Shown one piece after another: positions 1 to 64,000 of a DNA stretch of 64,000 nt. This DNA comes from Nitrospirota bacterium (GTDB lineage: Bacteria; Nitrospirota; UBA9217). The stretch covers positions 30,086-94,085 of the forward strand of contig JALNZF010000012.1 of assembly GCA_023229435.1 (NCBI GenBank). The letters are read 5' to 3'. Each line of letters begins with the position of its first letter. The first letter of the stretch is position 1. Both the position numbers and the translations under genes were made by a program. A model generated the notes under the pieces. The model saw nothing but the letters and a program-made list of their open reading frames with translations, did no database searches and was not told where the DNA came from.

Positions 1-760
1 ATACTATGTCATAACGCTCGTTCCTGTCCTGGGTCTTGTTCAGGTCGGAGAGCAATCCATGGCGGACCGTTATACCTATCTGCCCAGCCTGGGGCCATTT
101 CTTATTGCCGGGATGGGAGCAGCATATCTTGCGCAAAAATTTCGGCACTCCAAACGAGGAGATACTCTCTCCTCGTTTCTGACTTTGGTCTTGACGCTTT
201 CGATGGCGATTGTCCTCTCCTATGCAACTGTCCGTCAAGCGGGTCTCTGGAGGAATGGCATTACCCTCTGGAGTTCCGTCATTGAGCGGGAACCGACACA
301 GGTGCCCTTTGCCTATCGTCTCCGCGGCCAGGCTTTTGGAAAAGCAGGTCAGTTCGACAGGGCGGCTGCGGATTACAGCAAGGCAATTGCCTTGAACCCC
401 GGGTTCATTGAAACCTATAATGATCTGGGCATGCTCTATGGGAAGGCCGGTCTCTATGAGCAGGCGATAGCGGTCTTCAGCAGGTCGATCTCCCTTGGTC
501 CCGGTCATGCCAAATCGTACAATAATCGGGGTCGTACTTATTTTCACCTTGGTCAATATGGCGAGGCCCTGGATGATCTGAACAGGGCGATCGCGTTAGA
601 TGATACATTCGATGTCGCTTATATTAATCGTGGAGAACTGTATTATCGAACCGGTAAAACAGCACAGGCAGATGCGGATTTTCAGAAAGCATGCGATCTC
701 GGAAACGAAATCGGGTGCACGGCATTGCATCAACTCAGACAAGAATCAAATCCCGAATAG
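1..760 (+). CDS. TMTC-like TPR membrane protein, C-terminal fragment (5' end outside window)
   Basis: In the frame of ORF 59..760, codons 2..58 read YYVITLVPVLGLVQVGEQS, continuous with MADRYTYLPSLGPF. This matches the conserved G(Y)YVVTLIPVLGIVQVG.QSMADRY(T/A)YLPS block of the full-length paralogs at 11379, 13243, 20626 and others. Downstream TPR-like repeats (AYRLRGQAF..AIALNP, TYNDLGMLY, SYNNRGRTYF, AYINRGELYY) and a CDLGNE..C tail resemble the paralogs. Confidence 0.8.
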   Translation, partial: YYVITLVPVLGLVQVGEQSMADRYTYLPSLGPFLIAGMGAAYLAQKFRHSKRGDTLSSFLTLVLTLSMAIVLSYATVRQAGLWRNGITLWSSVIEREPTQVPFAYRLRGQAFGKAGQFDRAAADYSKAIALNPGFIETYNDLGMLYGKAGLYEQAIAVFSRSISLGPGHAKSYNNRGRTYFHLGQYGEALDDLNRAIALDDTFDVAYINRGELYYRTGKTAQADADFQKACDLGNEIGCTALHQLRQESNPE

Positions 761-936
761 CGTGACGCCCTCCGCATAAGATCCATGCGGAAGATCCCTG
801 CTCAGTTAAATCGGAACGTTGGCCGACTTGAGATGCGCTGGCTTGTGGGGGAAGTCCAAGCGAAGGACGTAAAAGAATACGGCTGCGTTCAGCATCTCGC
901 CGATCAGGATACTCCGCCGATCAAACAGACCCTTCC

Positions 937-2691
937 TCACCTGGGAAATTCTGCGAGCGCCTTCTCCAGACTGATCCTGATCTCCGGATCAGAGGGATTC
1001 AGCCGCAATGCCTCGGAATAGTATTTGATGGCTTCTTGTGTTTTCCCTGCCGTTGTTAAAGCGAGCCCCAGATTGTAATGGGCGTCCCCGAGACCAGGGT
1101 CGAGCTGCACGGCTTGTGAGAAATGCTGTATGGCTTCTCCGGCAGATCCCCGTCTGATCAGCGTAATTCCGAGATTATTGTGAACGCGTGCATTCCCCGG
1201 GTCAAGCTGCAGTGATTTCCCATAATATGCGACAGCATCATCCAGCCTTCCAACAATATCAAAATCCGTCGCCATTTTATCGTATACAAAGGCCTCATCA
1301 GGTTTGATCCGTAAGGCCTCGCCATATTGGCGCATTGCTTCACCGTACCTGCCTTGTTTATCAAACGCATCGCCCAGGTTCGTATGAGCAACATAGTTGT
1401 TCTCAGTCACCGCGACGGTATGGGTGAACAGGGCAATGCTGTTTTCCCAGTACTTCAGCTGAATTCGTGCTGAGATCGCGAGCAACAGGACAAGCACACA
1501 ACTGGCGGCCGTCATAAGCATGGTTCGATGGCGCACGCTCGAGGTCGTCTCCGCCGCGCCCCATACCAGCAGGATCGCGAGTCCGATCGATGGAATATAG
1601 GTATACCGGTCAGCCATTGCCTGCAGCCCGACCTGGATCAATCCGATCACCGGGACAAGAGATCCCACAAACCAAAACCAACCCGTCAGTAAAAATGGAT
1701 AACGGCGGGCGAACCATATACATGCCACTGATATGCCCGCCAGAAAAACAAAAGCAAGAATGGCGTGAGTTACGAGAATATGGCCTGGCAGCGGGTAGAG
1801 CACCGCAAGATCCAGAGGCCGGAAGGTCTTCCCCAGGTAGTTCATATAGGCCAGGAACGCGTTGGAGATCCGCTGCATCACCGGATACGCCGGCAGAGAC
1901 AGAAGCGCTTTTGCATCCTTCTGAGCATAGACCGCGATGCCGGAAAAGACTGCTGAAAGGAGAAGGAGCGGCACCTTTTCAGAAAAAAGCCTCACAATGG
2001 ATGCCCTGGTTGCAAGGGCATATGCCGGCTTGCCGGAACCGTGTGGCAATGGTTTGTGCTGCCCTGCATCAAATCGGCAAAAAGGCCAGTAGTCAAGCAG
2101 GAGCAGAAGAAACGGAAGGGTCACGAGCATGGGCTTTGCCATCAAGCCAAGCGCAAAGGATACCATGATCACAAGATATCGCATGATGCTTTGTCGTTCA
2201 ACATAGAATGCGTACGCGAGAAGTGTTGTCATGAAGAAAAAAGCGCTCAAAACATCCTTGCGTTCTGAAACCCAGGCGACCGATTCCACCCGAAGCGGAT
2301 GAAGAGAAAAGATGAGCGCAACCAGGACACTGCGCCAAACGGCGCCTGTTGTCCTGTTCAGGAAAATAAAGAGGAGAAGAGTGGTCAGACCGTGAAGAAT
2401 GACACTGGTGAGATGGTGCCCTCTCGGATTCAGTCCGTAGAGATGCATATCCGCCATGTGAGACAACCACGTCACCGGATTCCAGTTTCCCATGAGTGTT
2501 GTCGTGAAGGCCCATCGAAGGTTCTCGTATGTAAATCCGGTCCGGACGTGAGCATTGCCGGTGACATAGGCAGGATCGTCGTAGTTGATGAATTCATGAT
2601 TGACGGCAGGCCAATACACGGCAACCGTCGTGGCGAACAGAAGCAGTGCGATAATTATAAATTTTGTTTTATCAGTCCGCATAGCGTTCAT
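937..2691 (-). CDS. TMTC-like (DUF1736-type) polytopic membrane protein with C-terminal TPR repeats; putative GT-C protein O-glycosyltransferase
   Basis: 584-aa ORF. N-terminal membrane region carries the TMTC/DUF1736 motifs (YDD..YV.GN, W.P.TWLSH..D..LYGLNP.GHHLTSVILH, HP..VESVAW..ERKD). It has the ADRYTYIPSIG motif and then multiple TPR repeats (AHTNLGDAF, VYDKMATDF, VHNNLGITL, AHYNLGLAL). Confidence 0.8.
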   Translation of the reverse strand: MNAMRTDKTKFIIIALLLFATTVAVYWPAVNHEFINYDDPAYVTGNAHVRTGFTYENLRWAFTTTLMGNWNPVTWLSHMADMHLYGLNPRGHHLTSVILHGLTTLLLFIFLNRTTGAVWRSVLVALIFSLHPLRVESVAWVSERKDVLSAFFFMTTLLAYAFYVERQSIMRYLVIMVSFALGLMAKPMLVTLPFLLLLLDYWPFCRFDAGQHKPLPHGSGKPAYALATRASIVRLFSEKVPLLLLSAVFSGIAVYAQKDAKALLSLPAYPVMQRISNAFLAYMNYLGKTFRPLDLAVLYPLPGHILVTHAILAFVFLAGISVACIWFARRYPFLLTGWFWFVGSLVPVIGLIQVGLQAMADRYTYIPSIGLAILLVWGAAETTSSVRHRTMLMTAASCVLVLLLAISARIQLKYWENSIALFTHTVAVTENNYVAHTNLGDAFDKQGRYGEAMRQYGEALRIKPDEAFVYDKMATDFDIVGRLDDAVAYYGKSLQLDPGNARVHNNLGITLIRRGSAGEAIQHFSQAVQLDPGLGDAHYNLGLALTTAGKTQEAIKYYSEALRLNPSDPEIRISLEKALAEFPR

Positions 2692-2714
2692 GGCAAAGCA
2701 TGTCCAAAATAAGA

Positions 2715-2899
2715 GTAACTACTCAGGTTGGTTGCGGAGCGCAGTCGCAACAAGAGCGCGACTGCCCACCCTCTCGGTTACCCGATAAATCCCGGTGGCG
2801 CGTGCGAAGCGAAAGCGCCGGGAATGCCGTTAATGCCAGGGAAATCGACATCCCCTGCGCTCCTTGCGACGAAGCGAAGCAATCGACCTGAGTAGTTAC
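2715..2899. mobile_element. MITE-like non-autonomous element (185 bp) with 14-bp perfect TIRs and 8-bp target-site duplication
   Basis: GTAACTACTCAGGT at 2715-2728 and its exact reverse complement ACCTGAGTAGTTAC at 2886-2899. Both are directly abutted by the direct repeat AAATAAGA (2707-2714 and 2900-2907). An internal secondary inverted segment (GGAGCGCAG / CTGCGCTCC) is present. The element lies in a non-coding gap between two minus-strand genes. Confidence 0.5.
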
Positions 2900-2935
2900 A
2901 AATAAGAACTGAATCCCGGTTTGAGTTCGAAGTCT

Positions 2936-4912
2936 TCATAGAACAAAGTATGAACAATAGGCCGAAACAGCCCAGCACACGAGGCAGCCGTTGATTGCCG
3001 CCCGCAGCAGCTTGTTTCTTGAAAGAATCTCGAGGCCCGTTACGCATAATATCGCATAGCAAGGGATGAGACCGAGCGTGTACGTCGCTTTTGCGGTACT
3101 CCAAATCGGCACGGTAACGTACATATACAGCAGCGCGGCAACATAAATCCCCATGCACAATACTGAAAAAAGCTGCGCTCGATAAGCCCTGTCCGAAGGT
3201 TTGGCCAGGGTGGTCAGAATGCCTGCGAGTATACCCGCTGTCGGTACCAGAGAGATCAGAGACCCCGAGATCATAAAATTATAATTCCATGGGGGACGGT
3301 ATATATATACACCGATACCGCTCAGACCTCCATCCAGCCAGAGGGTGGAATACAATGAGTCCCAGAATCCATGCACTGCTGAATAAATCGGAGCGGATAG
3401 CGATCGCCCAAAGACGAAGAAATCACCAACTGTCCGATAACCCGGGTCCTGCCACCAGGCCGAAGACTCCCATCCCCCCACAAAAGGTCTGCCGAGCTCT
3501 ATCCAGTTCCGGATGTAATACCAGCCTGATAGAGCAAAAATAATTCCCGTGACCAGCAATACCCTCACTGTTATGTATCTTATGGACTGTTGTCTTTTGT
3601 GCAGTACGTAAATTACGAGCATGACGGCCGGAGGGACGAGCAGAACGGCGGTCACTTTCGTTAAGAGGGAGAGACCCAACGCCGTCCCCAGAAAGAGAAA
3701 GTACCTTTCAGGAATGATCTCCTGTTCGGAGGTAATCAGGAAAATTCCGACAACGACCGCGCATGCTGAAAGAAGCCCCGACAAGGGTTCATTTCCCACG
3801 ACCTGCGAAATATACAGATTCATCGGGAGAAGCCCCCCGACAATAGTCCCCCATATCTGAAGGTCCCGTCGGTTCGGGAATACGTACCGTGTTGCCCGAT
3901 AAGCCAGCTCGACCTGCAGTAAGCCGCAGAGCAAGGGAATGATCCTGAGCAACAGCATAGCGGTAGGGATTTCAAACCAATGTGATAGAGGGAACTGCCA
4001 GGCCAATGCCGAGAGAATGTAATAAAGAGGAGACTGAAACATTTGCCAGCCTTGCGTGGCAAGGGGAACCCTCCCGGTATTAGCGACGTATTCGATGTAT
4101 TCATAATGCTCTTGCACGTCCATTCCGGTTTCTATGGGAAGTTTGAGAATATTATTGACTGCAAGGATTGCCCAAAGTGCCAGAAGAAGCCAACGTATGT
4201 GGGAAGAGGTTGGGCTGAACTTTTCTATCGTTTTTCTCGCTTCCCTCGGCGAAGAGGCAATGAGGGTCAGGAAAAAGACCCCAAGAAAGATGGGTACGTA
4301 AAGTAGTAAGAGAGAAATAAAAGCCCTCCCGGAACCATGAAAATGTTCAGCCAGCTCCGGGTTCTTGTTCATGTCAGCGGGCACAGCCCCGGTCCACAAC
4401 AGCTCATCATAGCTTGCTTCCCACTCGGGCCCGGTAGCCAGCTTGAGCGTTGGGATGTACGCAAGCAAGACCGCCGGTCCGTTCTTGTTAAAAACTCTTA
4501 TGAAAATTTCATGCATCCCCGGACCGAGGATGCCGGTAAGATCGAATATCCGGGCATTCTTCCATCGGCCAAGGTCGGACTCCACCGGCTGGATACGTTT
4601 GCCGTCCAGATATGCTTCCGGATCCCCTAAAGCGCGGATGGTGAGCCTTGTTGCTGAAGGCGCTTGATCGACGCTAAAACGCTTCCGGTATGATACGTGT
4701 TCTCCCTCCCGCTGTGCCTCCATGGCGAACGGCCTGTCGATATATATCCAGGCCGCGCCTTGCTCCGAAAAAAGAAGCGGGGAATCGCCGCCTTTCGTCA
4801 TGAGAAAGAAACCCGCGATGATGACGAGGAGTGCCATAACCAGGCCGGGCAGCAGGATTTTTTTGTTCGGAAATTTCATGTTCGATTTCGTTTCAGGCAA
4901 AGGTACCATCAC
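2936..4912 (-). CDS. GT-C glycosyltransferase, GT39/GT83 (ArnT/PMT)-like, with an extra N-terminal periplasmic domain
   Basis: 658-aa ORF with N-terminal TM, a ~170-aa soluble segment, then ~11-12 TM helices. The first loop motif DVQEHYEYIEYVANTGRVPLATQGWQMFQSPLYYIL resembles the ArnT/PMT signature DE..Y...A..M...G.W..P...G..YFEKPPL.YW. Start uncertain: the tool start is GTG; an alternative ATG at 4879 gives MKFPNKKILLPGLVMALLVI. Confidence 0.6.
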   Translation of the reverse strand: MMVPLPETKSNMKFPNKKILLPGLVMALLVIIAGFFLMTKGGDSPLLFSEQGAAWIYIDRPFAMEAQREGEHVSYRKRFSVDQAPSATRLTIRALGDPEAYLDGKRIQPVESDLGRWKNARIFDLTGILGPGMHEIFIRVFNKNGPAVLLAYIPTLKLATGPEWEASYDELLWTGAVPADMNKNPELAEHFHGSGRAFISLLLLYVPIFLGVFFLTLIASSPREARKTIEKFSPTSSHIRWLLLALWAILAVNNILKLPIETGMDVQEHYEYIEYVANTGRVPLATQGWQMFQSPLYYILSALAWQFPLSHWFEIPTAMLLLRIIPLLCGLLQVELAYRATRYVFPNRRDLQIWGTIVGGLLPMNLYISQVVGNEPLSGLLSACAVVVGIFLITSEQEIIPERYFLFLGTALGLSLLTKVTAVLLVPPAVMLVIYVLHKRQQSIRYITVRVLLVTGIIFALSGWYYIRNWIELGRPFVGGWESSAWWQDPGYRTVGDFFVFGRSLSAPIYSAVHGFWDSLYSTLWLDGGLSGIGVYIYRPPWNYNFMISGSLISLVPTAGILAGILTTLAKPSDRAYRAQLFSVLCMGIYVAALLYMYVTVPIWSTAKATYTLGLIPCYAILCVTGLEILSRNKLLRAAINGCLVCWAVSAYCSYFVL

Positions 4913-4963
4913 TGTGTTAGAATTATCGTTCAGCGGTGTTGTTCACGAATGTTCAGACTGCCT

Positions 4964-7900
4964 TCACCTCGCCTCCTGGTCAACTTTCATCTCGACCAGT
5001 CCCTTTATTTTGGGCAGCAGCGAGGTTGTCGACGGGTATTTTTTCCCGGAGGCAACAGCCTTGTTCTGCTCTTCGTAATAGAGCGCCTGAACGCTTTTCA
5101 AAACATCGTCAACAAAGTCAGTAATATATGCTTCTTTATTCGCGCCATGGACTTTTAATTTCCCGAAAACAGTCCGGGTGTTCTGGTCGACGAAAAAGAC
5201 TCTCGCGCTTTCAGGACTGTTCTGTAATAAAACCGCTGAAAATCGTATTTTAACAATCTCCTTTTCATTGATAAGCGTCAATTCGATTTGTTTAAGGAGC
5301 TTCGGTGTTCCCCCGCTTTCTTCAGATGTTTCGTTTTTCAGGAACCGCCAGGGCGCATAAGCGGGGTATTGAGCATCCAGCTCGGCCGTCAGTTTTGCAT
5401 ACTCCGGAGCGTCAGTACGTCCGGCAAGCATCAGCACATGGGCACGATCATCCAGAATAGCGGCGCGTGAATTCTTTTCCCATCGTTCTATCTGCCTGGC
5501 CCGTCCAATCTCATCAACAGGGCTGAGCAGATAGGGGAGGATGCTTTCCCGGTATTTTATCAAGTCGTAGGTATTCGTCCACATAAGATAGCCCTTCCCG
5601 ATGCTCTGGGGAGCGGAAAATTCGAGGTATAAATTGTCGTCCGTATTGATTACTCCTCCGGAACTGTATGCCCTGGCGCCTTCGGTCCCCATCAGGAAAT
5701 AGCTCAGGAAAGCTTCGGCCGACCCCATCTTGACCCGTGCCAGATCCTGCAGGACCTGCGGTTCCCTGATCCGGCGCTCCAGATCCTTTTCGTCAATGAT
5801 GATGGGGGCGTTGCTGCCGATAAGCTCCACGTCATCATGGGTCAGCCATACCATGATGTATGGAAAATTTTGTCTCAGGGTTGCGACAATTGACTTGAGG
5901 TTTTCATCGGAAAGCTCATAGAGGGGGAGCCATTGGCAGACAATGCCGCCCGGATTGAGATGTTCCGCTGCAAGTTTGAAATACTCGGTCGAGTAGAGAT
6001 ACCCGGTCCCGCTGAACCAGGGATGGATCGGATCCGCGGTAATGACATCAAATTTCTCTTTCGTGGTCATCAGGAAATTCCGGCCATCGTTAAAGACGAT
6101 CCTCAGCTTGGGATTGTCCAGGACATAGTGGTTGTAAATACCGAACGTCCTTGCCACACCAAGCACCTTTGGTTCGATCTCGGCGAGCGTGATCTGTTCC
6201 ACGCTCGGGTGCACCGACGTGGCGCCCAGGGTCATGCCGCTGCCCGTGCCGAGCACGAAGACCTTCTTCGGGTTCTTATTGAGCAGCATCGGCAGATGCC
6301 CCAGCGTGTACTGGCATTGCATTCCTTCGTTGCTGTTTGATGCCTCCACCCTGCCGTTGGTGATGAAAGACAGGAACTCCCCCGATTGAATGGAACTTAC
6401 GATCGCCTGGGCGCCCTCACCATAGTAAATGATGTTGGCGGTGTTCATGATTTCCCGGGCCTTCTCCGGCGTGCTGTACATCTCGCGGTGGTTGGACTGA
6501 TAAAGGGCGTAATATTTGATATCCCAGAGCCGCCACATGCCGGGATTCAGAAGCAGGAAAAGAATGACGGCAGCCACAGCGCCGGCTGTCGCCCAATTCA
6601 AGGACTTTTTCCCCTTGATGCTCACCATCACGAGCAGGCCATACCCAATGTTGATCAGGATGATCAACTGCAGGGACAGTTGCAGCCCGAGCAGATAGAT
6701 GAGGACAAAACCGCTCACAGCAGACCCGAGAATGGCCCCGATCGTATTGTAGGACAGGATTTCGCCGACCACCGAACCGACCTGTTTTTTATGCCTGCTG
6801 TGGATGGCGCCGGCCAGCGGGAACGCGATACCCATGAAAAATGCAGGAACAAACAGGAAGGAAAACGCGAGGACAAAATTTACCAGCTGACTCGTTTTGA
6901 ACGGATCAAGATTGGATTTAAGGTTATGAACAGCATCGTAAAGAAACGCTGAATAAGTCGGCAGGTCCCTGATATGGAGCGTTACGAGCAGCGCCGCAAT
7001 GCCGATCATCACCTGGGTAAGTCCAAAACCGATGACCGAATTCAAGCCGTATCCCGTTGTTCCGTCCGGGCGCATTCCCGATCTTTTGATCATCAGACCG
7101 TAGGCCGCGCTCCCGAGACCGATTCCCGTAAGGAAGGCCATCAACAGAAGGGTAAAGCCATAGGTGCTTGCGCCGATTATGATGCTGAGGATCCTGGTCC
7201 ACAGGACCTCGTATCCCAGAGCGCAGAACCCGCTGACGCCAATACCCCAGAGCACCAGCTTGAGCGAGAAAGCGGACACACACGGTTCCTTCGTGTCCCC
7301 CGACAGTGCAGCATCAGTCAGATTCTCATCCCCCCTGTCAGCTTCATCCAGGACCACCTGGGCCTTATTCTGCAGCGCAATACTGAGTATGCCGATCAGC
7401 ACATTGAGCAGCAATGCTGCCGTGATGGTCGTGCTCACCGAATAATAGCGAAGCAGGAAAAAACCGGCTGACGCGGCGCCGACAACAGCTCCCAGCGTAT
7501 TGAATCCATACAGGAAGGAAAGCCGCCGGCCCGGTCCCTTCATGTGGCCGGTCGTGAAGCTCGACAGGACCGGAAGCGTGCCTCCCATGAGCGTGGTGGG
7601 CACGATCATGGCGATTGCAGCCAGTGTAAAACGTATGAACGAGAGGTAAACAGGGGACGTGTCCGCTATCCGGGCAAGAGGGACATACAGCGATGGATAA
7701 AAACGGATCAGGGCAAGAAACACCAGGGCAGATGCGGCAATGCCTAACTCAAGAAATCCGTACAGCCGCAACAATCGGGTGTACCTGCCGGCATACTTGC
7801 CGATCGTGTAGCTCCCGAAGGCGAGACCGCCCATGAAAACAGACAAAACCGTTGTTACCGCCAGGTGGGAGCCGCCAAAGATCAGGCTCAGGTAGCGGAC

Positions 7901-7981
7901 CCATACCACCTCGTACATGAGGGCGGCCGCGCCTGACAGGAAAAAAAGCAGGTAAATAAGACTTAAAATGATTATTTGCAT
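4964..7981 (-). CDS. fused MFS-transporter-like / spermidine-synthase-like (PABS) protein
   Basis: 1005 aa. The N-terminal ~500 aa has ~12 TM helices. The C-terminal half has a class-I MTase/spermidine synthase fold (VFVLGTGSGMTLGATSVHPSVEQITLAEIEPKV, IVFNDGRNFL, DVITADPIHPWFSGTGYLYSTEYF). This is the architecture annotated elsewhere as 'fused MFS/spermidine synthase'. Confidence 0.85.
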   Translation of the reverse strand: MQIIILSLIYLLFFLSGAAALMYEVVWVRYLSLIFGGSHLAVTTVLSVFMGGLAFGSYTIGKYAGRYTRLLRLYGFLELGIAASALVFLALIRFYPSLYVPLARIADTSPVYLSFIRFTLAAIAMIVPTTLMGGTLPVLSSFTTGHMKGPGRRLSFLYGFNTLGAVVGAASAGFFLLRYYSVSTTITAALLLNVLIGILSIALQNKAQVVLDEADRGDENLTDAALSGDTKEPCVSAFSLKLVLWGIGVSGFCALGYEVLWTRILSIIIGASTYGFTLLLMAFLTGIGLGSAAYGLMIKRSGMRPDGTTGYGLNSVIGFGLTQVMIGIAALLVTLHIRDLPTYSAFLYDAVHNLKSNLDPFKTSQLVNFVLAFSFLFVPAFFMGIAFPLAGAIHSRHKKQVGSVVGEILSYNTIGAILGSAVSGFVLIYLLGLQLSLQLIILINIGYGLLVMVSIKGKKSLNWATAGAVAAVILFLLLNPGMWRLWDIKYYALYQSNHREMYSTPEKAREIMNTANIIYYGEGAQAIVSSIQSGEFLSFITNGRVEASNSNEGMQCQYTLGHLPMLLNKNPKKVFVLGTGSGMTLGATSVHPSVEQITLAEIEPKVLGVARTFGIYNHYVLDNPKLRIVFNDGRNFLMTTKEKFDVITADPIHPWFSGTGYLYSTEYFKLAAEHLNPGGIVCQWLPLYELSDENLKSIVATLRQNFPYIMVWLTHDDVELIGSNAPIIIDEKDLERRIREPQVLQDLARVKMGSAEAFLSYFLMGTEGARAYSSGGVINTDDNLYLEFSAPQSIGKGYLMWTNTYDLIKYRESILPYLLSPVDEIGRARQIERWEKNSRAAILDDRAHVLMLAGRTDAPEYAKLTAELDAQYPAYAPWRFLKNETSEESGGTPKLLKQIELTLINEKEIVKIRFSAVLLQNSPESARVFFVDQNTRTVFGKLKVHGANKEAYITDFVDDVLKSVQALYYEEQNKAVASGKKYPSTTSLLPKIKGLVEMKVDQEAR

Positions 7982-8056
7982 AACATGCCTCTTCTCTCCG
8001 AGGAGCGATCAGTCAAACAGTCAAGGATATGCGATTGAGTGCTGTCCTGACTGCTG

Positions 8057-11000
8057 TTACTGGCCTGCATTCCGTTCGACAAGATTTCTAATTTTAGGAA
8101 AGAGAGCGGTTGCTGACGGTTTTGTCTTGCCGGAGGCGGCCGCGAACTTCAGCTCATCGTTATAGAGCGACTGAACACCGAGCACTATGCTGTCCACAAC
8201 CCCTGCAATATAACGTTCCCTATTCGCTCCCCTGACCCTCAGCTTCCCGAAAATAACTCGTGAGTTGCCGTCAACAAAGAGCACCCGCGCTGCTTCGTCG
8301 GTATTCCTCATTATGACTGCCGCAAATTTGAGAGTAACTGCTTCCCCCCTGTCGTTGATCATTGCCAGCTCGATTTGCTTGAGGAGTGTCGGTGTCCCGC
8401 CCGCTTCATCAGGCATCTCGGTTCTCAGGTAACGCCAGCGGGCGTAGGAGGGATAGCGTGCGTCAAGTTCAGCCGACAATTTCTTAAACTCAGGGTCCTC
8501 AAATCGTCCGGCAAGCGCCAGGACGTGTGCCTGATCATTCAGGAGCGCTGCTTTGAAATTTCGCTCCCACCTGCTTTTCTGCGCGGCCCTCCCGGCCTGA
8601 TCCTCGGGGCGGTGGAGATAGGGAAGAATGCTTTCCCGGTAGGTAAGCAGGGTGGATACATTCTCCTGCTGCAGCCGACTGATGCCGATGCTTTGGGGCG
8701 CTGAAAATTCAAGGTACAGGTTGTCGTCCGTATTGACTATTCCCCCGCTGCTGTACGTTCTGGCGCCCTCGGTCCCCATCAGGAAATAGCTCAGGAAATC
8801 CTCGGCCGACCCCATCTTGACCCGTGCCAGATCCTGCAGAATCTCCGGTTCCCTGATGCGCCGCTCCAGTTCCTTTTCGTCAATGACAATGGGGGAATTG
8901 CTGCCGATAAGCTCCGCGTCTGTTTGTGTCAGCCAAACCATCGTATAGGAAAAATTATTTCTCAAGGTTTGCACAATTGACTTGAGGTTTGCTTCAGAAA
9001 GCTCATAGAGGGGGAGCCACTGGCAGAGAATGCCGCCCGGGTTGAGATGTTCCGCCGCAAGTTTAAAATACTCGGTCGAATAGAGGTACCCGGCCCCGCT
9101 GAACCAGGGATGGATCGGATCAGCGGTAATGACATCAAATTTTTCTTTCGTGGTCATCAGGAAGTTCCGGCCATCGTTAAAGACGATCCTCAGTTTGGGA
9201 TTGTCCAGGACATAGTGGTTGTAAATACCGAACGTCCTTGCCACACCAAGCACCTTCGGCTCGATCTCGGCGAGCGTGATCTGCTCCACGCTCGGGTGCA
9301 CCGACGTGGCGCCCAGGGTCATGCCGCTGCCCGTGCCGAGCACGAAGACTTTCTTCGGGTTCTTATTGAGCAGCATCGGCAGGTGTCCCAGCGTGTACTG
9401 GCACTGCATATCATTGCCGGCATTCGATGCTTCAACCCTGCCGTTGGTTATGAACGTCTGGAACTCCCCCGACTGTATAGAGCTCACGATCGCCTGGGCG
9501 CCCTCTCCATAATACAGGATGTCCGCGTTCTCCATGGCGGTTCTGGCTTTTTCCGGCGTGCTGTACATCTCCGGGTGGTTGGATTGATAAATGGCGTAAT
9601 ATTTTATGTTCCAGAGCCGCCACATGCCGGGATTCAGAAGCAGGAAAAGAATGATGGCAGCCATGGAAGCGGCTGTCGCCCAATTCAAAAACTTTTTCTC
9701 TTTGACGCTCACCATGACAAGCAGGCCATACCCGATGTTGATCAGGATGATCAATTGCAGGGATTGCTGAATCCCGAGCAGATAGATGAGGACAAAACCG
9801 CTCACAGCCGACCCGAGAATGGCCCCGATCGTGTTGTAGGACAGGATCTCGCCCACCGCCGGGCCCACCAGCTTTTTGTAGTGGCCATGGATCGTGCCGG
9901 CAAGCGGGAATGCGATGCCCATGAAAAACGCCGGTGCGAACATGAAGGAAAATGCAAGGGCAAAATCGGCCATCTGCCGCGCTTTGAACGGATCAACATT
10001 GAACTTCAGATCATGAACAAAATCGTATACAAAAACCGTATACGTCGGCAAGTTCCTGATATGCAGCGTTACGAACAGCGCCGACAGGCCGATAATCACC
10101 TGTATGAGACCAAAACCGATGACCGCTTTCCCGGAATATTGCTCTGTTCCTCTACGCGGTTTTCCCAGTATCCTGAGAAACAGACCGTACGCGCCGCTCC
10201 CGAGGCCGATTCCCGCAAGGAAGGCCATCAACAGCAGGGTAAAGCCGTACGTACTCGCGCCGATGACGATGCTGAGGATCCTGGTCCAGAGCACCTCATA
10301 TCCCAAGGCGCAGAATCCGCTCACCCCCCCGCCCCAGAGCACCAGCTTGAGGGGAAAGAGTGTCCCCGGGGGGGGGGCCGCGACCGTTCGCGGGATATCG
10401 CCCTTCTCCACAGCGTTCTCTCCCGTGACCGCTTTGCCGAGGGCCGCCTGCGCCCTGCCCTGCAGCGCAATTGCCAGGACGCCGATCAGAACATTGATAA
10501 CCACTGCAATGGTCATCGCGGTACTAACGGAATAACGAGGCAGAAAAAAGAAACCGGTTGCGGCGACGCCGACCACAGCACCGATGGTATTAAATCCGTA
10601 AAGAAAAGAGAAACGACTGCCCGGTCCCTGCGCGCTTCTTGTGACGAGACTCGACAATACCGGGAGTGTTCCTCCCATCAGCGTGGTTGGTACGATCAGG
10701 GCGATTATTGAAAACAGAATACGGATGCTTGAGAGATAAACAGGCGAGGAGTCGGATATCCGGGCAAGCGGTACATAAATTGACGGGTAGAAGCGCATCA
10801 ATGCCAGAAATGCAAGGGCTGATGCGGCAATTCCCAACTCAAGCAACCCGTACAGCCGCAACAATTGTTTGTACTTGCCGACACGCTTGCCGATTGTATA
10901 GCTCCCGAGAGCAAGGCCACCCATAAAAACAGCCAGGACCGTGGTTACCGCGAGGTGAGAGCCTCCAAAGATCAGGCTCAGGTAGCGGACCCAAACCAAC

Positions 11001-11071
11001 TCGTAGATAAGCGCGGCCGCCCCGGAAAGGAAAAAGAGCAGGTAGACAAGGCTGAGAATGAGTATTTGCAT
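8057..11071 (-). CDS. fused MFS-transporter-like / spermidine-synthase-like (PABS) protein (tandem paralog)
   Basis: 1004 aa. The N-terminus MQILILSLVYLLFFLSGAAALIYELVWVRYLSLIFGGSHLAVTTVL is near-identical to the downstream paralog, and the PABS-like C-terminal motifs are the same. It contains C7-G-C4 and G10 homopolymer tracts (10324-10335, 10368-10377). Confidence 0.85.
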   Translation of the reverse strand: MQILILSLVYLLFFLSGAAALIYELVWVRYLSLIFGGSHLAVTTVLAVFMGGLALGSYTIGKRVGKYKQLLRLYGLLELGIAASALAFLALMRFYPSIYVPLARISDSSPVYLSSIRILFSIIALIVPTTLMGGTLPVLSSLVTRSAQGPGSRFSFLYGFNTIGAVVGVAATGFFFLPRYSVSTAMTIAVVINVLIGVLAIALQGRAQAALGKAVTGENAVEKGDIPRTVAAPPPGTLFPLKLVLWGGGVSGFCALGYEVLWTRILSIVIGASTYGFTLLLMAFLAGIGLGSGAYGLFLRILGKPRRGTEQYSGKAVIGFGLIQVIIGLSALFVTLHIRNLPTYTVFVYDFVHDLKFNVDPFKARQMADFALAFSFMFAPAFFMGIAFPLAGTIHGHYKKLVGPAVGEILSYNTIGAILGSAVSGFVLIYLLGIQQSLQLIILINIGYGLLVMVSVKEKKFLNWATAASMAAIILFLLLNPGMWRLWNIKYYAIYQSNHPEMYSTPEKARTAMENADILYYGEGAQAIVSSIQSGEFQTFITNGRVEASNAGNDMQCQYTLGHLPMLLNKNPKKVFVLGTGSGMTLGATSVHPSVEQITLAEIEPKVLGVARTFGIYNHYVLDNPKLRIVFNDGRNFLMTTKEKFDVITADPIHPWFSGAGYLYSTEYFKLAAEHLNPGGILCQWLPLYELSEANLKSIVQTLRNNFSYTMVWLTQTDAELIGSNSPIVIDEKELERRIREPEILQDLARVKMGSAEDFLSYFLMGTEGARTYSSGGIVNTDDNLYLEFSAPQSIGISRLQQENVSTLLTYRESILPYLHRPEDQAGRAAQKSRWERNFKAALLNDQAHVLALAGRFEDPEFKKLSAELDARYPSYARWRYLRTEMPDEAGGTPTLLKQIELAMINDRGEAVTLKFAAVIMRNTDEAARVLFVDGNSRVIFGKLRVRGANRERYIAGVVDSIVLGVQSLYNDELKFAAASGKTKPSATALFPKIRNLVERNAGQ

Positions 11072-11378
11072 AGAGAGAGCCGTATCGCACCGGACTTTCT
11101 TGAGATTATATGAACAGAGGACAGCAGCTTCCGGAGGAACTATGAACGGTGCAATAATTTAGTTTGCCGTCAGCCTTGCCATTCAGTTCATGCGAATGCC
11201 GGTTCATGGTGTCGGCATCATACACATATTGTTGAGAGAATTCAAGTCGGATTGCCAAACAAATTGCCTATTGCCATCACCGTGGCACATCTGATATCAT
11301 ACTTTACGCAGAGCGCAGAGAGTTGTTCGAAAAGGCAAACGAAAAAGGCTATCTGGTTTCTCGTGTCAGAGATGGATC

Positions 11379-13136
11379 GTGAATATAACCCAAAAAGGTA
11401 AATATATTATTGCAGTCACTATCGCCCTCGCGACAGTGCTGGTATATCTGCCTTCTCTGCGCAATGGTTTTGTTGGTGTGTGGGACGACAATATCAATAT
11501 CGTCGAGAATCTGCATATCCGATCGCTTGATGCAACTTTTTTTCGATGGGCATTCCTTGATTTTCATGGGAGCAACTGGCTCCCGCTCACCTGGATCTCG
11601 CTTGCCGTGGACTATGCGTTCTGGGGTCTGAATCCCCTGGGATACCACTTGACGAACATCATTCTTCATGTACTCAACACTCTGGTAGTGGTTTTCCTCG
11701 TCGTAAAACTGCTTCAGGCAGCACGAGAGCGAACGACGAAACCCGAGTTCTTAGCCTTCCTGAGCGATCGGGTGATCCTGTTTATCGGAGGAGTGACCGG
11801 ATTATTATTCGGGATCCATCCTGTTCACGTGGAGTCCGTGGCCTGGGCGGCCGAGCGGAAGGATGTTCTCTGCGCGCTGTTCTTCCTGCTGAGCATCATC
11901 TGGTATGCGAACTATGTGTCCTATAAGACGTATAAGACCTATATGCTCACTCTTGGACTGTTCGTCCTTGCGCTGATGAGCAAGCCCATGGCGGTGAGTC
12001 TTCCCGTGGTGCTTCTCATCCTGGACTGGTATCCCTTGAACAGGATACCGTCCTGGAAAACCATCTGGTCCCTGGTGGTTGAGAAACTACCCTTCTTCCT
12101 CATGAGCCTCGTTTCATCCATGATCACCATCCTGGCCCAGCGGTCGGGAGACTCCATTGCATCGCTGGATGTTGTGCCTGTATCGTCCCGCTTGCTGGTA
12201 GCGGCCCGGTCCCTCATCGCATATCTTGGGAAGATGCTGCTGCCGTTGAACCTGGTCCCTTTTTATCCCTATCCCAGGCAGGTGGTCTTGTTCTCATTCG
12301 AGTACCTGGCGGTTCTTGTCCTGATGCTCGGTATTACTGCATGCGCGCTCGTTGCTGCGAAAAGACATCCGGTGTTGCTTGCAGCCTGGGGATACTATGT
12401 GGTAACGCTCATACCTGTCCTTGGCATTGTCCAGGTTGGGAATCAATCCATGGCGGACCGGTACCTCTATTTGCCGAGCATCGGGCCTTTCCTTGTCGGA
12501 GGGATCGGCATAGCATGGATGGCGAAAAAGGTGACTACCGCGTACAGGAGAGAGACAATGCGACTGCTGGTGTACTCCCTCCTTGCCCTTTGTCTGTTTT
12601 TTCCGTTGTCACTTATTACCATCAAACAGATGGGCAAGTGGAAAAATAGTTTTGCGCTGTGGGATTATACAATCGCAACGGGCATCGAGAGTGCTGTGGC
12701 TTATAATAACCGGGGGCTCTCGTTAAAGGAAATGGATCAGCGGGGCAACGCAATCGCGGATTTCGAACGCGCAATCGCCTTGGATCCACAGAATTATTTT
12801 GCCTATAATAATCTGGGTGTGGTTTATGGCAAAGACGGGCAGTATCCGCGCTCGATCGAATATTTTCTGAAGGCAATTGCGATAAATCCACAACATGCTG
12901 ACTCATACTGCAATCTTGGATTATCTTATTTTAATATGAAGCAAGAGGACAAGGCGCTGGAAAATTATAACAAGGCAATTGAACTGAAGCAGGATTTTGA
13001 TGCGGCCATTCTGAATCGCGGCAATTTATATTTTATTATCGGCAATCGAGCACGTGCCCTGCAGGATTACCGGAAGGCCTGTATGCTCGGGAATAGCAGG
13101 GCATGCGAGGTATTGACTATTGCCAATGGGGAGTAA
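11379..13136 (+). CDS. TMTC-like TPR membrane protein (paralog)
   Basis: 585 aa. Motifs: LPSLRNGFVGVWDDN, W.PLTWISLAVDYAFWGLNPLGYHLTNIILH, HPVHVESVAWAAERKD, QVGNQSMADRYLYLPSIGPF, then TPRs (AYNNRGLSL, AYNNLGVVY, SYCNLGLSY, ILNRGNLYF) and the CMLGNSRAC tail. GTG start. Confidence 0.8.
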   Translation: MNITQKGKYIIAVTIALATVLVYLPSLRNGFVGVWDDNINIVENLHIRSLDATFFRWAFLDFHGSNWLPLTWISLAVDYAFWGLNPLGYHLTNIILHVLNTLVVVFLVVKLLQAARERTTKPEFLAFLSDRVILFIGGVTGLLFGIHPVHVESVAWAAERKDVLCALFFLLSIIWYANYVSYKTYKTYMLTLGLFVLALMSKPMAVSLPVVLLILDWYPLNRIPSWKTIWSLVVEKLPFFLMSLVSSMITILAQRSGDSIASLDVVPVSSRLLVAARSLIAYLGKMLLPLNLVPFYPYPRQVVLFSFEYLAVLVLMLGITACALVAAKRHPVLLAAWGYYVVTLIPVLGIVQVGNQSMADRYLYLPSIGPFLVGGIGIAWMAKKVTTAYRRETMRLLVYSLLALCLFFPLSLITIKQMGKWKNSFALWDYTIATGIESAVAYNNRGLSLKEMDQRGNAIADFERAIALDPQNYFAYNNLGVVYGKDGQYPRSIEYFLKAIAINPQHADSYCNLGLSYFNMKQEDKALENYNKAIELKQDFDAAILNRGNLYFIIGNRARALQDYRKACMLGNSRACEVLTIANGE

Positions 13137-13242
13137 CGTGTGGATACAACACTCAGAGGAGAGCCTCTCCGAAAGTGTGTCGGACTGAGCAAATGGGCAC
13201 GCAAAAGAAAAAAGAACAATCGGGCATTGAACGTATCTGGAG

Positions 13243-15288
13243 GTGCTGGTAGTGCGATCCAGGAAATCTAAATACTATCTTGCGCTATTCGTTGCCTTGG
13301 CAACATTCATTATCTACCTTCCTGCCCTTCGGAACGAGTTCGTGTACTGGGATGATAACCTCTATGTTTTTGAGAACGCAAATATCCGATCGCTTGATGC
13401 CGCTTTTTTCCGATGGGCATTCCTTGGTTTCCACATAAGCAACTGGCATCCTCTCACCTGGATATCCCATGCCGCGGACTACGCCATCTGGGGGCTGAAT
13501 CCCCTGGGGCATCATTTGACGAGCATCATCCTGCACACAATCAACACCGCGCTCGTTGTTTTGCTGGCCCTGAAACTGCTTGAGTTCGTGAGGAAGAGGC
13601 CTGCACACAATGGGTCTGCCTCGTTCTTGAATGACCGGACAATCCTGATCGCGGCGGGAACAACGGGTCTGCTGTTCGGCATCCATCCCGTGCATGTGGA
13701 ATCCGTGGCCTGGGTCGCGGAGCGGAAGGACCTGCTGTGCGCCCTGTTCTTTCTGCTGAGCGTCATCGGGTATGTGGAATATGCAGGAAGTCGGCAGTCG
13801 GTAGTCGGCAGTCAGCCGTCGGAAGGCGGGGCAAAAGATGAAACCGGCGGGAAGAATTTCTTGACCAACAGGCAGTATCTTCTGAGCCTCGGGTTTTTTA
13901 TCCTTGCGCTGATGAGCAAGCCCATGGCGGTCAGCCTTCCGCTGGTTCTGTTGATTTTTGATTGGTATCCGCTGGGCAGGATAGGCTCCGGGAAGACGTT
14001 CCGGGTCGCCTTTGTCGAGAAACTCCCCTTTATCGTCCTGAGTCTTGTTTCATCGCTTCTGACCATTCTGGCACAGAGGACAGGAGAAGCGATTATATCG
14101 GTAGTACAGATACCAATTTCAGTACGATCGGTTGTCGCGGCAAAGTCGCTTGTCGCGTATCTTGGGAAGATGCTGCTGCCGATAAATCTAATTCCCTACT
14201 ATCCCTATTCCTATACCAATGACGTATCGCTGTTCTTAGTCGAGAACCTGCTGGCGATTGGACTCGTGGCCGGGATCACGTTGGCCTGTGCGGTCCTGGC
14301 GAAAAAACAAAAGGTTTTGATGTCCGCCTGGGGATATTATATAGTAACGCTCATTCCCGTCCTGGGCATTGTCCAGGTCGGAGAACAGTCCATGGCCGAC
14401 CGGTATACCTATCTGCCCGGCTTGGGGCCTTTCCTTATCGCGGGACTCTGTGCCGCCTGGATCGCGGAACGATTTTTTGTGAAACGACAGAATGCGCGCT
14501 TTAAAATTGTCCTCGGCCTTGCGTCCTCGTTTGCCCTTGTTTTTCTATTGTATTCAACCTTCGCACAGATACATATATGGCAAGACAGCATTACTTTGTG
14601 GAGCTATGTGATTGAAAAAACGCCGGGCAAAGTTTCCCTGGCGTATTCACAACGAGGAAGTGTTTTTGGAAAAATAGGACTGACCGATAGGGCTATTGCG
14701 GACCTGGAAATGGCCATTGCCTTGAATCCGAATAATTATGACGCTTATATGAACCTGGGTGTTGCTTACGAAAAACGGGGTCAGTTCGACAAGGCAACTG
14801 AAAACGTTGAAAAGGCTATTACCGTGAAACCCTCTTCTCACGAAGCCTATCTTTATCGAGGCGTCCTGTATGAGGAAGCGGGTCAGCTTGAAAAGGCCAT
14901 GGAGGCCTATACGAAAGCTATCTCGTTGGATCCAACTGATTTCGAAACTTACAATAATCGCGGCGTGGTTTTTGGCAAGATGGGGCGATTTGAGAGGGCG
15001 ATCGCGGACTATGGTGAAGCGATCGGACTCAATCCCCTTCACATTAGCGCTCATTCGAACCGCGGCGTAGCTTATACCCTTACCGGCCAATATGACAGGG
15101 CGCTGGAAGATTTCAACAGGGCGGTCTTCCTAAGTCCGAGTGATCCCCTAATGTACTTTAACCGTGGAACGTTCTATCGAAAAACCGGCAAGAACGAGCT
15201 TGCTTCTGCGGATTTCCAGAATGCCTGTAATCTCGGGGATGAGAGAGCATGCGGCGCTCTGCATAAGTTGACGCAGGGATTGCATTAG
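13243..15288 (+). CDS. TMTC-like TPR membrane protein (paralog)
   Basis: 681 aa with the same motif set, a variable low-complexity loop (SRQSVVGSQPSEGG) and 8 TPRs. GGAGG abuts the tool's GTG at 13243, so the GTG at 13252 (9-nt spacing) is the more likely start. Confidence 0.8.
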   Translation: MLVVRSRKSKYYLALFVALATFIIYLPALRNEFVYWDDNLYVFENANIRSLDAAFFRWAFLGFHISNWHPLTWISHAADYAIWGLNPLGHHLTSIILHTINTALVVLLALKLLEFVRKRPAHNGSASFLNDRTILIAAGTTGLLFGIHPVHVESVAWVAERKDLLCALFFLLSVIGYVEYAGSRQSVVGSQPSEGGAKDETGGKNFLTNRQYLLSLGFFILALMSKPMAVSLPLVLLIFDWYPLGRIGSGKTFRVAFVEKLPFIVLSLVSSLLTILAQRTGEAIISVVQIPISVRSVVAAKSLVAYLGKMLLPINLIPYYPYSYTNDVSLFLVENLLAIGLVAGITLACAVLAKKQKVLMSAWGYYIVTLIPVLGIVQVGEQSMADRYTYLPGLGPFLIAGLCAAWIAERFFVKRQNARFKIVLGLASSFALVFLLYSTFAQIHIWQDSITLWSYVIEKTPGKVSLAYSQRGSVFGKIGLTDRAIADLEMAIALNPNNYDAYMNLGVAYEKRGQFDKATENVEKAITVKPSSHEAYLYRGVLYEEAGQLEKAMEAYTKAISLDPTDFETYNNRGVVFGKMGRFERAIADYGEAIGLNPLHISAHSNRGVAYTLTGQYDRALEDFNRAVFLSPSDPLMYFNRGTFYRKTGKNELASADFQNACNLGDERACGALHKLTQGLH

Positions 15289-15362
15289 GAGTGCCGCGGA
15301 ACCACCCGCGAGAACGCTATAAAACAACGTCTTATTGTTTTCTCGAATCGTGGAGGTTGAAG

Positions 15363-16982
15363 GTGCAAAAAACGAATAATGTTAAATACGCATGCTATCT
15401 CGCGGCTTCTGTCGCCTTTTTAACGTTTCTCGTCTATCTTCCGGCCCTTCGGAATGAGTTCGTTAACTGGGATGACGGACCTTATGTTTTTGCTAATCTT
15501 CAGATTCGTTCATTTGACGGAAATTTTTTCAAGTGGGCTTTTCTTGAATTCCATATAATGAACTGGCATCCCCTGACATGGATATCCCATGCCCTCGATT
15601 ACGCTCTCTGGGGCCTGAATCCGATGGGACACCACCTGACGAATATCATTCTGCACACAGTCAACACCGCCCTGGTTGTTGTGCTTGCCACTAAGTTAGT
15701 GGAAGCTCGCACAAACGGTTTGAACGGCTTAAACGGTTTAAACAAAGGAGCGTTGATTGCAGCGGGGGTCGCGGGCTTGTTGTTCGGTCTCCATCCCGTG
15801 CATGTGGAGTCGGTGGCCTGGGTCGCTGAACGGAAAGACCTTCTCTGCGCCCTGTTCTTTCTGTTGAGCGTCATCTGGTATGCGAACTATGTGTCCTATA
15901 AGACGTATAGGACCTATATGCTCACTCTCGGGTTTTTTGCCCTTGCTCTGATGAGCAAACCCATGGCAATCACCCTTCCCGCGGTCCTGCTCATCCTCGA
16001 CTGGTATCCCTATAACCGGATCCGATCTCTCAAGACCTTCCGGGCCGCGAGTGTCGAGAAACTCCCTTTTTTGGCATTGAGTCTGATTTCCTCGGTACTG
16101 ACGGTCTTTGCGCAGAGATCAGGAGGGGCGTTGGAGCTCATGGAGATAGTACCGCTCTCAACACGCCTGCTCGTGTCAATGCATTCGCTCATCGCGTATC
16201 TCGGAAAGATGCTGTGGCCTTTGGAATTAATACCTTTTTATCCCTATCCACGGACAGTCTCGTTTCTGTCGCCTGAGTACTTCGGGGTCGTTGCTCTCGT
16301 GATCGGCATAACGATAATCTGTGTGGTAAAAGCGAAAAAAAAGCAACACCTGTGGTTGTCTGTCTGGTCCTATTATTGCGTTACGCTGGCGCCTGTGCTC
16401 GGCATTATCCAGGTGGGAGGTCAGGCAATGGCGGACAGATACACCTATCTGCCCAGCGTGGGGCCATTCCTTCTCGTGGGTCTGGGTGCGGCATGGGTAT
16501 GGGAAAAGAGTGAGATATCGTGGAAGCGGGGACTGATCGCAACTACTGCTTTTATGGTGTTTCTGTCCCTGTCCTTTATGACGTTCCAGCAAATAGGCCG
16601 GTGGAAAAACGATGTTGATCTCTGGAACTATGTTATTGAACGGGAAGGCCACGACGTTCTTTTTGCTTATTTCAAGCGCGGCCAGGCGTTTGCACTGAGA
16701 GGGCAGTATGAAAAAGCGATCGAGGACTATAATACGGTGATAGCATTGAACGTTGAGGAATACAGCAAAGCGTACATCGAGCGCGGACTTACCTATCTTA
16801 AGGCGGGACAAGTAGACCTCGCCGTTGCTGACTTAAAGAAAGCGTGTTCATTGGGAGACAATTTCGGTTGTAAAGCATTGCGCTTTATCGGGAAGCAGGG
16901 GCGTAATTTGTCGTGTCGTGAGCATCTCCATGGTATTTTGAACAGGCAAATAGTGCGTGCAGTAAAATGGATGTCGACTTGA
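15363..16982 (+). CDS. TMTC-like TPR membrane protein (paralog)
   Basis: The ORF is open from 15291, but a conserved initiation context GGAGGTTGAAGGTG places a GTG start at 15363 (GGAGG 15352-15356). The resulting N-terminus VQKTNNVKYACYLAASVAFLTFLVYLPALRNEF aligns with the paralogs. It contains a GLNGLNGLN loop repeat. TPR tail. Confidence 0.75.
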   Translation: MQKTNNVKYACYLAASVAFLTFLVYLPALRNEFVNWDDGPYVFANLQIRSFDGNFFKWAFLEFHIMNWHPLTWISHALDYALWGLNPMGHHLTNIILHTVNTALVVVLATKLVEARTNGLNGLNGLNKGALIAAGVAGLLFGLHPVHVESVAWVAERKDLLCALFFLLSVIWYANYVSYKTYRTYMLTLGFFALALMSKPMAITLPAVLLILDWYPYNRIRSLKTFRAASVEKLPFLALSLISSVLTVFAQRSGGALELMEIVPLSTRLLVSMHSLIAYLGKMLWPLELIPFYPYPRTVSFLSPEYFGVVALVIGITIICVVKAKKKQHLWLSVWSYYCVTLAPVLGIIQVGGQAMADRYTYLPSVGPFLLVGLGAAWVWEKSEISWKRGLIATTAFMVFLSLSFMTFQQIGRWKNDVDLWNYVIEREGHDVLFAYFKRGQAFALRGQYEKAIEDYNTVIALNVEEYSKAYIERGLTYLKAGQVDLAVADLKKACSLGDNFGCKALRFIGKQGRNLSCREHLHGILNRQIVRAVKWMST

Positions 16983-17050
16983 ATAGAACCGAGAAAGCTA
17001 GTAAACTCATTCGCAAGTTACAATTTGCAAAAAACAGGAGCCCTTCAAAC

Positions 17051-18676
17051 ATGAAAAACTCCGTTCTTCGATCCGCACTACCCGCACTCCTCTTGTCAGC
17101 CCTTGTACTCATTCCGTTTTTCAACAAAGCCTTCACCATTGATGACCCGGTCTTTCTCTTTGAAGCACGCCACGCATTGGTGGACCCCCTTCATCCGACC
17201 GCCTTTGAAATGACTTGGGATGAGAAGCCGGAAAGAGTGTCACAACTTGTCCCAACAGGACCGGTCATGGCATGGCTGCTCATACCAACCGTTCTTGCAG
17301 ATGGCGCCGAGTGGCTCGCACACGCCACCCAGTTGGCAATGCTCTGGTTTGCAATTATTGCCACCGTGTCCCTTGCGCAGCGGTTCGGACTTCCAAAACC
17401 GTGGCCAACTGCGTCAGGCCTCATCTTGGTTGCCATGCCTGCCGTACTCGGTATGGCGGGAACAGCAATGCCAGACGTTCCTGCAATGGCTTTCGGTATT
17501 GCCGGGATAGAACGACTCATCGCATGGAGTCAGAATCGAAGATATTCACAAGCGTTGTTGACGGCGCTTTTTCTCGGAATAGCGCCTCTCACCCGGACCC
17601 ATCAGATCCTCCTGCTTGGGGTCGGCGGCATTCTTCTCCTCGGACCAACGTTCTCGCTTGCTGCACTGCGTAACCGATGGTCAGCATTTCTGCCCCTTGT
17701 TGCAGCACTGCTCATTACACTCGCTGTTAACTTCATAACAAGCGACCCTCATCCCGGTGCTGGAAATCTAGCCGGCGCGGCCATCCGCTACAGTTCCGTA
17801 TCAATATCACAGTTCGCCAGGAACGCCGTTGCATTGCCAATTCACTGGGTACTTGCTATGGCTTTTGCATTACCCTGGACGGCCTTGCGTTGGAGAACCA
17901 TGCTGCGAAATCGTTTGGTCCTCGGTGCAGCAGCGGCCGGTGTTCTTCTTTCAGCCATGGCTCTTGCGTATACAACCTATCTGTCGCTGCCCCTTTCGAT
18001 CATCGCCGGGCTCGGGATTGCCGTGTTATGGGATCTGTTTGCAGACGGATGGAGTAGGCGGGATTCAATACAGTTAGCACTTGGACTGTGGCTTTTGATT
18101 GCCCTGCCTGCCGTCTTTTATGCCAATTTACCGCCCAAATATATGGTTGTGTCGGCACCTGCTGCGGCCTTGCTCATTGCACGTGAGCTATCTTCACGCA
18201 AAGGCAAAGAATCTTGGCTCATCCTTGGAGTTACGGTCGTGCTGGGCATTTGTCTCGGCGTTGCAATCCTGCGTGCTGATGCAACATTTGCAAACCTGGG
18301 GCGTCAAGCCGCTGCAGAGCTTATCGCACCTAATGTTGCCGCAGGAAAGCGTGTGTGGTTTGTGGGTCACTGGGGATACCAATGGTATGCGGAGAATGCC
18401 GGCGCGCGTCCTGCAACATTGACCCCGCCATACCCGTCACCGGGCGACTTAATAGTCGTGAGTATCGCGAGCGCACTAAGCATCAGGGTGCTGGAAGAAA
18501 TAAATGATCAATTCCCGAATATGACCCAGATTGCCCGAATTGAAGATTCTCGTCTCGGAGGACGACTCATGAATAAGAGGATCGGGGCGGGTTTTTACTC
18601 AAACATTTCCGGATACTGGCCTTGGGTTTGGAGCGATTCTTTGGTTGACCAGTATACGGTATGGCGGATTGAGTAG
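17051..18676 (+). CDS. polytopic membrane protein, possible GT-C-type glycosyltransferase (weak ArnT-like loop)
   Basis: ORF open from 16967. ATG at 17051 is preceded by AGGAG at 17036-17040. About 12 predicted TM helices. The first loop IDDPVFLFEARHALVDPL loosely resembles the DE..Y..IAR.M loop of GT83. Low-confidence function. Confidence 0.5.
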   Translation: MKNSVLRSALPALLLSALVLIPFFNKAFTIDDPVFLFEARHALVDPLHPTAFEMTWDEKPERVSQLVPTGPVMAWLLIPTVLADGAEWLAHATQLAMLWFAIIATVSLAQRFGLPKPWPTASGLILVAMPAVLGMAGTAMPDVPAMAFGIAGIERLIAWSQNRRYSQALLTALFLGIAPLTRTHQILLLGVGGILLLGPTFSLAALRNRWSAFLPLVAALLITLAVNFITSDPHPGAGNLAGAAIRYSSVSISQFARNAVALPIHWVLAMAFALPWTALRWRTMLRNRLVLGAAAAGVLLSAMALAYTTYLSLPLSIIAGLGIAVLWDLFADGWSRRDSIQLALGLWLLIALPAVFYANLPPKYMVVSAPAAALLIARELSSRKGKESWLILGVTVVLGICLGVAILRADATFANLGRQAAAELIAPNVAAGKRVWFVGHWGYQWYAENAGARPATLTPPYPSPGDLIVVSIASALSIRVLEEINDQFPNMTQIARIEDSRLGGRLMNKRIGAGFYSNISGYWPWVWSDSLVDQYTVWRIE

Positions 18677-18736
18677 CAGTAGTGCTATTATATTTTACTT
18701 CATATACTCAGTACAGGGTTTATAAATGGAACTATA

Positions 18737-20398
18737 GTGTCCCTGAGAAAGGGCTTCACAATGGATAGCAAGGAGCGAGTACGGCTCGCAGTCGCTGGTA
18801 AAGGCAGACTGCAGTCCTGTTGGATTGCAGTTGGCTTGATAGCCTTAACAGTTGTGACCTATATACACGCGGGACGGCTGGATTTTGTCAATTTTGATGA
18901 CGGGCGATACGTCTACCTGAACGACCATGTAAAAGCCGGCCTTACCTGGAACAGTATCGTTTGGGCATTCAAGGCTTTCGTATTAGGGTTATGGCACCCT
19001 CTCACCTTGCTCTCCTACATGCTCGACGTACAACTCTTTGGTGTAAACCCGCATGCGCTTCACCTGGTAAACGTCGCCATCCATACCTTCAACACGTTAT
19101 TGCTTTTCCTGTTGCTGAAATCCGCAACAGGTCGACCGCTTCGCAGTGCAATGGTAGCCGCACTCTTCGCTGTGCATCCTCTCCATGTCGAGTCAGTGGC
19201 ATGGATTGCAGAGCGTAAAGATGTACTCAGTACGTTTTTTTGGCTTCTTGCTTTGAACGCCTGGGTGCGCTATGCGCGGTTTCCAAGCACAAGGCAATAT
19301 ATTGTTGTTGCCATGATCTTTGTTCTTGGACTGATGTCTAAGCCAATGGTTATGACACTGCCGGTGACCTTGCTCCTGATGGACTTCTGGCCGCTCTGTC
19401 GTGTTAATCCAGCAGGATTATCCATGACATCGCTTCGAACGATCTTATTGGAAAAAGTACCGTTGTTGTTTTTATCGATTGCATCGGTTTTGATCACGTT
19501 GTTGTCTCAGGACAGAAGCGGGGCTGTCGGAAATTTACAGGTTATATCCATAAGTGAGCGCATTGGCAACGCTGTGTTAGCCGCAGGGCTCTATTTAATG
19601 AAGATGATATGGCCCGTGGATCTCTCTGTACTGTATCCTCATCCTGCCCTAACGCCACAGGGAATGCCTTGGGCTGCCGTATCTGCATCCGCAATACTCC
19701 TCATGTTCATAACCGCTCTCGTTATATGGCAATGGCGGCCGCGGCCATACCTGGCAATTGGCTGGGCCTGGTATCTGGTAACGGTTTTGCCGGTTATAGG
19801 TTTGGTTCAGGTAGGGTTACAAGGAATGGCTGACCGGTACACGTATGTGCCCCTCATAGGTCCATTTTTCGCATTGGTCTGGTTGGTTGCTGACCTTCTA
19901 TCTCAACAAATCCCGAGAATCTGGATTGCAGGAGTATCAGTGATTCTGCTGTTGGGAATGTCGTTCGTCAGTTTCCGGCAGGTAGGCGTCTGGCAAAACA
20001 GCTTTACGCTCTTCGAGCATGCGCTTGCCATAACGCCTGACAATGCCCCCGCTTTACGCAACCTGGGTACGGCCTGGCAGGATGCACAACGACCTGACAA
20101 GGCCATACCCTTGCTGGAAGAGTCTGTTCGACTGCTCCCGTTAGAAGCACATACCTGGATGAATTTGGGCATCAGCTATATGACCGTCGGACGTGTGGAA
20201 GAAGCGCAGGCGTCTTTCGAAAAAGCCGCGCGTATGAGGCCTAATGACGGCTATATTTTGTATAATTTGGCACTAGCGTTCGCTATGCAGCAACGGTGGG
20301 AGGAAGCACAAAAGACTAAAGAACGACTTGCATCAGTCAGTCCCGAGCTCGCAATCAAGCTTGAGGCACTGCTTAACCGTGTTCAGAATGACAGGTGA
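18737..20398 (+). CDS. TMTC-like TPR membrane protein (divergent paralog)
   Basis: 553 aa. Motifs: FVNFDDGRYVYLNDHV, LWHPLTLLSYMLDVQLFGVNPHALHLVNVAIH, HPLHVESVAWIAERKD, QVGLQGMADRYTYVPLIGPF, then TPRs. Confidence 0.75.
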   Translation: MSLRKGFTMDSKERVRLAVAGKGRLQSCWIAVGLIALTVVTYIHAGRLDFVNFDDGRYVYLNDHVKAGLTWNSIVWAFKAFVLGLWHPLTLLSYMLDVQLFGVNPHALHLVNVAIHTFNTLLLFLLLKSATGRPLRSAMVAALFAVHPLHVESVAWIAERKDVLSTFFWLLALNAWVRYARFPSTRQYIVVAMIFVLGLMSKPMVMTLPVTLLLMDFWPLCRVNPAGLSMTSLRTILLEKVPLLFLSIASVLITLLSQDRSGAVGNLQVISISERIGNAVLAAGLYLMKMIWPVDLSVLYPHPALTPQGMPWAAVSASAILLMFITALVIWQWRPRPYLAIGWAWYLVTVLPVIGLVQVGLQGMADRYTYVPLIGPFFALVWLVADLLSQQIPRIWIAGVSVILLLGMSFVSFRQVGVWQNSFTLFEHALAITPDNAPALRNLGTAWQDAQRPDKAIPLLEESVRLLPLEAHTWMNLGISYMTVGRVEEAQASFEKAARMRPNDGYILYNLALAFAMQQRWEEAQKTKERLASVSPELAIKLEALLNRVQNDR

Positions 20399-20625
20399 CC
20401 CTTCTCGTTTTGACTTAAACAACTCACCTTCGAGAGGACGCAGGTGCAAGGGGCAGAAAAAAGTTTAACCAGTTGTACTCCAGGAAGCTCTCTGCGTCCT
20501 CCGCGTGATATCCTAAGTTGCCGCTGAATCATGTAGGCTGCCGCGGCGCAGGGTATTGACATCCCGCTCTCTTTGGGGGAGAGCGCGATGAATACAGTCT
20601 TGTGGTTTTTAAATCATCGAGGTTG

Positions 20626-22674
20626 AACGTGAAAAAATCGGTTACCGTTAAATACAAATACTTGCTATCGGTTTCTGTCGCCCTTTTAACATTCATTGTC
20701 TATCTCCCCGCCCTTAGCAATGAGTTCGTGTACTGGGACGACAACCGCTATATTTTCGAGAACCCGAATATCCGGTCACTTGATGCTGTGTTCTTTCGAT
20801 GGGCCTTCCTTGACTTCCACATAAGCAACTGGCATCCCCTCACCTGGATATCCCACGCCATTGACTACGCCCTCTGGGGGCTGAATCCCCTGGGGCATCA
20901 TTTGACGAATATCGTTCTTCACGCAATCAACACCGCCCTGGTTGTTGTGCTGGCTCTGAAGCTGCTCGATGTTATAAGAGAGCGATCAGCACAGAATGGT
21001 GCCGCCTCGTTCCTGAACGATTGGACGATCCTGATCGCCGCGGGAACAACGGGTCTGTTGTTCGGCATCCATCCCGTACATGTGGAGTCCGTGGCCTGGG
21101 TATCGGAGCGGAAAGACCTGCTATGCGCCCTGTTCTTTCTGCTGAGCGTCATAGCATATGTGAAATATGCCAGAGATCAGGGGTTAGGGGTCAGGGGTCA
21201 GGGGGCAGAAGGCGGAAACTCTAAGGCGAGTCTAAAGAAGGTATTCACCAACAGGCATTTTCTGCTTAGCCTTGGGTTTTTTATCCTTGCGCTTATGAGC
21301 AAGCCCATGGCGGTGACCCTTCCCGTGGTGCTGCTGATTCTGGACTGGCATCCTTTCGGCAGGATATGGTCCCTGAGAACAGCATGGCCATCGATTGTCG
21401 AGAAGCTCCCCTTTATCATCTTGAGTATTGTTTCATCGATAATCACCATTGCAGCGCAGAGCGCCGGCAAGGCTTTCCAAACGCTGGACTTTGTACCATT
21501 GTCCGAACGAGCGTTGGTCGCGGCAAAAGCACTTGTTGCGTACCTTGGGAAGATGCTGCTGCCGCTGAACCTGGTTCCCTTTTATCCCTATCCCCGGGAG
21601 GTGTCGCTGTTCTCCTTCGAATATCTTTCAGCGATCGGACTTGTGATCGGGGTGACTGCAGCATGCGTGGTCCTGGCGAGGAAACGGAAGTTGTGGCTCA
21701 CGGCCTGGGGATACTACGTTGTTACGCTCATTCCCGTGCTCGGCATTGTCCAGGTCGGGGGACAATCCATGGCTGACCGCTATGCCTATCTGCCCAGCCT
21801 GGGATTGTTCCTGATCGCGGGTCTCGGTGCGGGGTGGATTGCGGCAATAGTTTCCACAGGGGAAAAACAGAGATGGATCATCAAGGGATTGAGCGTCTCC
21901 GTTGCCCTGCTCCTCGCTGCTTCCCTGTCCTATCTGACCGTCAGGCAAATAATTGTATGGCGGGACAGTTCCAGCCTATGGACGTTCGTGATCGAGAAGG
22001 GAAGCGAAAAGATCCCCATGGCGTATGTGAATCGAGGCGCCGCTTTTCAAAAGTCAGGGCTGCTTGACAAAGCCGTTGCGGATTATGAAACAGCCATTGA
22101 CCTGGACCCAACGGACGATAAAGCGTACATTTCTCTTGGGGCGGTCTTTGAACAAATGGGCCGATTCGACAGGGCACAGGAGGCCGTTGAGAAAGCCATT
22201 GCCTTGAACCCGTCTTCTCACGAAGCGTTTCGAAATCGAGGCGTTCTCCTTGAGAAGATGGGCCGGCTCGATGAGGCCATTGCGGATTATACCAGGGCAA
22301 TCGCCTTGCAGCCGTCTTATTTTGAAGCGTATAATAATCGCGGATTGACCTACGCAAAGACAGGACGGCTTGAGGAGGCCATTGCGGATTACAGCGATTC
22401 GATCGCGATCAATCCGCGTCATTTTAACGCCTACCTGAACCGCGGCGTTGCCTTTACCCTTATTGGGCAGTATGACAGGGCATTGGAAGACTTTAACCGG
22501 GCGATTCTCCTGGGGCAGGACGATGCCGTCGCCTATTACAATCGCGGGATGCTCTATCGGAGAATCGGTAATAACGAACTTGCTTTATCGGACGTTCGGA
22601 AAGCATGCGATTTCGGGAACGAAAGAGCGTGCGGCGCACTGCATCAGTTGATGCAAGGCATGAATCCCCAATAG
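20626..22674 (+). CDS. TMTC-like TPR membrane protein (paralog)
   Basis: ORF open from 20602. A conserved GAGGTTGAACGTG context places a GTG start at 20626. It contains a GVRGQG low-complexity loop, 8 TPRs and the CDFGNERAC tail. Confidence 0.8.
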   Translation, partial: NVKKSVTVKYKYLLSVSVALLTFIVYLPALSNEFVYWDDNRYIFENPNIRSLDAVFFRWAFLDFHISNWHPLTWISHAIDYALWGLNPLGHHLTNIVLHAINTALVVVLALKLLDVIRERSAQNGAASFLNDWTILIAAGTTGLLFGIHPVHVESVAWVSERKDLLCALFFLLSVIAYVKYARDQGLGVRGQGAEGGNSKASLKKVFTNRHFLLSLGFFILALMSKPMAVTLPVVLLILDWHPFGRIWSLRTAWPSIVEKLPFIILSIVSSIITIAAQSAGKAFQTLDFVPLSERALVAAKALVAYLGKMLLPLNLVPFYPYPREVSLFSFEYLSAIGLVIGVTAACVVLARKRKLWLTAWGYYVVTLIPVLGIVQVGGQSMADRYAYLPSLGLFLIAGLGAGWIAAIVSTGEKQRWIIKGLSVSVALLLAASLSYLTVRQIIVWRDSSSLWTFVIEKGSEKIPMAYVNRGAAFQKSGLLDKAVADYETAIDLDPTDDKAYISLGAVFEQMGRFDRAQEAVEKAIALNPSSHEAFRNRGVLLEKMGRLDEAIADYTRAIALQPSYFEAYNNRGLTYAKTGRLEEAIADYSDSIAINPRHFNAYLNRGVAFTLIGQYDRALEDFNRAILLGQDDAVAYYNRGMLYRRIGNNELALSDVRKACDFGNERACGALHQLMQGMNPQ

Positions 22675-22870
22675 CGCATCATACCCCGGAAGGGGGCGAT
22701 GAAGAACGCTACCCAATGCTTTTTAGTAACCGAGGAATCAAATTCTTCTCAGGATGAAAAGAATATTTTGCCGTAAAAGGCACAGAGAACTAAAATAAAC
22801 TGGAGCTTTTTCTTACCGGTGAATCGGCTTCTCTTTGTGCTCCAGGTGAATTCTATGGCGGAGGTTGACG

Positions 22871-24457
22871 GTGCAAAGACCCCGGCTCGGTAAATACTAT
22901 CTTGCAGCATCGATAGCACTAATAACATTCATTGTCTATCTCCCGGCCCTTCACAATGAGTTCGTGTACTGGGACGACAACCTCTACATCTTCGAGAACC
23001 CGAATATCCGGTCGCTCGATGCGGGTTTCTTTCGATGGGCCTTCCTTGAGTTCCACGTAAGCAACTGGCACCCCCTCACCTGGATATCCCATGCCCTTGA
23101 CTACGCCCTCTGGGGGCTGAATCCCCTGGGGCATCATTTGACGAACATCATCCTTCATGCCGTCAACACCGCCCTTGTCGTACTCCTGGCCCTGAAGCTG
23201 CTTGAGTTCGTGAGGGAGCGGTCAGCACGGAATGGTGCCGCCTCGTTCCTGAACAACCGGACGATCCTGATCGCCGCGGGAGCGACGGGTCTGCTGTTCG
23301 GCATCCATCCCGTACATGTGGAATCCGTGGCCTGGGTGTCGGAGCGGAAGGACCTGTTGTGCGCCCTGTTCTTCCTGATGAGCGTCATCAGTTATGCGAA
23401 CTATGTGTCCTATAAGACGTATAAGACCTATATGCTCACTCTTGGGTTCTTTGTCCTTGCGCTGATGAGCAAGCCCATGGCGGTGAGCCTTCCCGTGGTG
23501 CTGCTGATCCTGGACTGGCATCCGTTCAGCAGGATCCGGTCTCTAAGAACGGCATGGGCATCCATTGTCGAGAAACTTCCCTTTATTTTTTTGAGTCTGC
23601 TTGCCTCCCTGCTCACGATTCTGGCGCAAAGAGAGGGAAATTCCATGGCATCCCTGGAATTTGTGCCATTATCAACCCGCCTGTTGGTAGCAGGCCAGTC
23701 CCTCGTTGTGTATATACAGAAGATGCTGCTGCCCCTGAATCTCATGCCTTTGTATATCTATCCAAAGGACGTGTCCCTGTTCTCGTTCAAGTATGTATCA
23801 ACGCTTCTTCTGGTGATGGGTACTACAGCGATCTGCGCGGTCCTTGCGCGGAAACGGAAAAGCTGGCTGTCCGTCTGGGGCTTCTATGTGATAACGCTCA
23901 TACCCGTCCTCGGCATCATCCAGGTAGGGAACCAGCCCATGGCGGACCGGTATGCGTATTTGCCCAGCCTTGGCCCCTTCCTGCTTGCGGGCGCAGGCGC
24001 GGCATGGATCTCTGAAAAGGCGCTCAGGGAAGAACGACGGGGACTGTTTATCAGGGGAGTCGGCATCATCATTGCCCTTCTTTTGGTTTTTTCCCTGTCC
24101 TATCTGACCGCCAGGCAAACTGCCGTATGGAAGGACAGTCTCAGCCTCTGGACATATGTCATCGAGAAGGAGCCCGGAAAGATCCCCCTGGCCTATAATA
24201 ATCGCGGTATGGTATTCTACAAAGCCGGTGTGTTTGACAAGGCGATTGCGGACTTCGATCGCGCCATTGGCATGGATCCGGAATATGCAAAGGCCTACTA
24301 TAACCGCGGATCAACGTATGATAAAATGGGCGAGCTTGACAAGGCGATCGCTGACTACAGAAAAACAATTTCACTGGACCCGTATTATTATGAAGCCCAT
24401 TATTTTCTCGATCAAGCCTTGGAAAAGACCGGTCAGGCTGACAAGCGAACGCGATGA
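22871..24457 (+). CDS. TMTC-like TPR membrane protein (paralog)
   Basis: A conserved GGAGGTTGACGGTG context places a GTG start at 22871 (the tool start is TTG at 22865). Motif set as in the paralogs. Shorter TPR tail. Confidence 0.8.
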   Translation: MQRPRLGKYYLAASIALITFIVYLPALHNEFVYWDDNLYIFENPNIRSLDAGFFRWAFLEFHVSNWHPLTWISHALDYALWGLNPLGHHLTNIILHAVNTALVVLLALKLLEFVRERSARNGAASFLNNRTILIAAGATGLLFGIHPVHVESVAWVSERKDLLCALFFLMSVISYANYVSYKTYKTYMLTLGFFVLALMSKPMAVSLPVVLLILDWHPFSRIRSLRTAWASIVEKLPFIFLSLLASLLTILAQREGNSMASLEFVPLSTRLLVAGQSLVVYIQKMLLPLNLMPLYIYPKDVSLFSFKYVSTLLLVMGTTAICAVLARKRKSWLSVWGFYVITLIPVLGIIQVGNQPMADRYAYLPSLGPFLLAGAGAAWISEKALREERRGLFIRGVGIIIALLLVFSLSYLTARQTAVWKDSLSLWTYVIEKEPGKIPLAYNNRGMVFYKAGVFDKAIADFDRAIGMDPEYAKAYYNRGSTYDKMGELDKAIADYRKTISLDPYYYEAHYFLDQALEKTGQADKRTR

Positions 24458-24559
24458 ACCCTTTCGCATGAACGTTGAGAGATCAAAGCATGACGCCTTG
24501 CAGTCCGGTTTATTCAGTTATACTGTCCCATCGTTTGCTCAAGATTCTGGAGGTTAAGG

Positions 24560-26479
24560 GTGCAACGAACCCGGCTCGTTAAATATTCTCTTGCTGCTGC
24601 GACAGCCCTGCTGACGTTTATCGTCTATCTTCCGGCCCTTCGCAATGAATTCGTGAACTGGGATGATATGCGGTATATTGTCGAAAACCCCGATATTCGT
24701 TCATTCGATGCGGCGTTTTTTCGATGGGCGTTCCTTGGTTTCCATATAGGCAACTGGCACCCTCTCACCTGGATATCCCATGCCCTTGACTACGCAATCT
24801 GGGGACTGAATCCCCTGGGGCATCACCTGACGAACATCATCCTGCATGCAGTCAACACCGCTTTCGTTGTTGTGCTGGCCCTGAAGCTGCTCGATTTTAT
24901 GAGGGAGCGGTCAGCACAGAATGGTGCCGCCTCATTCCTGAACAACCGGACGATCCTGATAGCGGCGGGAGCGACGGGACTGTTGTTCGGCATCCATCCC
25001 GTGCATGTGGAATCCGTGGCCTGGGTCGCGGAGCGGAAGGACCTGTTGTGCGCATTATTTTTTCTGCTGAGTATCATCTGGTATGCGCACTATGTGTCCT
25101 CTAAGACGTATAAGACCTATATGCTCACTCTCGGGTTTTTCGTCCTTGCACTGATGAGCAAGCCCATGGCGGTGAGCCTTCCCGTGGTGCTGCTGATCCT
25201 GGACTGGCATCCGTTCAGCAGGATCCGGTCTCTCAGAACAGCAGGGGTCTCTTTTGTCGAGAAACTTCCCTTTATCTTGCTCAGTATTGCGTCATCGGTC
25301 CTGACTATTCTTGCACAGAGGACGGAAGGGGCCATGGCATCAACTGAGGTCGTCCCCTTGTCCATCCGAATGCTCGTTGCGGCAAAATCCCTTATCCTGT
25401 ATTTGGGGAAGATGATCGTGCCAATGGATCTGATCCCCTTCTACCCCTATCCGAAGGATGTATCGCCCGCCTCGTTCGCGTATCTTTCAACGCTTGCCCT
25501 GATGATCGCGATCACGGCGGCCTGCGTGATCATTGCAAAAAGAAATCGCTCCTGGCTCTCGGCATGGGGATATTATGTCGTGACCCTGCTCCCCGCGCTC
25601 GGCATTGTCCAGGTGGGGGCGCAGGCCATGGCGGACCGGTATACGTATCTGCCCAGCCTCGGACCGTTCCTGATCATTGGTTCAATCGCGGCCTGGACCT
25701 CGGCCAAAATCCAGGAACGATGGGGAGTGAGCAGACAACGCTTGTTGAACGCCGGAGTCCTGCTTATATTCGGTCTTCTGTCTTATGCTACAATACAGCA
25801 GACCCGGATATGGCATGACAGCGTAACCTTCTGGAGCTATGAACTGGAAAAAGAGCCTGATGCGAATATCGCCTATGTGAACCGGGGGGAGGCCTTCGCG
25901 AAGCGTGGTCAGTTGGACAAGGCGATCAGGGATTTCACAGAGGCGATTTCCCGAAAACCGTCCGATTATAAGGCATTCTACAACCGGGGCATCCTGTTCT
26001 CGAAATTGAACCTCGTTTCTCAGGCGCTGGCCGACTACAGCGAGGCGATTGCGCTGAAACCGTCGTATTATGATGCCTATAATAGCCGGGGCGCGTTGTA
26101 TGCAAAACGGGAACAGTTTGACAAGGCACTTGCGGATTACACTGCGGCGATCTCGATCGATCCATCGCGCAGCCAGGCGTACATGAACAGAGGTCTGACG
26201 TATGACAGGGCGGGGCAGGTGGACAAAGCGCGTGCGGATTTCGATAAGGCGATAGCCCTCGATCCAAACAATGCCGATGCCTATTACAACCGGGGATTGT
26301 TCTTCAACAAGGCAGGAAGGCTCGATGCCGCGCTCGCGGACCTGGACCGGGCCATCACTCTGAATCCGGGAGATCCTGATGCCTATTACAATCGGGGGGT
26401 GGTGTTTCAGAAAACGGGACAGGTCGATAAGGCAGATCAAGACTTTCTGCTCTGGAAGGAACATTCTGCAAGTCAATAA
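24560..26479 (+). CDS. TMTC-like TPR membrane protein (paralog)
   Basis: GGAGGTTAAGGGTG context with GTG start at 24560. 639 aa. Nine TPRs in the tail. Shares near-identical ~85-nt tracts with 22871..24457. Confidence 0.8.
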   Translation: MQRTRLVKYSLAAATALLTFIVYLPALRNEFVNWDDMRYIVENPDIRSFDAAFFRWAFLGFHIGNWHPLTWISHALDYAIWGLNPLGHHLTNIILHAVNTAFVVVLALKLLDFMRERSAQNGAASFLNNRTILIAAGATGLLFGIHPVHVESVAWVAERKDLLCALFFLLSIIWYAHYVSSKTYKTYMLTLGFFVLALMSKPMAVSLPVVLLILDWHPFSRIRSLRTAGVSFVEKLPFILLSIASSVLTILAQRTEGAMASTEVVPLSIRMLVAAKSLILYLGKMIVPMDLIPFYPYPKDVSPASFAYLSTLALMIAITAACVIIAKRNRSWLSAWGYYVVTLLPALGIVQVGAQAMADRYTYLPSLGPFLIIGSIAAWTSAKIQERWGVSRQRLLNAGVLLIFGLLSYATIQQTRIWHDSVTFWSYELEKEPDANIAYVNRGEAFAKRGQLDKAIRDFTEAISRKPSDYKAFYNRGILFSKLNLVSQALADYSEAIALKPSYYDAYNSRGALYAKREQFDKALADYTAAISIDPSRSQAYMNRGLTYDRAGQVDKARADFDKAIALDPNNADAYYNRGLFFNKAGRLDAALADLDRAITLNPGDPDAYYNRGVVFQKTGQVDKADQDFLLWKEHSASQ

Positions 26480-26516
26480 CAGCAATTAATTCACCGGGGA
26501 ATACGAACAGTACAAA

Positions 26517-28895
26517 ATGGATAAATTATATAAACAGAAAAGTCTTCTCTTGTTTCACAAGTTGTTGCCGGCAATTCAGAAGCACAAGCTTTCCTTCATA
26601 TGGGTTTCAGCCATAGCTGTCGGGACACTCCTGCCCGCGGCACTGTCTCTCGCATCGGGCCACACGCTGGTTTGGCGTGATACTTCGAAACTGTTTCAGC
26701 CTATCCGGCCTCTCATTGTGGAAGCGTTGAGAAATTTTCAACTGCCGCTGTGGAACCCCCATGAAGCTCTCGGCATCCCGCTTTTCGCGCAAATGATGCA
26801 TGGCGTCCTTCATCCAATATCAGTGATGGGGGCCTTCCTGTTTCCTCAAGCCGGCATGGATGTTTTTATTCTTATCTACATCATGCTTGCTGCCCTGGGG
26901 AGCGCGCTGCTGGCACGCATTCTCGGCGCTTCATGGGGAGCGGCCGCCATTACAGGCTTCGGCTACGGACTCTCGGGATACGTGCTGGGCATGGGCTCGA
27001 TCATCCAGTATCTGTGCGCGGCCGCCAGCGCCCCGTGGGCTCTCATCGGATTGCGCATGGCAGGAGAAAATCGGCGCTTCGGGATTGTTGCTGCGGCGTC
27101 CGCCATTGCTGTCCTCCATTTTGCCGGAGACCCCGAGTGGTCGATTATAGCCATTATACTCGGCATTGCTTTGGCGATTGAGGCGGGCGGGCGGCGGGGT
27201 CTCATCTACGCATTACTCGGTATTGCGATCGGAACCGCGCTCGCCGGGATCCAGTTGATACCAACAATGGCATATTTCCGCGAAGCGTCTCGTGCCATTG
27301 AACTTGACCCCCTTGACCGCATGCAATGGGCGCTTGCGCCCTGGAGAATCGTCGAATTTATCGTTCCGGGTTTTTTTGGCAGTCCCGGTATAGGATTGGA
27401 AAAATGGTCTGTATTCATGTGGCTCGGCGGACTTGTCCGGTCCGGGTTCGAAATGCCCTTTGTTCCAAGTGTCTTTGTAGGGGCGGGCATTCTGGTATTG
27501 GCCGCAGCGGGCCTCTCACATTCACGCGTAACCCGAATATTCGGCATTGCCTCGCTCATACTTTTGTGGCTTGCGCTCGGGACCAATGCCGGGGCCGAAC
27601 AGCTTCTGCATTACATTCCGATCTGGGGTAAATTTCGTTACTCGGAAAAGTTGGTTGGGCCTCTGACGCTTTGTCTTTCGATCCTTGCCGCGTTCGGCGC
27701 AGATCGGTTATCAAACCAACCTTCGCGGTTTCGGGCAGTTCTTGCGGGCGCTGCAGGTATTGCGTGCCTGCTCTTATCCATATTCATAGCGAATTGGCAG
27801 GGCTTCGAGCTATTCTTCCTGGAGACCGCTGCGCGTGATGCGGCTCCCTCTCTTCGACATAATCTTGCAACCGGGCTTGTGCATGCCGCTCTGATGCTCC
27901 TCGCGATCACATGCCTTATTGCCGCCGCCCGTCGTTGGCATCACGTACGGGTTCACTTCCCTGCGGCAGCTGCCGGGCTGGTTTTTTTACAATTGTCGCT
28001 TGCCGCTCCGTTTGCGATGCACACCGGGGAGCGCGCTGTCCGTGATGATCATCCCTTGTCACAGATTGCAAATACCGGAGAACTCCCAAGAATAGCAACA
28101 CCGCTCGAAAGAAACTATCTTTACCCGGCAGAACTCAATCAATTCGATGCCCAGATCGGCGTTCAGTCGCACATGGGAGTGCCTTCCTATAATGTTCCGT
28201 CACACATTGATCAGCTGGACACCTATACCGGCTTACGACCCCGGCGTTTCGAATTGCTCCTCCGCACGTTATCTAAAGAGTTCGGGGTTCAGTCCGTTCT
28301 TGCCTTGCGGCGTTATGCAGTCACGCACATGATGATCAAGAATCCTTATTTTGAGGATGAAACCGCAGTTGCAAATGCAGCGAGCGCGGGAGGGGTGAAG
28401 GTATTAAACAACAATGAATGGGGTTTTTCGGGATGGAAGGTGCCTCATCGTCCCTGGACGTTTTTTGCGGAGCAGATGGTGATCGCCCGAGGTGAAAAGG
28501 AGGCACTCAATACCCTCGTTGAAACGCTGGAGCGCGGGGGATCAACAGTAGTTCTCGAAGATGCGCCGCAATCGAACGAGTTAGCCGCAGGACAGGTTCT
28601 TGATATTGTGCGAAGCAGCGACGCTTTAAGGATCGAGGCCACGTCCCGCGCCAACGGCATTCTTGTTGTCAACGACTCGTATTGGCCCGGCTGGAGGGCA
28701 ACCATCGACGGGAAAGACGTGCCGATATGGCGCGCTGATTTCATCGTTCGCGCCATGCCATGGCCTGCGGGCCATCATGTGCTCGAGATGAAGTATGATC
28801 CACCGGAGGTGCGGATAGGATGGCTCATCAGCTTGCTTGGCGCTATCGCGCTTATTGCAGCGTCGGTTTTTGAGTTGAGAAGAAAACGATCATAA
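26517..28895 (+). CDS. YfhO-family polytopic membrane protein (GT-C-like glycosyltransferase)
   Basis: 792 aa with many TM helices. N-terminal LPLWNPHEALGIPLFAQ matches the YfhO 'PLWNPY.FSG.P' signature. The C-terminal ILVVNDSYWPGWRATIDGKDVPIWRADFIVRAMPWPAGHHVLEMKYDPPE matches the YfhO C-terminal 'SY.PGWKA.VDGK...RAN..F..V.VP.G.H.VE..Y.P' block. Confidence 0.75.
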   Translation: MDKLYKQKSLLLFHKLLPAIQKHKLSFIWVSAIAVGTLLPAALSLASGHTLVWRDTSKLFQPIRPLIVEALRNFQLPLWNPHEALGIPLFAQMMHGVLHPISVMGAFLFPQAGMDVFILIYIMLAALGSALLARILGASWGAAAITGFGYGLSGYVLGMGSIIQYLCAAASAPWALIGLRMAGENRRFGIVAAASAIAVLHFAGDPEWSIIAIILGIALAIEAGGRRGLIYALLGIAIGTALAGIQLIPTMAYFREASRAIELDPLDRMQWALAPWRIVEFIVPGFFGSPGIGLEKWSVFMWLGGLVRSGFEMPFVPSVFVGAGILVLAAAGLSHSRVTRIFGIASLILLWLALGTNAGAEQLLHYIPIWGKFRYSEKLVGPLTLCLSILAAFGADRLSNQPSRFRAVLAGAAGIACLLLSIFIANWQGFELFFLETAARDAAPSLRHNLATGLVHAALMLLAITCLIAAARRWHHVRVHFPAAAAGLVFLQLSLAAPFAMHTGERAVRDDHPLSQIANTGELPRIATPLERNYLYPAELNQFDAQIGVQSHMGVPSYNVPSHIDQLDTYTGLRPRRFELLLRTLSKEFGVQSVLALRRYAVTHMMIKNPYFEDETAVANAASAGGVKVLNNNEWGFSGWKVPHRPWTFFAEQMVIARGEKEALNTLVETLERGGSTVVLEDAPQSNELAAGQVLDIVRSSDALRIEATSRANGILVVNDSYWPGWRATIDGKDVPIWRADFIVRAMPWPAGHHVLEMKYDPPEVRIGWLISLLGAIALIAASVFELRRKRS

Positions 28896-28928
28896 TAGAA
28901 ACATCGTGCGCAATTCATCAGGGGACAA

Positions 28929-30557
28929 ATGATAATGAATACCTCGGTTAATGTACGTATCTCACAGAAGCGTACGCTGTTATCTGTTCTGGTAATCCTA
29001 TTGGTCGCCGGTGGTATCTATGCCAACAGCCTTTCCAATGGCTTCGTCCTGGACGATGAACTAATTATCGCGGGTAATCCCGCAACCCGCCATTTGAGCG
29101 GCATCGGCGATGTGCTCTTTTCTCCCGATGTCATTAAACCCTATTACCGTCCCCTGAACCGCGCAAGCTACCTGATCGACTACCAGTTGTTCGGCCTCAA
29201 TCCCGCCTGGTTTCACGCAATCAACATCATCATCCACGCGCTGAGTGCGGTCCTGCTGTATCTGGTCGCCTCCCGTCTGCTGGCTGACAACTACGCCGCT
29301 CTGTTCGCGGCGCTGCTGTTCGCGGTGCATCCCGCCAACAGCGAAGCGATCAATTTCATTTCAGCACGGAACACGCTCCTGGCGGGATGCTTCAGCCTTG
29401 CGTCGCTGCTCGCCTTCATGAAGGCCCGCGAGAAGGGCGTACGCCTGCCTTTCCTTTCGGCGTTTCTGTTCTTTCTCGGACTTCTCAGCAAGGAGACCGC
29501 GTTCATGCTGCTTGTAGTAATCGCCGTTTACACGTTCTCCCCGTCTCCCTGGTTTGTCGGGAAAAAGCTGCGGGACCGGTTGATCTCTCTGGTCCCGTAT
29601 CTGGCCGCGGTGGTTGTTTATTTCGCGATGCGTTTCTATTCTCTGCAGGGCATGTTCGGGACCGACATCACCGGCGGAAATCTCTTCAGCCGTCTCGCGA
29701 TGAATTATCACATCATTCCCCAATATATCGGACTGCTGTTGTTCCCGATTGACCTGACAATTTTTCATACAGCGTTAAAGGGAGGTTTCGCGACGCATCT
29801 CGCAATATGGATAGCGCTTTTCATTGCGGTCTGGCTCTGGCTGGTGGCGCGCCGGCGCAATCAAGCAGCCCTGTTCGGCCTGGTTTGGTGCGTGGTCAAT
29901 TATGCGCCGATATCCAATATTGTTCCGATCCCGAGCGAGGCATTTACCGAGCGATTTCTGTACATGCCTGCGATCGGGTTCTTCATTATTGCGGGCGCGT
30001 GCTTTGAACGTCTTCAGGCTGAAGGCAGTCTTAAAAAGGCTGTAAAGCCCGTTGCGGTCCTTCTGTTGCTGCTGTGCGCCGCAATGGCCTTCCAGCGGAA
30101 CCGTGACTGGATGAATGATTACACCCTGTTTGCGAGCGGAGTAAAGAACGACCCCGCCTCAGCTGAGGCCCGCTTCAATCTCGGCACTGCCCTTTTGCAG
30201 GATAAAAACGATAGCGAGGCGGCACGCCGGGAATGGGAAGCAGCGCTGAGCCTGGACCCCCGCCACGCGGATGCGCTTATGCAGATGGGGACCTATGCGG
30301 CAATGACGGGTGACCTGCGGAAGGCCGAGCAGTTTTACCTGTCAGCATTAGCCGCGCCTCCCGGCAGGAGCGACCCGGACAAGTGCATGGCGCATTTCAA
30401 TCTGGGAAAAATTTATGAAAAGCAGCGGCGGCCCCAAGAGGCCCTGCAGCAATATGAATTGTTCCTCAACTATGTCAGCCTGCGCTATAATGAATATACG
30501 CCTGTTGCTGCACAAAGGGCGGCACATTTGCGTATTGGAGTTACTAAGAATAAGTAA
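28929..30557 (+). CDS. TMTC-like TPR membrane protein (most divergent paralog)
   Basis: 542 aa. Motifs: FVLDDELIIAGNP, YYRPLNRASYLIDYQLFGLNPAWFHAINIIIH, HPANSEAINF. The TPR-like C-terminus includes ARFNLGTAL and AHFNLGKIY. Confidence 0.7.
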   Translation: MIMNTSVNVRISQKRTLLSVLVILLVAGGIYANSLSNGFVLDDELIIAGNPATRHLSGIGDVLFSPDVIKPYYRPLNRASYLIDYQLFGLNPAWFHAINIIIHALSAVLLYLVASRLLADNYAALFAALLFAVHPANSEAINFISARNTLLAGCFSLASLLAFMKAREKGVRLPFLSAFLFFLGLLSKETAFMLLVVIAVYTFSPSPWFVGKKLRDRLISLVPYLAAVVVYFAMRFYSLQGMFGTDITGGNLFSRLAMNYHIIPQYIGLLLFPIDLTIFHTALKGGFATHLAIWIALFIAVWLWLVARRRNQAALFGLVWCVVNYAPISNIVPIPSEAFTERFLYMPAIGFFIIAGACFERLQAEGSLKKAVKPVAVLLLLLCAAMAFQRNRDWMNDYTLFASGVKNDPASAEARFNLGTALLQDKNDSEAARREWEAALSLDPRHADALMQMGTYAAMTGDLRKAEQFYLSALAAPPGRSDPDKCMAHFNLGKIYEKQRRPQEALQQYELFLNYVSLRYNEYTPVAAQRAAHLRIGVTKNK

Positions 30558-30847
30558 CCTAAGCAAATACCACGGAGAAGGCCACGGAATGTCACGGATG
30601 CGTTTTTGACTTTATTCAGAGGTTTGATGTGTCCGTGTCATTACTGCTTTCGGGTCTGCTTGAGTAACCGGATGTGGTGAAATCCCCAGACTGTTATGGC
30701 CTTATGACGAAATAATATTAAATGAGCAATGGCTTAAAGTAGCAATTTGTTGTTAAACAAGCCTTTTATTAAAATAATATTCGTAGCATGGCGGTTGCAG
30801 TAACATCAAACAAGAAACAAGCGCTTGTTCAAAAAAACAAATAGATT

Positions 30848-31837
30848 ATGATCATAAAAAAGAGAGCACTCAAAACCCTGATCCTGGCATTCATCGTACT
30901 CGCGGCGATGTCAGGTGGGACCAGTATCGCCGGGGAAACTCAGGTTTCGGCTACCTACCTCTATACCCTGTCGAACTCCATGGGCATCGTCCCCTTCTCC
31001 TGGGTAAAATTGAGTGTCGATACAGCGAACGATGAGGTCTATGTTGTTTCCTCGAAGAAAGTAAGTATCTTCAACGGGACCGGTATGGAGGTGTACGCCT
31101 TTAATGAATCGGGAGATCTCGGCCTGGTCAGCGATGTCGCCGTGCGAAGCAACGGGGATATCCTCGCTCTGAGTTCCCGGTCCGGTCGCGTGGAGCTCAT
31201 TCGATGCAACTTCCGCGGAGAACCGATAGCGACGATCGAACTGAAGAACCTTCCCGCTGAATATGCCGACTTCAGCGCCAACCGGATTGTGATCCATGGG
31301 ACATCCCTCTATCTCGCCAACACAAATAATATGAAGGTGATCGTGACGGACGATGCGGGCGTTTTCCAGAAGGGATATAATTTGGCCTGGATCATCGAGA
31401 AAGAGCTGAAGGAAGAGGGCGCAGATGAGAGGGAGCTGGAAAGAGAGAAGGAGGACAGCGGCATGACCGGTTTCAACGTGGACGCTGAAGGGAGCATGCT
31501 CTTCACCAGCTCCATCGTCGCCAGGGTCTACCGGGTATCCCTCGATGGAAAGATGCAGGCCTTCGGCAGGCGCGGGAGCTCGCCGGGGAAGTTCGGCGTA
31601 CCGGGCGACGTCGTTGTTGATGCAACGGGCAAATACCTGCTCGTATCCGACATCCTCAGGTGCACTATCCTCGTCTTTGACAAGGACTTCCGGTTCCTGA
31701 CGGAGTTCGGCATTCGCGGCTACCGGCCGCACAATATTGTCGGGCCCCTGTACATGGCTGTGGACGCCAAAAACAGGGTCCATGTGTCTCAACTCAGGAA
31801 CAGAGGCGTAAATGTGTATCAGTTCTCCGAGTTATGA
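30848..31837 (+). CDS. secreted NHL-repeat-like beta-propeller protein
   Basis: 329 aa. Signal peptide (MIIKKRALKTLILAFIVLAAMSGGTSIAG). Repeated ~40-aa blades with the G..G.F..P.GVAVD..G..YV.D pattern (GSSPGKFGVPGDVVVDATGKYLLVSD; ILVFD). The large antisense ORF 30911..31792 is judged a GC shadow. Confidence 0.6.
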   Translation: MIIKKRALKTLILAFIVLAAMSGGTSIAGETQVSATYLYTLSNSMGIVPFSWVKLSVDTANDEVYVVSSKKVSIFNGTGMEVYAFNESGDLGLVSDVAVRSNGDILALSSRSGRVELIRCNFRGEPIATIELKNLPAEYADFSANRIVIHGTSLYLANTNNMKVIVTDDAGVFQKGYNLAWIIEKELKEEGADERELEREKEDSGMTGFNVDAEGSMLFTSSIVARVYRVSLDGKMQAFGRRGSSPGKFGVPGDVVVDATGKYLLVSDILRCTILVFDKDFRFLTEFGIRGYRPHNIVGPLYMAVDAKNRVHVSQLRNRGVNVYQFSEL

Positions 31838-32457
31838 TGTGTCTCCGGAGGAGAACAAGCGAAAGGAAGCGCGAGAAAAGGTAAGAACGACAGCGGCAGT
31901 AAGTAATGCAGGTTGCCCCCATTTGTTCCTTCCAGAGAGAGAAGTTCATCCCCTCCGTCAACCTATAAAGAGCTTTTCACCGCGGCATGTTTTATCGCAA
32001 CTTCTTTAAAGTCCGATCCCAAGAAAAAGAGCAATTAAACCCCGGCTTGTTTTTCCTCCGTGATTTTTGCGCCTTCTGCAGCATGCTCCCGTTATTACTG
32101 ATTGCATAAACAGTTACATGGTGGAATCACCATGCTGAATCGGTCTTATCGCTAAGCATAGATTCTATAACTACGTTTTTAAGTGCCAACATATTGTTAA
32201 ATAATTGTTTTTTGAAAGCAATTAAGTGGCATGCCGGTTGCAATACATAAGAGCAAATACAGAAAAGTCACTTGTGCATCAAGAACCCGGTTATCAAAGA
32301 AAATAGGATTTAAATAAAAAGAAAAGGAGGTGTCGTAACAATCCAAGTAGTAGAAACAGCTGTAGCGAAGTCAGATGAGAACAAAATGCAACAAGAAGTG
32401 GAAAACAGGTTGTTTGGTACAGCTGATAAAGTAATCAGCACATGAAGTCCTCCGAAA

Positions 32458-32519
32458 AAGGTAAACCCATCGTAAGGTGGGGACACAAAGACACGGGTCC
32501 TGATAAGCAGGATGGCCGG
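32458..32519 (+). promoter_or_regulatory. GEMM-I-like (cyclic-dinucleotide) riboswitch candidate in the 5' leader of an OmcS-like gene
   Basis: AAGGUAAACCCAUCGUAAGGUGGGGACACAAAGACACGGG parallels the GEMM-I P1 core GGCAAACC-AUUC-GAAA-GAGUGGGACGCAAAGCC. CCCAUC/GGUGGG forms the stem around a GNRA (GUAA) tetraloop, followed by GGGAC.CAAAG. A second hairpin lies downstream (UCCUG-AUAAG-CAGGA; GGCCGG-UUUG-CCGG), 45-105 nt upstream of the ATG at 32564. Confidence 0.4.
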
Positions 32520-32563
32520 TTTGCCGGAAGAAAAAATTAAAAATTTTTTGGAGGAATACACTA

Positions 32564-33868
32564 ATGAAGATCAAATTTAGTATTATCATGGTCGCAGCAA
32601 TCGCGATCATATGCGGACTCAGCGGAACAAGCTTCGCGTTCCATAGCGGCGGCGTCGCAGAGTGCGAAGGCTGCCATTCGATGCACAACAGCTTCGAGGG
32701 TACGACCAACGTCACCGGCCGCACCTTTGCACAGGGCACGGGCCCCTATCTCTTGAAGGCCAATGACCAGGGCGGCACCTGCCTCAACTGCCACAACGCG
32801 GCTGATACAGTAGCCACCAGCTACCACATCTCCACGAACGGCATCACCGCCTATGACAGCACCGTACCGGTCGAAATGACCCCGGGCGGCGACTTCGCCT
32901 GGCTCAAGAAGACCATGAGCTTCATTGTTCGCGGCAACACCAATACCCAGGTCGGCGATCACAAGGGCCACAGCATCGTAGCCGCTGACTATGGCTATGC
33001 TGCAGACCCCGACCTTACCGTAGCGCCGGGCGGCACTTATCCGGCCGGCAACCTGGCCTGCTCCTCCTGCCATGATCCTCATGGCCGCTATCGCCGCGAC
33101 GCAACGGGCGCCTATGCCACCACGGGTCTCCCGATCTTCAACAGCGGCTCCTACACCAGCAGCAAAGACCCGATCGCGGGCGTTGCCGCAGTCGGCGCAT
33201 ACCGTATCCTCGGCGGCAATGGCTATCTGCCGAAGTCCCTTGCCCTCTCCGGGACACCGGCCTTCACGGTCGATCCGATGGATGTCGTTGTTGCCTCGAC
33301 CTACAACCGTTCAGAAGCAACCAGCCAGACCGGTATCGCCTATGGTAAGAACGTAGCTGAGTGGTGCGCAAACTGCCACACCGGCATGCTCCAGGGCACC
33401 TATACCTCCGGCATGGCAGGCCTTCGTCACCCGGCCGGCAACGGCGCCAAGCTGACCGCGGACATCGTGGCCAACTACAACGCCTATGTCTCCTCGGGCA
33501 TCATGACCAACACAGGGAATGCGTTCAGCACCCTGGCGCCGTTTGCAACAGACACCAATGATCGTACAGTCCTCAAGTCAGCGGCTACAAACACCACGAC
33601 CAGAGTTGCAACCACGGGCGACAACGTAACCTGCCTCTCCTGTCACCGCGCACATGCGACGGCCTTCGAGAGCATGCTCCGTTTCGCCTACAGCAACGAG
33701 TTCATGACCGCAGCAGACTCCACCAACGCCGCGATCTACGACTCAGTCAACGGCAAGGGCACTGGCTACAGCGTAGCGCAGCAGACAAATGCATACTATG
33801 GCCGTCCGGCCACAGCATTCGGGCCGAACGCCCGCGTGTTCTGCAACAAGTGCCACGCGAAAGACTAA
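32564..33868 (+). CDS. OmcS-like hexaheme c-type cytochrome (nanowire-type subunit family)
   Basis: 434 aa. GGAGGAA RBS. Signal peptide ending ...TSFA|FHSGGVAECEGCHSMHNS. Six CXXCH motifs (CEGCH, CLNCH, CSSCH, CANCH, CLSCH, CNKCH). Family blocks GGDFAWLKKT, GHSIVAADYGY, PGGTYPAGNLACSSCHDPHGRYRR, AYRILGG, WCANCH, CLSCHRAHATAFESM and C-terminal CNKCHAKD match my recollection of G. sulfurreducens OmcS. Confidence 0.8.
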   Translation: MKIKFSIIMVAAIAIICGLSGTSFAFHSGGVAECEGCHSMHNSFEGTTNVTGRTFAQGTGPYLLKANDQGGTCLNCHNAADTVATSYHISTNGITAYDSTVPVEMTPGGDFAWLKKTMSFIVRGNTNTQVGDHKGHSIVAADYGYAADPDLTVAPGGTYPAGNLACSSCHDPHGRYRRDATGAYATTGLPIFNSGSYTSSKDPIAGVAAVGAYRILGGNGYLPKSLALSGTPAFTVDPMDVVVASTYNRSEATSQTGIAYGKNVAEWCANCHTGMLQGTYTSGMAGLRHPAGNGAKLTADIVANYNAYVSSGIMTNTGNAFSTLAPFATDTNDRTVLKSAATNTTTRVATTGDNVTCLSCHRAHATAFESMLRFAYSNEFMTAADSTNAAIYDSVNGKGTGYSVAQQTNAYYGRPATAFGPNARVFCNKCHAKD

Positions 33869-33905
33869 TACGCAGTTAGTTTCAACATGATGGTGTGTTC
33901 TCAAA

Positions 33906-33940
33906 GAAGGGCTGGAGAAATCCAGCCCTTCTTCTTCTAA
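33906..33940 (+). terminator. rho-independent terminator
   Basis: Perfect 10-bp stem GAAGGGCTGG/CCAGCCCTTC with a 6-nt loop, followed by a TTCTTCT run, 38 nt after the stop of 32564..33868. Confidence 0.6.
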
Positions 33941-34388
33941 AAATTATCATATTCAGTACTGAGATGGTTGTCAGGAGGAGGGAAGAGTCGTAATTAACCT
34001 TTATTAGCTGTTCCGAGGCATAAGCAGGAGTCCAGACCCTCTCTTGTCTCTTGAGGCTTCCGGATTTTTAGCTGAAACCCACCCCGCACTGAGACAAACC
34101 GCATTGAGCGTTGAGAACGATAGGAGTGATCGATGGATAATGTCATGGAAGCTGTTCCCCGGATAAGTACCAAACCGATGAGGACACCTGCTGTTCGATC
34201 GATCACCACTATGGATATGGTTTTCACGTTATCAGCCCGATTGATCACGATCCCTGTTTAGCAGCGATAGAGTAAAATATTGTAATTTAGGGTATGTTTG
34301 TGATAATATATTCACCTATCGTTAAGTTATGAGAGATTGCTGACGGGATATCCAACCAGCTGCATATCAGTGTCTTTGAAATTATTAT

Positions 34389-35684
34389 ATGAAAATTCTC
34401 AAGATTATCTTGGCGAGTTTGCTGCCTATGGCCTTTGTTATCGCAATGGAAGGCGGCTCAGCCGCTTTTCACGCGGGAGGCGTCGGTCCGTGCGAAGGTT
34501 GTCACAGTATGCATAACTCCGTCGACGGCATGCAGATCAATCCGCTTGCGCCCGCCTATCTCCTGAGACAGCAGGACCCCAGCTCCACCTGCCTGTCCTG
34601 CCACGAGCACGCGGGAGATCCCGGCCCCACGACGTACCATGTCAGCACGCCGGTCAATGAACTCCTGCCGGGCATACCCCCGAAGCAGCTCACTCCGGCT
34701 GGAGATTTCGGATGGCTTAATAAGACATTCTCGTGGGTTTCAAACCCAACTTCAGCCACGGCCTATAGCTATGGAGAGCGGCACGGGCACAATATCGTGG
34801 CAGCTGATTATATGTACGATGCCGACAGCACAAATACCACTGCCCCGGGCGGCACCTATCCCGCGAATAGCCTTGGCTGCATCAGCTGCCATGATCCCCA
34901 TGGAAAATACCGGCGGAATCTGGACGGCTCAATAACGACGACAGGGCGTCCTATCGCCGATTCAGGCTCCTTCGCTTCCAGCCGCGATCCCGACAGCGGC
35001 ATGTCAGTCGGTGTTTACCGGATGCTGGGCGGACAGAACTATCGGCCCAAGTCACTGATCGGCGGTCTGGCCTTTGTGAACGACCCGCCCGCCGCCGTGG
35101 CGCCGGACCAGCCCAACCGGTCGGAGGCAGCAACGCAGACCCGCGTTGCTTATGGGGCCGGGATGTCGGAGTGGTGCATAAACTGCCACCCCAACATGCA
35201 AGGCGGAGGAATGACGGGCCACCACATCGCGGGCTCCACGGCAAAGCTCGGCGCCGTGAAGGCGGACAACTACGCCAAATATGTCAAGACCGGCGATCTC
35301 TCGGGATCGTGGGCAACTTCCTATCTTTCGCTCGTTCCCTTCGAAGAGGGAACAACGGACTATTCAACCCTCAAGGCCCATGCAAAGACCGATGATTCGG
35401 TGCTCGTCGGTCCCAACGGAACGACCTCCCAGGTGATGTGTCTTACCTGCCACCGGGCGCACGCATCAGGGTGGGACCACATGACGAAGTGGAACACCGG
35501 GACCGACTACATCGTTTATAACGGATATTATTCTCAGGAGGGACAAGCGTATCAGCCCTACGGGCAGGGACGAACGGAAGCCGAAGCAACGCGGCCGTAT
35601 TATGACAAACCCGCGGGAAAATTCGCCCTGAACCAGGACGCCCTCTGCAATAAATGCCATAACGGAAACTACAGGGGCATGTGA
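34389..35684 (+). CDS. OmcS-like hexaheme c-type cytochrome (tandem paralog)
   Basis: 431 aa. Signal peptide ...GSAA|FHAGGVGPCEGCHSMHNS. Six CXXCH (CEGCH, CLSCH, CISCH, CINCH, CLTCH, CNKCH). Same family blocks: AGDFGWLNKT, GHNIVAADYMY, CISCHDPHGKYRR, VYRMLGG, WCINCH, CLTCHRAHASGWDHM, CNKCHNG. Confidence 0.8.
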   Translation: MKILKIILASLLPMAFVIAMEGGSAAFHAGGVGPCEGCHSMHNSVDGMQINPLAPAYLLRQQDPSSTCLSCHEHAGDPGPTTYHVSTPVNELLPGIPPKQLTPAGDFGWLNKTFSWVSNPTSATAYSYGERHGHNIVAADYMYDADSTNTTAPGGTYPANSLGCISCHDPHGKYRRNLDGSITTTGRPIADSGSFASSRDPDSGMSVGVYRMLGGQNYRPKSLIGGLAFVNDPPAAVAPDQPNRSEAATQTRVAYGAGMSEWCINCHPNMQGGGMTGHHIAGSTAKLGAVKADNYAKYVKTGDLSGSWATSYLSLVPFEEGTTDYSTLKAHAKTDDSVLVGPNGTTSQVMCLTCHRAHASGWDHMTKWNTGTDYIVYNGYYSQEGQAYQPYGQGRTEAEATRPYYDKPAGKFALNQDALCNKCHNGNYRGM

Positions 35685-36026
35685 TCATGGTTTATTGTTT
35701 TTTCGATGTGCTCTTTAAACATGTTTCCGCGAAGACGCGGGCCAGGACGCAAGGAAAATCTTTATAGTTAGCGCCTCTTGCACAAGTCCCCTTTCGTGTC
35801 ACTCCGAACAAAGTGAGGAATCTTTAACTGTAATAGAAACAAAGATTTCTCCCGTTGGTCGAAATGACAGATTGATGTTGTTTAGACTTTTGCAAGATCC
35901 TCGTTATTCCTAAGTTTTTTTTTAAAACCTTTGCGACCTGAGCCTGTCCTCGAATGATTCCATCGGGGACGCCTTGGCCGTTCAACGAATTTTGTTCCGG
36001 CACATTCAGATTAGGGGAAAGCAATA

Positions 36027-37427
36027 GTGAAAGCGCTCATAATCATCGTGTTTGCTTCTCTGCTGACATCAGGCTGCGCTGCGCTTCCGTCAACGGTAAA
36101 GCCATTGCTCGAGGATGAGGGCGAAGTTTCCGTATACCTTGAGCCTCTTCCCCAGGCGGCGGCGAATTTGAAGTTCACGATCGACCGTCTCTCCCTCGTG
36201 GCCGGCGACGGCACGGAATTTCCCCTCCTCCTTGCCATGTCCGATATCCAGGGCAACGACGTGCGAAGACAACGGTTTCTTGCCGCGGGCCGCGTGCCTC
36301 CGGGGCAGTATAGCGGACTATCGTACGGGGTCGTAAAAGCCGCGCTCCGGGGTGAGGAAGGAGAGGCGGCCCTTCTCGTACCCGAAGCGCCGGTGAGGAT
36401 CCCCCTCTCCTTTGAAATCGGCCGCAAGAAGGTTGTTGTCCTGTCTCTGTCGTTCCGGTACGAGGGGTCCGTCCAAAAGGGATTCAGCTTCACTCCGCAG
36501 TTCTCCCTCTTCATCCCCGGCATGCCGGTGAGCGGCCTGGCGGGGTTCACTGTTAACGGGGGCGACAACACCGTCACCGTCTTCGACAAAAAGGCAGGAC
36601 AGGTCGCGGCGATCATCGCCACGGGCAGGGTGCCCGAGGCCATTGCCCTGGACCAGAAGGGCCGGCTGGCATATCTCTCCCTCGGGGAGGATGACGCCAT
36701 CGAGGTGATCGATATCACGGATGGAACGTTCATCAACAGAGTGAACCTGAGGACCGGCGACGGGCCCCGCGAGCTGGCGCTGACTCCCGACGGAAAGCGC
36801 CTGCTGAGCCTGAACGCCCGCTCCCGCACTGTCAGCATCATCGATCCTGCCTCGGCGATCGAACTCAACAGGGTCCCGGTGGGAGAGGGGCCCCGCCGGC
36901 TCCTGGTCAGCCGGACCGGGGAGCGGTGCTACGTGTTCAACAGCCGTTCAGATACCATTTCGGTCATCGACATCGCCAACAGCGCCATCGTCGCGACGAT
37001 CTCCACGGAGCCCGGCCCCTTGATGGGCCAGTTCAACCGCAAAGGCGACCGGCTCTACGTGGTCTATGAGGGGAGCCCCTATCTCTCGGTCATCGATCCC
37101 TCCTCTCTTTCTGTTGTCAAAAGGGTGTTTGTCGGCCATGGGATCAGCGTTATCAAGACCGATACCCTTACCGATCTTCTGTACGTCTACCGGGGCGGGG
37201 ACTCGCGGATTGAGGTGTATGAGCCCTTCTCCCTCATCCCGATCGATTACATCCCGGCCGTGAGCGACATCGCGGACATGACCATCGACAGCGAAACGAA
37301 CAATCTCTTCGTTGTCAGCGTTGAAAAGAACACACTTCTGTCCATCAGCCTGATGAGTAAAAAGATCGTTGCGGAAATCGATACCGGCGGGCGCCCGGCG
37401 TGGGTGGCGGTCATGGGGCAGCGATAG
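36027..37427 (+). CDS. lipoprotein with YVTN-family beta-propeller repeats
   Basis: GTG start. Signal + lipobox-like LLTSGC. The C-terminal ~300 aa carries repeated 40-residue YVTN-type blades (TGRVPEAIALDQKGRLAYLS; TGDGPRELALTPDGKRLLSLNARSRTVSIIDPAS; VGEGPRRLLVSRTGERCYVFNSRSDTISVIDIANS; LYVVYEGSPYLSVIDPSS). Confidence 0.65.
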   Translation: MKALIIIVFASLLTSGCAALPSTVKPLLEDEGEVSVYLEPLPQAAANLKFTIDRLSLVAGDGTEFPLLLAMSDIQGNDVRRQRFLAAGRVPPGQYSGLSYGVVKAALRGEEGEAALLVPEAPVRIPLSFEIGRKKVVVLSLSFRYEGSVQKGFSFTPQFSLFIPGMPVSGLAGFTVNGGDNTVTVFDKKAGQVAAIIATGRVPEAIALDQKGRLAYLSLGEDDAIEVIDITDGTFINRVNLRTGDGPRELALTPDGKRLLSLNARSRTVSIIDPASAIELNRVPVGEGPRRLLVSRTGERCYVFNSRSDTISVIDIANSAIVATISTEPGPLMGQFNRKGDRLYVVYEGSPYLSVIDPSSLSVVKRVFVGHGISVIKTDTLTDLLYVYRGGDSRIEVYEPFSLIPIDYIPAVSDIADMTIDSETNNLFVVSVEKNTLLSISLMSKKIVAEIDTGGRPAWVAVMGQR

Positions 37428-37430
37428 ACC

Positions 37431-39683
37431 ATGGGCCGGAACAATGAACATTATTTTATTGTATTCATGCTGTTCAACCTGCTTCTCCTGCAGGGGACGG
37501 CATATGCGGACGTCTTCACGGGGTCCGCGGAATTGTTCGAACAGATCGGCAGGACAAACAATGTTACGTCCGAGGGGCTGACGTCGGTCACCAAATCGAC
37601 CTATTTTTTACAGCGGTATAAACTTGACTACCATAATTCGATCTATCCGCAGGTCTTTCTGCGGGCTGGAGTGCGTCTGGAAAAGCAGGCCGTAAACAGT
37701 GACCTGGACGGCTTCACGAGCAGGCAGCATTCCACTGTCTTGATGCCCTCGGCCGGCATCACGCTCGCAAATCCCTTTGTCGTTTTCGGGGCCGGCTACG
37801 ACGAGCGGGATGAAAAGGTGGAGTCAGGGGGAAGTTCATTCAGGACCTTCCGTGAGACGAACAGCGCCTTCCTGGGGCTCAGGCCTGAGGGACTTCCCAC
37901 GGTGGACCTCATCTACAGCGGACAGAAGCGGTATGACGCGGACCGCGCATCGATCGACCAGGAGAATCGGCTGTTTTCCCTGAATACGATGTACCGGCCG
38001 GTCAGAAGTGTACAGCTCTCTTACAATACCTCCTACGAGGACAACGAACAACATATAGCGCGGATCGAAACGCGCGTGCTGAGCCAAAGCGCGCGAGCAG
38101 GTTATGCAGACCGGTTTTTCAAGGATAGAATGTCTTTCGCAACCAATTACAATCTTACCCGTCAGGATGTGCAGTATACCAGGGCCGGCACGGGGGCGGT
38201 GGTCCAGACGCAGATCTTCCCCCTGGCCGGGCTCTCAGCCATTAATGACCAGCCGAACATCGGCGTCCTGAACTCAACTCCTGCGCTGATCGACGGCAAT
38301 TTCACCGCAAGCAGCGGTATGAACATAGGACAGACCCCCTCCCTGGGGGGCGATATCAAAAAAAGGAACGCGGGACTGGACTTCGGGCTCCCTCTCGCAG
38401 TCAGCACCCTGTTCGTCTGGGTTGACCGGCAGGTTCCGGCCGATGCGGCCAATTCCTTTGTCTGGGAAATCTATGTCAGCCAGGACAACCAGACTTGGAG
38501 CCTCCATCAGACGGTCTTTCCCGCGGATTTCGGCGCGTTCGACAACCGGTTCGAGCTCTCCTTCGCCGGCGTAAGCACCCGGTACATCATGGCAGTGACG
38601 AGGCCGCTGTCCGTGGCAGTCGTCCCGCCGCCGGGCGTGGATGTAAGCAATATTTTCATCACCGAGCTCCAGGCCTTCAATGACCAGGCCGTCTCGCTGA
38701 CCGCCGGGACCGCGAACAAAACAGCGCTGAACTCAGCGTCCCTGGACGTGAACACGAAAGTGAATATCATCAGGAGCGACCGGTATGCGCTCTTGTACGA
38801 CCTCTATTATGTGGAGAGGACTGCTGATCAGACAGGACAGCCTTTGCGCCGCGCGAGCACGCTCACCAATGCCCTTATTGCGAACGAGAAGTTCAACAGG
38901 GTGCTTACCGGCAACGCCAGGATCATGCGCCAGGACGATAATGCTGTGGGCGAGGGTTCGTCGACCACCTATGATTACGCAGCCTCCCTTACAGCCTCGT
39001 GGGCGTCCCTCCCGAAGCTGAGCCACATTGCCGTGCTGTCCGGAAAACGGGAGGATTTTGTTGACAAACATATTGTGAAGGACTCGGGAAGCCTGTCGCT
39101 GACCAACACCGCCGAGGTCTATCCGGGAATCAACGCCTATCTGGGCGGCATAGAGACCCTTGTTTCATCGAAGTCGGATGAGGCGATCGTACACACTGAG
39201 AGCTCCCTGGTTTCATTCGGCACCAACATGGTTCCCCACAGGACAATGACCGTAAATTTAAATTATGACTGGTCGGAAGCGGTACAGTGGGGAAGCGACG
39301 CAAGCCTTGTGCCTGCCGGCGTCGCGGTATCGAGAAGACAGAGCATGCTCGCAAGCCTCGCCTATAACCCGCTCGGCAGCCTCTATCTTTTCAGTTCGAT
39401 CCAGAGAATTGAGGAGAAGGGCAAGGAAGGAATCACCTCCACCGTCTTCAGCGGATCGTGGTCGGCCCAGCGCACCGGAGGCGCTCTCGAACTGCGGTTC
39501 AATTACGCCGATTATGTCGAGTCCGAGGCGAGGACGAGGACGCGCAATTACGGTCCGTCGGCACGATGGAAGATAAACGCGAGTGCCTTTCTCGAAGTCG
39601 CATACACAATCGCGACCATTGATTCTCCGCTGAATACTCAGGAATCGACTGCCCTGAACGCCAATTTTAAAATGACCTTTTGA
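37431..39683 (+). CDS. large outer-membrane beta-barrel protein (750 aa)
   Basis: Signal peptide (..LLLLQGTAYA|DV). Alternating amphipathic strand pattern throughout. Abundant Y/N/S/T/G. C-terminal ...ALNANFKMTF ends with a terminal Phe, the OMP beta-barrel signature. Size is compatible with a 26-28-strand barrel. Confidence 0.65.
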   Translation: MGRNNEHYFIVFMLFNLLLLQGTAYADVFTGSAELFEQIGRTNNVTSEGLTSVTKSTYFLQRYKLDYHNSIYPQVFLRAGVRLEKQAVNSDLDGFTSRQHSTVLMPSAGITLANPFVVFGAGYDERDEKVESGGSSFRTFRETNSAFLGLRPEGLPTVDLIYSGQKRYDADRASIDQENRLFSLNTMYRPVRSVQLSYNTSYEDNEQHIARIETRVLSQSARAGYADRFFKDRMSFATNYNLTRQDVQYTRAGTGAVVQTQIFPLAGLSAINDQPNIGVLNSTPALIDGNFTASSGMNIGQTPSLGGDIKKRNAGLDFGLPLAVSTLFVWVDRQVPADAANSFVWEIYVSQDNQTWSLHQTVFPADFGAFDNRFELSFAGVSTRYIMAVTRPLSVAVVPPPGVDVSNIFITELQAFNDQAVSLTAGTANKTALNSASLDVNTKVNIIRSDRYALLYDLYYVERTADQTGQPLRRASTLTNALIANEKFNRVLTGNARIMRQDDNAVGEGSSTTYDYAASLTASWASLPKLSHIAVLSGKREDFVDKHIVKDSGSLSLTNTAEVYPGINAYLGGIETLVSSKSDEAIVHTESSLVSFGTNMVPHRTMTVNLNYDWSEAVQWGSDASLVPAGVAVSRRQSMLASLAYNPLGSLYLFSSIQRIEEKGKEGITSTVFSGSWSAQRTGGALELRFNYADYVESEARTRTRNYGPSARWKINASAFLEVAYTIATIDSPLNTQESTALNANFKMTF

Positions 39684-39733
39684 GGATGCCTGCGCGAAAA
39701 AACGGATCTCATAGGCGAACATTGGAGAAAAAA

Positions 39734-40324
39734 ATGAAGAACTACAAAAATGGCGGGAACCTTCTTTGCGTGACCGTACTGCTGGCTGTTATCATCACCG
39801 CGGCCGGCTGCAAATCCCAGTCTCTGGAGGTGTATCGGGACCAGAAAATGGACATAGGATCGATCTATACCGTTGCCGTCATGCCTTTGGTGAACCTGTC
39901 GAGGGACCAGATGGCGGCGGAACGGGTGCGGGATGTGTTAATAACCATGCTCCTTGCCGACGGTCGCGTGTACGTGATCCCGACCGGAGAGGTCGCCCGG
40001 CAGGTCTCCATGGTCGGGATCTTGAATCCCTCCCTGCCCACGAACGAAGAGGTCATAAAGCTCGGAAAGGCGCTGAAGGTCCAGGGGATTCTAACCGGAA
40101 TGATTAAGGAATATGGTGACGTGAGAGCGGGCTCAGCTACCGCGAATGTCATATCGATAAGCATGCTGCTGACGGAAGTCGATACCGGGAAGGTCGTCAG
40201 CTCCGTGTCATCCACGAAAGGCGGCATCGGTTTTTTTGAACGCCTTTTCGGCGGAGGCGGCGAACCGATGAACGTTGTTACGACAAAGGCAATTAAGGAT
40301 GTCATCAATAAACTTCTTCAATAA
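39734..40324 (+). CDS. small lipoprotein with CsgG/LpoB/TolB-N-like alpha/beta domain
   Basis: ORF open from 39680. ATG at 39734 preceded by GGAGA. Lipobox ITAAGC. Mature domain IYTVAVMPLVNLSRDQMAAERVRDVLITMLLADGRVYVIP..GILTGMI follows the 'kiAV.PF.N.s......g..la..l...L...g.f.V' pattern of the CsgG/LpoB/DUF799 superfamily. Confidence 0.55.
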   Translation: MKNYKNGGNLLCVTVLLAVIITAAGCKSQSLEVYRDQKMDIGSIYTVAVMPLVNLSRDQMAAERVRDVLITMLLADGRVYVIPTGEVARQVSMVGILNPSLPTNEEVIKLGKALKVQGILTGMIKEYGDVRAGSATANVISISMLLTEVDTGKVVSSVSSTKGGIGFFERLFGGGGEPMNVVTTKAIKDVINKLLQ

Positions 40325-43300
40325 AGAGCGGTTGCTCGTCGTTGCCTGCGCCCTCTGCCTCGTCGGGCATGCGGCCTCCCTGCAACCCGCTTACGCGGTC
40401 GAGACCCTGCGCAAGGCCCCGGCGAAAGTCACCCTGAGTCCTCTCGCTAAGATCCACGAGGGAAGCGCCAGGGCAGGCATGACCATTGCCAGGGCCCCTC
40501 AGGCGATAACGTTTGACCCGCTTGAGACACGGCCCTACAGCAAGACGCCGTTCTTTCTTGCCGCCACGGTTTCCAGCGGCCTCCGCGTCACCTACACAAG
40601 CTCCAATGCCGCTGTCGCAACCGTCAGAGGCAACAAGGTGACGATCACGGGCGTCGGAACGACAGAGATCACTGCCTATCAGCGCGGAAACAGGAACTAC
40701 CATGCGGCGGAGCCGGTAACGCGGGCTCTGACGGTGAACAAGGCCAAAGCCAAAGTCACCCTGAGCCGTCTCGCTCGAACCTACGACGGCGCGCCGAAAT
40801 CCGTCAAGGCCTCGACGAACCCGAAAGGCCTGGTCGTGGGCATCGCCTACGACGGGAATGCCTCGGCGCCCGTCAATGCCGGACGATACACGGTGACAGC
40901 CACGGTCCGGGACGCCAACTACGAGGGAAGCGCCGAGGCCGGCATGATCATAGCGAAGGCGCCTCAGAAGATCGCCTTCAATGCCCCGACCGCGCGGACA
41001 TACGGCGATGCGCCGTTCGATCTGGTTTCCACCTCGTCCAGCGGCCTCACGACAACCTACGCAAGCTCCAATCCCGCTGTCTCGGTCATCAGCGGCAATA
41101 AGGTGACGATCACGGGCGCGGGATCGACCGTGATCACCGCTTTTCAGGGGGGGGACGGCAACTACCTTCCTGCGAAACCAATGCAGCGGATACTGACCAT
41201 TGCGAAGGCGGAACAGACAATTGCGTTCGATGCCCCAACCACCGTGACCTACGGCGTCCTTGATTTTTCTCCCAAGGCATTGGCGAGTTCGGGCCTTCCC
41301 GTGGTCTACGAAAGCTCGGACCCCTCGGTGGCCGTTGTCGTCGGAAACCAGGTCCATATCATCCGCGCCGGCGCATCGACGCTCATTGCGTCGCAGCCGG
41401 GAGACGACAACTATCTCGCGGCAAAGCCGGTAACGCAGGCGCTGACGGTGAACAAGGCCAAAGCCGAAGTCTCCCTCATCGGTCTCGATCAGACCTATGA
41501 CGGCGCACAGAAGCAGGCCGGGGCCAGGACCGAGCCTGAAGGCCTGAGCGTCACCCTGACCTACGACAAGAAGGCAACGGCGCCCGCGAAGGCGGGCAGC
41601 TACGCGGTCATCGGCACGGTTCGGGACACCAACTACGAGGGAAGCGCCACGGCAACGCTGAACATTGCGAAGGCTCCCCAGACGATAGCGTTCGATGCCC
41701 CGGTCACCGTGACCTACGGTGTCGTTGATTTTTCTCCCAAGGCATTGGCGAGTTCGGGCCTTCCCGTGTTCTACGAAAGCTCGGACCCCTCGGTTGCCGT
41801 TGTCATCGGAAACCAGGTCCATATCGTCGGCGCAGGCGCATCGACGCTCACTACATCGCAGCCGGGAGACGACAACTATCTCGCGGCAAAACCGGTAACG
41901 CAGGCGCTGACGGTGAACAAGGCCAAAGCCGAAGTCTCCCTCATCGGTCTCGATCAGACCTATGACGGCGCTCAGAAGCAGGCCGGGGCCAGGACCAAGC
42001 CTGAAGGTCTGAGCGTTACCCTGACCTACGACAACAAGGCAACGGCGCCCGCGAAGGCGGGCAGCTACACGGTCATCGGCACGGTACAAGACGCCAACTA
42101 CGAGGGTAGCGCCACGGCAACGCTGAACATTGCGAAGGCGGGTCAGACGATAGCGTTCGATGCTCTCACAACACGCACCTACGGCGACGGGACGTTCGTC
42201 CTTGCCTCCACGGTGTCGAGCGGCCTTACCGCGAGCTACGGGAGCTCCAATCCGTCTGTCGCGATTATCAGCGGCAACCAGGTGAGAATTGCGGGGGCTG
42301 GAACTGCCGAGATCACTGCCTATCAGGATGGAGATGGCAACTACCTTGCCGCAAAACCGGTGATGCAGGCGCTGACGGTGCATAAGGCCAAAGCCGAAGT
42401 CTCCCTCATTGGTCTCGATCAGACCTATGACGCCACACAGAAGCAAGTCGGGGCCAGGACGGACCCAAAAAACCTGAACGTTGTGTTCCTCTACGACAAT
42501 AATGCAACGGCGCCCGCGAAGGCGGGCAGCTACGCGGTCGTCGGCACGGTACAAGACGCCAACTACGAGGGCAGCGCCTTCGCAACGCTGACCATTGCGA
42601 AGGCCGGCCAGAAGATCGCCTTCGATGCCCCGCTCACCGTTACCTACGGCGACGCCGACTTTTCTCCCGGGGCAAGGGCGAGTTCGGGACTTCCCGTGTT
42701 CTACGAAAGTTCGGACCCGTCAGTGGCCATTGTCGTCGAAAACCATGTCCATATCATCAGCGCGGGCTCATCGGAACTCATTGCGTCGCAGCCGGGAGAC
42801 GACAACCACCTTGCGGCGGCGCCGAAAAAGCGGAAGCTGGCGGTGAAGCGGGCCGCTCAAACGATAACGTTTCCCGCCCTTGAGGCAAGGCCTTACAATA
42901 AGGTCCCGTTCTCTCTTGAAGCCGCGGCGTCCAGCGGCCTGACCGTTGCTTGTGAAAGTTCGAATGACGATGTCGCAACGGTGAACGGCAACCAGGTGAC
43001 GATCAGGGGTGTTGGTACAACGACGATAACGGTGTTTCAGTCAGGGGACGGCAATTATCTGGCAGCAGCCCCGGTGAAGCAGGTCTTGACGGTGCGGAAG
43101 GCCCCCGCAAACGTAACGCTGGGCGCTCTGAAGCACATCTATGACGGGAAGCCGAAATCAGCGGCGAGCGAGACCAGACCGGCCAGACTTTCCGTGACGT
43201 TCACCTACGATGGAAGTGATAAACCGCCGGTCAATGCCGGAAGCTACTCGGTCGCAGCCACTGTCCGGGAAGACAACTACGAGGGGACCGCCACCGGGAC

Positions 43301-45026
43301 GATGACCATCGCGAAGGCCGCCCAGAGGATCACGTTCGATCCCCTGATCACGATGACCTACGGCGACAGGCCGTTCTATCTTTTTTCCGAGGTGTCCAGC
43401 GGTCTCATCCCCGCTTATGAAAGCTCGGGTCCCGCTGTTGCGATCGTGACCGGCTCACGCGTGACGATCGTGGGAGCCGGGACCGCGACCATCACGGCTT
43501 CCCAGGCCGGGGACAACAACCACCTTGAAGCGGAACCGGTGGGGCGGACATTCATCGTGAAAAAGGCCCCTCCGCTGATCACGCTGAACGGTCTGGAGCA
43601 CAGGTATGATGGAACGCCAAAACCGGCTGCAAGCATGACCTCACCCGCCGGCCTCAGCGTGCACATCACCTACGATGGAAATCCGGTTGCCCCCGTCAAG
43701 GCGGGACAATACGAAGTGATTGCCGCGGTCCAGAACCCCAACTATGAGGGAAGTGCGTCAGGCACAATGTCCATAGCCAAGGCGTCCCAAAAGATAAAAT
43801 TACCTGTCCTTGGGGTCAAAACCCTGGGGACCGGACCCTTCGAGCTCCCCGCCGTGCTGCCCAGCGGCCTTGCTGTTGACTACGAAAGCTCCGATCCGAC
43901 CATTGCGACCGTCAGCGGCAACCAGTTGACGGTCAGGGCCGTCGGGACCGCGACGATCACCGCATTTCAGGAGGGGGACGGCAACCACCTGCCGGTAGAG
44001 CCGGTGATGCGGCCGCTGATCGTGCTCGCTCAAAAGCTCCGTATCGTCGTATTTCCCGTGAAAAATCTGAGCGGGAGACCTGCGCCCCTGAAGGAGATCC
44101 GTCAATCGCTCATTGAGGCGCTGGCCCGCCGGGGAGACGTCGTACTCGACGACGAAGCGATGCTGCAGTTCATGACGCGTCACCGCATACGGTATACCGG
44201 CGGCGTCGATATCCTCACGGCCAGGGCGTGGAGGGAAGAGACGGGAACGGAGGCAGTACTCATCGCCTCGGTGGACCAGTATAAAGATTCCGAGGTGCCG
44301 AAGATCTCGCTTACCTGCCGTCTCGTTTCTACCGGGGAGATGCCGCGCATCCTGTGGATGGAGAGCATCGGATTGTCCGGCGACGATTCACCCGGTCTGT
44401 TCGGAAGCGGGTTGATAGGGCAAATCGGGCCCCTCCAGAACAAGGCCATCAAGCAACTCATGGACTCCCTGTCCGCATTCTACGCGGATAGAATATCCCC
44501 CCCGGCGGAAAAGGGCTGGGTCATGGAGGTATTCAAACCAAAGAAGTCCTCTGAAACGCCGTTTATCGATCCCGACCGGACCTACAAGGTCGCTATCATG
44601 CCGTTCTACAACAGTACCAAGAACTCGAATGCCGGCGAGATCCTTGCGCTGCGGTTCATGAGCCAGCTGGTCAAGAACGGGGCCTTTGATGTCCTTGAAC
44701 CCGGCGTGGTCCGGCAGAAGTTCCTGGACTACAGAATCATCATGAATGACGGCATTGCCAGGGCCGATGCGGAAAGTTTTTTTATCAACCAGAAAATGGA
44801 CCTGATTCTTATGGGCAAGATCATCGACTACCAGGAAGGCAATCCAGATATGGAGTTCGAAGTGCAGGTCTATAACAGAAAAAGCAAGTCAATGGCCTGG
44901 TCGTCGTGGAGCTACAATCGCGGCAACGATGCCATGCTCGTGTTCGACTGGAACCGGGTGAGCAACGTCGCAGAACTGGCATCGCAGATGGTAAAGACCA
45001 TTATCCGGGACATGATGACGGAATGA
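40299..45026 (+). CDS. giant (1,575 aa) secreted repeat protein: alternating Ig-like and MBG domains with two C-terminal CsgG/LpoB-like domains
   Basis: ORF open from 40275. The ATG at 40299 gives signal peptide MSSINFFNKERLLVVACALCLVGHAASLQPAYA and overlaps the upstream lipoprotein gene by 26 nt. About 7 units of [Ig-like: TYGD.PF.L.A..SSGL.V.YESSNP.VA.V.GN.V.I.GAG...ITA.Q.GDGNY..A.PV] + [MBG: KA.V.L..L..TYDG..K.........L.V...YDG....P..AG.Y.V.ATV.D.NYEGSA...L.IAKA]. The C-terminal ~330 aa has two CsgG/LpoB-like blocks (LRIVVFPVKNLSGRP..; YKVAIMPFYNSTKNSNAGEILALRFMSQLVKNGAFDVLEP). Confidence 0.75.
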   Translation: MSSINFFNKERLLVVACALCLVGHAASLQPAYAVETLRKAPAKVTLSPLAKIHEGSARAGMTIARAPQAITFDPLETRPYSKTPFFLAATVSSGLRVTYTSSNAAVATVRGNKVTITGVGTTEITAYQRGNRNYHAAEPVTRALTVNKAKAKVTLSRLARTYDGAPKSVKASTNPKGLVVGIAYDGNASAPVNAGRYTVTATVRDANYEGSAEAGMIIAKAPQKIAFNAPTARTYGDAPFDLVSTSSSGLTTTYASSNPAVSVISGNKVTITGAGSTVITAFQGGDGNYLPAKPMQRILTIAKAEQTIAFDAPTTVTYGVLDFSPKALASSGLPVVYESSDPSVAVVVGNQVHIIRAGASTLIASQPGDDNYLAAKPVTQALTVNKAKAEVSLIGLDQTYDGAQKQAGARTEPEGLSVTLTYDKKATAPAKAGSYAVIGTVRDTNYEGSATATLNIAKAPQTIAFDAPVTVTYGVVDFSPKALASSGLPVFYESSDPSVAVVIGNQVHIVGAGASTLTTSQPGDDNYLAAKPVTQALTVNKAKAEVSLIGLDQTYDGAQKQAGARTKPEGLSVTLTYDNKATAPAKAGSYTVIGTVQDANYEGSATATLNIAKAGQTIAFDALTTRTYGDGTFVLASTVSSGLTASYGSSNPSVAIISGNQVRIAGAGTAEITAYQDGDGNYLAAKPVMQALTVHKAKAEVSLIGLDQTYDATQKQVGARTDPKNLNVVFLYDNNATAPAKAGSYAVVGTVQDANYEGSAFATLTIAKAGQKIAFDAPLTVTYGDADFSPGARASSGLPVFYESSDPSVAIVVENHVHIISAGSSELIASQPGDDNHLAAAPKKRKLAVKRAAQTITFPALEARPYNKVPFSLEAAASSGLTVACESSNDDVATVNGNQVTIRGVGTTTITVFQSGDGNYLAAAPVKQVLTVRKAPANVTLGALKHIYDGKPKSAASETRPARLSVTFTYDGSDKPPVNAGSYSVAATVREDNYEGTATGTMTIAKAAQRITFDPLITMTYGDRPFYLFSEVSSGLIPAYESSGPAVAIVTGSRVTIVGAGTATITASQAGDNNHLEAEPVGRTFIVKKAPPLITLNGLEHRYDGTPKPAASMTSPAGLSVHITYDGNPVAPVKAGQYEVIAAVQNPNYEGSASGTMSIAKASQKIKLPVLGVKTLGTGPFELPAVLPSGLAVDYESSDPTIATVSGNQLTVRAVGTATITAFQEGDGNHLPVEPVMRPLIVLAQKLRIVVFPVKNLSGRPAPLKEIRQSLIEALARRGDVVLDDEAMLQFMTRHRIRYTGGVDILTARAWREETGTEAVLIASVDQYKDSEVPKISLTCRLVSTGEMPRILWMESIGLSGDDSPGLFGSGLIGQIGPLQNKAIKQLMDSLSAFYADRISPPAEKGWVMEVFKPKKSSETPFIDPDRTYKVAIMPFYNSTKNSNAGEILALRFMSQLVKNGAFDVLEPGVVRQKFLDYRIIMNDGIARADAESFFINQKMDLILMGKIIDYQEGNPDMEFEVQVYNRKSKSMAWSSWSYNRGNDAMLVFDWNRVSNVAELASQMVKTIIRDMMTE
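41221..42180 (+). repeat. two near-identical 480-bp tandem repeat units inside the giant gene
   Basis: 41221-41700 and 41701-42180 are almost identical at nucleotide level (each encodes one Ig-like + one MBG unit, e.g. KAKAEVSLIGLDQTYDGAQKQAGART.PEGLSVTLTYD). A third, more diverged unit follows (42330-42600). Confidence 0.7.
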
Positions 45027-45203
45027 CGCATGGATCGATACCCCTGAACGATGAGGGGCACGTGCAAGGTGTGGTGTTTTTGAGCAGAGTGTGGTAATAT
45101 TCTCCCTTCCCATGAGGCGAAGGCAGGCATCGCTGAGGGCAAAGGCATTGTCCGGAACATAATGAATGACGGAATGACGCATTAATCAGGAGGTAAGGAA
45201 TAC

Positions 45204-46961
45204 ATGAAAGCAAGGTACGGAGTACTGGGTTTATTCTTATTGTTGGGTATGGTTGCGGGGAGCACGGCATCGGCCCTTGAGGGATCGAAGCCGGCGGTTG
45301 CCAGTCTCGGCACCGGCACGACCGCACCGGAGGGGCCCCAGGTCTTGGTGAGGGCGCCGCTTTTCTCGCCCCTCTTCGAACGGATACCCCTCGCCGCGGT
45401 CAACGGCGATCAGATCACCATGGGTGACGTCGCGAATGCGCTGGTCGCCTCCCATGAAGAACAGGACCCTGCGAAGAAGCAGGGCGGAGGAAAGCTAGAT
45501 TATGGGAAGGTCCTGGACCGGCTCATCAACGTGAGGCTCATCGTACAGGAATCGACCGCGATCGGATTTGACGAGCTGCCCGAATTCAAAGCCTCCGTGG
45601 AGGACTATTCGACGCAGGCCCTCGCAAGGCTCCTGATGCAGGATGCCACGAAGGACGTGAAAGCGGACCCTGCCGAGGTGGAGAAGCGCTATAAAGCCGC
45701 CATGGTAGAATGGAAGATAAAATCGATTTTTTTTGAGAACGAGGACGACGCCAAGAGCATGGCAGATGGGCTGAAGGCGGGAAAGAGCTACGAGGAAATG
45801 GCGGAAAAGGCCATTGCCGATGGAAAAACGAAAGGGGTCCAGGAGGGAAGTTTCGTGAAACCCAAGGATCTGGCCCCTCACATCATGGCGGCGGTTGCCG
45901 CGATGGAGACCGGATCTGTCAGTCCCATCATCAAAGCGCAGGGCGATAAAACCAGCGGATTCACGGTCCTCAAGCTCGTGGAGAAGCGATATCCCGAGAA
46001 CGCCGAGACAAGAGATCAGGTGGAGTGGTCGGTTCTGGCCGAGCAAAGGACCCGGGCGTGGGAGGAGTTCAAGACATCACTCGTAACGAAATACGTGAAG
46101 ATCAATAAAAGGACCCTCGACAAGCTGGACTACGACGGGTCCATCGATAAGTTCCCGCGGCTGCTGGAGGACGAGAGGGTGGTCGCCGAGTTCAAGGGGG
46201 GAAAGCCGATCACCGTCGGCGAGCTTACGCAGGCGCTTCAACAGAAATTCTGGCACGGAGTGGAGGAGGCCGCCAAGTCAAAAAAAATCAACAAGATGAA
46301 ACAGTACACCCTGTCCGAGCTCATCGGGCTGCGCGTAATAGCAAAAGAAACGTCGGAGCGGGACCTCGCTAGGAGAGAGGAATACCTGAAGGAGTTCAAG
46401 CAGTATAAGGACTCAACCCTCTTCGGGCTGTTCGTCGAACGGGTGGTCCTCCCCGACATTAAGGTGACGGAGCCTGACCTGCAGGCGTATTATGAGAAAC
46501 ATAGGCTGGAATTTCAGTACCCGGAGATGGTGAAGATGTCCAGCATCGCCTTCGGGAGCAAGCGCGCTGCCGAGGCCGTCCGCGCGAAGCTGGCAAAGGG
46601 CACGGACCTCGCCTGGGCGAGGAGCAACGCGGAGGGAGTCGCGGGCAAGAGCGAGGACGACCCCCTCTCCTCCCTGAACGGAAGCATCCTGTCCGTGAGA
46701 AGCCTGCCCCCCGGCATGGCCAAGGCCGTCTCAGGGAGCCACGCGGGAGAGTACCTGCTCTATGAAGGGTCCGAGGACCGGTTCTACGTTCTGTCCATCG
46801 AGGCGATCATACCCGCGAGGCAGCAGCCTTATGATGAGGTCAAGGAGGAGTTTCGGGAGAAGGTCTTTCAGGAAAAGTTCATCCAGGCGATGGATGACTG
46901 GTTTTCCAAGCTTAGATCGGCCAGCAAGGTAACGGTCTATCTTTCGGAAACAGGGAAATAA
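45204..46961 (+). CDS. periplasmic SurA/PpiD-like chaperone (parvulin-type PPIase-like)
   Basis: 585 aa. AGGAGG RBS. Signal peptide. N-terminal SurA-N-like segment (AAVNGDQITMGDVANALV). The C-terminal region has a degenerate PpiC/parvulin-like block (MVKMSSIAF..KRAAEAVRAKLAKGTDLAWARSNA). Sits immediately upstream of the two large multiheme cytochromes. Confidence 0.5.
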   Translation: MKARYGVLGLFLLLGMVAGSTASALEGSKPAVASLGTGTTAPEGPQVLVRAPLFSPLFERIPLAAVNGDQITMGDVANALVASHEEQDPAKKQGGGKLDYGKVLDRLINVRLIVQESTAIGFDELPEFKASVEDYSTQALARLLMQDATKDVKADPAEVEKRYKAAMVEWKIKSIFFENEDDAKSMADGLKAGKSYEEMAEKAIADGKTKGVQEGSFVKPKDLAPHIMAAVAAMETGSVSPIIKAQGDKTSGFTVLKLVEKRYPENAETRDQVEWSVLAEQRTRAWEEFKTSLVTKYVKINKRTLDKLDYDGSIDKFPRLLEDERVVAEFKGGKPITVGELTQALQQKFWHGVEEAAKSKKINKMKQYTLSELIGLRVIAKETSERDLARREEYLKEFKQYKDSTLFGLFVERVVLPDIKVTEPDLQAYYEKHRLEFQYPEMVKMSSIAFGSKRAAEAVRAKLAKGTDLAWARSNAEGVAGKSEDDPLSSLNGSILSVRSLPPGMAKAVSGSHAGEYLLYEGSEDRFYVLSIEAIIPARQQPYDEVKEEFREKVFQEKFIQAMDDWFSKLRSASKVTVYLSETGK

Positions 46962-46991
46962 CATCTTGAACACTATGATCAGGAGATAACG

Positions 46992-48956
46992 ATGCAAAAC
47001 GTTTCGATAAAACAGCGCGTCTTTGCCCTTGGAGCGGTCTTTTTTCTGTGCGTTTTCCTGCATGCCGCGATCGGGACGGCGGCGCAGCAATCCGCCCGCA
47101 AGGATTGTCTGGACTGCCACACCAAGTTCTCGGAAAAGTATCTCGGGATGAAAAATGTTCATGCTGTCGTGAAGGAGAAACATTGCGAGGGCTGCCATCT
47201 CCGCCACGGCCTCGTGGCCAGACTGATCCTCAAGCAGGTCGGGAACGAGCTCTGCCAGTCCTGTCACACGAAGGACAAGATGGGCATGAAGCCGATCGTG
47301 CATACGGCCCTGAAGGGGGGGAAATGCACGGACTGCCACAACCCGCACGCCTCCCCGATGGACCATCTGTTGAAGGTGGAGGGAAAGGATCTGTGCTATC
47401 AATGTCACAAAAAAGAGGACTATGAAAAGAAAACAGTGCACGCGGTCCTGAATACAAAGGGCTGCGCCGCCTGTCACTCTTCCCACAGCGCTGACGAGAA
47501 GAACCTCCTCGTCAAGCCGGAGACGCCCCTCTGCCTGTCCTGCCACGACAGCGGCAATTCCGCGTTCAGGAAGGCCCATGGTACGTATCCCGTGCAGACG
47601 AAAACCTGCACAACCTGCCATAATCCCCACTCCTCGGACCAGCCGAAGCTCCTGAAGACGAGCGCGCACAACCCCGTCGTCACCGCGAGCTGCGACATGT
47701 GCCATAACGCGCCGAATACCGACAAGGCCTTCGGCGTGAAGGAAGGCGCCATCGGCGCTCTCTGCGGCCAGTGTCATATGTCCGACGACCTGAAGGCAGG
47801 CGGCACGGTGGAGCACATGCCCTTTAAGGACGGGATGTGCGACCAATGTCATAATCCCCACGCCTCGGAGAACCCCAAGCTTCTGAATAAAAGCGTCAAC
47901 AAGCTCTGTTTCGACTGTCATGCGGACAAAGGGGCACGGGTTGCCTTCCCCCATGCGGCTGTCGAACAAGGGTGCCTGTCCTGTCATCTGCCCCATGCCG
48001 CAAAGAACGAGCGGTTGCTGAGGGCAAAGACGAGCGACATCTGCTTCACCTGTCACGAGAAAGTGAAGGAGGCGCAGAAAGCCAAGCACGTCCATTCGCC
48101 CTTCGCCGAGGCCATGTGCACCACATGCCATAATCCGCACGGTTCGAACTTCCCGCTCATGTCCAGCAACGGCATGGACAAGACCTGCTACTCGTGCCAC
48201 AACGACGCGGAGACGGGATTTGCGAAAAAAACCGTCCATGCGCCTGTGCGGGAAGGACGGTGCCAGTCGTGCCATGACGGCCACGGCTCATCAGAGGGGA
48301 AGATGCTCATAGCCCCTGCGGGGCCGAAACTCTGCGGACAGTGCCACGGCGACCTTATGAAAGAGTCAAAGGACAATATCGTCCATCAACCCTTCGGGAA
48401 AGGCCTTTGCCTGGATTGCCACTCCCCCCATGCCAGCGACAACGCGGGTATGATCGTCAAGGACCAGGGGTCCCTCTGTCTTACCTGCCACGCGGCAATG
48501 GGGAAGCAGATCAAGTCGTCCGCGGATGTGCATAAACCCATTGAGACCGGCATGTGTACGAAGTGTCACAGCCCCCACCAGGCGAAGCTTGCCAAACTGT
48601 TGTTGGCGCAGTCGCCTGATATCTGCCTCGCCTGCCACAAGGACCTGAAGGAGCGGATAGAGAAGGAGAACAAGCACCAGCCCGCAGCGGGCGACTGCCT
48701 GACCTGCCACCTGCCGCACCTGTCGTCGCAGCGGAGGCTGCTCTCCGACGCGGTGCCGTCGCTCTGCCTCCAATGCCACGAAGCAACGGCAGCTTCATTC
48801 AGGAAGGCCCACATCAATATTGACGCCGCCGTTATGGAGTGCACAAGCTGCCATGACCCCCATGCGTCAAAGGACCCGAAGTTATTCAAGAAACATGTGC
48901 ATGCCCCCTTTGCGGGCAGATCATGCGATGAATGTCACATCGTAAAAACACAATAG
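46992..48956 (+). CDS. multiheme c-type cytochrome, ~26 CXXCH motifs (doubled-CXXCH type)
   Basis: 654 aa. GGAGA RBS. Signal peptide. I count 26 CXXCH motifs, mostly in the periodic C..CH.PH(A/S)S pattern (CTDCHNPHAS, CTTCHNPHSS, CDQCHNPHAS, CLDCHSPHAS, CTSCHDPHAS). Confidence 0.85.
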   Translation: MQNVSIKQRVFALGAVFFLCVFLHAAIGTAAQQSARKDCLDCHTKFSEKYLGMKNVHAVVKEKHCEGCHLRHGLVARLILKQVGNELCQSCHTKDKMGMKPIVHTALKGGKCTDCHNPHASPMDHLLKVEGKDLCYQCHKKEDYEKKTVHAVLNTKGCAACHSSHSADEKNLLVKPETPLCLSCHDSGNSAFRKAHGTYPVQTKTCTTCHNPHSSDQPKLLKTSAHNPVVTASCDMCHNAPNTDKAFGVKEGAIGALCGQCHMSDDLKAGGTVEHMPFKDGMCDQCHNPHASENPKLLNKSVNKLCFDCHADKGARVAFPHAAVEQGCLSCHLPHAAKNERLLRAKTSDICFTCHEKVKEAQKAKHVHSPFAEAMCTTCHNPHGSNFPLMSSNGMDKTCYSCHNDAETGFAKKTVHAPVREGRCQSCHDGHGSSEGKMLIAPAGPKLCGQCHGDLMKESKDNIVHQPFGKGLCLDCHSPHASDNAGMIVKDQGSLCLTCHAAMGKQIKSSADVHKPIETGMCTKCHSPHQAKLAKLLLAQSPDICLACHKDLKERIEKENKHQPAAGDCLTCHLPHLSSQRRLLSDAVPSLCLQCHEATAASFRKAHINIDAAVMECTSCHDPHASKDPKLFKKHVHAPFAGRSCDECHIVKTQ

Positions 48957-48966
48957 AGGAGCACGT

Positions 48967-50298
48967 ATGAAACTTCGAACCAGTATCGTCATAGTGGCCC
49001 TGTCGGTAATATGCGCCGGTCCCGCGCCCCAGGCTTATGCGGCGAAGACGGCAAAACCGGTGAAGGCCGCGGAGGCAAAGAAAGCAGGCACTGAAACCAT
49101 CGAGAGCAAATTCAACCTGAAGCCGGGCGCCGCTCAAAAGGTCTGCCTGACGTGCCACCCCCAATTCGAGGACCTGCTGAAAAAGCCCTCGGTCCATACC
49201 CCCCTGAAGAGCCCGGGCTGTATCGCCTGTCACAGCCCCCACGCGTCAAATTTTCCGAAGCAGCTTTCGGCGGAAGTGGGCACGATCTGCCTGACGTGCC
49301 ATGCCGGCATCATGCCGAAGGGCGCGCGCAGCACCCACAAGGTCGCTCTTGAAGGCAAGTGCGTTTCGTGCCACGATCCGCACGCTTCGGACAACAAGAA
49401 CAACCTGCGCAAGGCGGGAAACGAACTGTGTTTCGATTGCCACAAGGACAAGGGCGAAGAGATCAAGCAGCTGAAGTTCAAACACTCTCCGGTGGAGAAA
49501 GGGTGCATAAACTGCCATAATCCGCACGCTGCAACGAAGGCGGCTTCCCTCCTGAAAAGCGAGGTCCCGGAACTGTGCAAAGAGTGCCATGATACAAAGA
49601 AGCCCCTCTTCGTCAAGCAGCACATGAATTATCCCGTGGCGAACACACGGTGCACCATATGCCACAGCGCGCACGGCTCGAACCGTGCCGGGCTCATCTA
49701 TGACACGGCCCACAAGCCCTTCGCGAGCAAGAGCTGCAACCTGTGCCATGAAGGCCCGACAGCTCCGAACCCGATCGCGTTGAAGAAAACGGGTTTTGAA
49801 TTATGCAGGGGGTGCCACAACAATTCGATCAACGACATGTTATCCAAGAACCGCCTCCATTGGCCGGTGCTGGGAAAGGACGGCTGTCTTAATTGTCATA
49901 ATCCGCACGCGTCGCCGCAGGCGGGCCTCCTGAGAAAGGCGCCGGTCCAGCTGTGCGGCGGCTGCCATGCGGACACGATCCGACGCCAGGAGCTGTCGGT
50001 GACGAAGCATAAGCCGATAAAGGACGGGCAGTGCATGTCGTGCCATGTCCCCCATGCCTCCGACAACACCTATTTGTTCATCCAGGCATCGCCGGTGGAT
50101 TTGTGCGGGACCTGCCACGACTATATGAAACATTCGACCCATCCGGTCGGTGAAAAGGTGATCGACAAGAGAAACAAGAACCTGACCGTGCAATGCCTGA
50201 GCTGTCATCGGGCGCACGGCACGGAATTCAAAAAAATGCTGCCCTTCGGGACCGTAGCTGAACTTTGCACGCAATGCCATACTGAATATAAGAGGTGA
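48967..50298 (+). CDS. multiheme c-type cytochrome, ~16 CXXCH motifs
   Basis: 443 aa. AGAGGAG RBS. Signal peptide (..AGPAPQAYA). 16 CXXCH motifs with the same C..CH.PHAS periodicity (CIACHSPHAS, CVSCHDPHAS, CINCHNPHAA, CLNCHNPHAS, CMSCHVPHAS). Confidence 0.85.
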   Translation: MKLRTSIVIVALSVICAGPAPQAYAAKTAKPVKAAEAKKAGTETIESKFNLKPGAAQKVCLTCHPQFEDLLKKPSVHTPLKSPGCIACHSPHASNFPKQLSAEVGTICLTCHAGIMPKGARSTHKVALEGKCVSCHDPHASDNKNNLRKAGNELCFDCHKDKGEEIKQLKFKHSPVEKGCINCHNPHAATKAASLLKSEVPELCKECHDTKKPLFVKQHMNYPVANTRCTICHSAHGSNRAGLIYDTAHKPFASKSCNLCHEGPTAPNPIALKKTGFELCRGCHNNSINDMLSKNRLHWPVLGKDGCLNCHNPHASPQAGLLRKAPVQLCGGCHADTIRRQELSVTKHKPIKDGQCMSCHVPHASDNTYLFIQASPVDLCGTCHDYMKHSTHPVGEKVIDKRNKNLTVQCLSCHRAHGTEFKKMLPFGTVAELCTQCHTEYKR

Positions 50299-50302
50299 AA
50301 CC

Positions 50303-51211
50303 ATGCGAGGAAACCCTGTGATGCGATACGCTGCATTGATGATTCTGCTCCTGCTGCCCATGCACGCCTTCGGGGAGGAACAGCAGATACGATTTAAACA
50401 TGACCGTTCACTCTATGCCGACGACAAGGGAGGCGGTTTGAACCAGCCGGAGGGCGTCGCCTGCAGCAAAAATCGACTGGTGGTCGCGGATAGCGGAAAC
50501 GGCAGGCTCGTCCTCTACTCGATCGTCGACGGCGAACCCCGGGGAGGAACGGAGATCCGTCTTCCCCAGGTGGTCTATCCCGCGCGCGTTGCGATGAACA
50601 CGAAAGGAGACCTGTATGTGCTCGACGCGCGGCAGCGAAAGATCGCGCGTCTCACCGCGGAAGGGGTCTTTCAGCACTACGTTGACCTGGCGAGCGGACC
50701 GACCGTGGCCATGGTTGTTCCCGCCGGCTTAAGCCTTGACGGCAATGACAATCTCTATGTGCTCGACATCGGCGGTGGAAGGATCATGGTCTTCGGGGAC
50801 GATGGAAAGTTTCAGCGGCAGATCTCCCTTCCGAAGGAGTATGGTTTCATCACCGACCTCGCCGTGGACGCGAAGGGGACGATTTTCCTGATCGACAGCG
50901 TCAGCGCCATTGTATATTCAAATGCCAAAGCCCCGGCGGTTTTCGCGCCGATCACCGCAACATTGAAAGACGACTTGAAATTCGCCTCGAACATTGTAGT
51001 AGATAACAAGGGACTCCTGTTCATCAGCGATCAAAACGGCGGCGGCGTCCTCGCGGTGAACCAGGACGGAACAAGCCGGAGGCTTTTCAGTTTGGGATGG
51101 AAGGAAGGAATGCTCCGGTATCCCTCGCAGCTCTGCATCAATCCGGACGGCGATCTGTATGTCGCGGACAGGGCAAACAGCCGGATCCAGCAGTTTACAC
51201 CGCTAAAATAG
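50303..51211 (+). CDS. NHL-repeat beta-propeller protein
   Basis: 302 aa. Signal peptide. Repeated NHL-type blades (P.GVA......VVADSGN.R.V.Y; DLYVLDARQRKIARL; NLYVLDIGGGRIMVF; LFISDQNGGGVLAVN; DLYVADRANSRIQQF). Confidence 0.65.
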   Translation: MRGNPVMRYAALMILLLLPMHAFGEEQQIRFKHDRSLYADDKGGGLNQPEGVACSKNRLVVADSGNGRLVLYSIVDGEPRGGTEIRLPQVVYPARVAMNTKGDLYVLDARQRKIARLTAEGVFQHYVDLASGPTVAMVVPAGLSLDGNDNLYVLDIGGGRIMVFGDDGKFQRQISLPKEYGFITDLAVDAKGTIFLIDSVSAIVYSNAKAPAVFAPITATLKDDLKFASNIVVDNKGLLFISDQNGGGVLAVNQDGTSRRLFSLGWKEGMLRYPSQLCINPDGDLYVADRANSRIQQFTPLK

Positions 51212-51271
51212 ATCGCTGTTGTTCCGGCAGAAACTTAGTTTCGCAGTATCTAGATCACGCCCATGCCATGC

Positions 51272-51310
51272 AGGCCTCACTGAAACCACGGTCAGTGAGG
51301 CCTTTACTAT
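51272..51310 (+). terminator. rho-independent terminator candidate
   Basis: Perfect 12-bp stem AGGCCTCACTGA/TCAGTGAGGCCT with an 8-nt loop, 60 nt after the NHL gene stop. The downstream T-run is weak (TTACTAT). Confidence 0.5.
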
Positions 51311-51444
51311 GCAGGGACATCGTTCACGAATGCCATGCGGGATTGTTCCTCCTGTGAAAATAATTATACATTATCAATGTCCGGCGACAGCAAGCCGGAG
51401 TTGTATTTCAACGTTGACCGTTCAGCTCATAAAGGTGCGAATCC

Positions 51445-53268
51445 ATGATACGTCTGTTTCGCAAAACCCACATTATACCTGCGCTGATCTTCCTCGTCGG
51501 GTTCCTGGCGTACGCGAACACGTTCACGGTCCCCTTTCAGTTCGATGACGACGCCTATATCGTCAACAACCCGATCATCAGGACATTCCACTATTTTTTT
51601 GCCCCATCGGAAGTAACCGGCCTTACGGAGCGCACCCCGACGGCCGTCCCCCCCGCATTACGCTATGCCTTCATGACCCGCATGCTGGGGTATTTCACGT
51701 TTGCCGTCAACTATCACCTGCACGGCCTGGACGTGATCGGCTATCACGCGGTGAATCTGGCGATCCACCTTCTGAACGGTATGTTCGTCTTCCTGATTCT
51801 CAGGACCACCCTGAAAAGAGTCCGCTTCACGGATGCAGCCGCCGAGAGGATTAAGCACGAAGATTTCTTCGCGGGCAGCATCGCGCTGCTCTTCGTGAGC
51901 CACCCGATCCAGACCCAGGCCGTAACCTATATTTCACAGCGCTTTGCGTCGCTGGCGGCCTTCTTCTACCTTCTGTCGTTCCTTCTGTACCTCCGCTCCT
52001 GCCTGTCTTCGGCCGGACGATGGCGAACGGCGGCCTATGGCGGCGCCCTCGTTTCCGCCGTCGCCGCAATGCTGACCAAGGAGTTCACTATTACCCTGCC
52101 GCTCATGCTGGCGCTGTACGATATAACCTTCCTTCCGGGAAGCATGCGAGACCGGATCAGGAGACTTGCGCCCTTTGCAGCCACCCTCGCGATCATCCCG
52201 GCGCTGGTGTTCATCCAGCAGGGCACGCTGCATGACCTGGACAGTACCATGCGGACCATTACCGCGGCTGATTCGAGCAACATCCCCCGGGGGCACTATC
52301 TCCTGACCCAGTTCCGCGTCGTGGCGCTCTACCTCAGGCTGCTCTTCATTCCTCTGGGGCAGAACATCGACCACGACGTCCCGGTTTATACCTCGCTCTT
52401 TGCACCCGCAGTTCTATTTTCGTTCCTGCTGCTGCTTCTCCTCATTGCCGCCGCGCTGTGGCTCTACGTTGTCTCGAAAAGGAAGCCCGGGCATCCGGAG
52501 CTCATGCTGGCGGCCTTCGGGATACTCTGGTTCTTCATCACCCTGTCGGTTGAATCAAGCATCATCCCCCTGGGCGAGCTGGCGGCCGAATACCGGCTTT
52601 ATCTTCCATCGATCGGCATCAGCATGGCTGTTGTCTCGCTCGGTCATTACGCAGCAAAAATGTTTTCGCTGCGACCTTCCTTCCTGTACGGCGCGTGCGC
52701 GCTGGTCGTCATTGCGTTGTCAACTGCATCCTCGCTGAGAAACACGGTTTGGGCCAGCGAAACCGCGCTCTGGGAAGACGCGGCCCGAAAAAGTCCCGCG
52801 AGGGTGCGGCCTCATCAGAACCTCGGAACGTATTACGGAACGCAGGGACGCCTGGAGGATGCAAAACGAGAGCTGCTGGCCGCCCTGGCGCTGGCGCCGG
52901 CGGATTTTGAACTGCACAACAACCTTGGAGTGATATATAAGCGAATGGGATTATTCGACGAAGCCGAGAGAGAATACACGATTGTGCTCAAGCTTTCTCC
53001 CGGCGACGTCATGGCCCGCTACAACCTGGGGAATGTTTACCTGGCTCAAGGGAAAGTACCGGAGGCCATCCGGGAATACGAGTTGACGGTGAAACTCATT
53101 CCAGACTACGACGAGGCCCATAACAACCTCGGCATTGCCTATCAGAAGAGCGGGCAGTTCGACGCGGCGATCCGCGAATTCAACCGGGCGCTGCAGCTCA
53201 ACCCTCAAAATGAACATGTCCGCAGGAACCTCGAAGCTGCCGTCAGAAAATTGTCCCTGCCGCACTGA
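51445..53268 (+). CDS. TMTC-like TPR membrane protein (paralog); in-frame TGA followed by further TPR-coding sequence
   Basis: 607 aa. Motifs: FQFDDDAYIVNNP, HGLDVIGYHAVNLAIH, HPIQTQAVTYISQR, AAEYRLYLPSIG, then TPRs. After the TGA at 53266-53268 the same frame stays open for 65 codons encoding a clean TPR (HYNLGVVLAAQEKLHDAEKYFQEALRINPNYSDALSALE) up to a TGA at 53462. Confidence 0.75.
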   Translation: MIRLFRKTHIIPALIFLVGFLAYANTFTVPFQFDDDAYIVNNPIIRTFHYFFAPSEVTGLTERTPTAVPPALRYAFMTRMLGYFTFAVNYHLHGLDVIGYHAVNLAIHLLNGMFVFLILRTTLKRVRFTDAAAERIKHEDFFAGSIALLFVSHPIQTQAVTYISQRFASLAAFFYLLSFLLYLRSCLSSAGRWRTAAYGGALVSAVAAMLTKEFTITLPLMLALYDITFLPGSMRDRIRRLAPFAATLAIIPALVFIQQGTLHDLDSTMRTITAADSSNIPRGHYLLTQFRVVALYLRLLFIPLGQNIDHDVPVYTSLFAPAVLFSFLLLLLLIAAALWLYVVSKRKPGHPELMLAAFGILWFFITLSVESSIIPLGELAAEYRLYLPSIGISMAVVSLGHYAAKMFSLRPSFLYGACALVVIALSTASSLRNTVWASETALWEDAARKSPARVRPHQNLGTYYGTQGRLEDAKRELLAALALAPADFELHNNLGVIYKRMGLFDEAEREYTIVLKLSPGDVMARYNLGNVYLAQGKVPEAIREYELTVKLIPDYDEAHNNLGIAYQKSGQFDAAIREFNRALQLNPQNEHVRRNLEAAVRKLSLPH

Positions 53269-53612
53269 CACCAGGAGGCCTTACGTACGAACCCGTTTTC
53301 ATCGCAAATACATTATAATCTCGGAGTAGTGCTGGCGGCTCAAGAAAAACTCCACGATGCGGAAAAATATTTTCAGGAGGCATTGCGGATTAATCCGAAT
53401 TATAGCGATGCCCTGAGCGCTTTGGAGGCCAACAGGCGCCGCCTTATGGAGCGATACATGTGACGATATCGGCAGCGCTGCCATCTTTGTTGTCGGGAGT
53501 TTCCGGGTTGAAGCGCTCCCTGTGGGGGCGGAACAGGAGCTACGGTCGTGTCTGTTGAATCTATGGTCCCTGTATCGAATACGGCAACGGCTGCTCGTCA
53601 CGGGAAAGGAAA

Positions 53613-53633
53613 GGCCCGGCATTATGCCGGGCC
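53613..53633. terminator. bidirectional hairpin terminator candidate between convergent genes
   Basis: GGCCCGGCA-tta-TGCCGGGCC perfect 9-bp stem. Lies between the convergent TMTC gene (+) and the cytochrome gene (-). Confidence 0.5.
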
Positions 53634-53680
53634 GTCTTGAGACAAACCATATTACACTGTGTGTAACAGTGTTGCATTGT

Positions 53681-54631
53681 TTAATGACAGGCAAAACATA
53701 GAGTCTTGAACTTTGCATATACGGTGGCGGTTCCGTTAGCATGCTGTGCTGCTGCGGCTGAATTAATCTGGTAACCATGGCCACCCGAACTGAGAGCGAT
53801 CGGCACATAATTAGGATACGGTTTTGTCGGGTCGTTATGGCAAAGCTCGCAATCATTGGGACCAGGACCAGCTCCGAGATTCTGACTGTTGGCGTGGTTG
53901 CCACTATGCCAGGGGTAGTAATTATTATTATAGGAAGATGGATTACCGTGGCAAGCCGTGCAGCCCACACCTGTTGCATACCAAGATGGCGTATTCCCAA
54001 CGATATTTCCACCATAAGGCGCCGTCTTCAGTTCAGGTATCGGATATCCATCCGCGTCCATTTCATTGCCGGGCATGTAATAGCTGAACGTGCCGGCCTT
54101 AACACCATGGCAAGCAATGTTCGAGCAAGTCTTGGATGCCGCATCAAAGGACGGTGGTGTGCCGGTGCCGGTGGCCGGTCCGGCCGGATTGAAGCATAAG
54201 ATGCCGCCGACCATGTGACAAATCGAGCAAGCGAAACCGGCATGTTTGGGATGCGCGCCTGTTCCGTCGCTTGTCACGCAAGGCGCGCTCCTGACTTCGT
54301 CCTGGGTCATTGACCTGTTGTTGACGTTAGGCAGAGACGATGTTGTGTTCGCGCTCTGACTCGCATAATAATCGTCGACGGTATTGTCGTGAGGTACCCA
54401 TTGATTGCCATCATAGATGTATGTCCGGTTATCGGCCTTGCTGAAAAAACGCTGGCCAAATACGGCGTTGAGCGGGGTCCCTTCTATTTGCGGAGCTGTT
54501 GTATTATTCCCCGGCTGCCAATGCCCTTTGTCAGAGCTGGAACCACATCCCGGACCGAGCAGAATTGCCGCTGCAATCAATGACACAAGAGCAGCAACAA
54601 CTACAAAAATACTTACATTTAATTTTTTCAT
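53681..54631 (-). CDS. multiheme c-type cytochrome (4 CXXCH + 1 CX4CH motif)
   Basis: ORF open to 54664. ATG at 54631 has a perfect AAGGAG RBS at 6-nt spacing (minus strand). Signal peptide MKKLNVSIFVVVAALVSLIAAAILLG. Motifs CSICH, CTACH, CELCH, CFACH plus CSNIACH (CX4CH, as in some cytochromes c3). Confidence 0.7.
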   Translation of the reverse strand: MKKLNVSIFVVVAALVSLIAAAILLGPGCGSSSDKGHWQPGNNTTAPQIEGTPLNAVFGQRFFSKADNRTYIYDGNQWVPHDNTVDDYYASQSANTTSSLPNVNNRSMTQDEVRSAPCVTSDGTGAHPKHAGFACSICHMVGGILCFNPAGPATGTGTPPSFDAASKTCSNIACHGVKAGTFSYYMPGNEMDADGYPIPELKTAPYGGNIVGNTPSWYATGVGCTACHGNPSSYNNNYYPWHSGNHANSQNLGAGPGPNDCELCHNDPTKPYPNYVPIALSSGGHGYQINSAAAAQHANGTATVYAKFKTLCFACH

Positions 54632-55110
54632 GAGCTTCTCCTTAATTATGAAGATAGAATCCAACTGCTCCTACCTTATGGTTATCGTGAGATCGCCTTC
54701 GCGCTGTCCCTGGAGCCACGCGTGTAACTCCAGAAACGATATCCCTCTTTAAGCCTGCTCTGCGGTCAGCAGAGCGAATGATCACCGACGGTTTTATTGG
54801 GGATCGAAAACGAACTGCAGAGCGGACAAGCGCATCTTTGTCCAGACGCCCGATGAAAGTGACTTTGTCTGCTATCGCGAAAAGAGGAGGCCATACAAGC
54901 CATCCAGACAATCGCGAGCTGATCAGGCATGAGGACGCACGACGCCTACCCGATTGCGGCATGAGAATCAGATACAAAACATCATGGTTTTATAATGAAT
55001 GAACCGGCGTAAAAACATTAGCAATTTATTTATATCAGCAATTGGCCATTTTGTAAAGATAAAAAACGGTTATATTTGAACAGCTCAAAGCACATAAAAC
55101 GATGAACACA

Positions 55111-56253
55111 TCAGTCTCTGATATGACACTTATTGCAGAGACCTCTCTGGGAACCGGCAAACCGGGTGACCGGCCTGTCATAGTATGCCTTCTGTGTCTC
55201 AGCCTCGGTGCGCCCCTGTGCATTCCTTGCAGGCGAACCATTATTGTTCCCGGGGTAAACACTATTTTGCACGATAAACTCCGATGCCATATTCCATCGT
55301 GCCAGATGGTCCCAGGCGGAAGCGTGCGCCCGGTGACAGGTGAGACACATCACATTGGAACCAAAACCAGGCCCCATGGTGTAAGTGCCGTTGTTTTTTG
55401 CATGCTGCTCGAGGACCATCCGGTCGTCAGTCCCTTCCTCAAACGGAACCAGCGCGGTATAGGAAGCATCGCCCTTCCCATTGATGTCACCTGATTTCAC
55501 ATAGGCGTTGTAATTGGAAATGATCTCGTTCGTACACTGGGCGCCATTGCAGACAGGGTGTCCGTAAGCTCCGGTACAACCGTTCATGTGGCAATTTGAA
55601 CACCATTCAGACATCCCCCTGCCATAGGCGACCCTTGTGTCTGTTACCGCCTCAGACCTGTTGTAGTCACGTGGTGCAACAGCAACCGGCGCAGCAACAG
55701 TGAAAGGCATCCCCGGCGCTGACCTCGTTGTATAGCCGATCCCGCCCAGAAGACGATAGGCGCTGGTGGCAATGTTGCCGTGCGGATCATGGCAGCTGAT
55801 ACAGGAAAGCGCGCTGCTGGGATATGTTCCGCCCGGTGTTGTGCTATGCCTGCTGTCCGCTTGATACCCATAGTCTAGCGCAACAATATTATGGCCATGC
55901 CGTTCGCCCGGGCTGTCCTGTGTGGACCCCGATTCTTTCCAGGAATAGCTCTTTTTTAAATAGCCGAAGTCTCCGCCGGGAGTCATCTGTGAGGGCGGCA
56001 TACCCGCTCCTAAATCGTGCCCATTGGACGCACTGTAATGGCCAATGGGTCTCCGGGTGCCCATCGGCGCTTGATGGCATCGAAGACAGACGGAACCTGC
56101 ATCGGACCCGCGCAACGCGCCCTTCTCGTCCTCATGACATTCCCTGCACTCTCCGGCGCCTCCTGCATGAAAGGCTTCTCCTGTGCGGGGGATACAAAGT
56201 GCAAGGAAGAATGCCATGAGAAAAACAACATATGACCTGAAACCAGGCTCCAT
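55111..56253 (-). CDS. OmcS-like hexaheme c-type cytochrome, divergent subtype
   Basis: ORF open to 56295. The ATG at 56253 (MEPGFRSYVVFLMAFFLALCIPRTGEA|FHAGGAGECRECHEDEKG) has an AAGGAG RBS. Six CXXCH (CRECH, CLRCH, CISCH, CSNCH, CLTCH, CNKCH). Family blocks GGDFGYLKKSYSWK, GHNIVALDYGY, CISCHDPHGN, AYRLLGG, WCSNCH, CLTCHRAHASAWDHL, CNKCHIRD. Confidence 0.75.
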   Translation of the reverse strand: MEPGFRSYVVFLMAFFLALCIPRTGEAFHAGGAGECRECHEDEKGALRGSDAGSVCLRCHQAPMGTRRPIGHYSASNGHDLGAGMPPSQMTPGGDFGYLKKSYSWKESGSTQDSPGERHGHNIVALDYGYQADSRHSTTPGGTYPSSALSCISCHDPHGNIATSAYRLLGGIGYTTRSAPGMPFTVAAPVAVAPRDYNRSEAVTDTRVAYGRGMSEWCSNCHMNGCTGAYGHPVCNGAQCTNEIISNYNAYVKSGDINGKGDASYTALVPFEEGTDDRMVLEQHAKNNGTYTMGPGFGSNVMCLTCHRAHASAWDHLARWNMASEFIVQNSVYPGNNNGSPARNAQGRTEAETQKAYYDRPVTRFAGSQRGLCNKCHIRD

Positions 56254-56370
56254 GCTGCTCCTTAAAAAACCGCGACAGAACAATGTGATACACATTCACT
56301 GTTCAATCGTTCTTGTCCTGTTGACCCTGTTGCACCCAGGTAAGTATGGTAAAGCATCATCATTCGTCCA

Positions 56371-56452
56371 ATGATATCAAGTTACCCGATCCAAAGCAAG
56401 CCGCATTTTTTATTAATGATCCTTGCACTATTGGAAGACTTTTGTTAAAGTA
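56371..56452. promoter_or_regulatory. conserved divergent promoter block (copy 1), duplicated at 60216..60305
   Basis: Plus-strand sigma70-like promoter: -35 TTGCAC (56423-56428), exact 17-nt spacer, -10 TAAAGT (56446-56451). Minus-strand promoter: -35 TTGCTT (complement of 56394-56399), 17-nt spacer, -10 TATCAT (complement of 56371-56376). The whole block is conserved in the second copy. Confidence 0.35.
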
Positions 56453-56720
56453 TTTGTAACTACACAGGTTGTCAGGTTCAAGATTCAGTATTCAGGATGA
56501 ACAAGCAACACAGGAACGGCTCGACCATTCAACATGCTCATGGTGGCGAGCAACGTCGAACCACTGAACTCGGCGAAGTCTTTGTCTTTGAACCTATTAT
56601 CCATCACGTTGAGATGCGTTCAGCAAGGTCAATTATTCAAATCGTTTGATATTTGCGGCTTTCCAACCTTAGAACTGTTACCCTGGAACTTTGAACCTGA
56701 TCTGAACAAGGAGGAGCGCT

Positions 56721-57860
56721 ATGGGACTTACCACCCGGAGAAAGTACCGTTTATTTCTCTTTGTTAACTCGTTGGTGCTCGTATTGCCTGGCGCCGCGAT
56801 CAACGGAAGGGACGCGTTCCGGTCGTTTCCCGCGCACCTCGGCAAAGGCTATCACAACGTACGGGCCCTCGTGCAGGACGTCGGGATAGCGCTGTTCAGG
56901 AGGATTACGATGCTCGATGTCGTTTTTCCGCTCTTTATCGTTCTGGCAATCCTCTTCTCTGCCGACGCGGCGGATGCCTGGAACAGGGCTACAGGAGCAC
57001 AGTACGGCAGGGTCGTCATCAGGAACTACTCCAGGAATGCCGGACTTGCCCCTGTGGTATTCGACCACTGGTTCCACCGGTCCAGATTCACCTGCAGGCT
57101 TTGTCATGTCGATATCGGTTTTGCCATGGAGGCGGGTGGTACGGAAATTACAGCAGCAATGAACAAGCAGGGGCTCTACTGCGGCGCCTGCCATGACGGC
57201 AAAAGGACCTTTGACGGTAAAAAGATCTTCGCGGCGTGTTCTGAGGGCGTTTCAAAGGAAGAGTCTTTGCGATGCGACCGGTGTCATTCGCGAGGCAAGA
57301 AAGTTGCGAGGGAATATGATTTTACCGCCTTTAGAGAAAAAATGCCGAAGACCGTCCTTGGAAACGGGATCAACTGGGAGGAGGCCGAAGCAAAAGGACT
57401 CATTAAGCCCGTTGATTTCCTCGAAGGAGTGTCGGTGCAGCGACCATCCTTGAAGACGCAAAAGGACTTTTCGATAGAAGTGAAATCCTCATGGATGGAC
57501 AAGGTGCTCTTTTCGCATAAGAAGCACGCTGTCTGGAACGGATGCGAGGTCTGCCACCCGGAGATCTTTCCCAGCGTGAAGAAGGGCGCAACGAAGTATT
57601 CCATGTTTGAGATAGTCAGCGGTCAATACTGCGGCGTATGTCATGACAAGGTCGCATTTCCCTTACAGGATTGTCAACGCTGCCACACACAACAGGTCGA
57701 GATGGGGGGCGGCGCTCCCCGATTGAGAAGGGATGAACGGAAAACCACCGCTTCCCCCGGGACTTTTTTTAAGATGGTATCTGAAAGAGAGATGGATTGT
57801 GACAGCGCGTATAAACAGTTTGTTTTTTTGGTAACCCTTCCTGATGTTCCAACTCGCTAG
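56721..57860 (+). CDS. membrane-anchored hexaheme c-type cytochrome (c3/c7-like heme-binding motifs)
   Basis: AAGGAGG RBS. N-terminal ~85 aa has two hydrophobic helices (RLFLFVNSLVLVLPGAAI; MLDVVFPLFIVLAILFSA). Then VVFDHWFHRSRFTCRLCH, a c3/c7-type F.H..H......C..CH motif, and five more CXXCH (CGACH, CDRCH, CEVCH, CGVCH, CQRCH). Confidence 0.75.
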   Translation: MGLTTRRKYRLFLFVNSLVLVLPGAAINGRDAFRSFPAHLGKGYHNVRALVQDVGIALFRRITMLDVVFPLFIVLAILFSADAADAWNRATGAQYGRVVIRNYSRNAGLAPVVFDHWFHRSRFTCRLCHVDIGFAMEAGGTEITAAMNKQGLYCGACHDGKRTFDGKKIFAACSEGVSKEESLRCDRCHSRGKKVAREYDFTAFREKMPKTVLGNGINWEEAEAKGLIKPVDFLEGVSVQRPSLKTQKDFSIEVKSSWMDKVLFSHKKHAVWNGCEVCHPEIFPSVKKGATKYSMFEIVSGQYCGVCHDKVAFPLQDCQRCHTQQVEMGGGAPRLRRDERKTTASPGTFFKMVSEREMDCDSAYKQFVFLVTLPDVPTR

Positions 57861-57929
57861 GTCCAGACGATAATCCCCGCGGCAAAGCGATGGGGCCATC
57901 GGTCACGATTTTGTTACCGGAGATATCCG

Positions 57930-58718
57930 ATGCATAAAACAATAATATCGACAATTTTGTACGTAACGCTCGTCGTCGCAGTTGTTGCGGCTGACGACAA
58001 GCAATGCAAGTCTTCGGGTGATGTTGAACAGTACTGGAAGTCTCATCAGCAGGATAAGGCATTCGAGTGCCTTAATAACCTGATACTGGCGGACCCGGCG
58101 GACCCTAAGCTGCATTTGCTTAAGGGCAGCTATTGCCTGAGTCAGGGCAACCTGTCCTGCGCAAAAGAACAATTCAATATCAAGTCAGTAAGGAGCAAAT
58201 TTGCTGTTGAAATAGCTGATCTGTACAAAAAGGAGGCCGACTATTTATACCACGAAGCCGCTTCCCTTAATCCGGCCATTCGCGTCGAGATCGTCAAAAG
58301 AGCATTCCAGGACAATAAACAGGCCCTTGGCCTGTTCCACCTGGATGAGGCCAGGAAATGGGCAAAAAGGCCGGGTTTTGAAGTAGCGGCCGATGAACAT
58401 AAGCAATTCGCCCGGAAATATCTCGGTGACGACGAGGTGGAAAGGGAATTGCCGGAAGTTATCATCCTGGCACCTCGGAAAAGGGCTTATGAGTTTAAGT
58501 TGGCAAAAGGCGAACAGACGAGCTCGTGGATAGCATGGGATGATAAGATAACCAGCCATATCCATTTTTACGAAGTCGATAATGATAAATTCGAAATACA
58601 CTATAAAAACGGAGATTTAGTAAGAGTATGGGCGGGAGAGAAGGTCCCCAAAAAACCGTACGATCAGTTCAAGATAGTTGCTATTGACGATACGATGGTA
58701 TTGATCGTGGTTGATTAA
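57930..58718 (+). CDS. hypothetical secreted protein
   Basis: 262 aa. GGAGA RBS. N-terminal hydrophobic signal (ISTILYVTLVVAVVAA). No recognisable catalytic motifs. Possible helical-repeat N-terminus. Confidence 0.5.
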   Translation: MHKTIISTILYVTLVVAVVAADDKQCKSSGDVEQYWKSHQQDKAFECLNNLILADPADPKLHLLKGSYCLSQGNLSCAKEQFNIKSVRSKFAVEIADLYKKEADYLYHEAASLNPAIRVEIVKRAFQDNKQALGLFHLDEARKWAKRPGFEVAADEHKQFARKYLGDDEVERELPEVIILAPRKRAYEFKLAKGEQTSSWIAWDDKITSHIHFYEVDNDKFEIHYKNGDLVRVWAGEKVPKKPYDQFKIVAIDDTMVLIVVD

Positions 58719-58954
58719 AGACCGTAAATGACAGAGGAAGCTGATGCTGTTCCCCTCGTCAACAGCACCGTTCACCGTTCCCGGAAAGATAACGTCGAAA
58801 ATCCATGATGAAAAACAGCAGGTGGACACGTTGAAGGAACGGCTAGATGAGAGATCTGGTTCTCGGGGGATTCGGCGCGTGAGAAGTTGCAGAAGTAGGG
58901 GTTGAAGCAGGCAGGCCCGTCAACAATATCCGCTCATGGTTCCGGGAGGGCACC

Positions 58955-60097
58955 TCAGTCTCGCAGGTGACACTTGTTGCAAAGACCCCGCTGGAAGCCG
59001 GAAAACAGGCTGGCCGGTCTGTCATAGTAGGCCTGCCGTGTCTCGGCCTCGGTGCGCCCCTGAGCATTTCTCTGAGGCGAATCATTATTGATTCCGGGGT
59101 AAACACCCTTAAAGACAATGAACTCCGATGCCATATTCCAGCGTGCCATATGGTCCCAGGCAGAGGCATGCGCTCTATGACAGGTGAGACACATCACATT
59201 GGACCCATGAACGGGACCCATGATAGAAGTGCCGTCGTTTTTTGCATGCTGTTCGAGGATCGATATGTCGTCTGTCCCTTCTTCGAAGGGAACGAGCGAA
59301 GTATAGGAAGCATCTCTTTTCCCGTTGATGTCGCCTGACTTCACATAGGCGTTGTAATTGGAAATGATCTCATTCGAGCACCGCGCACCACTGCAAACAG
59401 GATGTCCATACGCTCCTGTACAACCCTTCGTGTGGCAGTTCGAGCACCATTCAGACATCCCCCTGCCATATGCCACTCTCGTGTCTGAAACGGACTCGGA
59501 CCGGTTGTAGTCGTGGGGTGCAACAACAACTGGCGCATCAATAGTGAAGACCACCTCGGGCACCGAACGTGTTTTATAACCGGCCCCGCCCAGCATGCGA
59601 TATACGTTGTTCGCAATTTTACCGTGCGGATCATGACAGCTGATACAGGAAAGTTTGCTGTTGGGATACACTTCACCCGGCGTGCTCAACGATCTGCTGT
59701 CTGCGACATACCCATAGTCGTCCGCGGTAATGTTATGGCCGTGCCGTTCGCCAGGGCTGCTCTCTGTCGCTCCTAACGCTTTCCAGGAGTAGGCCTTCTT
59801 TAAATAGGCGAAATCTCCACCGGGAGTCAGTTGTGAGGGCGGAAAACCCGCCATCAGATCAGTTTCATCGGTCGCGATATAATGGCCACTGGGTCCCCGG
59901 GTGCCCCGCGGCGCTTGATGACAACGAAGGCAGGTGGAGCTTGCGTCGGACCCTCGTAACGCGCCCTTATTATCTTCATGACATTCCCTGCACTCCGCAG
60001 CGCCTCCGGAATGAAAGGCTTCCGCCGCGCGGCCCTGACAAAGAGCAAGGAAGAATACCATGAGGAAAGCACCATATGGCCTGAAGCCATGCTCCAT
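58955..60097 (-). CDS. OmcS-like hexaheme c-type cytochrome, divergent subtype (duplicate)
   Basis: ORF open to 60217. The ATG at 60097 (MEHGFRPYGAFLMVFFLALCQGRAAEA|FHSGGAAECRECHEDNKG) is preceded by TAAGGAGCAGT, the same RBS context as 55111..56253. Six CXXCH. Blocks GGDFAYLKKAYSWK, GHNITADDYGY, CISCHDPHGK, VYRMLGG, WCSNCH, CLTCHRAHASAWDHM, CNKCHLRD. Confidence 0.75.
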   Translation of the reverse strand: MEHGFRPYGAFLMVFFLALCQGRAAEAFHSGGAAECRECHEDNKGALRGSDASSTCLRCHQAPRGTRGPSGHYIATDETDLMAGFPPSQLTPGGDFAYLKKAYSWKALGATESSPGERHGHNITADDYGYVADSRSLSTPGEVYPNSKLSCISCHDPHGKIANNVYRMLGGAGYKTRSVPEVVFTIDAPVVVAPHDYNRSESVSDTRVAYGRGMSEWCSNCHTKGCTGAYGHPVCSGARCSNEIISNYNAYVKSGDINGKRDASYTSLVPFEEGTDDISILEQHAKNDGTSIMGPVHGSNVMCLTCHRAHASAWDHMARWNMASEFIVFKGVYPGINNDSPQRNAQGRTEAETRQAYYDRPASLFSGFQRGLCNKCHLRD

Positions 60098-60215
60098 ACT
60101 GCTCCTTAACCGTTGCAAGAGAACGATGTCATGCTCATTCTCCGTTCGTTCATCCTGGTTCCATTGACCATGATGAACACAGGTGAGTGCCGTAATCATC
60201 ATGATCAGTACTCTC

Positions 60216-60305
60216 ATGATAACAAGTTACCCGATCCAAAGCAAGCCGCATTTTTTTCTTTTCTCTTGAATGACTCTTGCACAATTGGAAGACTTTTGTT
60301 AAAGT
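60216..60305. promoter_or_regulatory. conserved divergent promoter block (copy 2)
   Basis: Same elements as copy 1: plus-strand -35 TTGCAC (60277-60282), 17-nt spacer, -10 TAAAGT (60300-60305). Minus-strand -35 TTGCTT (complement of 60239-60244) and -10 TATCAT (complement of 60216-60221). Confidence 0.35.
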
Positions 60306-60350
60306 ACTCCTTGATAAGAACCGGAGCGATTCTAAAAAAGGAGGAGTGCC

Positions 60351-60923
60351 ATGGGACTTACCACCCGGAGAAATTATCGCTTGTTTCTGTATGTCAACTC
60401 GTTGGCGATCATTCTGCTCGGCGCTGTGATCACCGGATGGGGCGTGTTCTTGTCGTTCCCTGCGGATCTCGGTCAAGGCTATCACAACGTACAGGCCCTG
60501 GTGCGGGAGATCGGGAACGTACTGTTCTGGAGGGTCACGATACTCTATGCCGTCACCTCTTTCCTCATCGTTCTGGCGATGGTGGCGCTTCATCTGGTAT
60601 ACTCCCACCGCATTGCAGGTCCGGCTTACCGTATCAGTCTGGAAGCAGCCCGGATCTCCCAGGGCGATCTGACCGGCAATATCAAGTTTCGCCGGAAGGA
60701 CAACCTTACGGACATGGCGGACCTGCTGAATGATCTGGCGTCGCAATACCGGGGCCGCATCAATGCTGTCAGGGACTCCCTTGCGATTCTTGACGAACAG
60801 TCAAAAAAAGTTTCCGATCTCATCCAACAGGGCAAGGACGGGCTTGCGCTCAAACAAATTGCAGGCGACCTTTCAAAGAGCGTAAAAAAGATCGAGAGCA
60901 GCCTCGCGGAGATGAGAATATAA
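60351..60923 (+). CDS. small membrane protein: 2-TM module + HAMP domain + coiled coil (no output domain)
   Basis: AAGGAGGAG RBS. The N-terminal 85 aa (MGLTTRRNYRLFLYVNSLAIILLGAVI...GQGYHNVQALVREIG...) is paralogous to the N-terminus of cytochrome 56721..57860. Then a HAMP-like block (IAGPAYRISLEAARISQGDLTGNIKFRRKDNLTDMADLLNDLASQY) and ~60 aa of coiled coil. Confidence 0.65.
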   Translation: MGLTTRRNYRLFLYVNSLAIILLGAVITGWGVFLSFPADLGQGYHNVQALVREIGNVLFWRVTILYAVTSFLIVLAMVALHLVYSHRIAGPAYRISLEAARISQGDLTGNIKFRRKDNLTDMADLLNDLASQYRGRINAVRDSLAILDEQSKKVSDLIQQGKDGLALKQIAGDLSKSVKKIESSLAEMRI

Positions 60924-60933
60924 GGAGCCAGTC

Positions 60934-61515
60934 ATGCTGTTTGATAACAGAAGAATATACTTTATTAATAAAGATTTTCAGTCGCGTTTCATTCTGAGGT
61001 TTGTTGCCGTTGCAACCATATGGGCCGCGGCCACGATCATGCTGTTTGCCTACCTGGCGGGGAAAAGGCTGGAGGCAATACGCTATTCATCGCACATCGA
61101 CATTAAAACGATGAGCGAACTGCTGCTGCCGGTTACCATCGGCGTTCACGCAATCTCGTTTCTGGTGTTCGCCGGCATCCTGGCCTTTACCATCAATTTG
61201 CTCTGGAAAAGGCTTTCCCCGCCGCTGTATTCCATAAAAAAAGACATCGTGAGGATTGCCGGCGGTGATCTTGCGAGCGAGGTCAGTCTCAGCAAGGACG
61301 AAGAGTTTCAACGCCTGGCCACGGACCTGGATAATATGCGGAGAGGAATGCGGGAAAAGATCGTCCGGCTCAAGGAACAGCAGGCAATGCTGTCTTCCGC
61401 GGCCGACGAGCTCGTCAGATCAACCCTTGGCGGGAATCCGTCCTTGTCTTCCGCGGCGACGCTCCAGGCCGCCGTTGAACGCATGAAGCGGGATGTCCAG
61501 ATTTTCCACTATTGA
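60934..61515 (+). CDS. small membrane protein: 2-TM + HAMP + coiled coil
   Basis: AAGGAG RBS. Two TM helices. HAMP-like block (PPLYSIKKDIVRIAGGDLASEVSLSKDEEFQRLATDLDNMRRGM). Then a helical tail. Confidence 0.65.
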   Translation: MLFDNRRIYFINKDFQSRFILRFVAVATIWAAATIMLFAYLAGKRLEAIRYSSHIDIKTMSELLLPVTIGVHAISFLVFAGILAFTINLLWKRLSPPLYSIKKDIVRIAGGDLASEVSLSKDEEFQRLATDLDNMRRGMREKIVRLKEQQAMLSSAADELVRSTLGGNPSLSSAATLQAAVERMKRDVQIFHY

Positions 61516-61572
61516 TCCTGTGTCGCTGCCATTCCTGCGGCAGTGCTCTGAAGGTGAGGGTAAAATTCTTTT

Positions 61573-62499
61573 ATGAGAAGAGTCGGGTTCGCCACCGATG
61601 AAGTCTTCCTGCGCCACGAGCCGCCGGTCTGGCATCCCGACTCGAAAGACCGGCTCATGTCCATTAACACCATTCTCAAAAACTCCAGCCTCTGGCCGGA
61701 CCTGGTGCCCCTGAAGCCGCGCAGGGCAGGATATGATGACATTGCCCGCGTGCATACGCGCGAGTATATCGAGAAGATCAAAAACTTCGGAGCAGGAGAG
61801 CTGGACCCGGACACGTATCTGTCAGCGGGAAGTCTCGAGGCGGCGCTCCACGCGGCGGGCGCGGTCATGGAGGCGGTGGACCAGTGTCTGAAGGGAACCA
61901 TCGAGCGCGCGTTCTGCGCGGTACGGCCTCCCGGACACCACGCCGAGGCGGACCAGGGCATGGGGTTCTGCATCTTCAACAACATCGCGGTCGGCGCCCG
62001 GTACGCCCTGACCCAGGGGTATGAGCGCGTGTTCATCATCGATTTCGACGCGCACCACGGCAATGGAACGCAGCACATCTTCGAAGAAGATGATGCGGTC
62101 TTCTACTTCAGCACGCACCAGCACCCGTACTATCCCGATACGGGCAAGGACATGGAGCGGGGCAGGGGCAGGGGCGAGGGCTTCACGTACAACATGCCGA
62201 TCGCGGCGGGTTCGGGCAATAAAGATTATATCTACGTATATCAAAATATTCTTCCCAGCCTTATCCACCGGTTCAATCCTGACATGATCCTCGTGTCCGC
62301 CGGCTACGACATCCATGTGAACGACCCCCACGCCAACATCCGCGTCACGCACGAAGGCATCCGGGCGATCGTCCGCAGCATCCTGCATTCCTATTCCTGC
62401 GCGTCCTGTCCGGTGGTGTTCGTGCTCGAAGGCGGATATGATCTTCCCTCGCTCTGCGATTCGGTGCAGATCACGATCGAGGAAATGCTGAAGGATTAG
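61573..62499 (+). CDS. histone-deacetylase-family amidohydrolase (AcuC/acetylpolyamine-deacetylase-like)
   Basis: 308 aa. Classical HDAC-class motifs: RPPGHHAE, GFCIFNN, DFDAHHGNGTQ, HPYYPDTG, GGYD. Confidence 0.8.
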   Translation: MRRVGFATDEVFLRHEPPVWHPDSKDRLMSINTILKNSSLWPDLVPLKPRRAGYDDIARVHTREYIEKIKNFGAGELDPDTYLSAGSLEAALHAAGAVMEAVDQCLKGTIERAFCAVRPPGHHAEADQGMGFCIFNNIAVGARYALTQGYERVFIIDFDAHHGNGTQHIFEEDDAVFYFSTHQHPYYPDTGKDMERGRGRGEGFTYNMPIAAGSGNKDYIYVYQNILPSLIHRFNPDMILVSAGYDIHVNDPHANIRVTHEGIRAIVRSILHSYSCASCPVVFVLEGGYDLPSLCDSVQITIEEMLKD

Positions 62500-62940
62500 G
62501 AATGAAGAACAGCCAATTGTAAATGCTTTCACATCGTGATAGCATATCTATCACATTATGAATCAAAGTTATAAACCAAGTTGTGTATTCCGGAGCGGAA
62601 GTGAAACAACTCGGGCAAAATATCTATGCCGTGCCTTCGTATCATATGTGAGTTTGGTTGAGAGGTGTATAGTGTCCTTCCTGAAATGTGATATTTGAGG
62701 AAGATATTAAGAGCTACAGATTTCATCTTGTAATTAATGACGACAAGCTAATAGATATAATAAAACACTGGGGGGTAGAGTAAGCAGGTAAGTGGCGCAC
62801 TAAAAATATCAACGTCTCCTGCGCTCTTGATGTCATGACCCTACGATCACCCGTCCCCATCTCTTTTCTGGACATTTTCATTTACTTGTAGTAAAGTCTT
62901 CAAGAAAATTCGATAGTTGTCGATCGTAGATTTATTTTTA

Positions 62941-63576
62941 ATGCAGAATGCAATATGGTTTCGAAGTCTGGCAATAAGGCGGCTCATGAGCGCAGGTCAT
63001 TTCCCAAAAGAGATATACAACAAGTTTGAAGTCCATGAATGGAAACATGCCTCGGCGATATTGAAGCATGACTTTCCGAACGAGTGGGAAGATATTCTCG
63101 CCATGCTGCGAGCCTTCAAACTCAAGAAGTCTTGGATTACGGAGGGCGGCGGCAATAAGACCGAACTAGCAAAATGGATTGATGATTTTCTGGGGGCAAG
63201 AGGATGGAAGGAAAAGCAGTTTTCTACAGCAGTCATTGTAGATGAAGCAAAGCTTGAGTCACCGACACATAAGGTTGATTGCTACAAGAACCGGGTCGCT
63301 CTTGAGCTAGAGTGGAACAATAAGGACCCCTTCTACGACCGGGATTTAAACAATTTTCGATTACTCTTCGATCTTCGAGCGATTAGCGTTGGTTTGATCA
63401 TGACACGCTGTGATGAGTTACAGGAAATTTTTAATAAACTCGGACGGGGCAAGTCATACGGAAATTCGACGACACATATGTCGAAGTTGCTGCCACGCAT
63501 TGAGGGCGGCAGTGGGGCAGGCTGTCCAGTTATTGTTATTGGTATAACAAAGAAGCTTTACGCGGAGGAAGAATAA
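62941..63576 (+). CDS. type II restriction endonuclease, BamHI-like fold/catalytic motif
   Basis: ORF open from 62917; start uncertain (ATG at 62941 or 62989). PTHKVDCYKNRVALELEWNNKDPFYDRDLNNFRLLFDL resembles the BamHI active-site region (..IDVYKE..RVGMEFETGN......KLLLGL; D..E.E catalytic triad). ISVGLIMTR / VIVIGI blocks follow as in BamHI. AT-rich codon usage unlike the rest of the window. Confidence 0.5.
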   Translation: MQNAIWFRSLAIRRLMSAGHFPKEIYNKFEVHEWKHASAILKHDFPNEWEDILAMLRAFKLKKSWITEGGGNKTELAKWIDDFLGARGWKEKQFSTAVIVDEAKLESPTHKVDCYKNRVALELEWNNKDPFYDRDLNNFRLLFDLRAISVGLIMTRCDELQEIFNKLGRGKSYGNSTTHMSKLLPRIEGGSGAGCPVIVIGITKKLYAEEE

Positions 63577-64000
63577 GTGGATATTATCCAGGATTTTATT
63601 CGATGCACCGGAAATAAGAAGTTTCGGACAATCCTCGCCGATCCGCCTTGGCAGTTTAATAATCGTACGGGCAAGATGGCCCCCGAGCATAAACGGCTCA
63701 GTCGTTATAAAACCCTCTCCCTTCGCGAGATTTGTGAAATCCCCGTCCAGGTCGCCGCAGATCAGCCAGCACATCTGTATCTTTGGGTGCCCAATGCTCT
63801 GTTAAACGAAGGCTTGGAGGTAATGAAAGCGTGGGGGTTTACTTACAAGACGAACATTATCTGGCATAAAGTAAGAAAGGATGGGGGGCCTGATGGTCGT
63901 GGTGTAGGTTTTTATTTTAGAAACACCACTGAGATAGTTCTCTTTGGTATTCGCGGTCCCCTTCGGACACTCAAGCCGGGCCGGACGCAGGTGAATATCA
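63577..64000 (+). CDS. DNA methyltransferase, DPPW-motif (MT-A70-like N6-adenine/N4-cytosine class), 3' end outside window
   Basis: Not in the ORF track because it runs off the window. GTG at 63577, 1 nt after the REase stop, preceded by GGAGGAAG. Translation VDIIQDFIRCTGNKKFRTILADPPWQFNNRTGKMAPEHKRLSRYKTLSLREI..HLYLWVPNALL..AWGFTYKTNIIWHK shows the DPPW catalytic motif and an MT-A70-like fold. Confidence 0.65.
   Translation, partial: MDIIQDFIRCTGNKKFRTILADPPWQFNNRTGKMAPEHKRLSRYKTLSLREICEIPVQVAADQPAHLYLWVPNALLNEGLEVMKAWGFTYKTNIIWHKVRKDGGPDGRGVGFYFRNTTEIVLFGIRGPLRTLKPGRTQVNI

Follow-up and report, generated by a model that had tools for sequence, protein, structure and literature searches.

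An osc gene cluster encoding 26- and 16-heme MtrA-like cytochromes in an uncultured Nitrospirota bacterium

The osc (omcS-companion) cluster of Geobacter sulfurreducens comprises GSU2493-GSU2501/2504 (Shen et al. 2025, Cell Chem Biol 32:239; PMC13194489; bioRxiv 10.1101/2025.11.06.686851), with GSU2495 designated oscI and GSU2494 oscJ (PMC13194489). GSU2495 has been described as a 26-heme protein of ~70 kDa. In these sources, OscH is assigned to OmcS folding, OscEFG to secretion and OscD to nanowire morphology (PMC13194489, citing Shen et al. 2025; bioRxiv 10.1101/2025.11.06.686851), and such roles are reported there for OscD, OscE, OscF, OscG and OscH only, and for G. sulfurreducens only (PMC13194489). 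The literature searched, Shen et al. 2025 aside, gives OscI, OscJ and OscK by name only and states no function for them. The GSU2500-GSU2493 block is also carried by Geobacter sp. H2geo, G. luticola and Citrifermentans bremense, where it is tied to OmcS nanowire maturation and secretion (bioRxiv 10.1101/2025.11.06.686851). Here we describe this cluster in a 64,000-nucleotide stretch of DNA from an uncultured Nitrospirota bacterium, hereafter the window.

Three further systems invite comparison. The Shewanella MtrCAB complex (6R2Q) resembles the locus in that OscI is MtrA-like by HMM, sequence and predicted fold, the best structural match of OscE is MtrB, and an extracellular multiheme partner is encoded alongside, which in the window belongs to the OmcS family. 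The two differ in heme number (26 + 16 in the window versus 10 in MtrA), in the barrel (~28-30 predicted strands and an inserted domain in OscE versus the 26-strand porin MtrB) and in the extracellular partner, which is a polymerising hexaheme in osc and an MtrC-type decaheme lipoprotein in Mtr; the PPIase, the NHL and YNCE propellers and the LpoB-like lipoprotein of osc are without Mtr counterpart. The Geobacter Pcc (OmaB/OmbB/OmcB) and ExtABCD systems, compared here by description, are alike in that the gene for a periplasmic, peptide-minimised multiheme cytochrome adjoins that for an outer-membrane barrel; in the window, the OscE gene lies three genes upstream of OscI and is not adjacent to it. 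Pcc and Ext join an 8-12-heme periplasmic cytochrome to a lipoprotein surface cytochrome, in contrast to the 26 + 16 hemes and OmcS-family partner of the window. No lipoprotein multiheme cytochrome, a defining component of a Pcc/Ext operon, is encoded in the window block. Finally, DFE_448-451 and DFE_461-465 of Desulfovibrio ferrophilus IS5 combine periplasmic multiheme cytochromes with NHL propellers and extracellular cytochromes, and a stabilising role has been proposed for the propellers in a complex of outer-membrane cytochromes whose periplasmic partner would be MtrA-like (PMC5815863). Likened by gene content, the D. ferrophilus cytochromes carry 12 and 14 hemes, compared with 26 + 16 here.

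The osc cluster of the window

Inspection of the window reveals four co-directional genes on the forward strand that are homologues of OscH, OscI, OscJ and OscK. They encode a periplasmic parvulin-type PPIase/chaperone (OscH-like, 45204-46961, 585 aa), a 26-heme MtrA-type cytochrome predicted to be periplasmic (OscI-like, 46992-48956, 654 aa), a 16-heme cytochrome (OscJ-like, 48967-50298, 443 aa) and an NHL-repeat beta-propeller with a signal peptide (OscK-like, 50303-51211, 302 aa). The set is an already described cluster, not an unassigned or novel conduit. The genes are separated by 30, 10 and 4 nt, and a Shine-Dalgarno sequence resembling AGGAG occurs in every gap. The ORF coordinates bear out the close spacing of the two cytochromes (10 nt) on which the original prediction had relied. 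Promoter and terminator scans returned internal signals at the counts expected from shuffled sequence, and none separates the four genes.

The remainder of the cluster, which as a whole occupies ~32.5-51.2 kb of the window, lies upstream on the same strand. Two OmcS-family hexaheme cytochrome genes, the OmcS/OscC-like cargo (32564-33868 and 34389-35684), match OmcS (6ef8_A) over their full length in phmmer with E 2e-128 and 8e-133, respectively. These are followed by an OscD-like lipoprotein (36027-37427) with a YNCE-type beta-propeller (Pfam YNCE, Lactonase), a lipobox-like N-terminus (LLTSGC) and a conserved position, and by a large OscE-like outer-membrane beta-barrel protein (37431-39683; a 750 aa ORF, with a gene call of 738 aa from 37467). 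An OscF-like lipoprotein with an LpoB fold (39680/39734-40324; Pfam LpoB) precedes the OscG-like protein (40275/40299-45026; 1583 aa), which bears a long MBG_3/Big_2 repeat extension (MBG_3, 478 bits) and whose C-terminal 420 residues show homology to OscG elsewhere, a protein of 365-490 aa in other loci; the gene calls for OscF and OscG are those of locus L001. The neighbours claimed for the four genes, OmcS-like genes and an outer-membrane barrel, are therefore present, given the 6ef8_A matches and the barrel model of OscE.

Gene content and order are the same as in the G. sulfurreducens osc cluster, whose OscI likewise has 26 hemes. The window differs in its host, a Nitrospirota MAG rather than Geobacter, in the N-terminal MBG_3/Big_2 extension of OscG (~1160 aa), in having three OmcS-like genes, two upstream and one downstream on the opposite strand, and in a membrane TPR protein that follows OscK and has about ten paralogues upstream. 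This last protein (51445-53268, +) is multi-pass, with eight TM-like segments and C-terminal TPR repeats recognised by Pfam. The same type directly follows OscK in six other loci (L004, L027, L031, L036, L054, L067), and in four (L009, L071, L080, L085) one or two genes intervene; whether it should be counted as a member of the osc cluster is uncertain.

Related loci were found by a profile search of genome contigs with a cytochrome alignment. G. sulfurreducens is not among the 80 loci returned, and orthology to its osc genes rests on other Geobacter-lineage genomes. The order H-I26-J16-K is exact in 54/85 loci, D-E-F-G-H-I is contiguous in 49/85, and the conserved block order extends over Nitrospirota, Geobacter relatives, Acidobacteriota, Rokubacteria and Anaeromyxobacter. 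The loci with the gene order of the window include those of Geobacter sp. H2geo (L032), G. luticola (L047) and C. bremense (L033). Within the cluster, conservation is highest for OscI and OscJ, with 54-59% identity to Geobacter-lineage loci, compared with 26-40% for OscE and OscH.

The OscH-like protein had been predicted to be a SurA-like chaperone. Its cleavable signal peptide (...STASA/LEG) and two parvulin domains (Rotamase_2, 91 bits in two stretches, with a weak additional Rotamase match in Pfam) agree with that description as far as type is concerned. Orthology to SurA does not follow, as NCBIfam PPIase equivalogs, including SurA, PpiD and PrsA, all score far under cutoff (e.g. 61 versus 303; 51 versus 493). 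Sequence relatives in the PDB are the Cbf2/PEB4-like 3rfw and HP0175 (5ez1), and an identical protein (100%) occurs in an NCBI 'Nitrospirae bacterium' MAG. A PPIase gene lies directly upstream of the 26-heme gene in at least 54 loci.

Heme numbers and the 42-heme unit

A regular-expression search recovers exactly 26 CXXCH motifs in the OscI-like and 16 in the OscJ-like protein, as originally claimed, at spacings of 22-30 aa, and zero CX3CH, CX4CH or CXXCK variants in either. By chance, 0.37 such motifs are expected from the proteins' own Cys/His composition and ~0.001 from ordinary composition. Pfam Paired_CXXCH_1 accounts for the motifs as 13 units in OscI (E 3e-143) and 8 in OscJ (E 3e-88). 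The more specific C..CH.PH(A/S)S spacing, which the original prediction had attributed to both cytochromes as a periodic feature, occurs at 5/26 and 4/16 sites; it marks one heme in some pairs, not all hemes. Shorter forms are more frequent, with C..CH.PH at 9/26 and 5/16 sites and C..CH..H at 12/26 and 7/16.

Histidine totals of 57 in the OscI-like and 32 in the OscJ-like protein are sufficient for bis-His ligation of all hemes. Across 43 OscI homologues, all 26 CXXCH motifs are invariant, and the second His is invariant for 24/26 hemes and at least 90% conserved for the other two. The mature OscI-like protein (~626 aa; 68 kDa apo, ~84 kDa including hemes) devotes 24 aa to each heme. OscI and OscJ are apparently peptide-minimised heme chains of the MtrA/DmsE type in which all hemes are bis-His ligated.

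A count of 26 had been called uncommon. Within this family, it is instead the fixed number: heme counts among the homologues fall at discrete values, 26 in 28 proteins and 42 in 71, and the 26 + 16 combination is nearly invariant across loci from Nitrospirota to Geobacter to Acidobacteriota. The idea that 26 hemes are a quirk of this genome was accordingly rejected, 26 being the family norm.

The 42-heme proteins clarify how OscI and OscJ relate to one another. These single-gene Paired_CXXCH cytochromes (~1060 aa), found in Zixibacteria and other uncultured lineages, are one polypeptide collinear with OscI and OscJ, and their CXXCH spacing fingerprint is that of OscI followed by that of OscJ. 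In blastp against eight of them, the OscI-like protein best matches hemes 1-26 in 8/8, and the best HSP of the OscJ-like protein covers hemes 27-42 in 8/8 (26-42 in one case). In-register identity is 47-52% for the two fusions from osc clusters and 31-38% for the other six, against ~27-36% out of register; the own-register advantage is wide for the osc-cluster fusions. Since each protein matches its own 42-heme register best, redundant tandem paralogy of OscI and OscJ was rejected. The conserved mature N-terminal motif of OscJ, KLKPGAxxKxC, is kept at the junction of some fused forms, and fused 42-heme genes stand between PPIase and NHL genes in the osc-like clusters L005, L054 and L068. On these sequence comparisons, OscI and OscJ are best read as the split form of one conserved 42-heme unit that other lineages encode as a single gene.

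Loci with single-gene 42-heme cytochromes usually place an NHL gene next, with OscE/F-like genes and small cytochromes nearby, and often lack the PPIase. In a Zixibacteria-type subgroup, heme 21 is followed by a spacer of 43 residues. In one Zixibacteria locus (L003), the 42-heme gene stands alone without osc-like neighbours, which counts against the overall explanation favoured below.

The propeller assignment of the fourth gene held up, with a Pfam NHL score of 86.6 bits against a cutoff of 20; residues 41-298 of the OscK-like protein align to six-bladed NHL propellers in the PDB (TRIM71, Pizza6). In nearly all clusters examined, an NHL gene comes next after OscJ or the fused 42-heme gene, either overlapping it or separated from it by 0-40 nt.

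MtrA-like modules, export and the outer-membrane barrel

Both cytochromes exceed the cutoff of the DmsE family model TIGR03508 (192.2 bits), with 297.8 bits for the OscI-like and 198.9 bits for the OscJ-like protein, these scores being built from 5 and 3 repeated partial stretches, respectively. The family is defined by ten hemes in ~300-350 aa, whereas the window proteins hold 26 in 654 aa and 16 in 443 aa. OscI and OscJ are made of MtrA-like modules, yet are not decahemes. Comparison with the PDB points the same way: MtrA (6r2q_A) is the only PDB relative of the OscI-like protein by phmmer, and Foldseek with its AF2 model (pLDDT 89) gives 6r2q_A as the only significant match (E 8e-8, target TM 0.55).

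The original prediction had named missing signal peptides and CXXCH motifs within transmembrane segments as evidence that would speak against it. Each of the four products (4/4) starts with positively charged residues, which lead into a hydrophobic core and a cleavage site of the AXA type (ASA/L, AIG/T, AYA/A and AFG/E from OscH to OscK), and none contains a TM-like segment besides this signal peptide, which rules out CXXCH motifs inside transmembrane segments. A lipoprotein assignment for the OscI-like protein was rejected because FFLC is not a lipobox. Of the proposed extracellular electron-transfer conduit, a role in cell-envelope electron transfer is reasonable; the cytochromes themselves, with a Sec signal peptide, without a lipobox and MtrA/DmsE-like, are predicted to be periplasmic rather than extracellular. 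The further suggestion of the original prediction, that the protein may reach from periplasm to surface, gains some support from the MtrA-like model of OscI and from MtrB as the top match of OscE.

These resemblances raise the alternative, close to the original prediction, that the locus encodes a self-contained conduit of the Mtr/Pcc type, in which OscI/J would thread OscE and pass electrons straight to surface cytochromes or minerals, with electron export as its main function and OmcS filament assembly unneeded. Beyond MtrA as the only structural relative of OscI, the fold of OscE bears on this alternative. The OscE-like protein has no Pfam match, and its AF2 model (pLDDT 84.9) is a barrel of ~28-30 long antiparallel strands with an inserted domain at ~273-420. 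The top Foldseek match is MtrB (6r2q_B), which shares a complex with MtrA, but the TM-scores are low (0.32-0.35), and TonB-dependent transporters, ushers and LptD, also large barrels, score almost equally. PPIase-less clusters that combine a 42-heme protein, an NHL propeller, an OscE/F-like pair and small cytochromes are consistent with such a conduit, as is the outer-membrane complex proposed for the D. ferrophilus cytochrome/NHL clusters (PMC5815863). Against it, 42 hemes go far beyond what crossing the outer membrane takes, which MtrA manages with 10. Moreover, most loci (57/83) include a hexaheme gene of the OmcS family, the block has no OmcB/MtrC-type lipoprotein surface decaheme, and the published genetics, as cited in PMC13194489, give OscEFG to OmcS secretion. 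We consider a self-contained conduit unlikely.

Electron routes across the periplasm

Our preferred reading is a fixed-length periplasmic heme cable that would feed the OmcS filament at the OscEFG channel, a mechanism we infer. OscI and OscJ would dock end to end to give one long heme cable. The 10 hemes of MtrA span ~8 nm, and by analogy 42 hemes would reach ~30-40 nm. Along such a cable, electrons could cross the periplasm and reach the base of an OmcS-type filament at the OscE barrel, with the OscK propeller docking onto or capping the C-terminal (OscJ) end. OscH, in turn, would fold very proline- and heme-rich clients, namely OmcS and possibly OscI/J. As an overall explanation, the combination of osc identity for the H-K genes, a split 42-heme unit and an OscI/J periplasmic cable feeding an OmcS-type filament is, in our judgement, probable.

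Two published observations stand against the cable. Portela et al. 2024 (PMC10954620), who leave the osc cluster unmentioned, attribute the charging of OmcS nanowires to the small periplasmic cytochromes PpcA-E, and because PpcA-E are credited with this step, current models do not require a dedicated cable. An oscJ frameshift is present in G. sulfurreducens KN400 and in the strains derived from it by long-term evolution on anodes, yet these strains produce high current (PMC13194489), which indicates that complete OscJ is dispensable, at least on anodes.

Both observations would also suit a reading in which OscI/J form a soluble periplasmic electron reservoir (capacitor) or a redox buffer for filament biogenesis, outside the steady-state path, with OscK as an assembly co-factor. 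During folding and export assisted by OscH, OscI/J might, for instance, hold the OmcS subunits or their hemes in the reduced state. Both here and in the Geobacter lineage, OscI and OscJ have plain signal peptides without a lipid anchor, which fits this reading, as does the position of their genes directly after that of the folding factor OscH, to which they are often translationally coupled. A reservoir, however, would not call for a strictly conserved heme number, or for a split point that is conserved and matched by collinear fusions. At least ~16 of the 82 OscI homologues, between roughly a fifth and a third of them, have a lipobox, suggesting that one end is membrane-tethered in those lineages, and 42-heme/NHL pairs persist in clusters without the PPIase. 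We regard the reservoir or buffer as quite unlikely.

The KN400 frameshift, together with split or frameshifted OscJ ORFs in L014, L015, L067 and L069, could further be taken to mean that OscI and OscJ are evolutionary passengers of the cluster that now do little in this organism. The broken OscJ copies are from MAG assemblies, where sequencing errors often cause frameshifts, while both window genes are intact, with 42/42 heme motifs and enough His for bis-His ligation, and it is OscI and OscJ that are best conserved across phyla. Passenger status is highly improbable.

The cable may also be extended to a stronger form, in which OscI-OscJ-OscK would run at fixed length from the cytoplasmic membrane to the very large OscE barrel beneath the growing filament and connect the quinol pool to a micrometre-long nanowire by an unbroken chain of hemes. 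The inner end would be lipid-anchored in some lineages, and the NHL-capped outer end would plug into OscE. We offer this form tentatively and consider it unlikely. If true, it would define a new class of porin-cytochrome conduit with a polymer as the extracellular partner, and the invariant heme count would serve as a ruler of periplasm width.

To the described cluster, the present analysis adds the near-invariant 26 + 16 hemes, the 42-heme fusions, the trailing NHL gene, the conservation of OscI/J and the MtrA- and MtrB-like models. How cytochrome nanowires are electrically linked to the respiratory chain is still debated, and the split 42-heme unit, the near-invariant heme count and the NHL gene that follows its C-terminal end in nearly all clusters examined together make a length-defined periplasmic cable a testable hypothesis. 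The presence of the complete cluster in an uncultured Nitrospirota lineage is relevant to the question of which bacteria in the environment are able to make nanowires of the OmcS type.

Composition of the block and its surroundings

The block spans 45204-51211 on the forward strand and encodes four proteins of 585, 654, 443 and 302 residues: an OscH-like peptidyl-prolyl isomerase (PPIase; 45204-46961), OscI-like (46992-48956) and OscJ-like (48967-50298) multiheme cytochromes, and an OscK-like NHL protein (50303-51211). Intergenic gaps are 30, 10 and 4 nt, and an AGGAG-type ribosome-binding site lies ahead of each gene. Regex counting returns exactly 26 CXXCH motifs in OscI and 16 in OscJ, spaced by 22-30 residues and with no variant heme motifs in either, where 0.37 would be expected by chance even at the proteins' own Cys/His content. 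Total His (57 in OscI, 32 in OscJ) is sufficient for two axial His per heme. Pfam reports 13 and 8 Paired_CXXCH_1 units, respectively, along with two parvulin (Rotamase_2) stretches in OscH and NHL repeats in OscK. These results bear out the gene content, heme numbers and 10-nt cytochrome spacing of the original prediction. Its C..CH.PH(A/S)S periodicity holds in part, as the motif is present but the full form occupies just 5 of 26 sites in OscI and 4 of 16 in OscJ. The proposed SurA-like chaperone likewise resembles SurA in architecture only, because equivalog HMMs score below cutoff.

Each of the four N-termini has the basic N-region and hydrophobic core of a signal peptide together with an AXA-like cleavage site, against the lack of signal peptides that would have refuted the prediction. 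No TM-like segment occurs beyond the N-terminus of any of the four, and no CXXCH falls in one. Promoter and terminator consensus scans within the block gave no excess over shuffle level. OscH is 100% identical to an NCBI protein labelled 'MAG: Nitrospirae bacterium', and the window forms part of metagenome contig k141_498184 (ENA ERZ27247322).

Upstream on the same strand, two hexaheme genes (32564-33868 and 34389-35684) match OmcS (PDB 6ef8_A) over its full length (phmmer, E 2e-128 and 8e-133). They are followed by genes for a YNCE-type propeller lipoprotein (OscD, 36027-37427), a 750-aa protein with no Pfam match (OscE, 37431-39683), an LpoB-like lipoprotein (OscF, 39680-40324) and a 1583-aa MBG_3/Big_2 repeat protein (OscG homologue, 40275-45026), all on the forward strand. 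An AlphaFold2 model of the OscE-like protein, built on a 43-sequence alignment, has a pLDDT of 84.9 and shows ~28-30 long antiparallel strands with an inserted domain. A PDB fold search ranks MtrB (6r2q_B) first, then TonB-dependent transporters, ushers and LptD, at low TM-scores of 0.2-0.35. The model thus predicts a large barrel in the outer membrane that belongs to no structurally solved family, in agreement with the expected co-location of the block with OmcS-like genes and a barrel. In the OscG homologue, a ~1160-aa MBG_3/Big_2 extension precedes a ~400-aa part shared with most loci, whose OscG has 365-490 aa; seven related loci have long forms too (L008, L010, L015, L023, L054, L062 and L065; L-numbers label genome loci compared with the window). 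A 749-aa antisense ORF (40305-42554) is probably an artefact of the GC-rich repeat region in the oscG gene.

Elsewhere in the window, about ten paralogous proteins of 530-690 aa form a tandem array (11379-30557, +), with further copies at 937-2691 (-) and 51445-53268 (+). TPR repeats are found at the C-terminus of most array paralogues, and a PMT_2-like GT-C glycosyltransferase domain is present in at least one (18737-20398). Eight TM-like segments occur in the copy next to oscK (51445-53268), and L004, L009, L027, L031, L036, L054, L067 and L071 have a gene of this type either immediately after oscK or one or two genes further on. A possible role for these paralogues, linked to the osc cluster, is glycosylation of the envelope or of cytochromes. 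Further cytochrome genes encode a 327-aa protein with four CXXCH and a CxxxxCH-domain match (53681-54664, -), a third OmcS-like six-CXXCH protein (55111-56295, -), a c7-type six-CXXCH protein (56721-57860, +) and a Paired_CXXCH protein (58955-60217, -). Two adjoining ~1005-aa paralogues (4964-7981 and 8057-11071, -) each contain a central spermine/spermidine-synthase domain, and a BglII-family restriction endonuclease gene (62917-63576, +; Pfam E 2e-48) adjoins a histone-deacetylase-family gene (61573-62499).

Correspondence with the Geobacter osc cluster

The closest known system is the osc cluster of Geobacter sulfurreducens (GSU2493-GSU2501), the companion cluster of omcS, whose gene content and order are the same as in the window. 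GSU2495 is a 26-heme cytochrome of ~70 kDa that has a counterpart in G. bemidjiensis (PMC2996986; bioRxiv 10.1101/2025.11.06.686851), and oscC, oscI and oscJ name GSU2501, GSU2495 and GSU2494, respectively (PMC13194489). The latter summarises Shen et al. 2025 as giving OscH a role in the folding of OmcS and OscEFG a role in its secretion.

We gathered 80 genome loci with an alignment of 26-heme homologues and assigned their ORFs using the window proteins as phmmer queries; G. sulfurreducens itself is absent from this set, such that the comparison runs through other Geobacter-lineage genomes. The closest loci are Nitrospirota MAGs, whose 26-heme protein is 57-66% identical. Of 85 loci, 54 have exactly the order OscH, 26-heme, 16-heme, OscK and 49 have a contiguous OscD-E-F-G-H-I, with most departures falling at contig ends or frameshifted ORFs. 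The loci span Nitrospirota, Thermodesulfobacteriota, Geomonas, Citrifermentans bremense, Geobacter sp. H2geo and G. luticola, as well as Rokubacteria, Acidobacteriota, Anaeromyxobacter, Malonomonas and others; C. bremense, H2geo and G. luticola are listed block carriers (bioRxiv 10.1101/2025.11.06.686851). Identity between window and Geobacter-lineage proteins is highest for OscJ (56-59%) and OscI (54-55%), followed by OscF (50-55%), OscC (the OmcS-family hexahemes, 45-54%), OscD (41-46%), OscK (41-44%), OscH (36-40%) and OscE (26-34%). Judged from sequence, this conserved order and these identities to Geobacter-lineage block carriers mark the four genes as the OscH-OscK end of an osc cluster.

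GC content is 0.56-0.61 over OscD-OscJ (36000-50000) versus 0.49-0.55 in most of the remaining window. Together with the 54-59% identity of OscI and OscJ between Nitrospirota and the Geobacter lineage, this suggests horizontal spread of the block. The window cluster differs from that of G. sulfurreducens in its host phylum, its greatly enlarged OscG and its extra OmcS-like copies.

Split and fused forms of the 42-heme unit

Heme counts are quantised among the 120 best database homologues of OscI, where 28 proteins have 26 hemes (~650-700 aa) and 71 have 42 (~1060 aa). In the 42-heme proteins, the spacing of successive CXXCH motifs equals that of OscI followed by that of OscJ, including the '...25, 28' that closes OscI and the '...30, 24' that closes OscJ. 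By blastp, the best HSP of OscI covers hemes 1-26 in eight of eight 42-heme proteins tested, and that of OscJ covers hemes 27-42 in the same number tested (26-42 in one). For the osc-cluster fusions L054 and L068, identity is 47-52% in register versus ~30-34% out of register. The conserved N-terminal motif of mature OscJ, KLKPGAxGKxC, is kept at the junction of some fused proteins, clearly so in L054, and the OscJ signal peptide is missing there from all of them.

In L005, L054 and L068 the fused gene is flanked by the PPIase and NHL genes. Three further 42-heme genes (L088, L089 and L090), near OscE/F-like genes and small cytochromes, are without a PPIase yet have an NHL gene. In L089 and L090 this NHL gene comes immediately after the 42-heme gene and overlaps it, and in L088 it lies a few genes further downstream; one Zixibacteria 42-heme gene stands alone (L003). 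In nearly all complete loci, the heme count of the second cytochrome is 16. Quantised counts, collinear spacing and HSPs, the constancy of 16 hemes and the NHL position together argue that OscI and OscJ are the halves of a single conserved device, at whose C-terminal end the NHL protein is encoded.

Zixibacteria-type 42-heme proteins share a conserved 43-residue spacer after heme 21, and a 155-aa protein with no Pfam match is encoded directly upstream of such genes on two unrelated contigs (L003, 9524-9991; L090, 7516-7983). OscJ occupies two ORFs in L014, L015, L067 and L069, with hemes summing to 16 (9+7, 11+5) or fewer. Such splits reflect either frameshifts of assembly or genuine pseudogenes, and they have a parallel in the published oscJ frameshift of G. 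sulfurreducens KN400 (PMC13194489).

MtrA likeness and a candidate periplasmic wire

OscI and OscJ both score above the curated cutoff of the DmsE/MtrA decaheme family (TIGR03508) via repeated partial matches. The sole PDB sequence relative of OscI is 6r2q_A, the decaheme MtrA chain of the MtrCAB complex from Shewanella baltica; the name 'Cystathionine beta-synthase' for this chain in the structure table is a labelling error, while the fold library entry reads 'Structure of the Mtr complex'. An AlphaFold2 model of OscI (43 sequences; pLDDT 89, pTM 0.69) contains short helices and bridges only, as expected for a peptide-minimised heme chain, and MtrA is its sole significant Foldseek match in the PDB (E 8e-8, TM 0.55 on target). 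Across 43 homologues, all 26 CXXCH are invariant, as is the second His of 24 of 26 hemes; the remaining two, H196 and H514, are at least 90% conserved. In mature form, OscI has 24 and OscJ 26 residues per heme. OscI and OscJ thus carry export signals, have an MtrA-like and apparently all bis-His architecture, and are a split form of the 42-heme unit.

The OscI signal peptide is plain, with no lipobox, in the window and the Geobacter lineage, and a lipobox occurs in at least 16 of 82 homologues, more if YAC-type sites (L013, L014, L018, L020-L022 and L026) are counted. Predicted lipoproteins are a sizeable minority of OscI homologues, and those with LAGC or SSC sites include L007, L015, L017, L034, L038, L041, L043-L045, L050, L051, L057 and L060. 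A basic motif, (K/R)(K/R)F..(K/R)K(D/E), immediately precedes the first heme Cys in all OscI homologues.

Synteny of OscI and OscJ is conserved with the PPIase, the NHL propeller, the giant barrel and OmcS-family genes. We propose that OscI and OscJ could join end to end as a cable, with OscK docking at the OscJ end, that would hand electrons to the filament base at OscE. MtrA arranges 10 hemes over ~8 nm (6R2Q structure), and a cable built by analogy would measure roughly 30-40 nm, comparable to a periplasm. With its strict heme number, high sequence conservation and, in some lineages, a lipid anchor, the pair fits a length-defined structural wire better than a diffusible carrier. The MtrA likeness could also reflect an Mtr-like conduit acting independently of filament assembly, which we consider unlikely next to the shared synteny with OmcS-family genes. 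Against a cable, PMC10954620 reports that PpcA-E charge OmcS nanowires; that OscI and OscJ instead serve as a periplasmic reservoir or a biogenesis redox factor seems unlikely. Also against it, oscJ carries a frameshift in G. sulfurreducens KN400 and its anode-evolved descendants (PMC13194489). It is highly improbable that the conserved cytochrome pair is a passenger with little present function.

The window cluster is predicted to work like MtrCAB, yet it lies outside that family because its cytochromes carry 26 and 16 hemes rather than ten. It is not a Pcc/Ext conduit because it is without a lipoprotein surface cytochrome. The osc cluster itself will not surprise specialists; the 42-heme split and fusion, together with the conserved NHL pairing, provides a concrete handle on the OscI, OscJ and OscK proteins.

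What the first reader, a model, noticed from the sequence alone, without database searches (positions are those of the whole stretch)
55111..60097. Second, divergent OmcS-like subtype lacking the inter-subunit His16, present as a duplicated module
The genes at 55111..56253 and 58955..60097 (both minus strand, 381 aa) carry the OmcS-family blocks and six CXXCH. Their mature N-terminus is FH(A/S)GG(A)ECRECHED(E/N)KGALRGSDA.S.CLRCHQAP. The His at position 16 is replaced by an acidic ED(E/N)K stretch, and heme-2 spacing differs. They may form non-polymerising or differently bonded assemblies, or hetero-polymerise with the His16-containing paralogs.
Basis: partly seen in the sequence, partly recalled or inferred. 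Interest (0 to 1): 0.7.

Follow-up and report, generated by a model that had tools for sequence, protein, structure and literature searches.

The report
OmcS-like cytochromes lacking the subunit-linking histidine
Two intact neighbouring genes encode six-heme cytochromes of the OmcS "nanowire" family that keep every internal heme ligand but have lost the one histidine, and the arm carrying it, that OmcS uses to clip each subunit to the next; they belong to a widespread branch I found no description of, so they probably do not build OmcS-type wires on their own.

Summary
Genes 55111-56253 and 58955-60097 (minus strand, 380 aa) are full-length OmcS homologues (6EF8: E=1.7e-87; model TM 0.83). Each has six CXXCH motifs and a Phe-His mature N-terminus.

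In 254 family sequences, the 11 histidines that ligate hemes within an OmcS subunit are invariant. Only His16, the ligand donated to the neighbour's heme 5, is missing here. It is removed by an 18-residue deletion between heme motifs 1 and 2. No compensating histidine was found.

This is not a local oddity. His16 is present in about 90% of family clusters (77/85), but the two genes sit in a coherent His16-less lineage found in Nitrospirota, Syntrophales and Geobacterales MAGs. In 10 of 10 loci that lineage is paired divergently with two small HAMP membrane proteins, and it often lies next to the osc nanowire-assembly cluster, as it does here.

The duplication is old (dS 0.73) and both copies are under purifying selection (dN/dS 0.2). 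It also copied the promoter region and the 5' end of the HAMP gene, which now heads a c7-type cytochrome gene.

The most likely function is a non-crosslinked (monomeric or terminal) electron-transfer unit with an unfilled or differently ligated heme 5. Whether it polymerises cannot be settled in silico.

The parts
55111..56253 (-). W55: His16-less OmcS-family hexaheme cytochrome, 380 aa (27-aa signal peptide plus 353-aa mature protein)
   Evidence: ORF. 6EF8 E=1.7e-87. Six CXXCH. AF2 pLDDT 86 and Foldseek TM 0.83 to 6ef8_A.
58955..60097 (-). W58: paralogue of W55, 380 aa, 77% aa identity, no gaps
   Evidence: dN/dS 0.205, dS 0.73.
56089..56133 (-). W55 shortened arm between heme-1 and heme-2 motifs (EDEKGALRGSDAGSV). 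It replaces the 33-aa OmcS loop that carries His16.
   Evidence: Translation; alignment.
59933..59977 (-). W58 shortened arm (EDNKGALRGSDASST)
56355..56452 (.). Conserved non-coding block upstream of W55, probably back-to-back promoters for W55 and the divergent gene
   Evidence: 85-88% identical to 60200-60306, higher than the coding region. Also conserved in the Nitrospirota loci L002 and L004. The -35/-10-like hexamers were read by eye and were not listed by the consensus scan.
60200..60306 (.). The same conserved non-coding block upstream of W58
56721..56950 (+). Duplicated 5' part of the HAMP gene (TM1-loop-TM2), now the N-terminus of the c7-type cytochrome ORF
   Evidence: 77% nt identity to 60331-60580. 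Protein comparison, and the same fusion in L003.
56721..57860 (+). c7-type cytochrome (two TIGR04257 triheme domains) driven by the duplicated promoter and HAMP 5' end
57930..58718 (+). 262-aa protein of unknown function between the two copies. It is also present next to the c7 gene in L003.
60351..60923 (+). HAMP partner 1: 190 aa, two TM segments plus HAMP plus coiled coil, no output domain; divergent from W58
   Evidence: Pfam HAMP match, weak. NCBIfam matches only the TM2-HAMP part of kinases and MCPs. Present in all 10 loci of this clade and in 0 of 69 other loci.
60934..61515 (+). HAMP partner 2: 193 aa, same architecture
53681..54664 (-). CxxxxCH/CxxCH-type cytochrome (TIGR01904) just downstream of W55 on the same strand
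   Evidence: Homologues lie next to other His16-less genes in L009, L011, L024, L039 and L052.
32564..33868 (+). W32: His16-bearing OmcS-like paralogue
   Evidence: 6EF8 E=2e-128, aligned from residue 1, CEGCHSMHNS.
34389..35684 (+). W34: His16-bearing paralogue in the OscC position, directly upstream of the assembly block
36027..51211 (+). osc-type (omcS companion) assembly/secretion block. It holds a YVTN propeller, a 750-aa protein in the position of the outer-membrane component (no family match), a small protein, an MBG/Ig giant protein, a SurA-like protein, two large multiheme cytochromes and an NHL protein.
   Evidence: ORFs. Domains. Synteny with Geobacter and Nitrospirota loci. Gene names taken from PMC13194489 and PMC12977616.

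Best explanation
W55 and W58 are two functional paralogues of a distinct, old lineage of the OmcS family (a 'short-arm' clade). They keep the OmcS fold, the complete six-heme chain and all eleven histidines that ligate hemes within a subunit. They have lost the N-terminal arm, including His16, the single ligand an OmcS subunit donates to heme 5 of its neighbour.

They therefore cannot form the OmcS-type, metal-crosslinked head-to-tail homopolymer. Heme 5 (CLTCH, His280 of the mature protein) is left without its sixth histidine. It must be five-coordinate, or ligated by a non-His residue, or completed by a partner protein. The only enriched candidate is Met295 in the near-invariant RWNM motif.

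I think they most likely work as secreted, non-crosslinked (monomeric or terminal) electron-transfer units that belong to the osc nanowire system encoded next door. They are expressed from a bidirectional promoter shared with a pair of HAMP-only membrane proteins.

Shown: homology, fold, ligand inventory, clade coherence, synteny, and purifying selection on both copies. Inferred: secretion, the state of heme 5, absence of polymerisation, and any role of the HAMP pair.
For: Family membership and fold.

Ligand inventory: Filman et al. report 12 His ligands in OmcS, 11 from the same subunit and 1 (on heme 505) from the neighbour. In 254 sequences His2, 13, 51, 110, 144, 147, 243, 257, 332, 335 and 404 are 100% conserved in both groups. 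His16 is 100% conserved in 131 sequences and absent in 123. The OmcS N-terminus CEGCHTMHNS was verified against 6EF8.

The whole arm signature of His16-bearing proteins is lost together with His16: V6, M15, H16, N17, S18 and L37, each at 57-100%.

The loss is phylogenetically coherent, and His16 is the family norm, present in 77 of 85 classifiable 50%-identity cluster representatives.

Within the same clade a sub-branch has added a seventh CXXCH directly N-terminal to Phe1-His2. That is the end which carries the His16 arm in OmcS. The extension is hard to reconcile with OmcS-type head-to-tail packing.

A separate conserved partner set and a conserved promoter block point to a distinct role rather than redundancy with W32 and W34.

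Both copies are intact, with dN/dS 0.2 over dS 0.73. Relatives at 75-85% identity occur in other MAGs and metagenomes.

The clade is linked to the osc block in the window and in L004, L009, L010 and L012.
Against: Nothing here shows the proteins are monomeric. OmcZ polymerises without any inter-subunit heme ligation, so loss of His16 does not exclude a filament.

A six-heme chain with hemes exposed at both ends, encoded beside a nanowire assembly cluster, is what one would expect of a wire subunit.

In the AF2 model the only low-confidence stretches of the mature protein are residues 1-18 (the arm and heme-1 motif) and a short segment at precursor residues 163-166. The weak arm could mean it needs a partner.

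A Nature 2025 study predicted filament formation by AF2 for an 'OmcS-like sister clade' protein (DA_402) of Desulfurivibrio. The Desulfurivibrionaceae homologues I could read lack His16.

Met295 is not a clean substitute. It is present in 68% of His16-less proteins but also in 15% of His16-bearing ones.

No hemes were modelled and I had no access to coordinates.
Confidence: 0.5

Rival explanations
1. They still form homopolymeric filaments, exported by the osc machinery. The filaments would be held together without a His crosslink (as in OmcZ), or with another ligand to heme 5 from the next subunit or the same subunit, such as Met295 or His92.
For: The complete heme chain and fold are retained. 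The genes are genomically linked to the osc cluster. OmcZ is a precedent for polymerisation without cross-ligation. An AF2-based filament prediction has been published for a probable His16-less relative, DA_402. The N-terminal arm is poorly defined in the monomer model.
Against: The conserved arm motif, which makes up much of the OmcS donor side, is deleted. One sub-branch places an extra heme at that end. No conserved ligand-type residue lies in the 15-aa loop.
Confidence: 0.22
2. They are terminal or adaptor subunits of hetero-filaments. Their heme 5 accepts His16 from a His16-bearing paralogue (W32 or W34), but they cannot donate one. That would cap one end of the wire, for example as its base, its tip or a length-control element.
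For: His16-bearing and His16-less paralogues co-occur around one osc block in the window, in the contig holding L004 and L041, and in the contig holding L011 and L036. The heme-5 CxxCH-R-A-H core is invariant, and the surrounding M-C-L-T-C-H-R-A-H-A-S motif is invariant or nearly so. Other His16-less types sit directly after the last osc gene in Geobacter-type loci.
Against: The genes have their own promoter and their own partner genes, and sit on the strand opposite the osc block. The acceptor surface could not be examined without coordinates. There is no experimental precedent for mixed OmcS filaments. According to PMC12977616, only OmcS itself is known to form a wire.
Confidence: 0.13
3. 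Heme 5 is an open, ligand-binding or redox-sensing site, and the cytochrome reports to the adjacent HAMP-only membrane proteins as a sensor module rather than a conduit.
For: The pairing with two HAMP proteins is strict, 10 of 10 loci. One heme has lost its sixth ligand while all the others are preserved.
Against: The HAMP proteins have no recognisable output domain and only short loops of about 20-30 residues between their two TM segments. Six-heme chains are not typical sensors. The idea is purely inferential.
Confidence: 0.08
4. They are decaying or silent duplicates with no function of their own.
For: Public gene calls on the identical contig truncate both genes to 296 and 299 aa.
Against: Both full-length frames are open, with an SD motif and a signal peptide. 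dN/dS is 0.2. The upstream block is conserved. Full-length relatives of 380 aa occur in several MAGs. The truncation is a gene-calling artefact, because the DNA is 100% identical to the window.
Confidence: 0.02

Closest known systems
OmcS of Geobacter sulfurreducens (GSU2504; PDB 6EF8/6NEF)
   Same: The fold is the same (TM 0.83, 43% identity). It shares six CXXCH motifs in the same order, the same 11 intrasubunit His ligands, the Phe-His mature N-terminus after a Sec signal peptide, and a location next to an osc-type assembly cluster.
   Different: There is no His16 and no CHTMHNS...YLL arm, because of an 18-aa deletion. A loop of roughly 30 residues after heme 3 is deleted. The loop after heme 4 is shortened and carries three extra Cys. 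The mature protein is 353 aa against 407. The gene has its own divergent HAMP-pair partners.
OmcS paralogues OmcT (GSU2503), OmcJ (GSU0701) and OscC (GSU2501), as discussed in PMC12977616
   Same: They are hexaheme OmcS-family proteins of unknown function encoded with or near omcS. The open question is the same: which of them form wires.
   Different: I could not obtain these sequences, so their His16 status was not tested here. Genes in the OscC position in the loci I read all carry His16 (W34, L041, L068, L079). That study only collected hexahemes within 10% of OmcS length, which would exclude 380-aa proteins.
'OmcS-like sister clade' of Desulfurivibrionaceae (DA_402 of Desulfurivibrio alkaliphilus; PMC12545173)
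   Same: It is a divergent OmcS relative, predicted extracellular. The Desulfurivibrionaceae MAG homologues I read (L028, L044) also lack His16, with a 14-aa CHTTPP loop, and fall in the same His16-less superclade. DA_402 is more than 100-fold induced on Fe(III) oxide, so relatives of this kind can be highly expressed.
   Different: It is a different subclade. It keeps the long loop after heme 3, has a different extra Cys pair, and is not linked to the HAMP pair in the loci read. Identity of DA_402 itself with this type was not verified. The paper's main text and figure legends do not mention the missing inter-subunit histidine (only one occurrence of 'histidine', about a seventh motif).
OmcZ of G. 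sulfurreducens
   Same: It shows that a multiheme cytochrome can polymerise with all heme ligands coming from the same subunit.
   Different: The sequence, fold and heme arrangement are unrelated. [quoted passage not shown]

Membership tests
OmcS protein family (sequence and fold) | Significant full-length sequence similarity to OmcS | tested here: met
   phmmer against 6EF8 gives E=1.7e-87, in two stretches covering residues 46-380.
OmcS protein family (sequence and fold) | Six CXXCH heme motifs in the conserved order | tested here: met
OmcS protein family (sequence and fold) | Eleven intrasubunit axial His (OmcS 2, 13, 51, 110, 144, 147, 243, 257, 332, 335, 404) | tested here: met
   All are present in W55 and W58 and 100% conserved in 254 sequences. 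The figure of 11 ligands from the same subunit comes from PMC6584659. Which residues they are is inferred from invariance.
OmcS protein family (sequence and fold) | OmcS fold | tested here: met
   AF2 pLDDT 86.4 and pTM 0.83. Foldseek against 6ef8_A gives E=1.3e-33 and TMq 0.83, with no other PDB match.
OmcS-type nanowire subunit (His-crosslinked head-to-tail polymer) | Donor histidine (His16, in CxxCHxxH after heme 1) that ligates heme 5 of the next subunit | tested here: not met
   Position 16 is Glu or Asn, and there is no His in the 15-aa loop. That the donated ligand is His16 rests on my knowledge of Wang et al. 2019. It is consistent with His16 being the only further invariant His in 131 OmcS-type sequences.
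OmcS-type nanowire subunit (His-crosslinked head-to-tail polymer) | Conserved N-terminal arm (V6, M15, N17, S18, ...YLL at 36-38) | tested here: not met
   All are absent or deleted.
OmcS-type nanowire subunit (His-crosslinked head-to-tail polymer) | Acceptor heme 5 with only one ligand from its own subunit | tested here: inconclusive
   CLTCH is present, and no own-subunit His candidate is specific to the clade. Whether Met295 or His92 reaches the iron cannot be judged without coordinates.
OmcS-type nanowire subunit (His-crosslinked head-to-tail polymer) | Forms extracellular filaments | not testable with these tools
   This needs microscopy or proteomics.
osc (omcS companion) gene cluster | Encoded with the OscD-OscK-type assembly/secretion genes | tested here: inconclusive
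   A block with matching architecture lies at 36027-51211, 3.9 kb from W55. It is syntenic with Geobacter-type loci. W55 and W58 are on the opposite strand with their own promoter.

The most novel reading that the evidence does not exclude
The His16-less paralogues are dedicated end-subunits of OmcS-type wires. They can accept His16 from a wire subunit on their heme 5 but cannot pass one on, so they would define one end of the filament (base anchor, tip or length control). That would make mixed-subunit cytochrome nanowires a general design, encoded beside the osc machinery in several phyla.
Probability: 0.12. Interest if true: 0.85.

Novelty: new variant of a known kind. Interest (0 to 1): 0.52.

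Why it matters
A recognised problem in the field is deciding which of the many OmcS homologues in genomes and metagenomes are real nanowire subunits (PMC12977616). Surveys routinely count any OmcS-like hit as evidence of nanowires (for example).

This analysis gives a simple, checkable criterion. All 11 internal ligands are invariant across the family, and the only variable ligand is the inter-subunit His16, together with its arm motif. About a tenth of family clusters lack it, including one lineage with its own conserved partner genes.

If these proteins do not polymerise, nanowire inventories are over-counted. If they do polymerise, or if they cap wires, they reveal a second assembly chemistry. 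Either way the clade is a defined target for expression, spectroscopy and cryo-EM.

Tried and rejected
- AF2 with a 22-sequence alignment gave pLDDT 36 and was discarded. A 106-sequence alignment fixed this.
- His309 as a compensating ligand: rejected, because it is not anticorrelated with His16 (64/54 vs 21/27).
- His108: it is 100% conserved in the His16-less group but also 73% in the other group, so it is not specific.
- The three extra Cys after heme 4 as a general substitute ligand: rejected, because they occur only in some subclades, and some members have two (a likely disulfide) or none.
- Lys17 or acidic residues of the loop as ligands: not conserved.
- A lipoprotein signal at the Cys in the signal peptide: that Cys is not conserved in homologues.
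- Rfam search of 53-62 kb: nothing found.
- The sigma-70 and terminator consensus scan did not exceed shuffles and did not list the conserved upstream block.
- Literature searches for 'OmcS' plus 'His16', and for 'omcS-companion', found nothing relevant.
- The primary papers of Wang et al. 2019 and Shen et al. 2025 are not held.
- An exact-product look-up for W55 failed because public gene calls are truncated.
- I initially thought His16-less forms were the majority. That was a sampling bias of hits ranked by similarity to the query, corrected by the representative search (vs 56).

Full report
**What is there.** The window is 100% identical to an ENA metagenome contig (ERZ27247322, k141_498184). 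Two minus-strand ORFs, 55111-56253 (W55) and 58955-60097 (W58), each encode 380 aa. Each has an AAGGAG Shine-Dalgarno motif 5-6 nt upstream, a 27-aa signal peptide ending EA|FH, and six CXXCH motifs. W55 matches the OmcS chain of 6EF8/6NEF at E=1.7e-87. An AlphaFold2 model built on 106 homologues is confident (pLDDT 86.4, pTM 0.83). Its only PDB match is OmcS (Foldseek E=1.3e-33, TM 0.83, 43% identity). The window holds two further OmcS-like genes on the plus strand, 32564-33868 (W32; 6EF8 E=2e-128) and 34389-35684 (W34).

**The missing ligand.** Filman et al. (PMC6584659) report that all 12 axial ligands of OmcS are histidines, 11 from the same subunit and one, on heme 505, from the neighbouring subunit. 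That the donated residue is His16 comes from my knowledge of Wang et al. 2019, which I could not open. The OmcS N-terminus FHSGGVAECEGCHTMHNS was verified against the PDB chain.

I aligned 254 full-length family members drawn from three searches: 131 with His at position 16 and 123 without. His2, 13, 51, 110, 144, 147, 243, 257, 332, 335 and 404 (OmcS numbering) are 100% conserved in both groups. His16 is the only other histidine invariant in the first group, and it is absent from the second. W55 and W58 have E-D-E/N-K at positions 14-17 and no His anywhere in the 15-residue link between heme motifs 1 and 2. OmcS has 33 residues there, W32 has 34 and W34 has 28.

The loss is not a point substitution. 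The whole arm signature of His16-bearing proteins disappears with it (V6, M15, N17, S18, L37; each in 57-86% of them).

I looked for a replacement ligand and found none that is specific:
- His108 is 100% vs 73%.
- His309 is 52% vs 24% and is not anticorrelated with His16.
- Met at OmcS position 347 (Met295 of mature W55, in a near-invariant RWNM motif) is 68% vs 15%. It is the only enriched ligand-type residue, but it also occurs in some His16-bearing proteins.

The sixth ligand of heme 5 is therefore unidentified.

**Other differences from OmcS.** A surface loop of roughly 30 residues after the heme-3 DPHG motif is deleted. The loop between heme 4 and its following distal His is shortened and carries three extra Cys (NGC, HPVC, AQC). 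Relatives with only the first two Cys suggest a disulfide around the distal His. The third Cys is unpaired and unexplained.

**How common is this.** Hits ranked by similarity to W55 are dominated by His16-less proteins, but that is a sampling bias. In a search of 1.84 billion 50%-identity representatives the family has 170 clusters at E<1e-30. Of 85 classifiable full-length representatives, 77 carry CxxCHxxH and 8 have no His in the loop. His16 is thus the family norm.

A neighbour-joining tree places the His16-less proteins in one coherent superclade with three parts:
- (a) Long-loop forms, often found directly after the last osc gene in Geobacter-type loci.
- (b) A 14-residue CHTTPP-loop form in Geomonas, Desulfurivibrionaceae and others.
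- (c) The 15-residue-loop clade that contains W55 and W58. This clade also includes a sub-branch with a 39-residue insertion and a sub-branch that has gained a seventh CXXCH immediately N-terminal to Phe1-His2.

The nearest genomic relatives of W55 and W58 are in Nitrospirota MAGs (83%, 76% and 70% identity), followed by Syntrophales and Geobacterales MAGs. Neighbouring genes are 78-89% identical to those of the Nitrospirota MAGs. The window therefore probably comes from a Nitrospirota bacterium. This is an inference.

**Genomic context.** All 10 genomic loci that carry a clade-(c) gene also carry, divergently, the two small proteins encoded here at 60351-60923 and 60934-61515. None of the 69 other loci does. 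Both proteins have two TM segments, a HAMP domain and a coiled coil, with no output domain.

In the window, and in L004, L009, L010 and L012, the module lies next to the distal end of a block that matches the osc (omcS companion) cluster. That cluster has been described as needed for OmcS nanowire folding, secretion and morphology (PMC13194489 and PMC12977616, both citing Shen et al. 2025). Here the block is at 36027-51211, preceded by the His16-bearing W32 and W34.

**The duplication.** The segment 55107-56452 matches 58951-60306 at 78.7% nt identity, and 56701-56950 matches 60331-60580 at 77%. The unit is therefore the gene, the intergenic region and the first roughly 230 nt of the HAMP gene.

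Within the intergenic region a block of about 100 nt is more conserved than the coding sequence (85-88%). It is shared with the Nitrospirota loci L002 and L004. By eye it contains back-to-back -35/-10-like hexamers, but the consensus scan did not list them, so this is only suggestive.

In copy 1 the duplicated HAMP 5' part (TM1-loop-TM2) is fused in frame to a c7-type cytochrome with two TIGR04257 domains. The former TM2, followed by ADAADA|W, looks like its signal peptide. The same fusion is present in L003.

The two cytochrome copies differ at 23% of residues without gaps. dS is 0.73 and dN/dS is 0.205, so both have been under purifying selection since an old duplication. W55 is closer to L002/P0001 (85%) than to W58 (77%), and W58 is closest to P0005 (80%), so each copy is closer to proteins from other sources than to its sister copy.

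**Interpretation.** Without His16 and its arm, these proteins cannot make the OmcS-type metal-crosslinked homopolymer. I favour (confidence 0.5) a non-crosslinked role: a secreted hexaheme unit that acts as a monomer or at the end of another structure, with heme 5 open or ligated differently.

Three points support a distinct, non-OmcS mode of action. The arm was lost coherently across the lineage. A sister sub-branch has an added heme at that end. The clade has its own partner genes.

Several points cut the other way. OmcZ polymerises with no inter-subunit ligation (PMC9473688). The genes sit beside a wire-assembly cluster. The N-terminal 18 residues are the main poorly defined part of the monomer model. 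A Nature 2025 paper predicted filaments for an 'OmcS-like sister clade' protein of Desulfurivibrio that is more than 100-fold induced on iron oxide (PMC12545173). The Desulfurivibrionaceae homologues I could read lack His16, although I could not verify DA_402 itself.

The rivals are:
- a homopolymer with different bonding (0.22);
- a cap or adaptor subunit that accepts His16 from W32/W34 but cannot donate one (0.13);
- a sensing haem coupled to the HAMP pair (0.08);
- decaying duplicates (0.02), which the selection and conservation data contradict.

**Novelty.** The family and the role of the inter-subunit histidine are known. I found no paper that describes His16-less OmcS relatives as such. 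The most relevant comparative study collected only hexahemes within 10% of OmcS length, which would exclude these 380-aa proteins. Public gene calls on this very contig cut both genes to 296 and 299 aa, removing hemes 1 and 2. I rate it a new variant of a known kind, of moderate interest. It offers a concrete sequence criterion for a recognised annotation problem and a defined experimental target, but its function remains inferred.

Noticed in passing
window 55111-56253 and 58955-60097; L001 4416-5551 and 8505-9395: Public gene calls on the identical contig split both genes. Each is called from an internal Met (296 and 299 aa), and for W58 a 78-aa product in another frame covers the true N-terminus. 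Many database relatives of about 300 aa with only four CXXCH (P0012, P0017, P0022, P0024, P0061-P0075) may be the same artefact. It hides hemes 1-2 and the His16 region from sequence surveys.
   Followed up: partly
window 56721-57860; L003 6626-7708: The c7-type cytochrome ORF begins with a diverged copy of the HAMP gene's first ~77 codons (TM1, loop, TM2). The former TM2 plus an AxA site looks like its signal peptide. The same fusion is conserved in a Nitrospirota MAG. This appears to be capture of a promoter and export signal by duplication.
   Followed up: partly
window 56453-56700: About 250 bp are present only in copy 1 of the duplicated intergenic region, between the HAMP-derived start and the conserved promoter block. 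Its origin was not examined.
   Followed up: no
W55 and W58 mature residues ~199-214 (after CSNCH): There are three extra cysteines (NGC, HPVC, AQC) flanking the distal His of the GHP motif. Relatives have three, two or none. The 7-heme sub-branch has SGC...GKCANC instead. One Cys is unpaired, and its role is unknown (free thiol, inter-chain disulfide or metal or heme contact).
   Followed up: partly
P0036, P0039, P0042, P0044, P0048-P0052, P0054, P0058, P0059, P0064, P0069; L009, L011: A sub-branch of the same clade has a seventh CXXCH 13-30 residues N-terminal to the usual Phe-His start. It still carries the HAMP pair next door.
   Followed up: partly
L030, L031, L036-L039 (Geobacter-type MAGs), position 8001-9370: A different His16-less, long-loop OmcS-like gene sits immediately after the last osc gene (the NHL protein). 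Its loop has a recurrent Met in M-[LF]-x-G-x-D, at the position of Met36 in OmcS.
   Followed up: no
window 53681-54664; L024, L039, L052: A CxxxxCH/CxxCH cytochrome (TIGR01904) lies downstream of W55. Two to three hits to this protein lie beside His16-less OmcS-like genes in the Geomonas and Pelobacter loci.
   Followed up: no
window 59-30557 and 51445-53268: There is an array of about a dozen paralogous proteins with a polytopic membrane N-terminal half and C-terminal TPR repeats. With them are two ~1005-aa membrane proteins with a spermidine-synthase domain (4964-7981, 8057-11071) and a YfhO-like protein. All lie directly upstream of the cytochrome cluster. From memory the membrane-TPR proteins resemble TMTC/PMT-type protein glycosyltransferases, but Pfam matched only the TPR part.
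   Followed up: partly
L004 8001-8110: The orthologue in Nitrospirota MAG MFD05442 has a one-base frameshift in the heme-1 region. This is either a pseudogene or an assembly error.
   Followed up: no
window 62917-63576 and beyond; L001 198-1520: A BglII-like restriction endonuclease and an MT-A70 methyltransferase lie at the right end of the window, where GC drops to 0.47.
   Followed up: no

Follow-up and report, generated by a model that had tools for sequence, protein, structure and literature searches.

Gene content of the duplicated region

The analysed window, a stretch of 64,000 nt from a contig of a Nitrospirota bacterium, contains two minus-strand genes for OmcS-like hexaheme cytochromes, copy A (55111..56253, ATG at 56253) and copy B (58955..60097, ATG at 60097). 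Both encode 380 aa, beginning with MEPGF and MEHGF, respectively, in line with their OmcS-like relatives, which are also called at 380 aa, and both starts are preceded by the common ribosome-binding context TTAAGGAGCAG(C/T)ATG that the first-pass annotation had pointed out. The two proteins are 76.6% identical, carry six CXXCH motifs at identical positions and have diverged with a dN/dS of 0.21 (dS 0.73). A neighbor-joining tree placed copy A in an A-type clade and copy B in a B-type clade together with loci L001, L142, and L144. Both match OmcS of G. sulfurreducens (GSU2504; PDB 6EF8/6NEF), a hexaheme nanowire cytochrome, over approximately their full length (copy A against 6EF8: E = 1.7e-87, phmmer) and share with it the six CXXCH motifs and the mature N-terminus FH.GG..EC..CH. 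Unlike OmcS, the window proteins belong to a Nitrospirota MAG, and they carry an acidic residue (CHEDEKG, CHEDNKG) at the position of the second His of the N-terminal CHTMH of OmcS, a ligand of the next subunit's haem. Inter-subunit haem ligation exists in OmcS filaments (PMC9473688).

Comparison of both regions by blastn aligned positions 55107-56452 with 58951-60306 (78.3% nt identity, 1358 columns, E = 0) and 56701-56950 with 60331-60580 (77.2% over 250 nt, gapless, E = 6e-53), and a repeat search recovered the same two pairs at spacings of 3844 and 3630 nt. These matches of 78% and 77% confirm the suggested segmental duplication of the OmcS-like gene, the intergenic control region and the 5′ end of the neighboring gene. 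The duplication in this Nitrospirota genome is local and old.

The first aligned piece ends with an intergenic block (56375..56452 in copy A; 60220..60306 in copy B, 45 nt upstream of the ATG at 60351) that is conserved in both copies, as previously noted, with 84% identity. It is 87–97% identical in most close relatives and 77–84% in three more distant loci, its core CTTTTGTTAA.GTA is invariant in 13 loci barring one base in one locus, and it was kept with the plus-strand gene where the OmcS gene has been lost (L002, L144). The copy A block could harbor a back-to-back pair of extended -10 promoters, putatively consisting of TTGCAC (56423-56428) and TGT-TAAAGT (56443-56451) on the plus strand, and of TTGCTT (reverse complement of 56394-56399) and TGA-TATCAT (reverse complement of 56371-56379) on the minus strand; the candidate plus-strand elements of copy B are TTGCAC (60277-60282) and TAAAGT (60300-60305). 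A scan for consensus promoters gave 8 hits across the region, against an expectation of 5.6 ± 2.4, but no hit inside the block; the divergent sigma70-like promoters of the first-pass annotation stand here as an inferred reading. Between the aligned pieces lie 248 nt in copy A (56453..56700, plus strand) versus 24 nt in copy B. This lineage-specific insertion separates the block from the ribosome-binding site of the downstream gene. It is missing in copy B and restricted to the window, L139, and L140; a search of Rfam up to E ≤ 1 gave no match, and the insertion folds with an energy no better than that of shuffled sequence (z = +0.89).

The plus-strand neighbor of copy B, HAMP1 (60351..60923), encodes 190 aa with two transmembrane segments (TM1, TM2), a HAMP-like segment and a coiled coil. 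Of the HAMP domain and coiled coil proposed earlier the coiled coil stands, and the other part is HAMP-like (Pfam score of 18 bits versus a cut-off of 25). The AF2 model (pLDDT 83) has helices at 6-34, 44-103, 120-159, and 164-189 in a helix-connector-helix pattern. HAMP1 resembles the HAMP-containing two-TM receptors (chemoreceptors, sensor kinases) in its two TMs with a short periplasmic loop, in the succession of TM2, a helix-connector-helix with a conserved Pro (SHRIAGP) and a coiled coil, and in weak matches to the TM2-HAMP regions of kinases (MtrB, WalK) and chemoreceptors; it differs from them in its length of just 190 aa, the missing output domain and the sub-cut-off HAMP score. Source annotations as “methyl-accepting chemotaxis protein” find no support in a signaling domain. 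Directly downstream lies HAMP2 (60934..61515, plus strand, 193 aa), a distant HAMP1 paralogue of the same architecture with weak NCBIfam matches to TM2-HAMP regions of chemoreceptors, which adjoins HAMP1 in 23 of 26 loci (L001-L026), the remaining three contigs ending before the HAMP2 position. The HAMP1 family comprises approximately 100 clusters, nearly all of about 190 aa and conserved throughout the alignment. It spans several phyla, with members in Nitrospirota and Desulfuromonadota, and is usually encoded divergently from an OmcS-like gene; the complete arrangement of an OmcS-like gene divergent from HAMP1-HAMP2 recurs in Nitrospirota, Geobacterales, and Desulfuromonadales.

Composition, direction and age of the fusion

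The plus-strand neighbor of copy A starts with the same module. Its Shine-Dalgarno sequence AAGGAGGAG (56708..56716), which precedes the ATG at 56721 within the duplicated segment 56701-56950, aligns with the ribosome-binding site of copy B, and codons 1-77 (56721..56951) are 77% (nt) and 61% (aa) identical to 60351-60581, the donor-type module of HAMP1. The sharing of an N-terminal module was thus correctly recognized in the first-pass annotation, but its real length is 77 and not about 85 codons, the similarity ending at codon 77/78 within TM2. This leader is composed of a positive N-tail, an eroded TM1, a loop, the residues FRR and a TM2-derived hydrophobic core. It is followed by ILFSADAADA (56952..56981), homologous to the signal peptide c-region of unfused relatives (...SAVAADA/WNR, cut before W), for which the A-x-A rule predicts cleavage by signal peptidase I after ADA and before W88. 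The mature part (56982..57722) consists of two c7-type triheme domains, in agreement with the six-heme c3/c7-like domain described before: it contains six CXXCH motifs, is matched in two stretches each by PF14522 (Pfam; 2.8e-25) and TIGR04257 (7.6e-32), and resembles PDB 3OV0 (GSU1996; 1.2e-25). The protein thus has the domains of the c7-type multi-domain cytochromes (PpcA family, GSU1996, TIGR04257 “nanowire_3heme”), but with an 87-residue presequence, 77 residues of which stem from an unrelated membrane protein, whereas its more distant homologues have leaders of 20–25 residues. In Geobacter, periplasmic triheme c7 cytochromes are reported to pass electrons to OmcS filaments (PMC10954620). 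With a pLDDT of 38.7, the AF2 model obtained for the chimera had no value. Since the mature part has a dN/dS of 0.19–0.20 across 12 loci and the Cys and His of the haem motifs are invariant in an alignment of 21 sequences, the cytochrome is regarded as functional. Peculiar to the window is a C-terminal extension of 45 codons (57723..57860) due to a lost stop codon (CGA TTG instead of the CGA TAA of relatives; all homologues end with ...GAPR). A gene for a 262-aa protein of unknown function (57930..58718, plus strand; no Pfam family) is the usual downstream partner, being found behind the fused c7 gene in 14 loci.

A codon-by-codon comparison of the fused genes with those for HAMP1 and for unfused c7 cytochromes placed the junction at 56946..56953 (CTGGCAAT, plus strand), within the hydrophobic core of the signal peptide and at an 8-nt microhomology (CTGGCGAT) present in both parental types. 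This join may be the duplication junction itself or a later deletion junction. The suspicion that one of the two genes is a chimera proved right, and it is the c7 hexaheme cytochrome gene, because the 190-aa HAMP1 family is conserved across phyla and unfused c7 homologues have ordinary signal peptides (ending ...AADA, then WNR); the transfer was from the HAMP1 type to the cytochrome gene. Fused genes were found in 15 loci whose modules form one clade, nested on long branches beside HAMP1 modules of the close clade, and a private accident of the window genome was rejected on these grounds. The fusion is old and clade-wide, as indicated by the dS between copies A and B (0.73 for OmcS, 0.51 for the module), the split into A-type and B-type OmcS, and the different later rearrangements in the 15 loci. 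When the 77-aa module was used as query in an exhaustive HMMER search, the hits were limited to the 190-aa family, fragments, a single fragment of a fused cytochrome and some spurious repeat proteins. The module was thus found on no other architecture, and the idea of a reusable membrane-anchoring cassette was abandoned.

Decay and reading of the leader

Relaxed selection acts on the leader, its dN/dS of 0.44–1.03 contrasting with 0.06–0.39 for the same codons of HAMP1 (summary figure 0.19). Charged or proline residues have accumulated within TM1 of fused copies, and TM1 was deleted in frame in L146, L147/L062, P0017, P0018, and P0022, whereas it is apparently intact in the fused gene of L143 (-0.04 kcal/mol). 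On the Hessa scale, used as a crude position-independent hydrophobicity sum, TM1 of the window amounts to +3.95 kcal/mol in the chimera versus -1.16 in its HAMP1 paralogue, and the medians are +3.47 for fused and -0.78 for HAMP1 copies (Mann–Whitney p = 4e-6, the loci not being phylogenetically independent). Charge counts, to which the same dependence applies, yielded a loop net charge of +3 in fused copies versus 0 in HAMP1. Common to the fused copies is a W-to-R exchange before the TM2-derived segment (FWR to FRR), and the Arg codon varies by lineage (AGG, CGA, CGG, CGT, CGC), which indicates constraint at the protein level. The first-pass annotation had concluded that the two junctions imply opposite topologies for the same module. 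The opposite orientation is retained for the TM2-derived segment, but the module is no longer the same, and the paradox disappears because TM1 of the cytochrome copies is eroded or deleted and the loop is now positive.

Despite this decay the reading frame was kept. The leaders of the 15 loci contain no stop codon in frame 1 versus 36 in frame 2 and 26 in frame 3, and their length variants (261, 258, 252, 246, 240, 171, and 126 nt) are all multiples of three; since it is in frame everywhere, the leader is considered to be translated. It most likely represents a long, decaying Sec leader, as judged from its sequence features; for a Sec signal peptide, its n-region of about 60 residues is of unusual length.

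The start site is plastic, because the original ATG has been replaced in L144 (ATT), L142 (ATC), and L060 (ACG) and its Shine-Dalgarno sequence decays in several fused loci. In the window copy, a perfect AGGAGG-N6-ATG lies within the gene at codon 64 (56898..56912, plus strand), so that some or all of the protein may be initiated at this point. The cytochrome might even be made mainly from this ATG at 56910, with MLDVVFPLFIVLAILFSADAADA, cut before W, as a short signal peptide of conventional type and the upstream 63 codons being a HAMP1 relic that is untranslated or wastefully translated. The Shine-Dalgarno sequence and spacing are perfect in the window and L139, the ATG occurs in 5 of 12 fused loci, including L143 with its intact TM1, and the decay of the original start would fit as well. 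However, ATA (as in HAMP1 of the window) or other codons replace this ATG in the other 7 of the 12, the two Arg just upstream were kept through synonymous codon changes and so are translated, all 15 loci keep the upstream frame open with every indel in frame, and a peptide starting at M64 (MLD) lacks positive charge in its n-region. Predominant internal initiation is therefore unlikely.

Less probable still is that the leader was kept for a function of its own, as a two-TM anchor, a dual-topology element or a HAMP1-like peptide pairing with HAMP1 or HAMP2. This reading is close to the earlier “reusable cassette” idea. The frame was maintained across an old radiation, the dN/dS of the fused loop and TM1 is below 1 (0.44–0.51), and the loop motif LGEGYHNV..LV is still recognizable in many fused copies; yet a hairpin would put the haem-binding domain, which is under purifying selection, into the cytoplasm without c-type haem attachment, TM1 and in some lineages also the loop were repeatedly deleted, and the module is restricted to the architectures retrieved in the exhaustive search.

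The joint occurrence of both OmcS copies raises a different concern. It is confined to this one genome, every other sampled locus having just one copy, and the sole other two-copy record is 100% identical over 10,650 nt and therefore not independent evidence. The contig might thus be an assembly chimera of A-only and B-only strains, in which case the chimeric gene would still be real. This is very improbable, given that A-type and B-type OmcS are old paralogues and some ancestor therefore carried both, that two assemblies (contigs of 94,548 and 93,627 nt) agree in sequence, and that the copies, at 78% identity, are too divergent for repeat-collapse artefacts. That the chimeric gene is a pseudogene, a dead by-product of the duplication, is hardly credible despite the stop codon lost in the window (+45 residues) and the highly variable N-terminus, because the mature part is under purifying selection with invariant haem-motif residues and the gene was kept in 15 loci despite many rearrangements.

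Proposed origin and role of the chimera

Altogether, a duplicated HAMP1 5′ end was fused to a c7 gene, and its TM2-derived segment now probably serves as a reversed Sec signal while the rest decays. The ancestral cassette in the Nitrospirota lineage would have consisted of a minus-strand OmcS-like gene and plus-strand HAMP1-HAMP2, with a bidirectional control region between them. Local duplication of the OmcS-like gene, the control region, the ribosome-binding site and HAMP1 codons 1-77 would have provided the copy that was joined in frame, inside the signal peptide core, to a c7-type hexaheme cytochrome gene. By this join, the cytochrome and 262-aa genes would have come under a control region divergently shared with the OmcS-like gene. 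If the TM2-derived segment and the cytochrome's own c-region (cut ADA/W) form a Sec signal peptide, the segment must lie N-in/C-out, opposite to the way it lies in HAMP1. Such an inversion would be possible because the positive flank on the HAMP side was swapped for an acidic, cleavable one, the W preceding the segment became R, the once-periplasmic loop gained net positive charge, and TM1 no longer inserts or was deleted. The approximately 60 residues ahead of the segment would be a translated, decaying leader, and the mature product a soluble hexaheme cytochrome of the periplasm that plausibly carries electrons towards its OmcS-like counterpart.

Chimeric genes can arise when segmental or tandem duplications are joined at microhomologies, and flanking charges can re-orient transmembrane helices (positive-inside rule). 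The gene described here resembles such cases in its in-frame join at an 8-nt microhomology, by which a putative promoter and a ribosome-binding site were captured, and in charge changes whose direction is that predicted for inversion. It differs from them as a natural case whose 15 descendant loci display successive stages, with TM1 intact, eroded or deleted. The mechanism is thus ordinary, but its outcome is instructive.

Duplication and origin of the chimeric cytochrome gene

Two stretches of the window can be aligned at the nucleotide level with defined ends. Positions 55107–56452 align with 58951–60306 (78.3% identity over 1,358 columns), and 56701–56950 align without gaps with 60331–60580 (77.2% over 250 nt, E = 6e-53), the aligned pieces being separated by 248 nt (56453–56700) in copy A versus 24 nt in copy B. 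Similarity ends on the left 4 nt past the stop codons of the minus-strand OmcS-like genes (OmcS-A, 55111–56253; OmcS-B, 58955–60097) and on the right at codon 77/78 of the plus-strand genes 56721, coding for a c7-type cytochrome, and 60351, coding for the 2-TM/HAMP-like protein HAMP1. The segmental duplication proposed in the first-pass annotation was thus borne out by this comparison. The N-terminal module of the two plus-strand proteins is alignable on the nucleotide level, and a similarity of composition only is ruled out by the ungapped 77% alignment. The ribosome-binding-site context described as common to the OmcS-like genes was also found, as both starts (MEPGF, ATG at 56253; MEHGF, ATG at 60097) lie 3′ of TTAAGGAGCAG(C/T)ATG.

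That the duplication gave rise to a chimera, one of two readings offered earlier, holds, and the chimeric member is the cytochrome gene 56721: its 5′ nucleotide homology to the neighbor ends abruptly, and its 3′ part belongs to an unrelated family. This part encodes two c7-type triheme domains (PF14522, 88.4 bits, cut-off 24.8; TIGR04257, 109.3 bits, cut-off 40; two stretches each). More distant cytochrome homologs have 260–270 amino acids and ordinary signal peptides ending in ...AADA/WNR, and the module is confined to the nearest cytochrome relatives (70–91% identity). The HAMP1 family comprises about 100 clusters, almost all of about 190 amino acids and conserved over the whole length. The fused modules form one clade with long branches, placed beside HAMP1 modules from the same close clade. 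Apart from spurious repeat proteins, an exhaustive HMMER search with the 77-residue module retrieved only the 190-residue family, fragments, and one fragment of a fused cytochrome. Taken together, these comparisons argue that the module was transferred a single time, with HAMP1 as the donor and the cytochrome as the recipient. The second reading, a reusable membrane-anchoring cassette, had to be abandoned because the module search found no such general use.

The codons at the junction read ...ATC GTT CTG GCG ATG GTG... in HAMP1, ...GTT GCT CTG GCG ATC ACC... in an unfused c7 gene (locus L065; L numbers denote loci in the genomes of relatives), and ...ATC GTT CTG GC(A/G) ATC CTC... in the fused genes. 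The join lies at the common CTGGCGAT (56946–56953) within the hydrophobic core of the predicted signal peptide; the ten residues past it (ILFSADAADA) and the A-x-A site are cytochrome-derived. Unfused c7 homologs are preceded by a small conserved open reading frame and, upstream of this, another c7 gene (L063, L064, L065, L070, L072, L075–L078, and L003 at 12500–12790); the small frame ends in ...KVYLKRLQMCRDLF..K, with its stop codon a few bases 5′ of the c7 start. At its other end, the chimera of the window has lost its stop codon (57723–57860; CGA TTG versus CGA TAA in relatives), which adds 45 residues that are absent from all homologs.

Topology and remodeling of the leader

In the 190-residue product of gene 60351 (HAMP1), two TM helices lead into a HAMP-like helix-connector-helix and then a coiled coil; HAMP2 (60934–61515), a distant paralog of the same design, lies 3′ of it. 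In the AF2 model of HAMP1, helices at residues 44–103 and 120–159 flank a gap at 104–119, so that a helix-connector-helix directly follows TM2, with a conserved proline starting the first helix. Residues Y84, S85, H86, R87, G90, and P91 are invariant in the family alignment. HAMP1 aligns weakly with TM2-HAMP regions and scores below the gathering threshold of PF00672 (HAMP; 18 bits, cut-off 25, E = 0.0037), and a precomputed PF00672 match exists for 6 of the 104 HAMP1 homologs listed. Despite the source name methyl-accepting chemotaxis protein, no MCP signaling domain was found in the 190 residues by Pfam or NCBIfam. Foldseek comparison of the model with the PDB gave generic helical matches only (E ≥ 0.5), and the family profile returned just marginal chemoreceptor, HAMP, and coiled-coil matches among PDB sequences.

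In HAMP1, both termini must face the cytoplasm, and a short loop the periplasm. A dN/dS of 0.19–0.20 and invariant haem-motif residues clearly mark the cytochrome part of the chimera as functional. Since a c-type cytochrome domain requires export, the TM2-derived segment of the chimera must, on this evidence, run N-in/C-out. Of the opposite topologies postulated for one module, the inversion of the TM2-derived segment thus holds, but the paradox is resolved because the module was remodeled in the cytochrome copies.

Selection on the leader, the HAMP1-derived part of the chimera, is relaxed according to dN/dS estimates for the same codons in fused c7 genes versus HAMP1, which were 0.76 versus 0.14 for the N-tail, 0.51 versus 0.22 for TM1, 0.44 versus 0.19 for the loop, and 1.03 versus 0.39 for the TM2-derived core. 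In the fused copies, substitutions to Arg, Lys, Asp, or Pro damaged TM1 independently in different lineages. On the Hessa scale, the median of the best 19-residue sum for TM1 is +3.47 kcal/mol among 12 fused proteins versus −0.78 among 31 HAMP1 proteins (+3.95 in the chimera versus −1.16 in HAMP1 of the window), and in at least five fused lineages TM1, at times together with the loop, was deleted in frame. The former loop carries a median net charge of +3, versus 0 in close HAMP1 proteins. Throughout the fused clade, a tryptophan just before the hydrophobic segment was replaced by an arginine, for which the lineages use five different codons and which is therefore conserved at the protein level.

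From the start of the module to W88, the 15 loci contain no in-frame stop codons, versus 36 and 26 in the other frames, and the seven observed leader lengths are all multiples of three. The open frame and these lengths indicate that the leader is translated; if substitutions had accumulated randomly to the observed divergence, only 10–25% of single lineages would still have an open frame. Unfused relatives have signal peptides homologous to the hydrophobic core and ADA/W of the chimera, where about 60 extra residues come first. These comparative data fit a long Sec leader, of which only the positive stretch, the hydrophobic core, and the A-x-A site would be needed. The AF2 model of the chimeric cytochrome was unusable (pLDDT 38.7).

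Translation might alternatively start inside the module. In the window and in L139, a perfect Shine-Dalgarno sequence made up of two Arg codons (AGG AGG) lies 6 nt 5′ of an ATG at 56910. This ATG is present in five of 12 fused loci and absent from the other seven; the Arg residues 5′ of it are conserved as amino acids. Three fused loci have ATT, ATC, or ACG instead of the original ATG, and there the reading frame reaches an upstream ATG. This variation at both sites indicates that start-site use is plastic. Initiation at the internal site may play a part, above all in L143 with its intact TM1, but cannot be the general solution. One could also imagine that the leader, a descendant of the TM helices of HAMP1, is kept in frame by membrane pairing with HAMP1/HAMP2, coupling export or release of the periplasmic cytochrome to their state, or that it persists after cleavage as a small membrane peptide modulating them, but we consider this very improbable.

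Control region and the OmcS-like proteins

The intergenic block shared by the two copies is more conserved than synonymous sites, with identities of 87–97% in most close relatives and 77–84% in three more distant loci. Its core CTTTTGTTAA.GTA is invariant in 13 loci, bar one base in one locus; the block ends about 45 nt 5′ of the module ATG in most loci and was retained with the plus-strand gene after loss of OmcS (L002, L144). It may function as a promoter region. By eye, putative extended −10 promoters with weak consensus matches are arranged back-to-back on the plus strand (TTGCAC-N14-TGT-TAAAGT) and the minus strand (TTGCTT-N14-TGA-TATCAT). The conserved block noted in the first-pass annotation is thus real, but its divergent sigma70-like promoters were not called by a sigma-70 consensus scan, which placed no site in the block and yielded 8 sites versus 5.6 ± 2.4 in shuffled sequence. 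A terminator consensus scan likewise gave no excess (5 versus 6.3 ± 2.5). Judged by eye, TGGAAG-N-TTGT does not have the spacing of a sigma-54 element.

The 248-nt insert (56453–56700), which separates the block from the ribosome-binding site of the chimera, is common to the window, L139, and L140 only. It contains a promoter-like site (56609–56636) in the consensus scan, and its predicted RNA fold is no better than that of shuffled sequences. Rfam searches found nothing in the intergenic regions (whole window at gathering score; 56250–56760 at E ≤ 1).

Both OmcS-like proteins have 380 amino acids and six CXXCH motifs (residues 36, 56, 151, 218, 303, and 373), and 17 histidines in total were counted by hand in the OmcS-like protein. 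A phmmer search against the PDB matched Geobacter OmcS (6EF8) with E = 1.7e-87 (query 46–380 to 37–407), so that homology spans most of the length of Geobacter sulfurreducens OmcS. The second histidine of the N-terminal CHTMH of OmcS, however, aligns with an acidic residue in both window copies (CHEDEKG, CHEDNKG). We take this histidine to be a ligand to the haem of the neighboring subunit; if so, polymerization of the window proteins would need another ligand. With a dS of 0.73 and a dN/dS of 0.21 between them, both copies are old and under purifying selection. OmcS sequences fall into two clades, an A-type adjoining the fused cytochrome and a B-type adjoining HAMP1.

Another OmcS-like paralog (32564–33868, plus strand; 36–37% identical to copies A and B) lies directly 3′ of a c-di-GMP-I-GGC riboswitch (RF03167, 69 bits; 32451–32529, plus strand) and is followed by a further paralog (34389–35684, plus strand).

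Across the 58 genome loci compared, a minus-strand OmcS-like gene divergent from HAMP1-HAMP2 is a recurring arrangement in Nitrospirota, Geobacterales, and Desulfuromonadales. Examples of this cassette are found in L004, L006, L008–L010, and L013–L015, each at about 8300–11300, where the small HAMP-like proteins are annotated as chemotaxis receptors by the sources, yet have no signaling domain. In L004 (8481–11172) and L090 (4587–7145), the OmcS gene is the nearest relative of window copy A (83% amino acid identity), but the adjacent HAMP1/HAMP2 are much more divergent (67–70%) and their module falls outside the close clade, a pattern that looks like a recombinant mosaic.

History of the locus and implications

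The gene order in the window is OmcS-A, fused c7, a 262-residue gene, OmcS-B, HAMP1, HAMP2, and a deacetylase. Among the sampled loci only the window kept both OmcS copies; OmcS-B was lost in L002, L139, L140, L141, L145, and L146, OmcS-A in L142 and L144, and the HAMP pair in L060–L062 and L147, and L090 has another gene order. The A and B clades of OmcS and these arrangements indicate that the duplication is older than the radiation that gave rise to all the fused loci sampled; rearrangements of the region have followed repeatedly. The join may mark either a tandem duplication of about 3.6–3.8 kb or a later deletion inside a larger duplication; the gene arrangements of relatives fit both histories, and a search to the left of copy A found no remnant of the c7 or the 262-residue gene. 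That the two-copy contig is an assembly chimera of two strains is unlikely; a search for an independent assembly of the arrangement gave one other public record, with an identical sequence.

Just 3′ of the deacetylase gene, the closest relative carries a Y1-type transposase gene (PF01797; L139, 12034–13026), and for the window this position (seen in L148) is occupied by restriction-modification-like genes. Elsewhere in the window (1–30554) lie at least 12 paralogs of a membrane and TPR protein of about 600 amino acids, 24–27% identical to that at 51445–53268.

All parts of the chimera belong to known families (OmcS-like proteins, c7-type cytochromes, HAMP-like 2-TM proteins), and its formation, through local duplication, joining at a microhomology, and capture of a putative promoter and a ribosome-binding site, is ordinary. 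Less ordinary are the apparent reuse of a TM helix, inverted, as the core of a signal peptide and the stages of remodeling kept in relatives. The 15 related loci, with TM1 intact, eroded, or deleted, represent a rare natural series in which the helix of a 2-TM protein was apparently turned round into the core of a cleavable export signal, and these natural variants make topology rules (positive-inside charges, loss of the upstream helix) testable. The event also tied a presumably periplasmic c7-type cytochrome to the control region of an OmcS-like gene in uncultured Nitrospirota. Periplasmic c7 cytochromes are reported to charge OmcS filaments in Geobacter (PMC10954620), and such an electron hand-off provides a rationale for placing a c7 gene under OmcS-linked control. 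For work on extracellular electron transfer, the more useful lead may be the pairing of OmcS-like genes with two small HAMP-like proteins, which is conserved across phyla.
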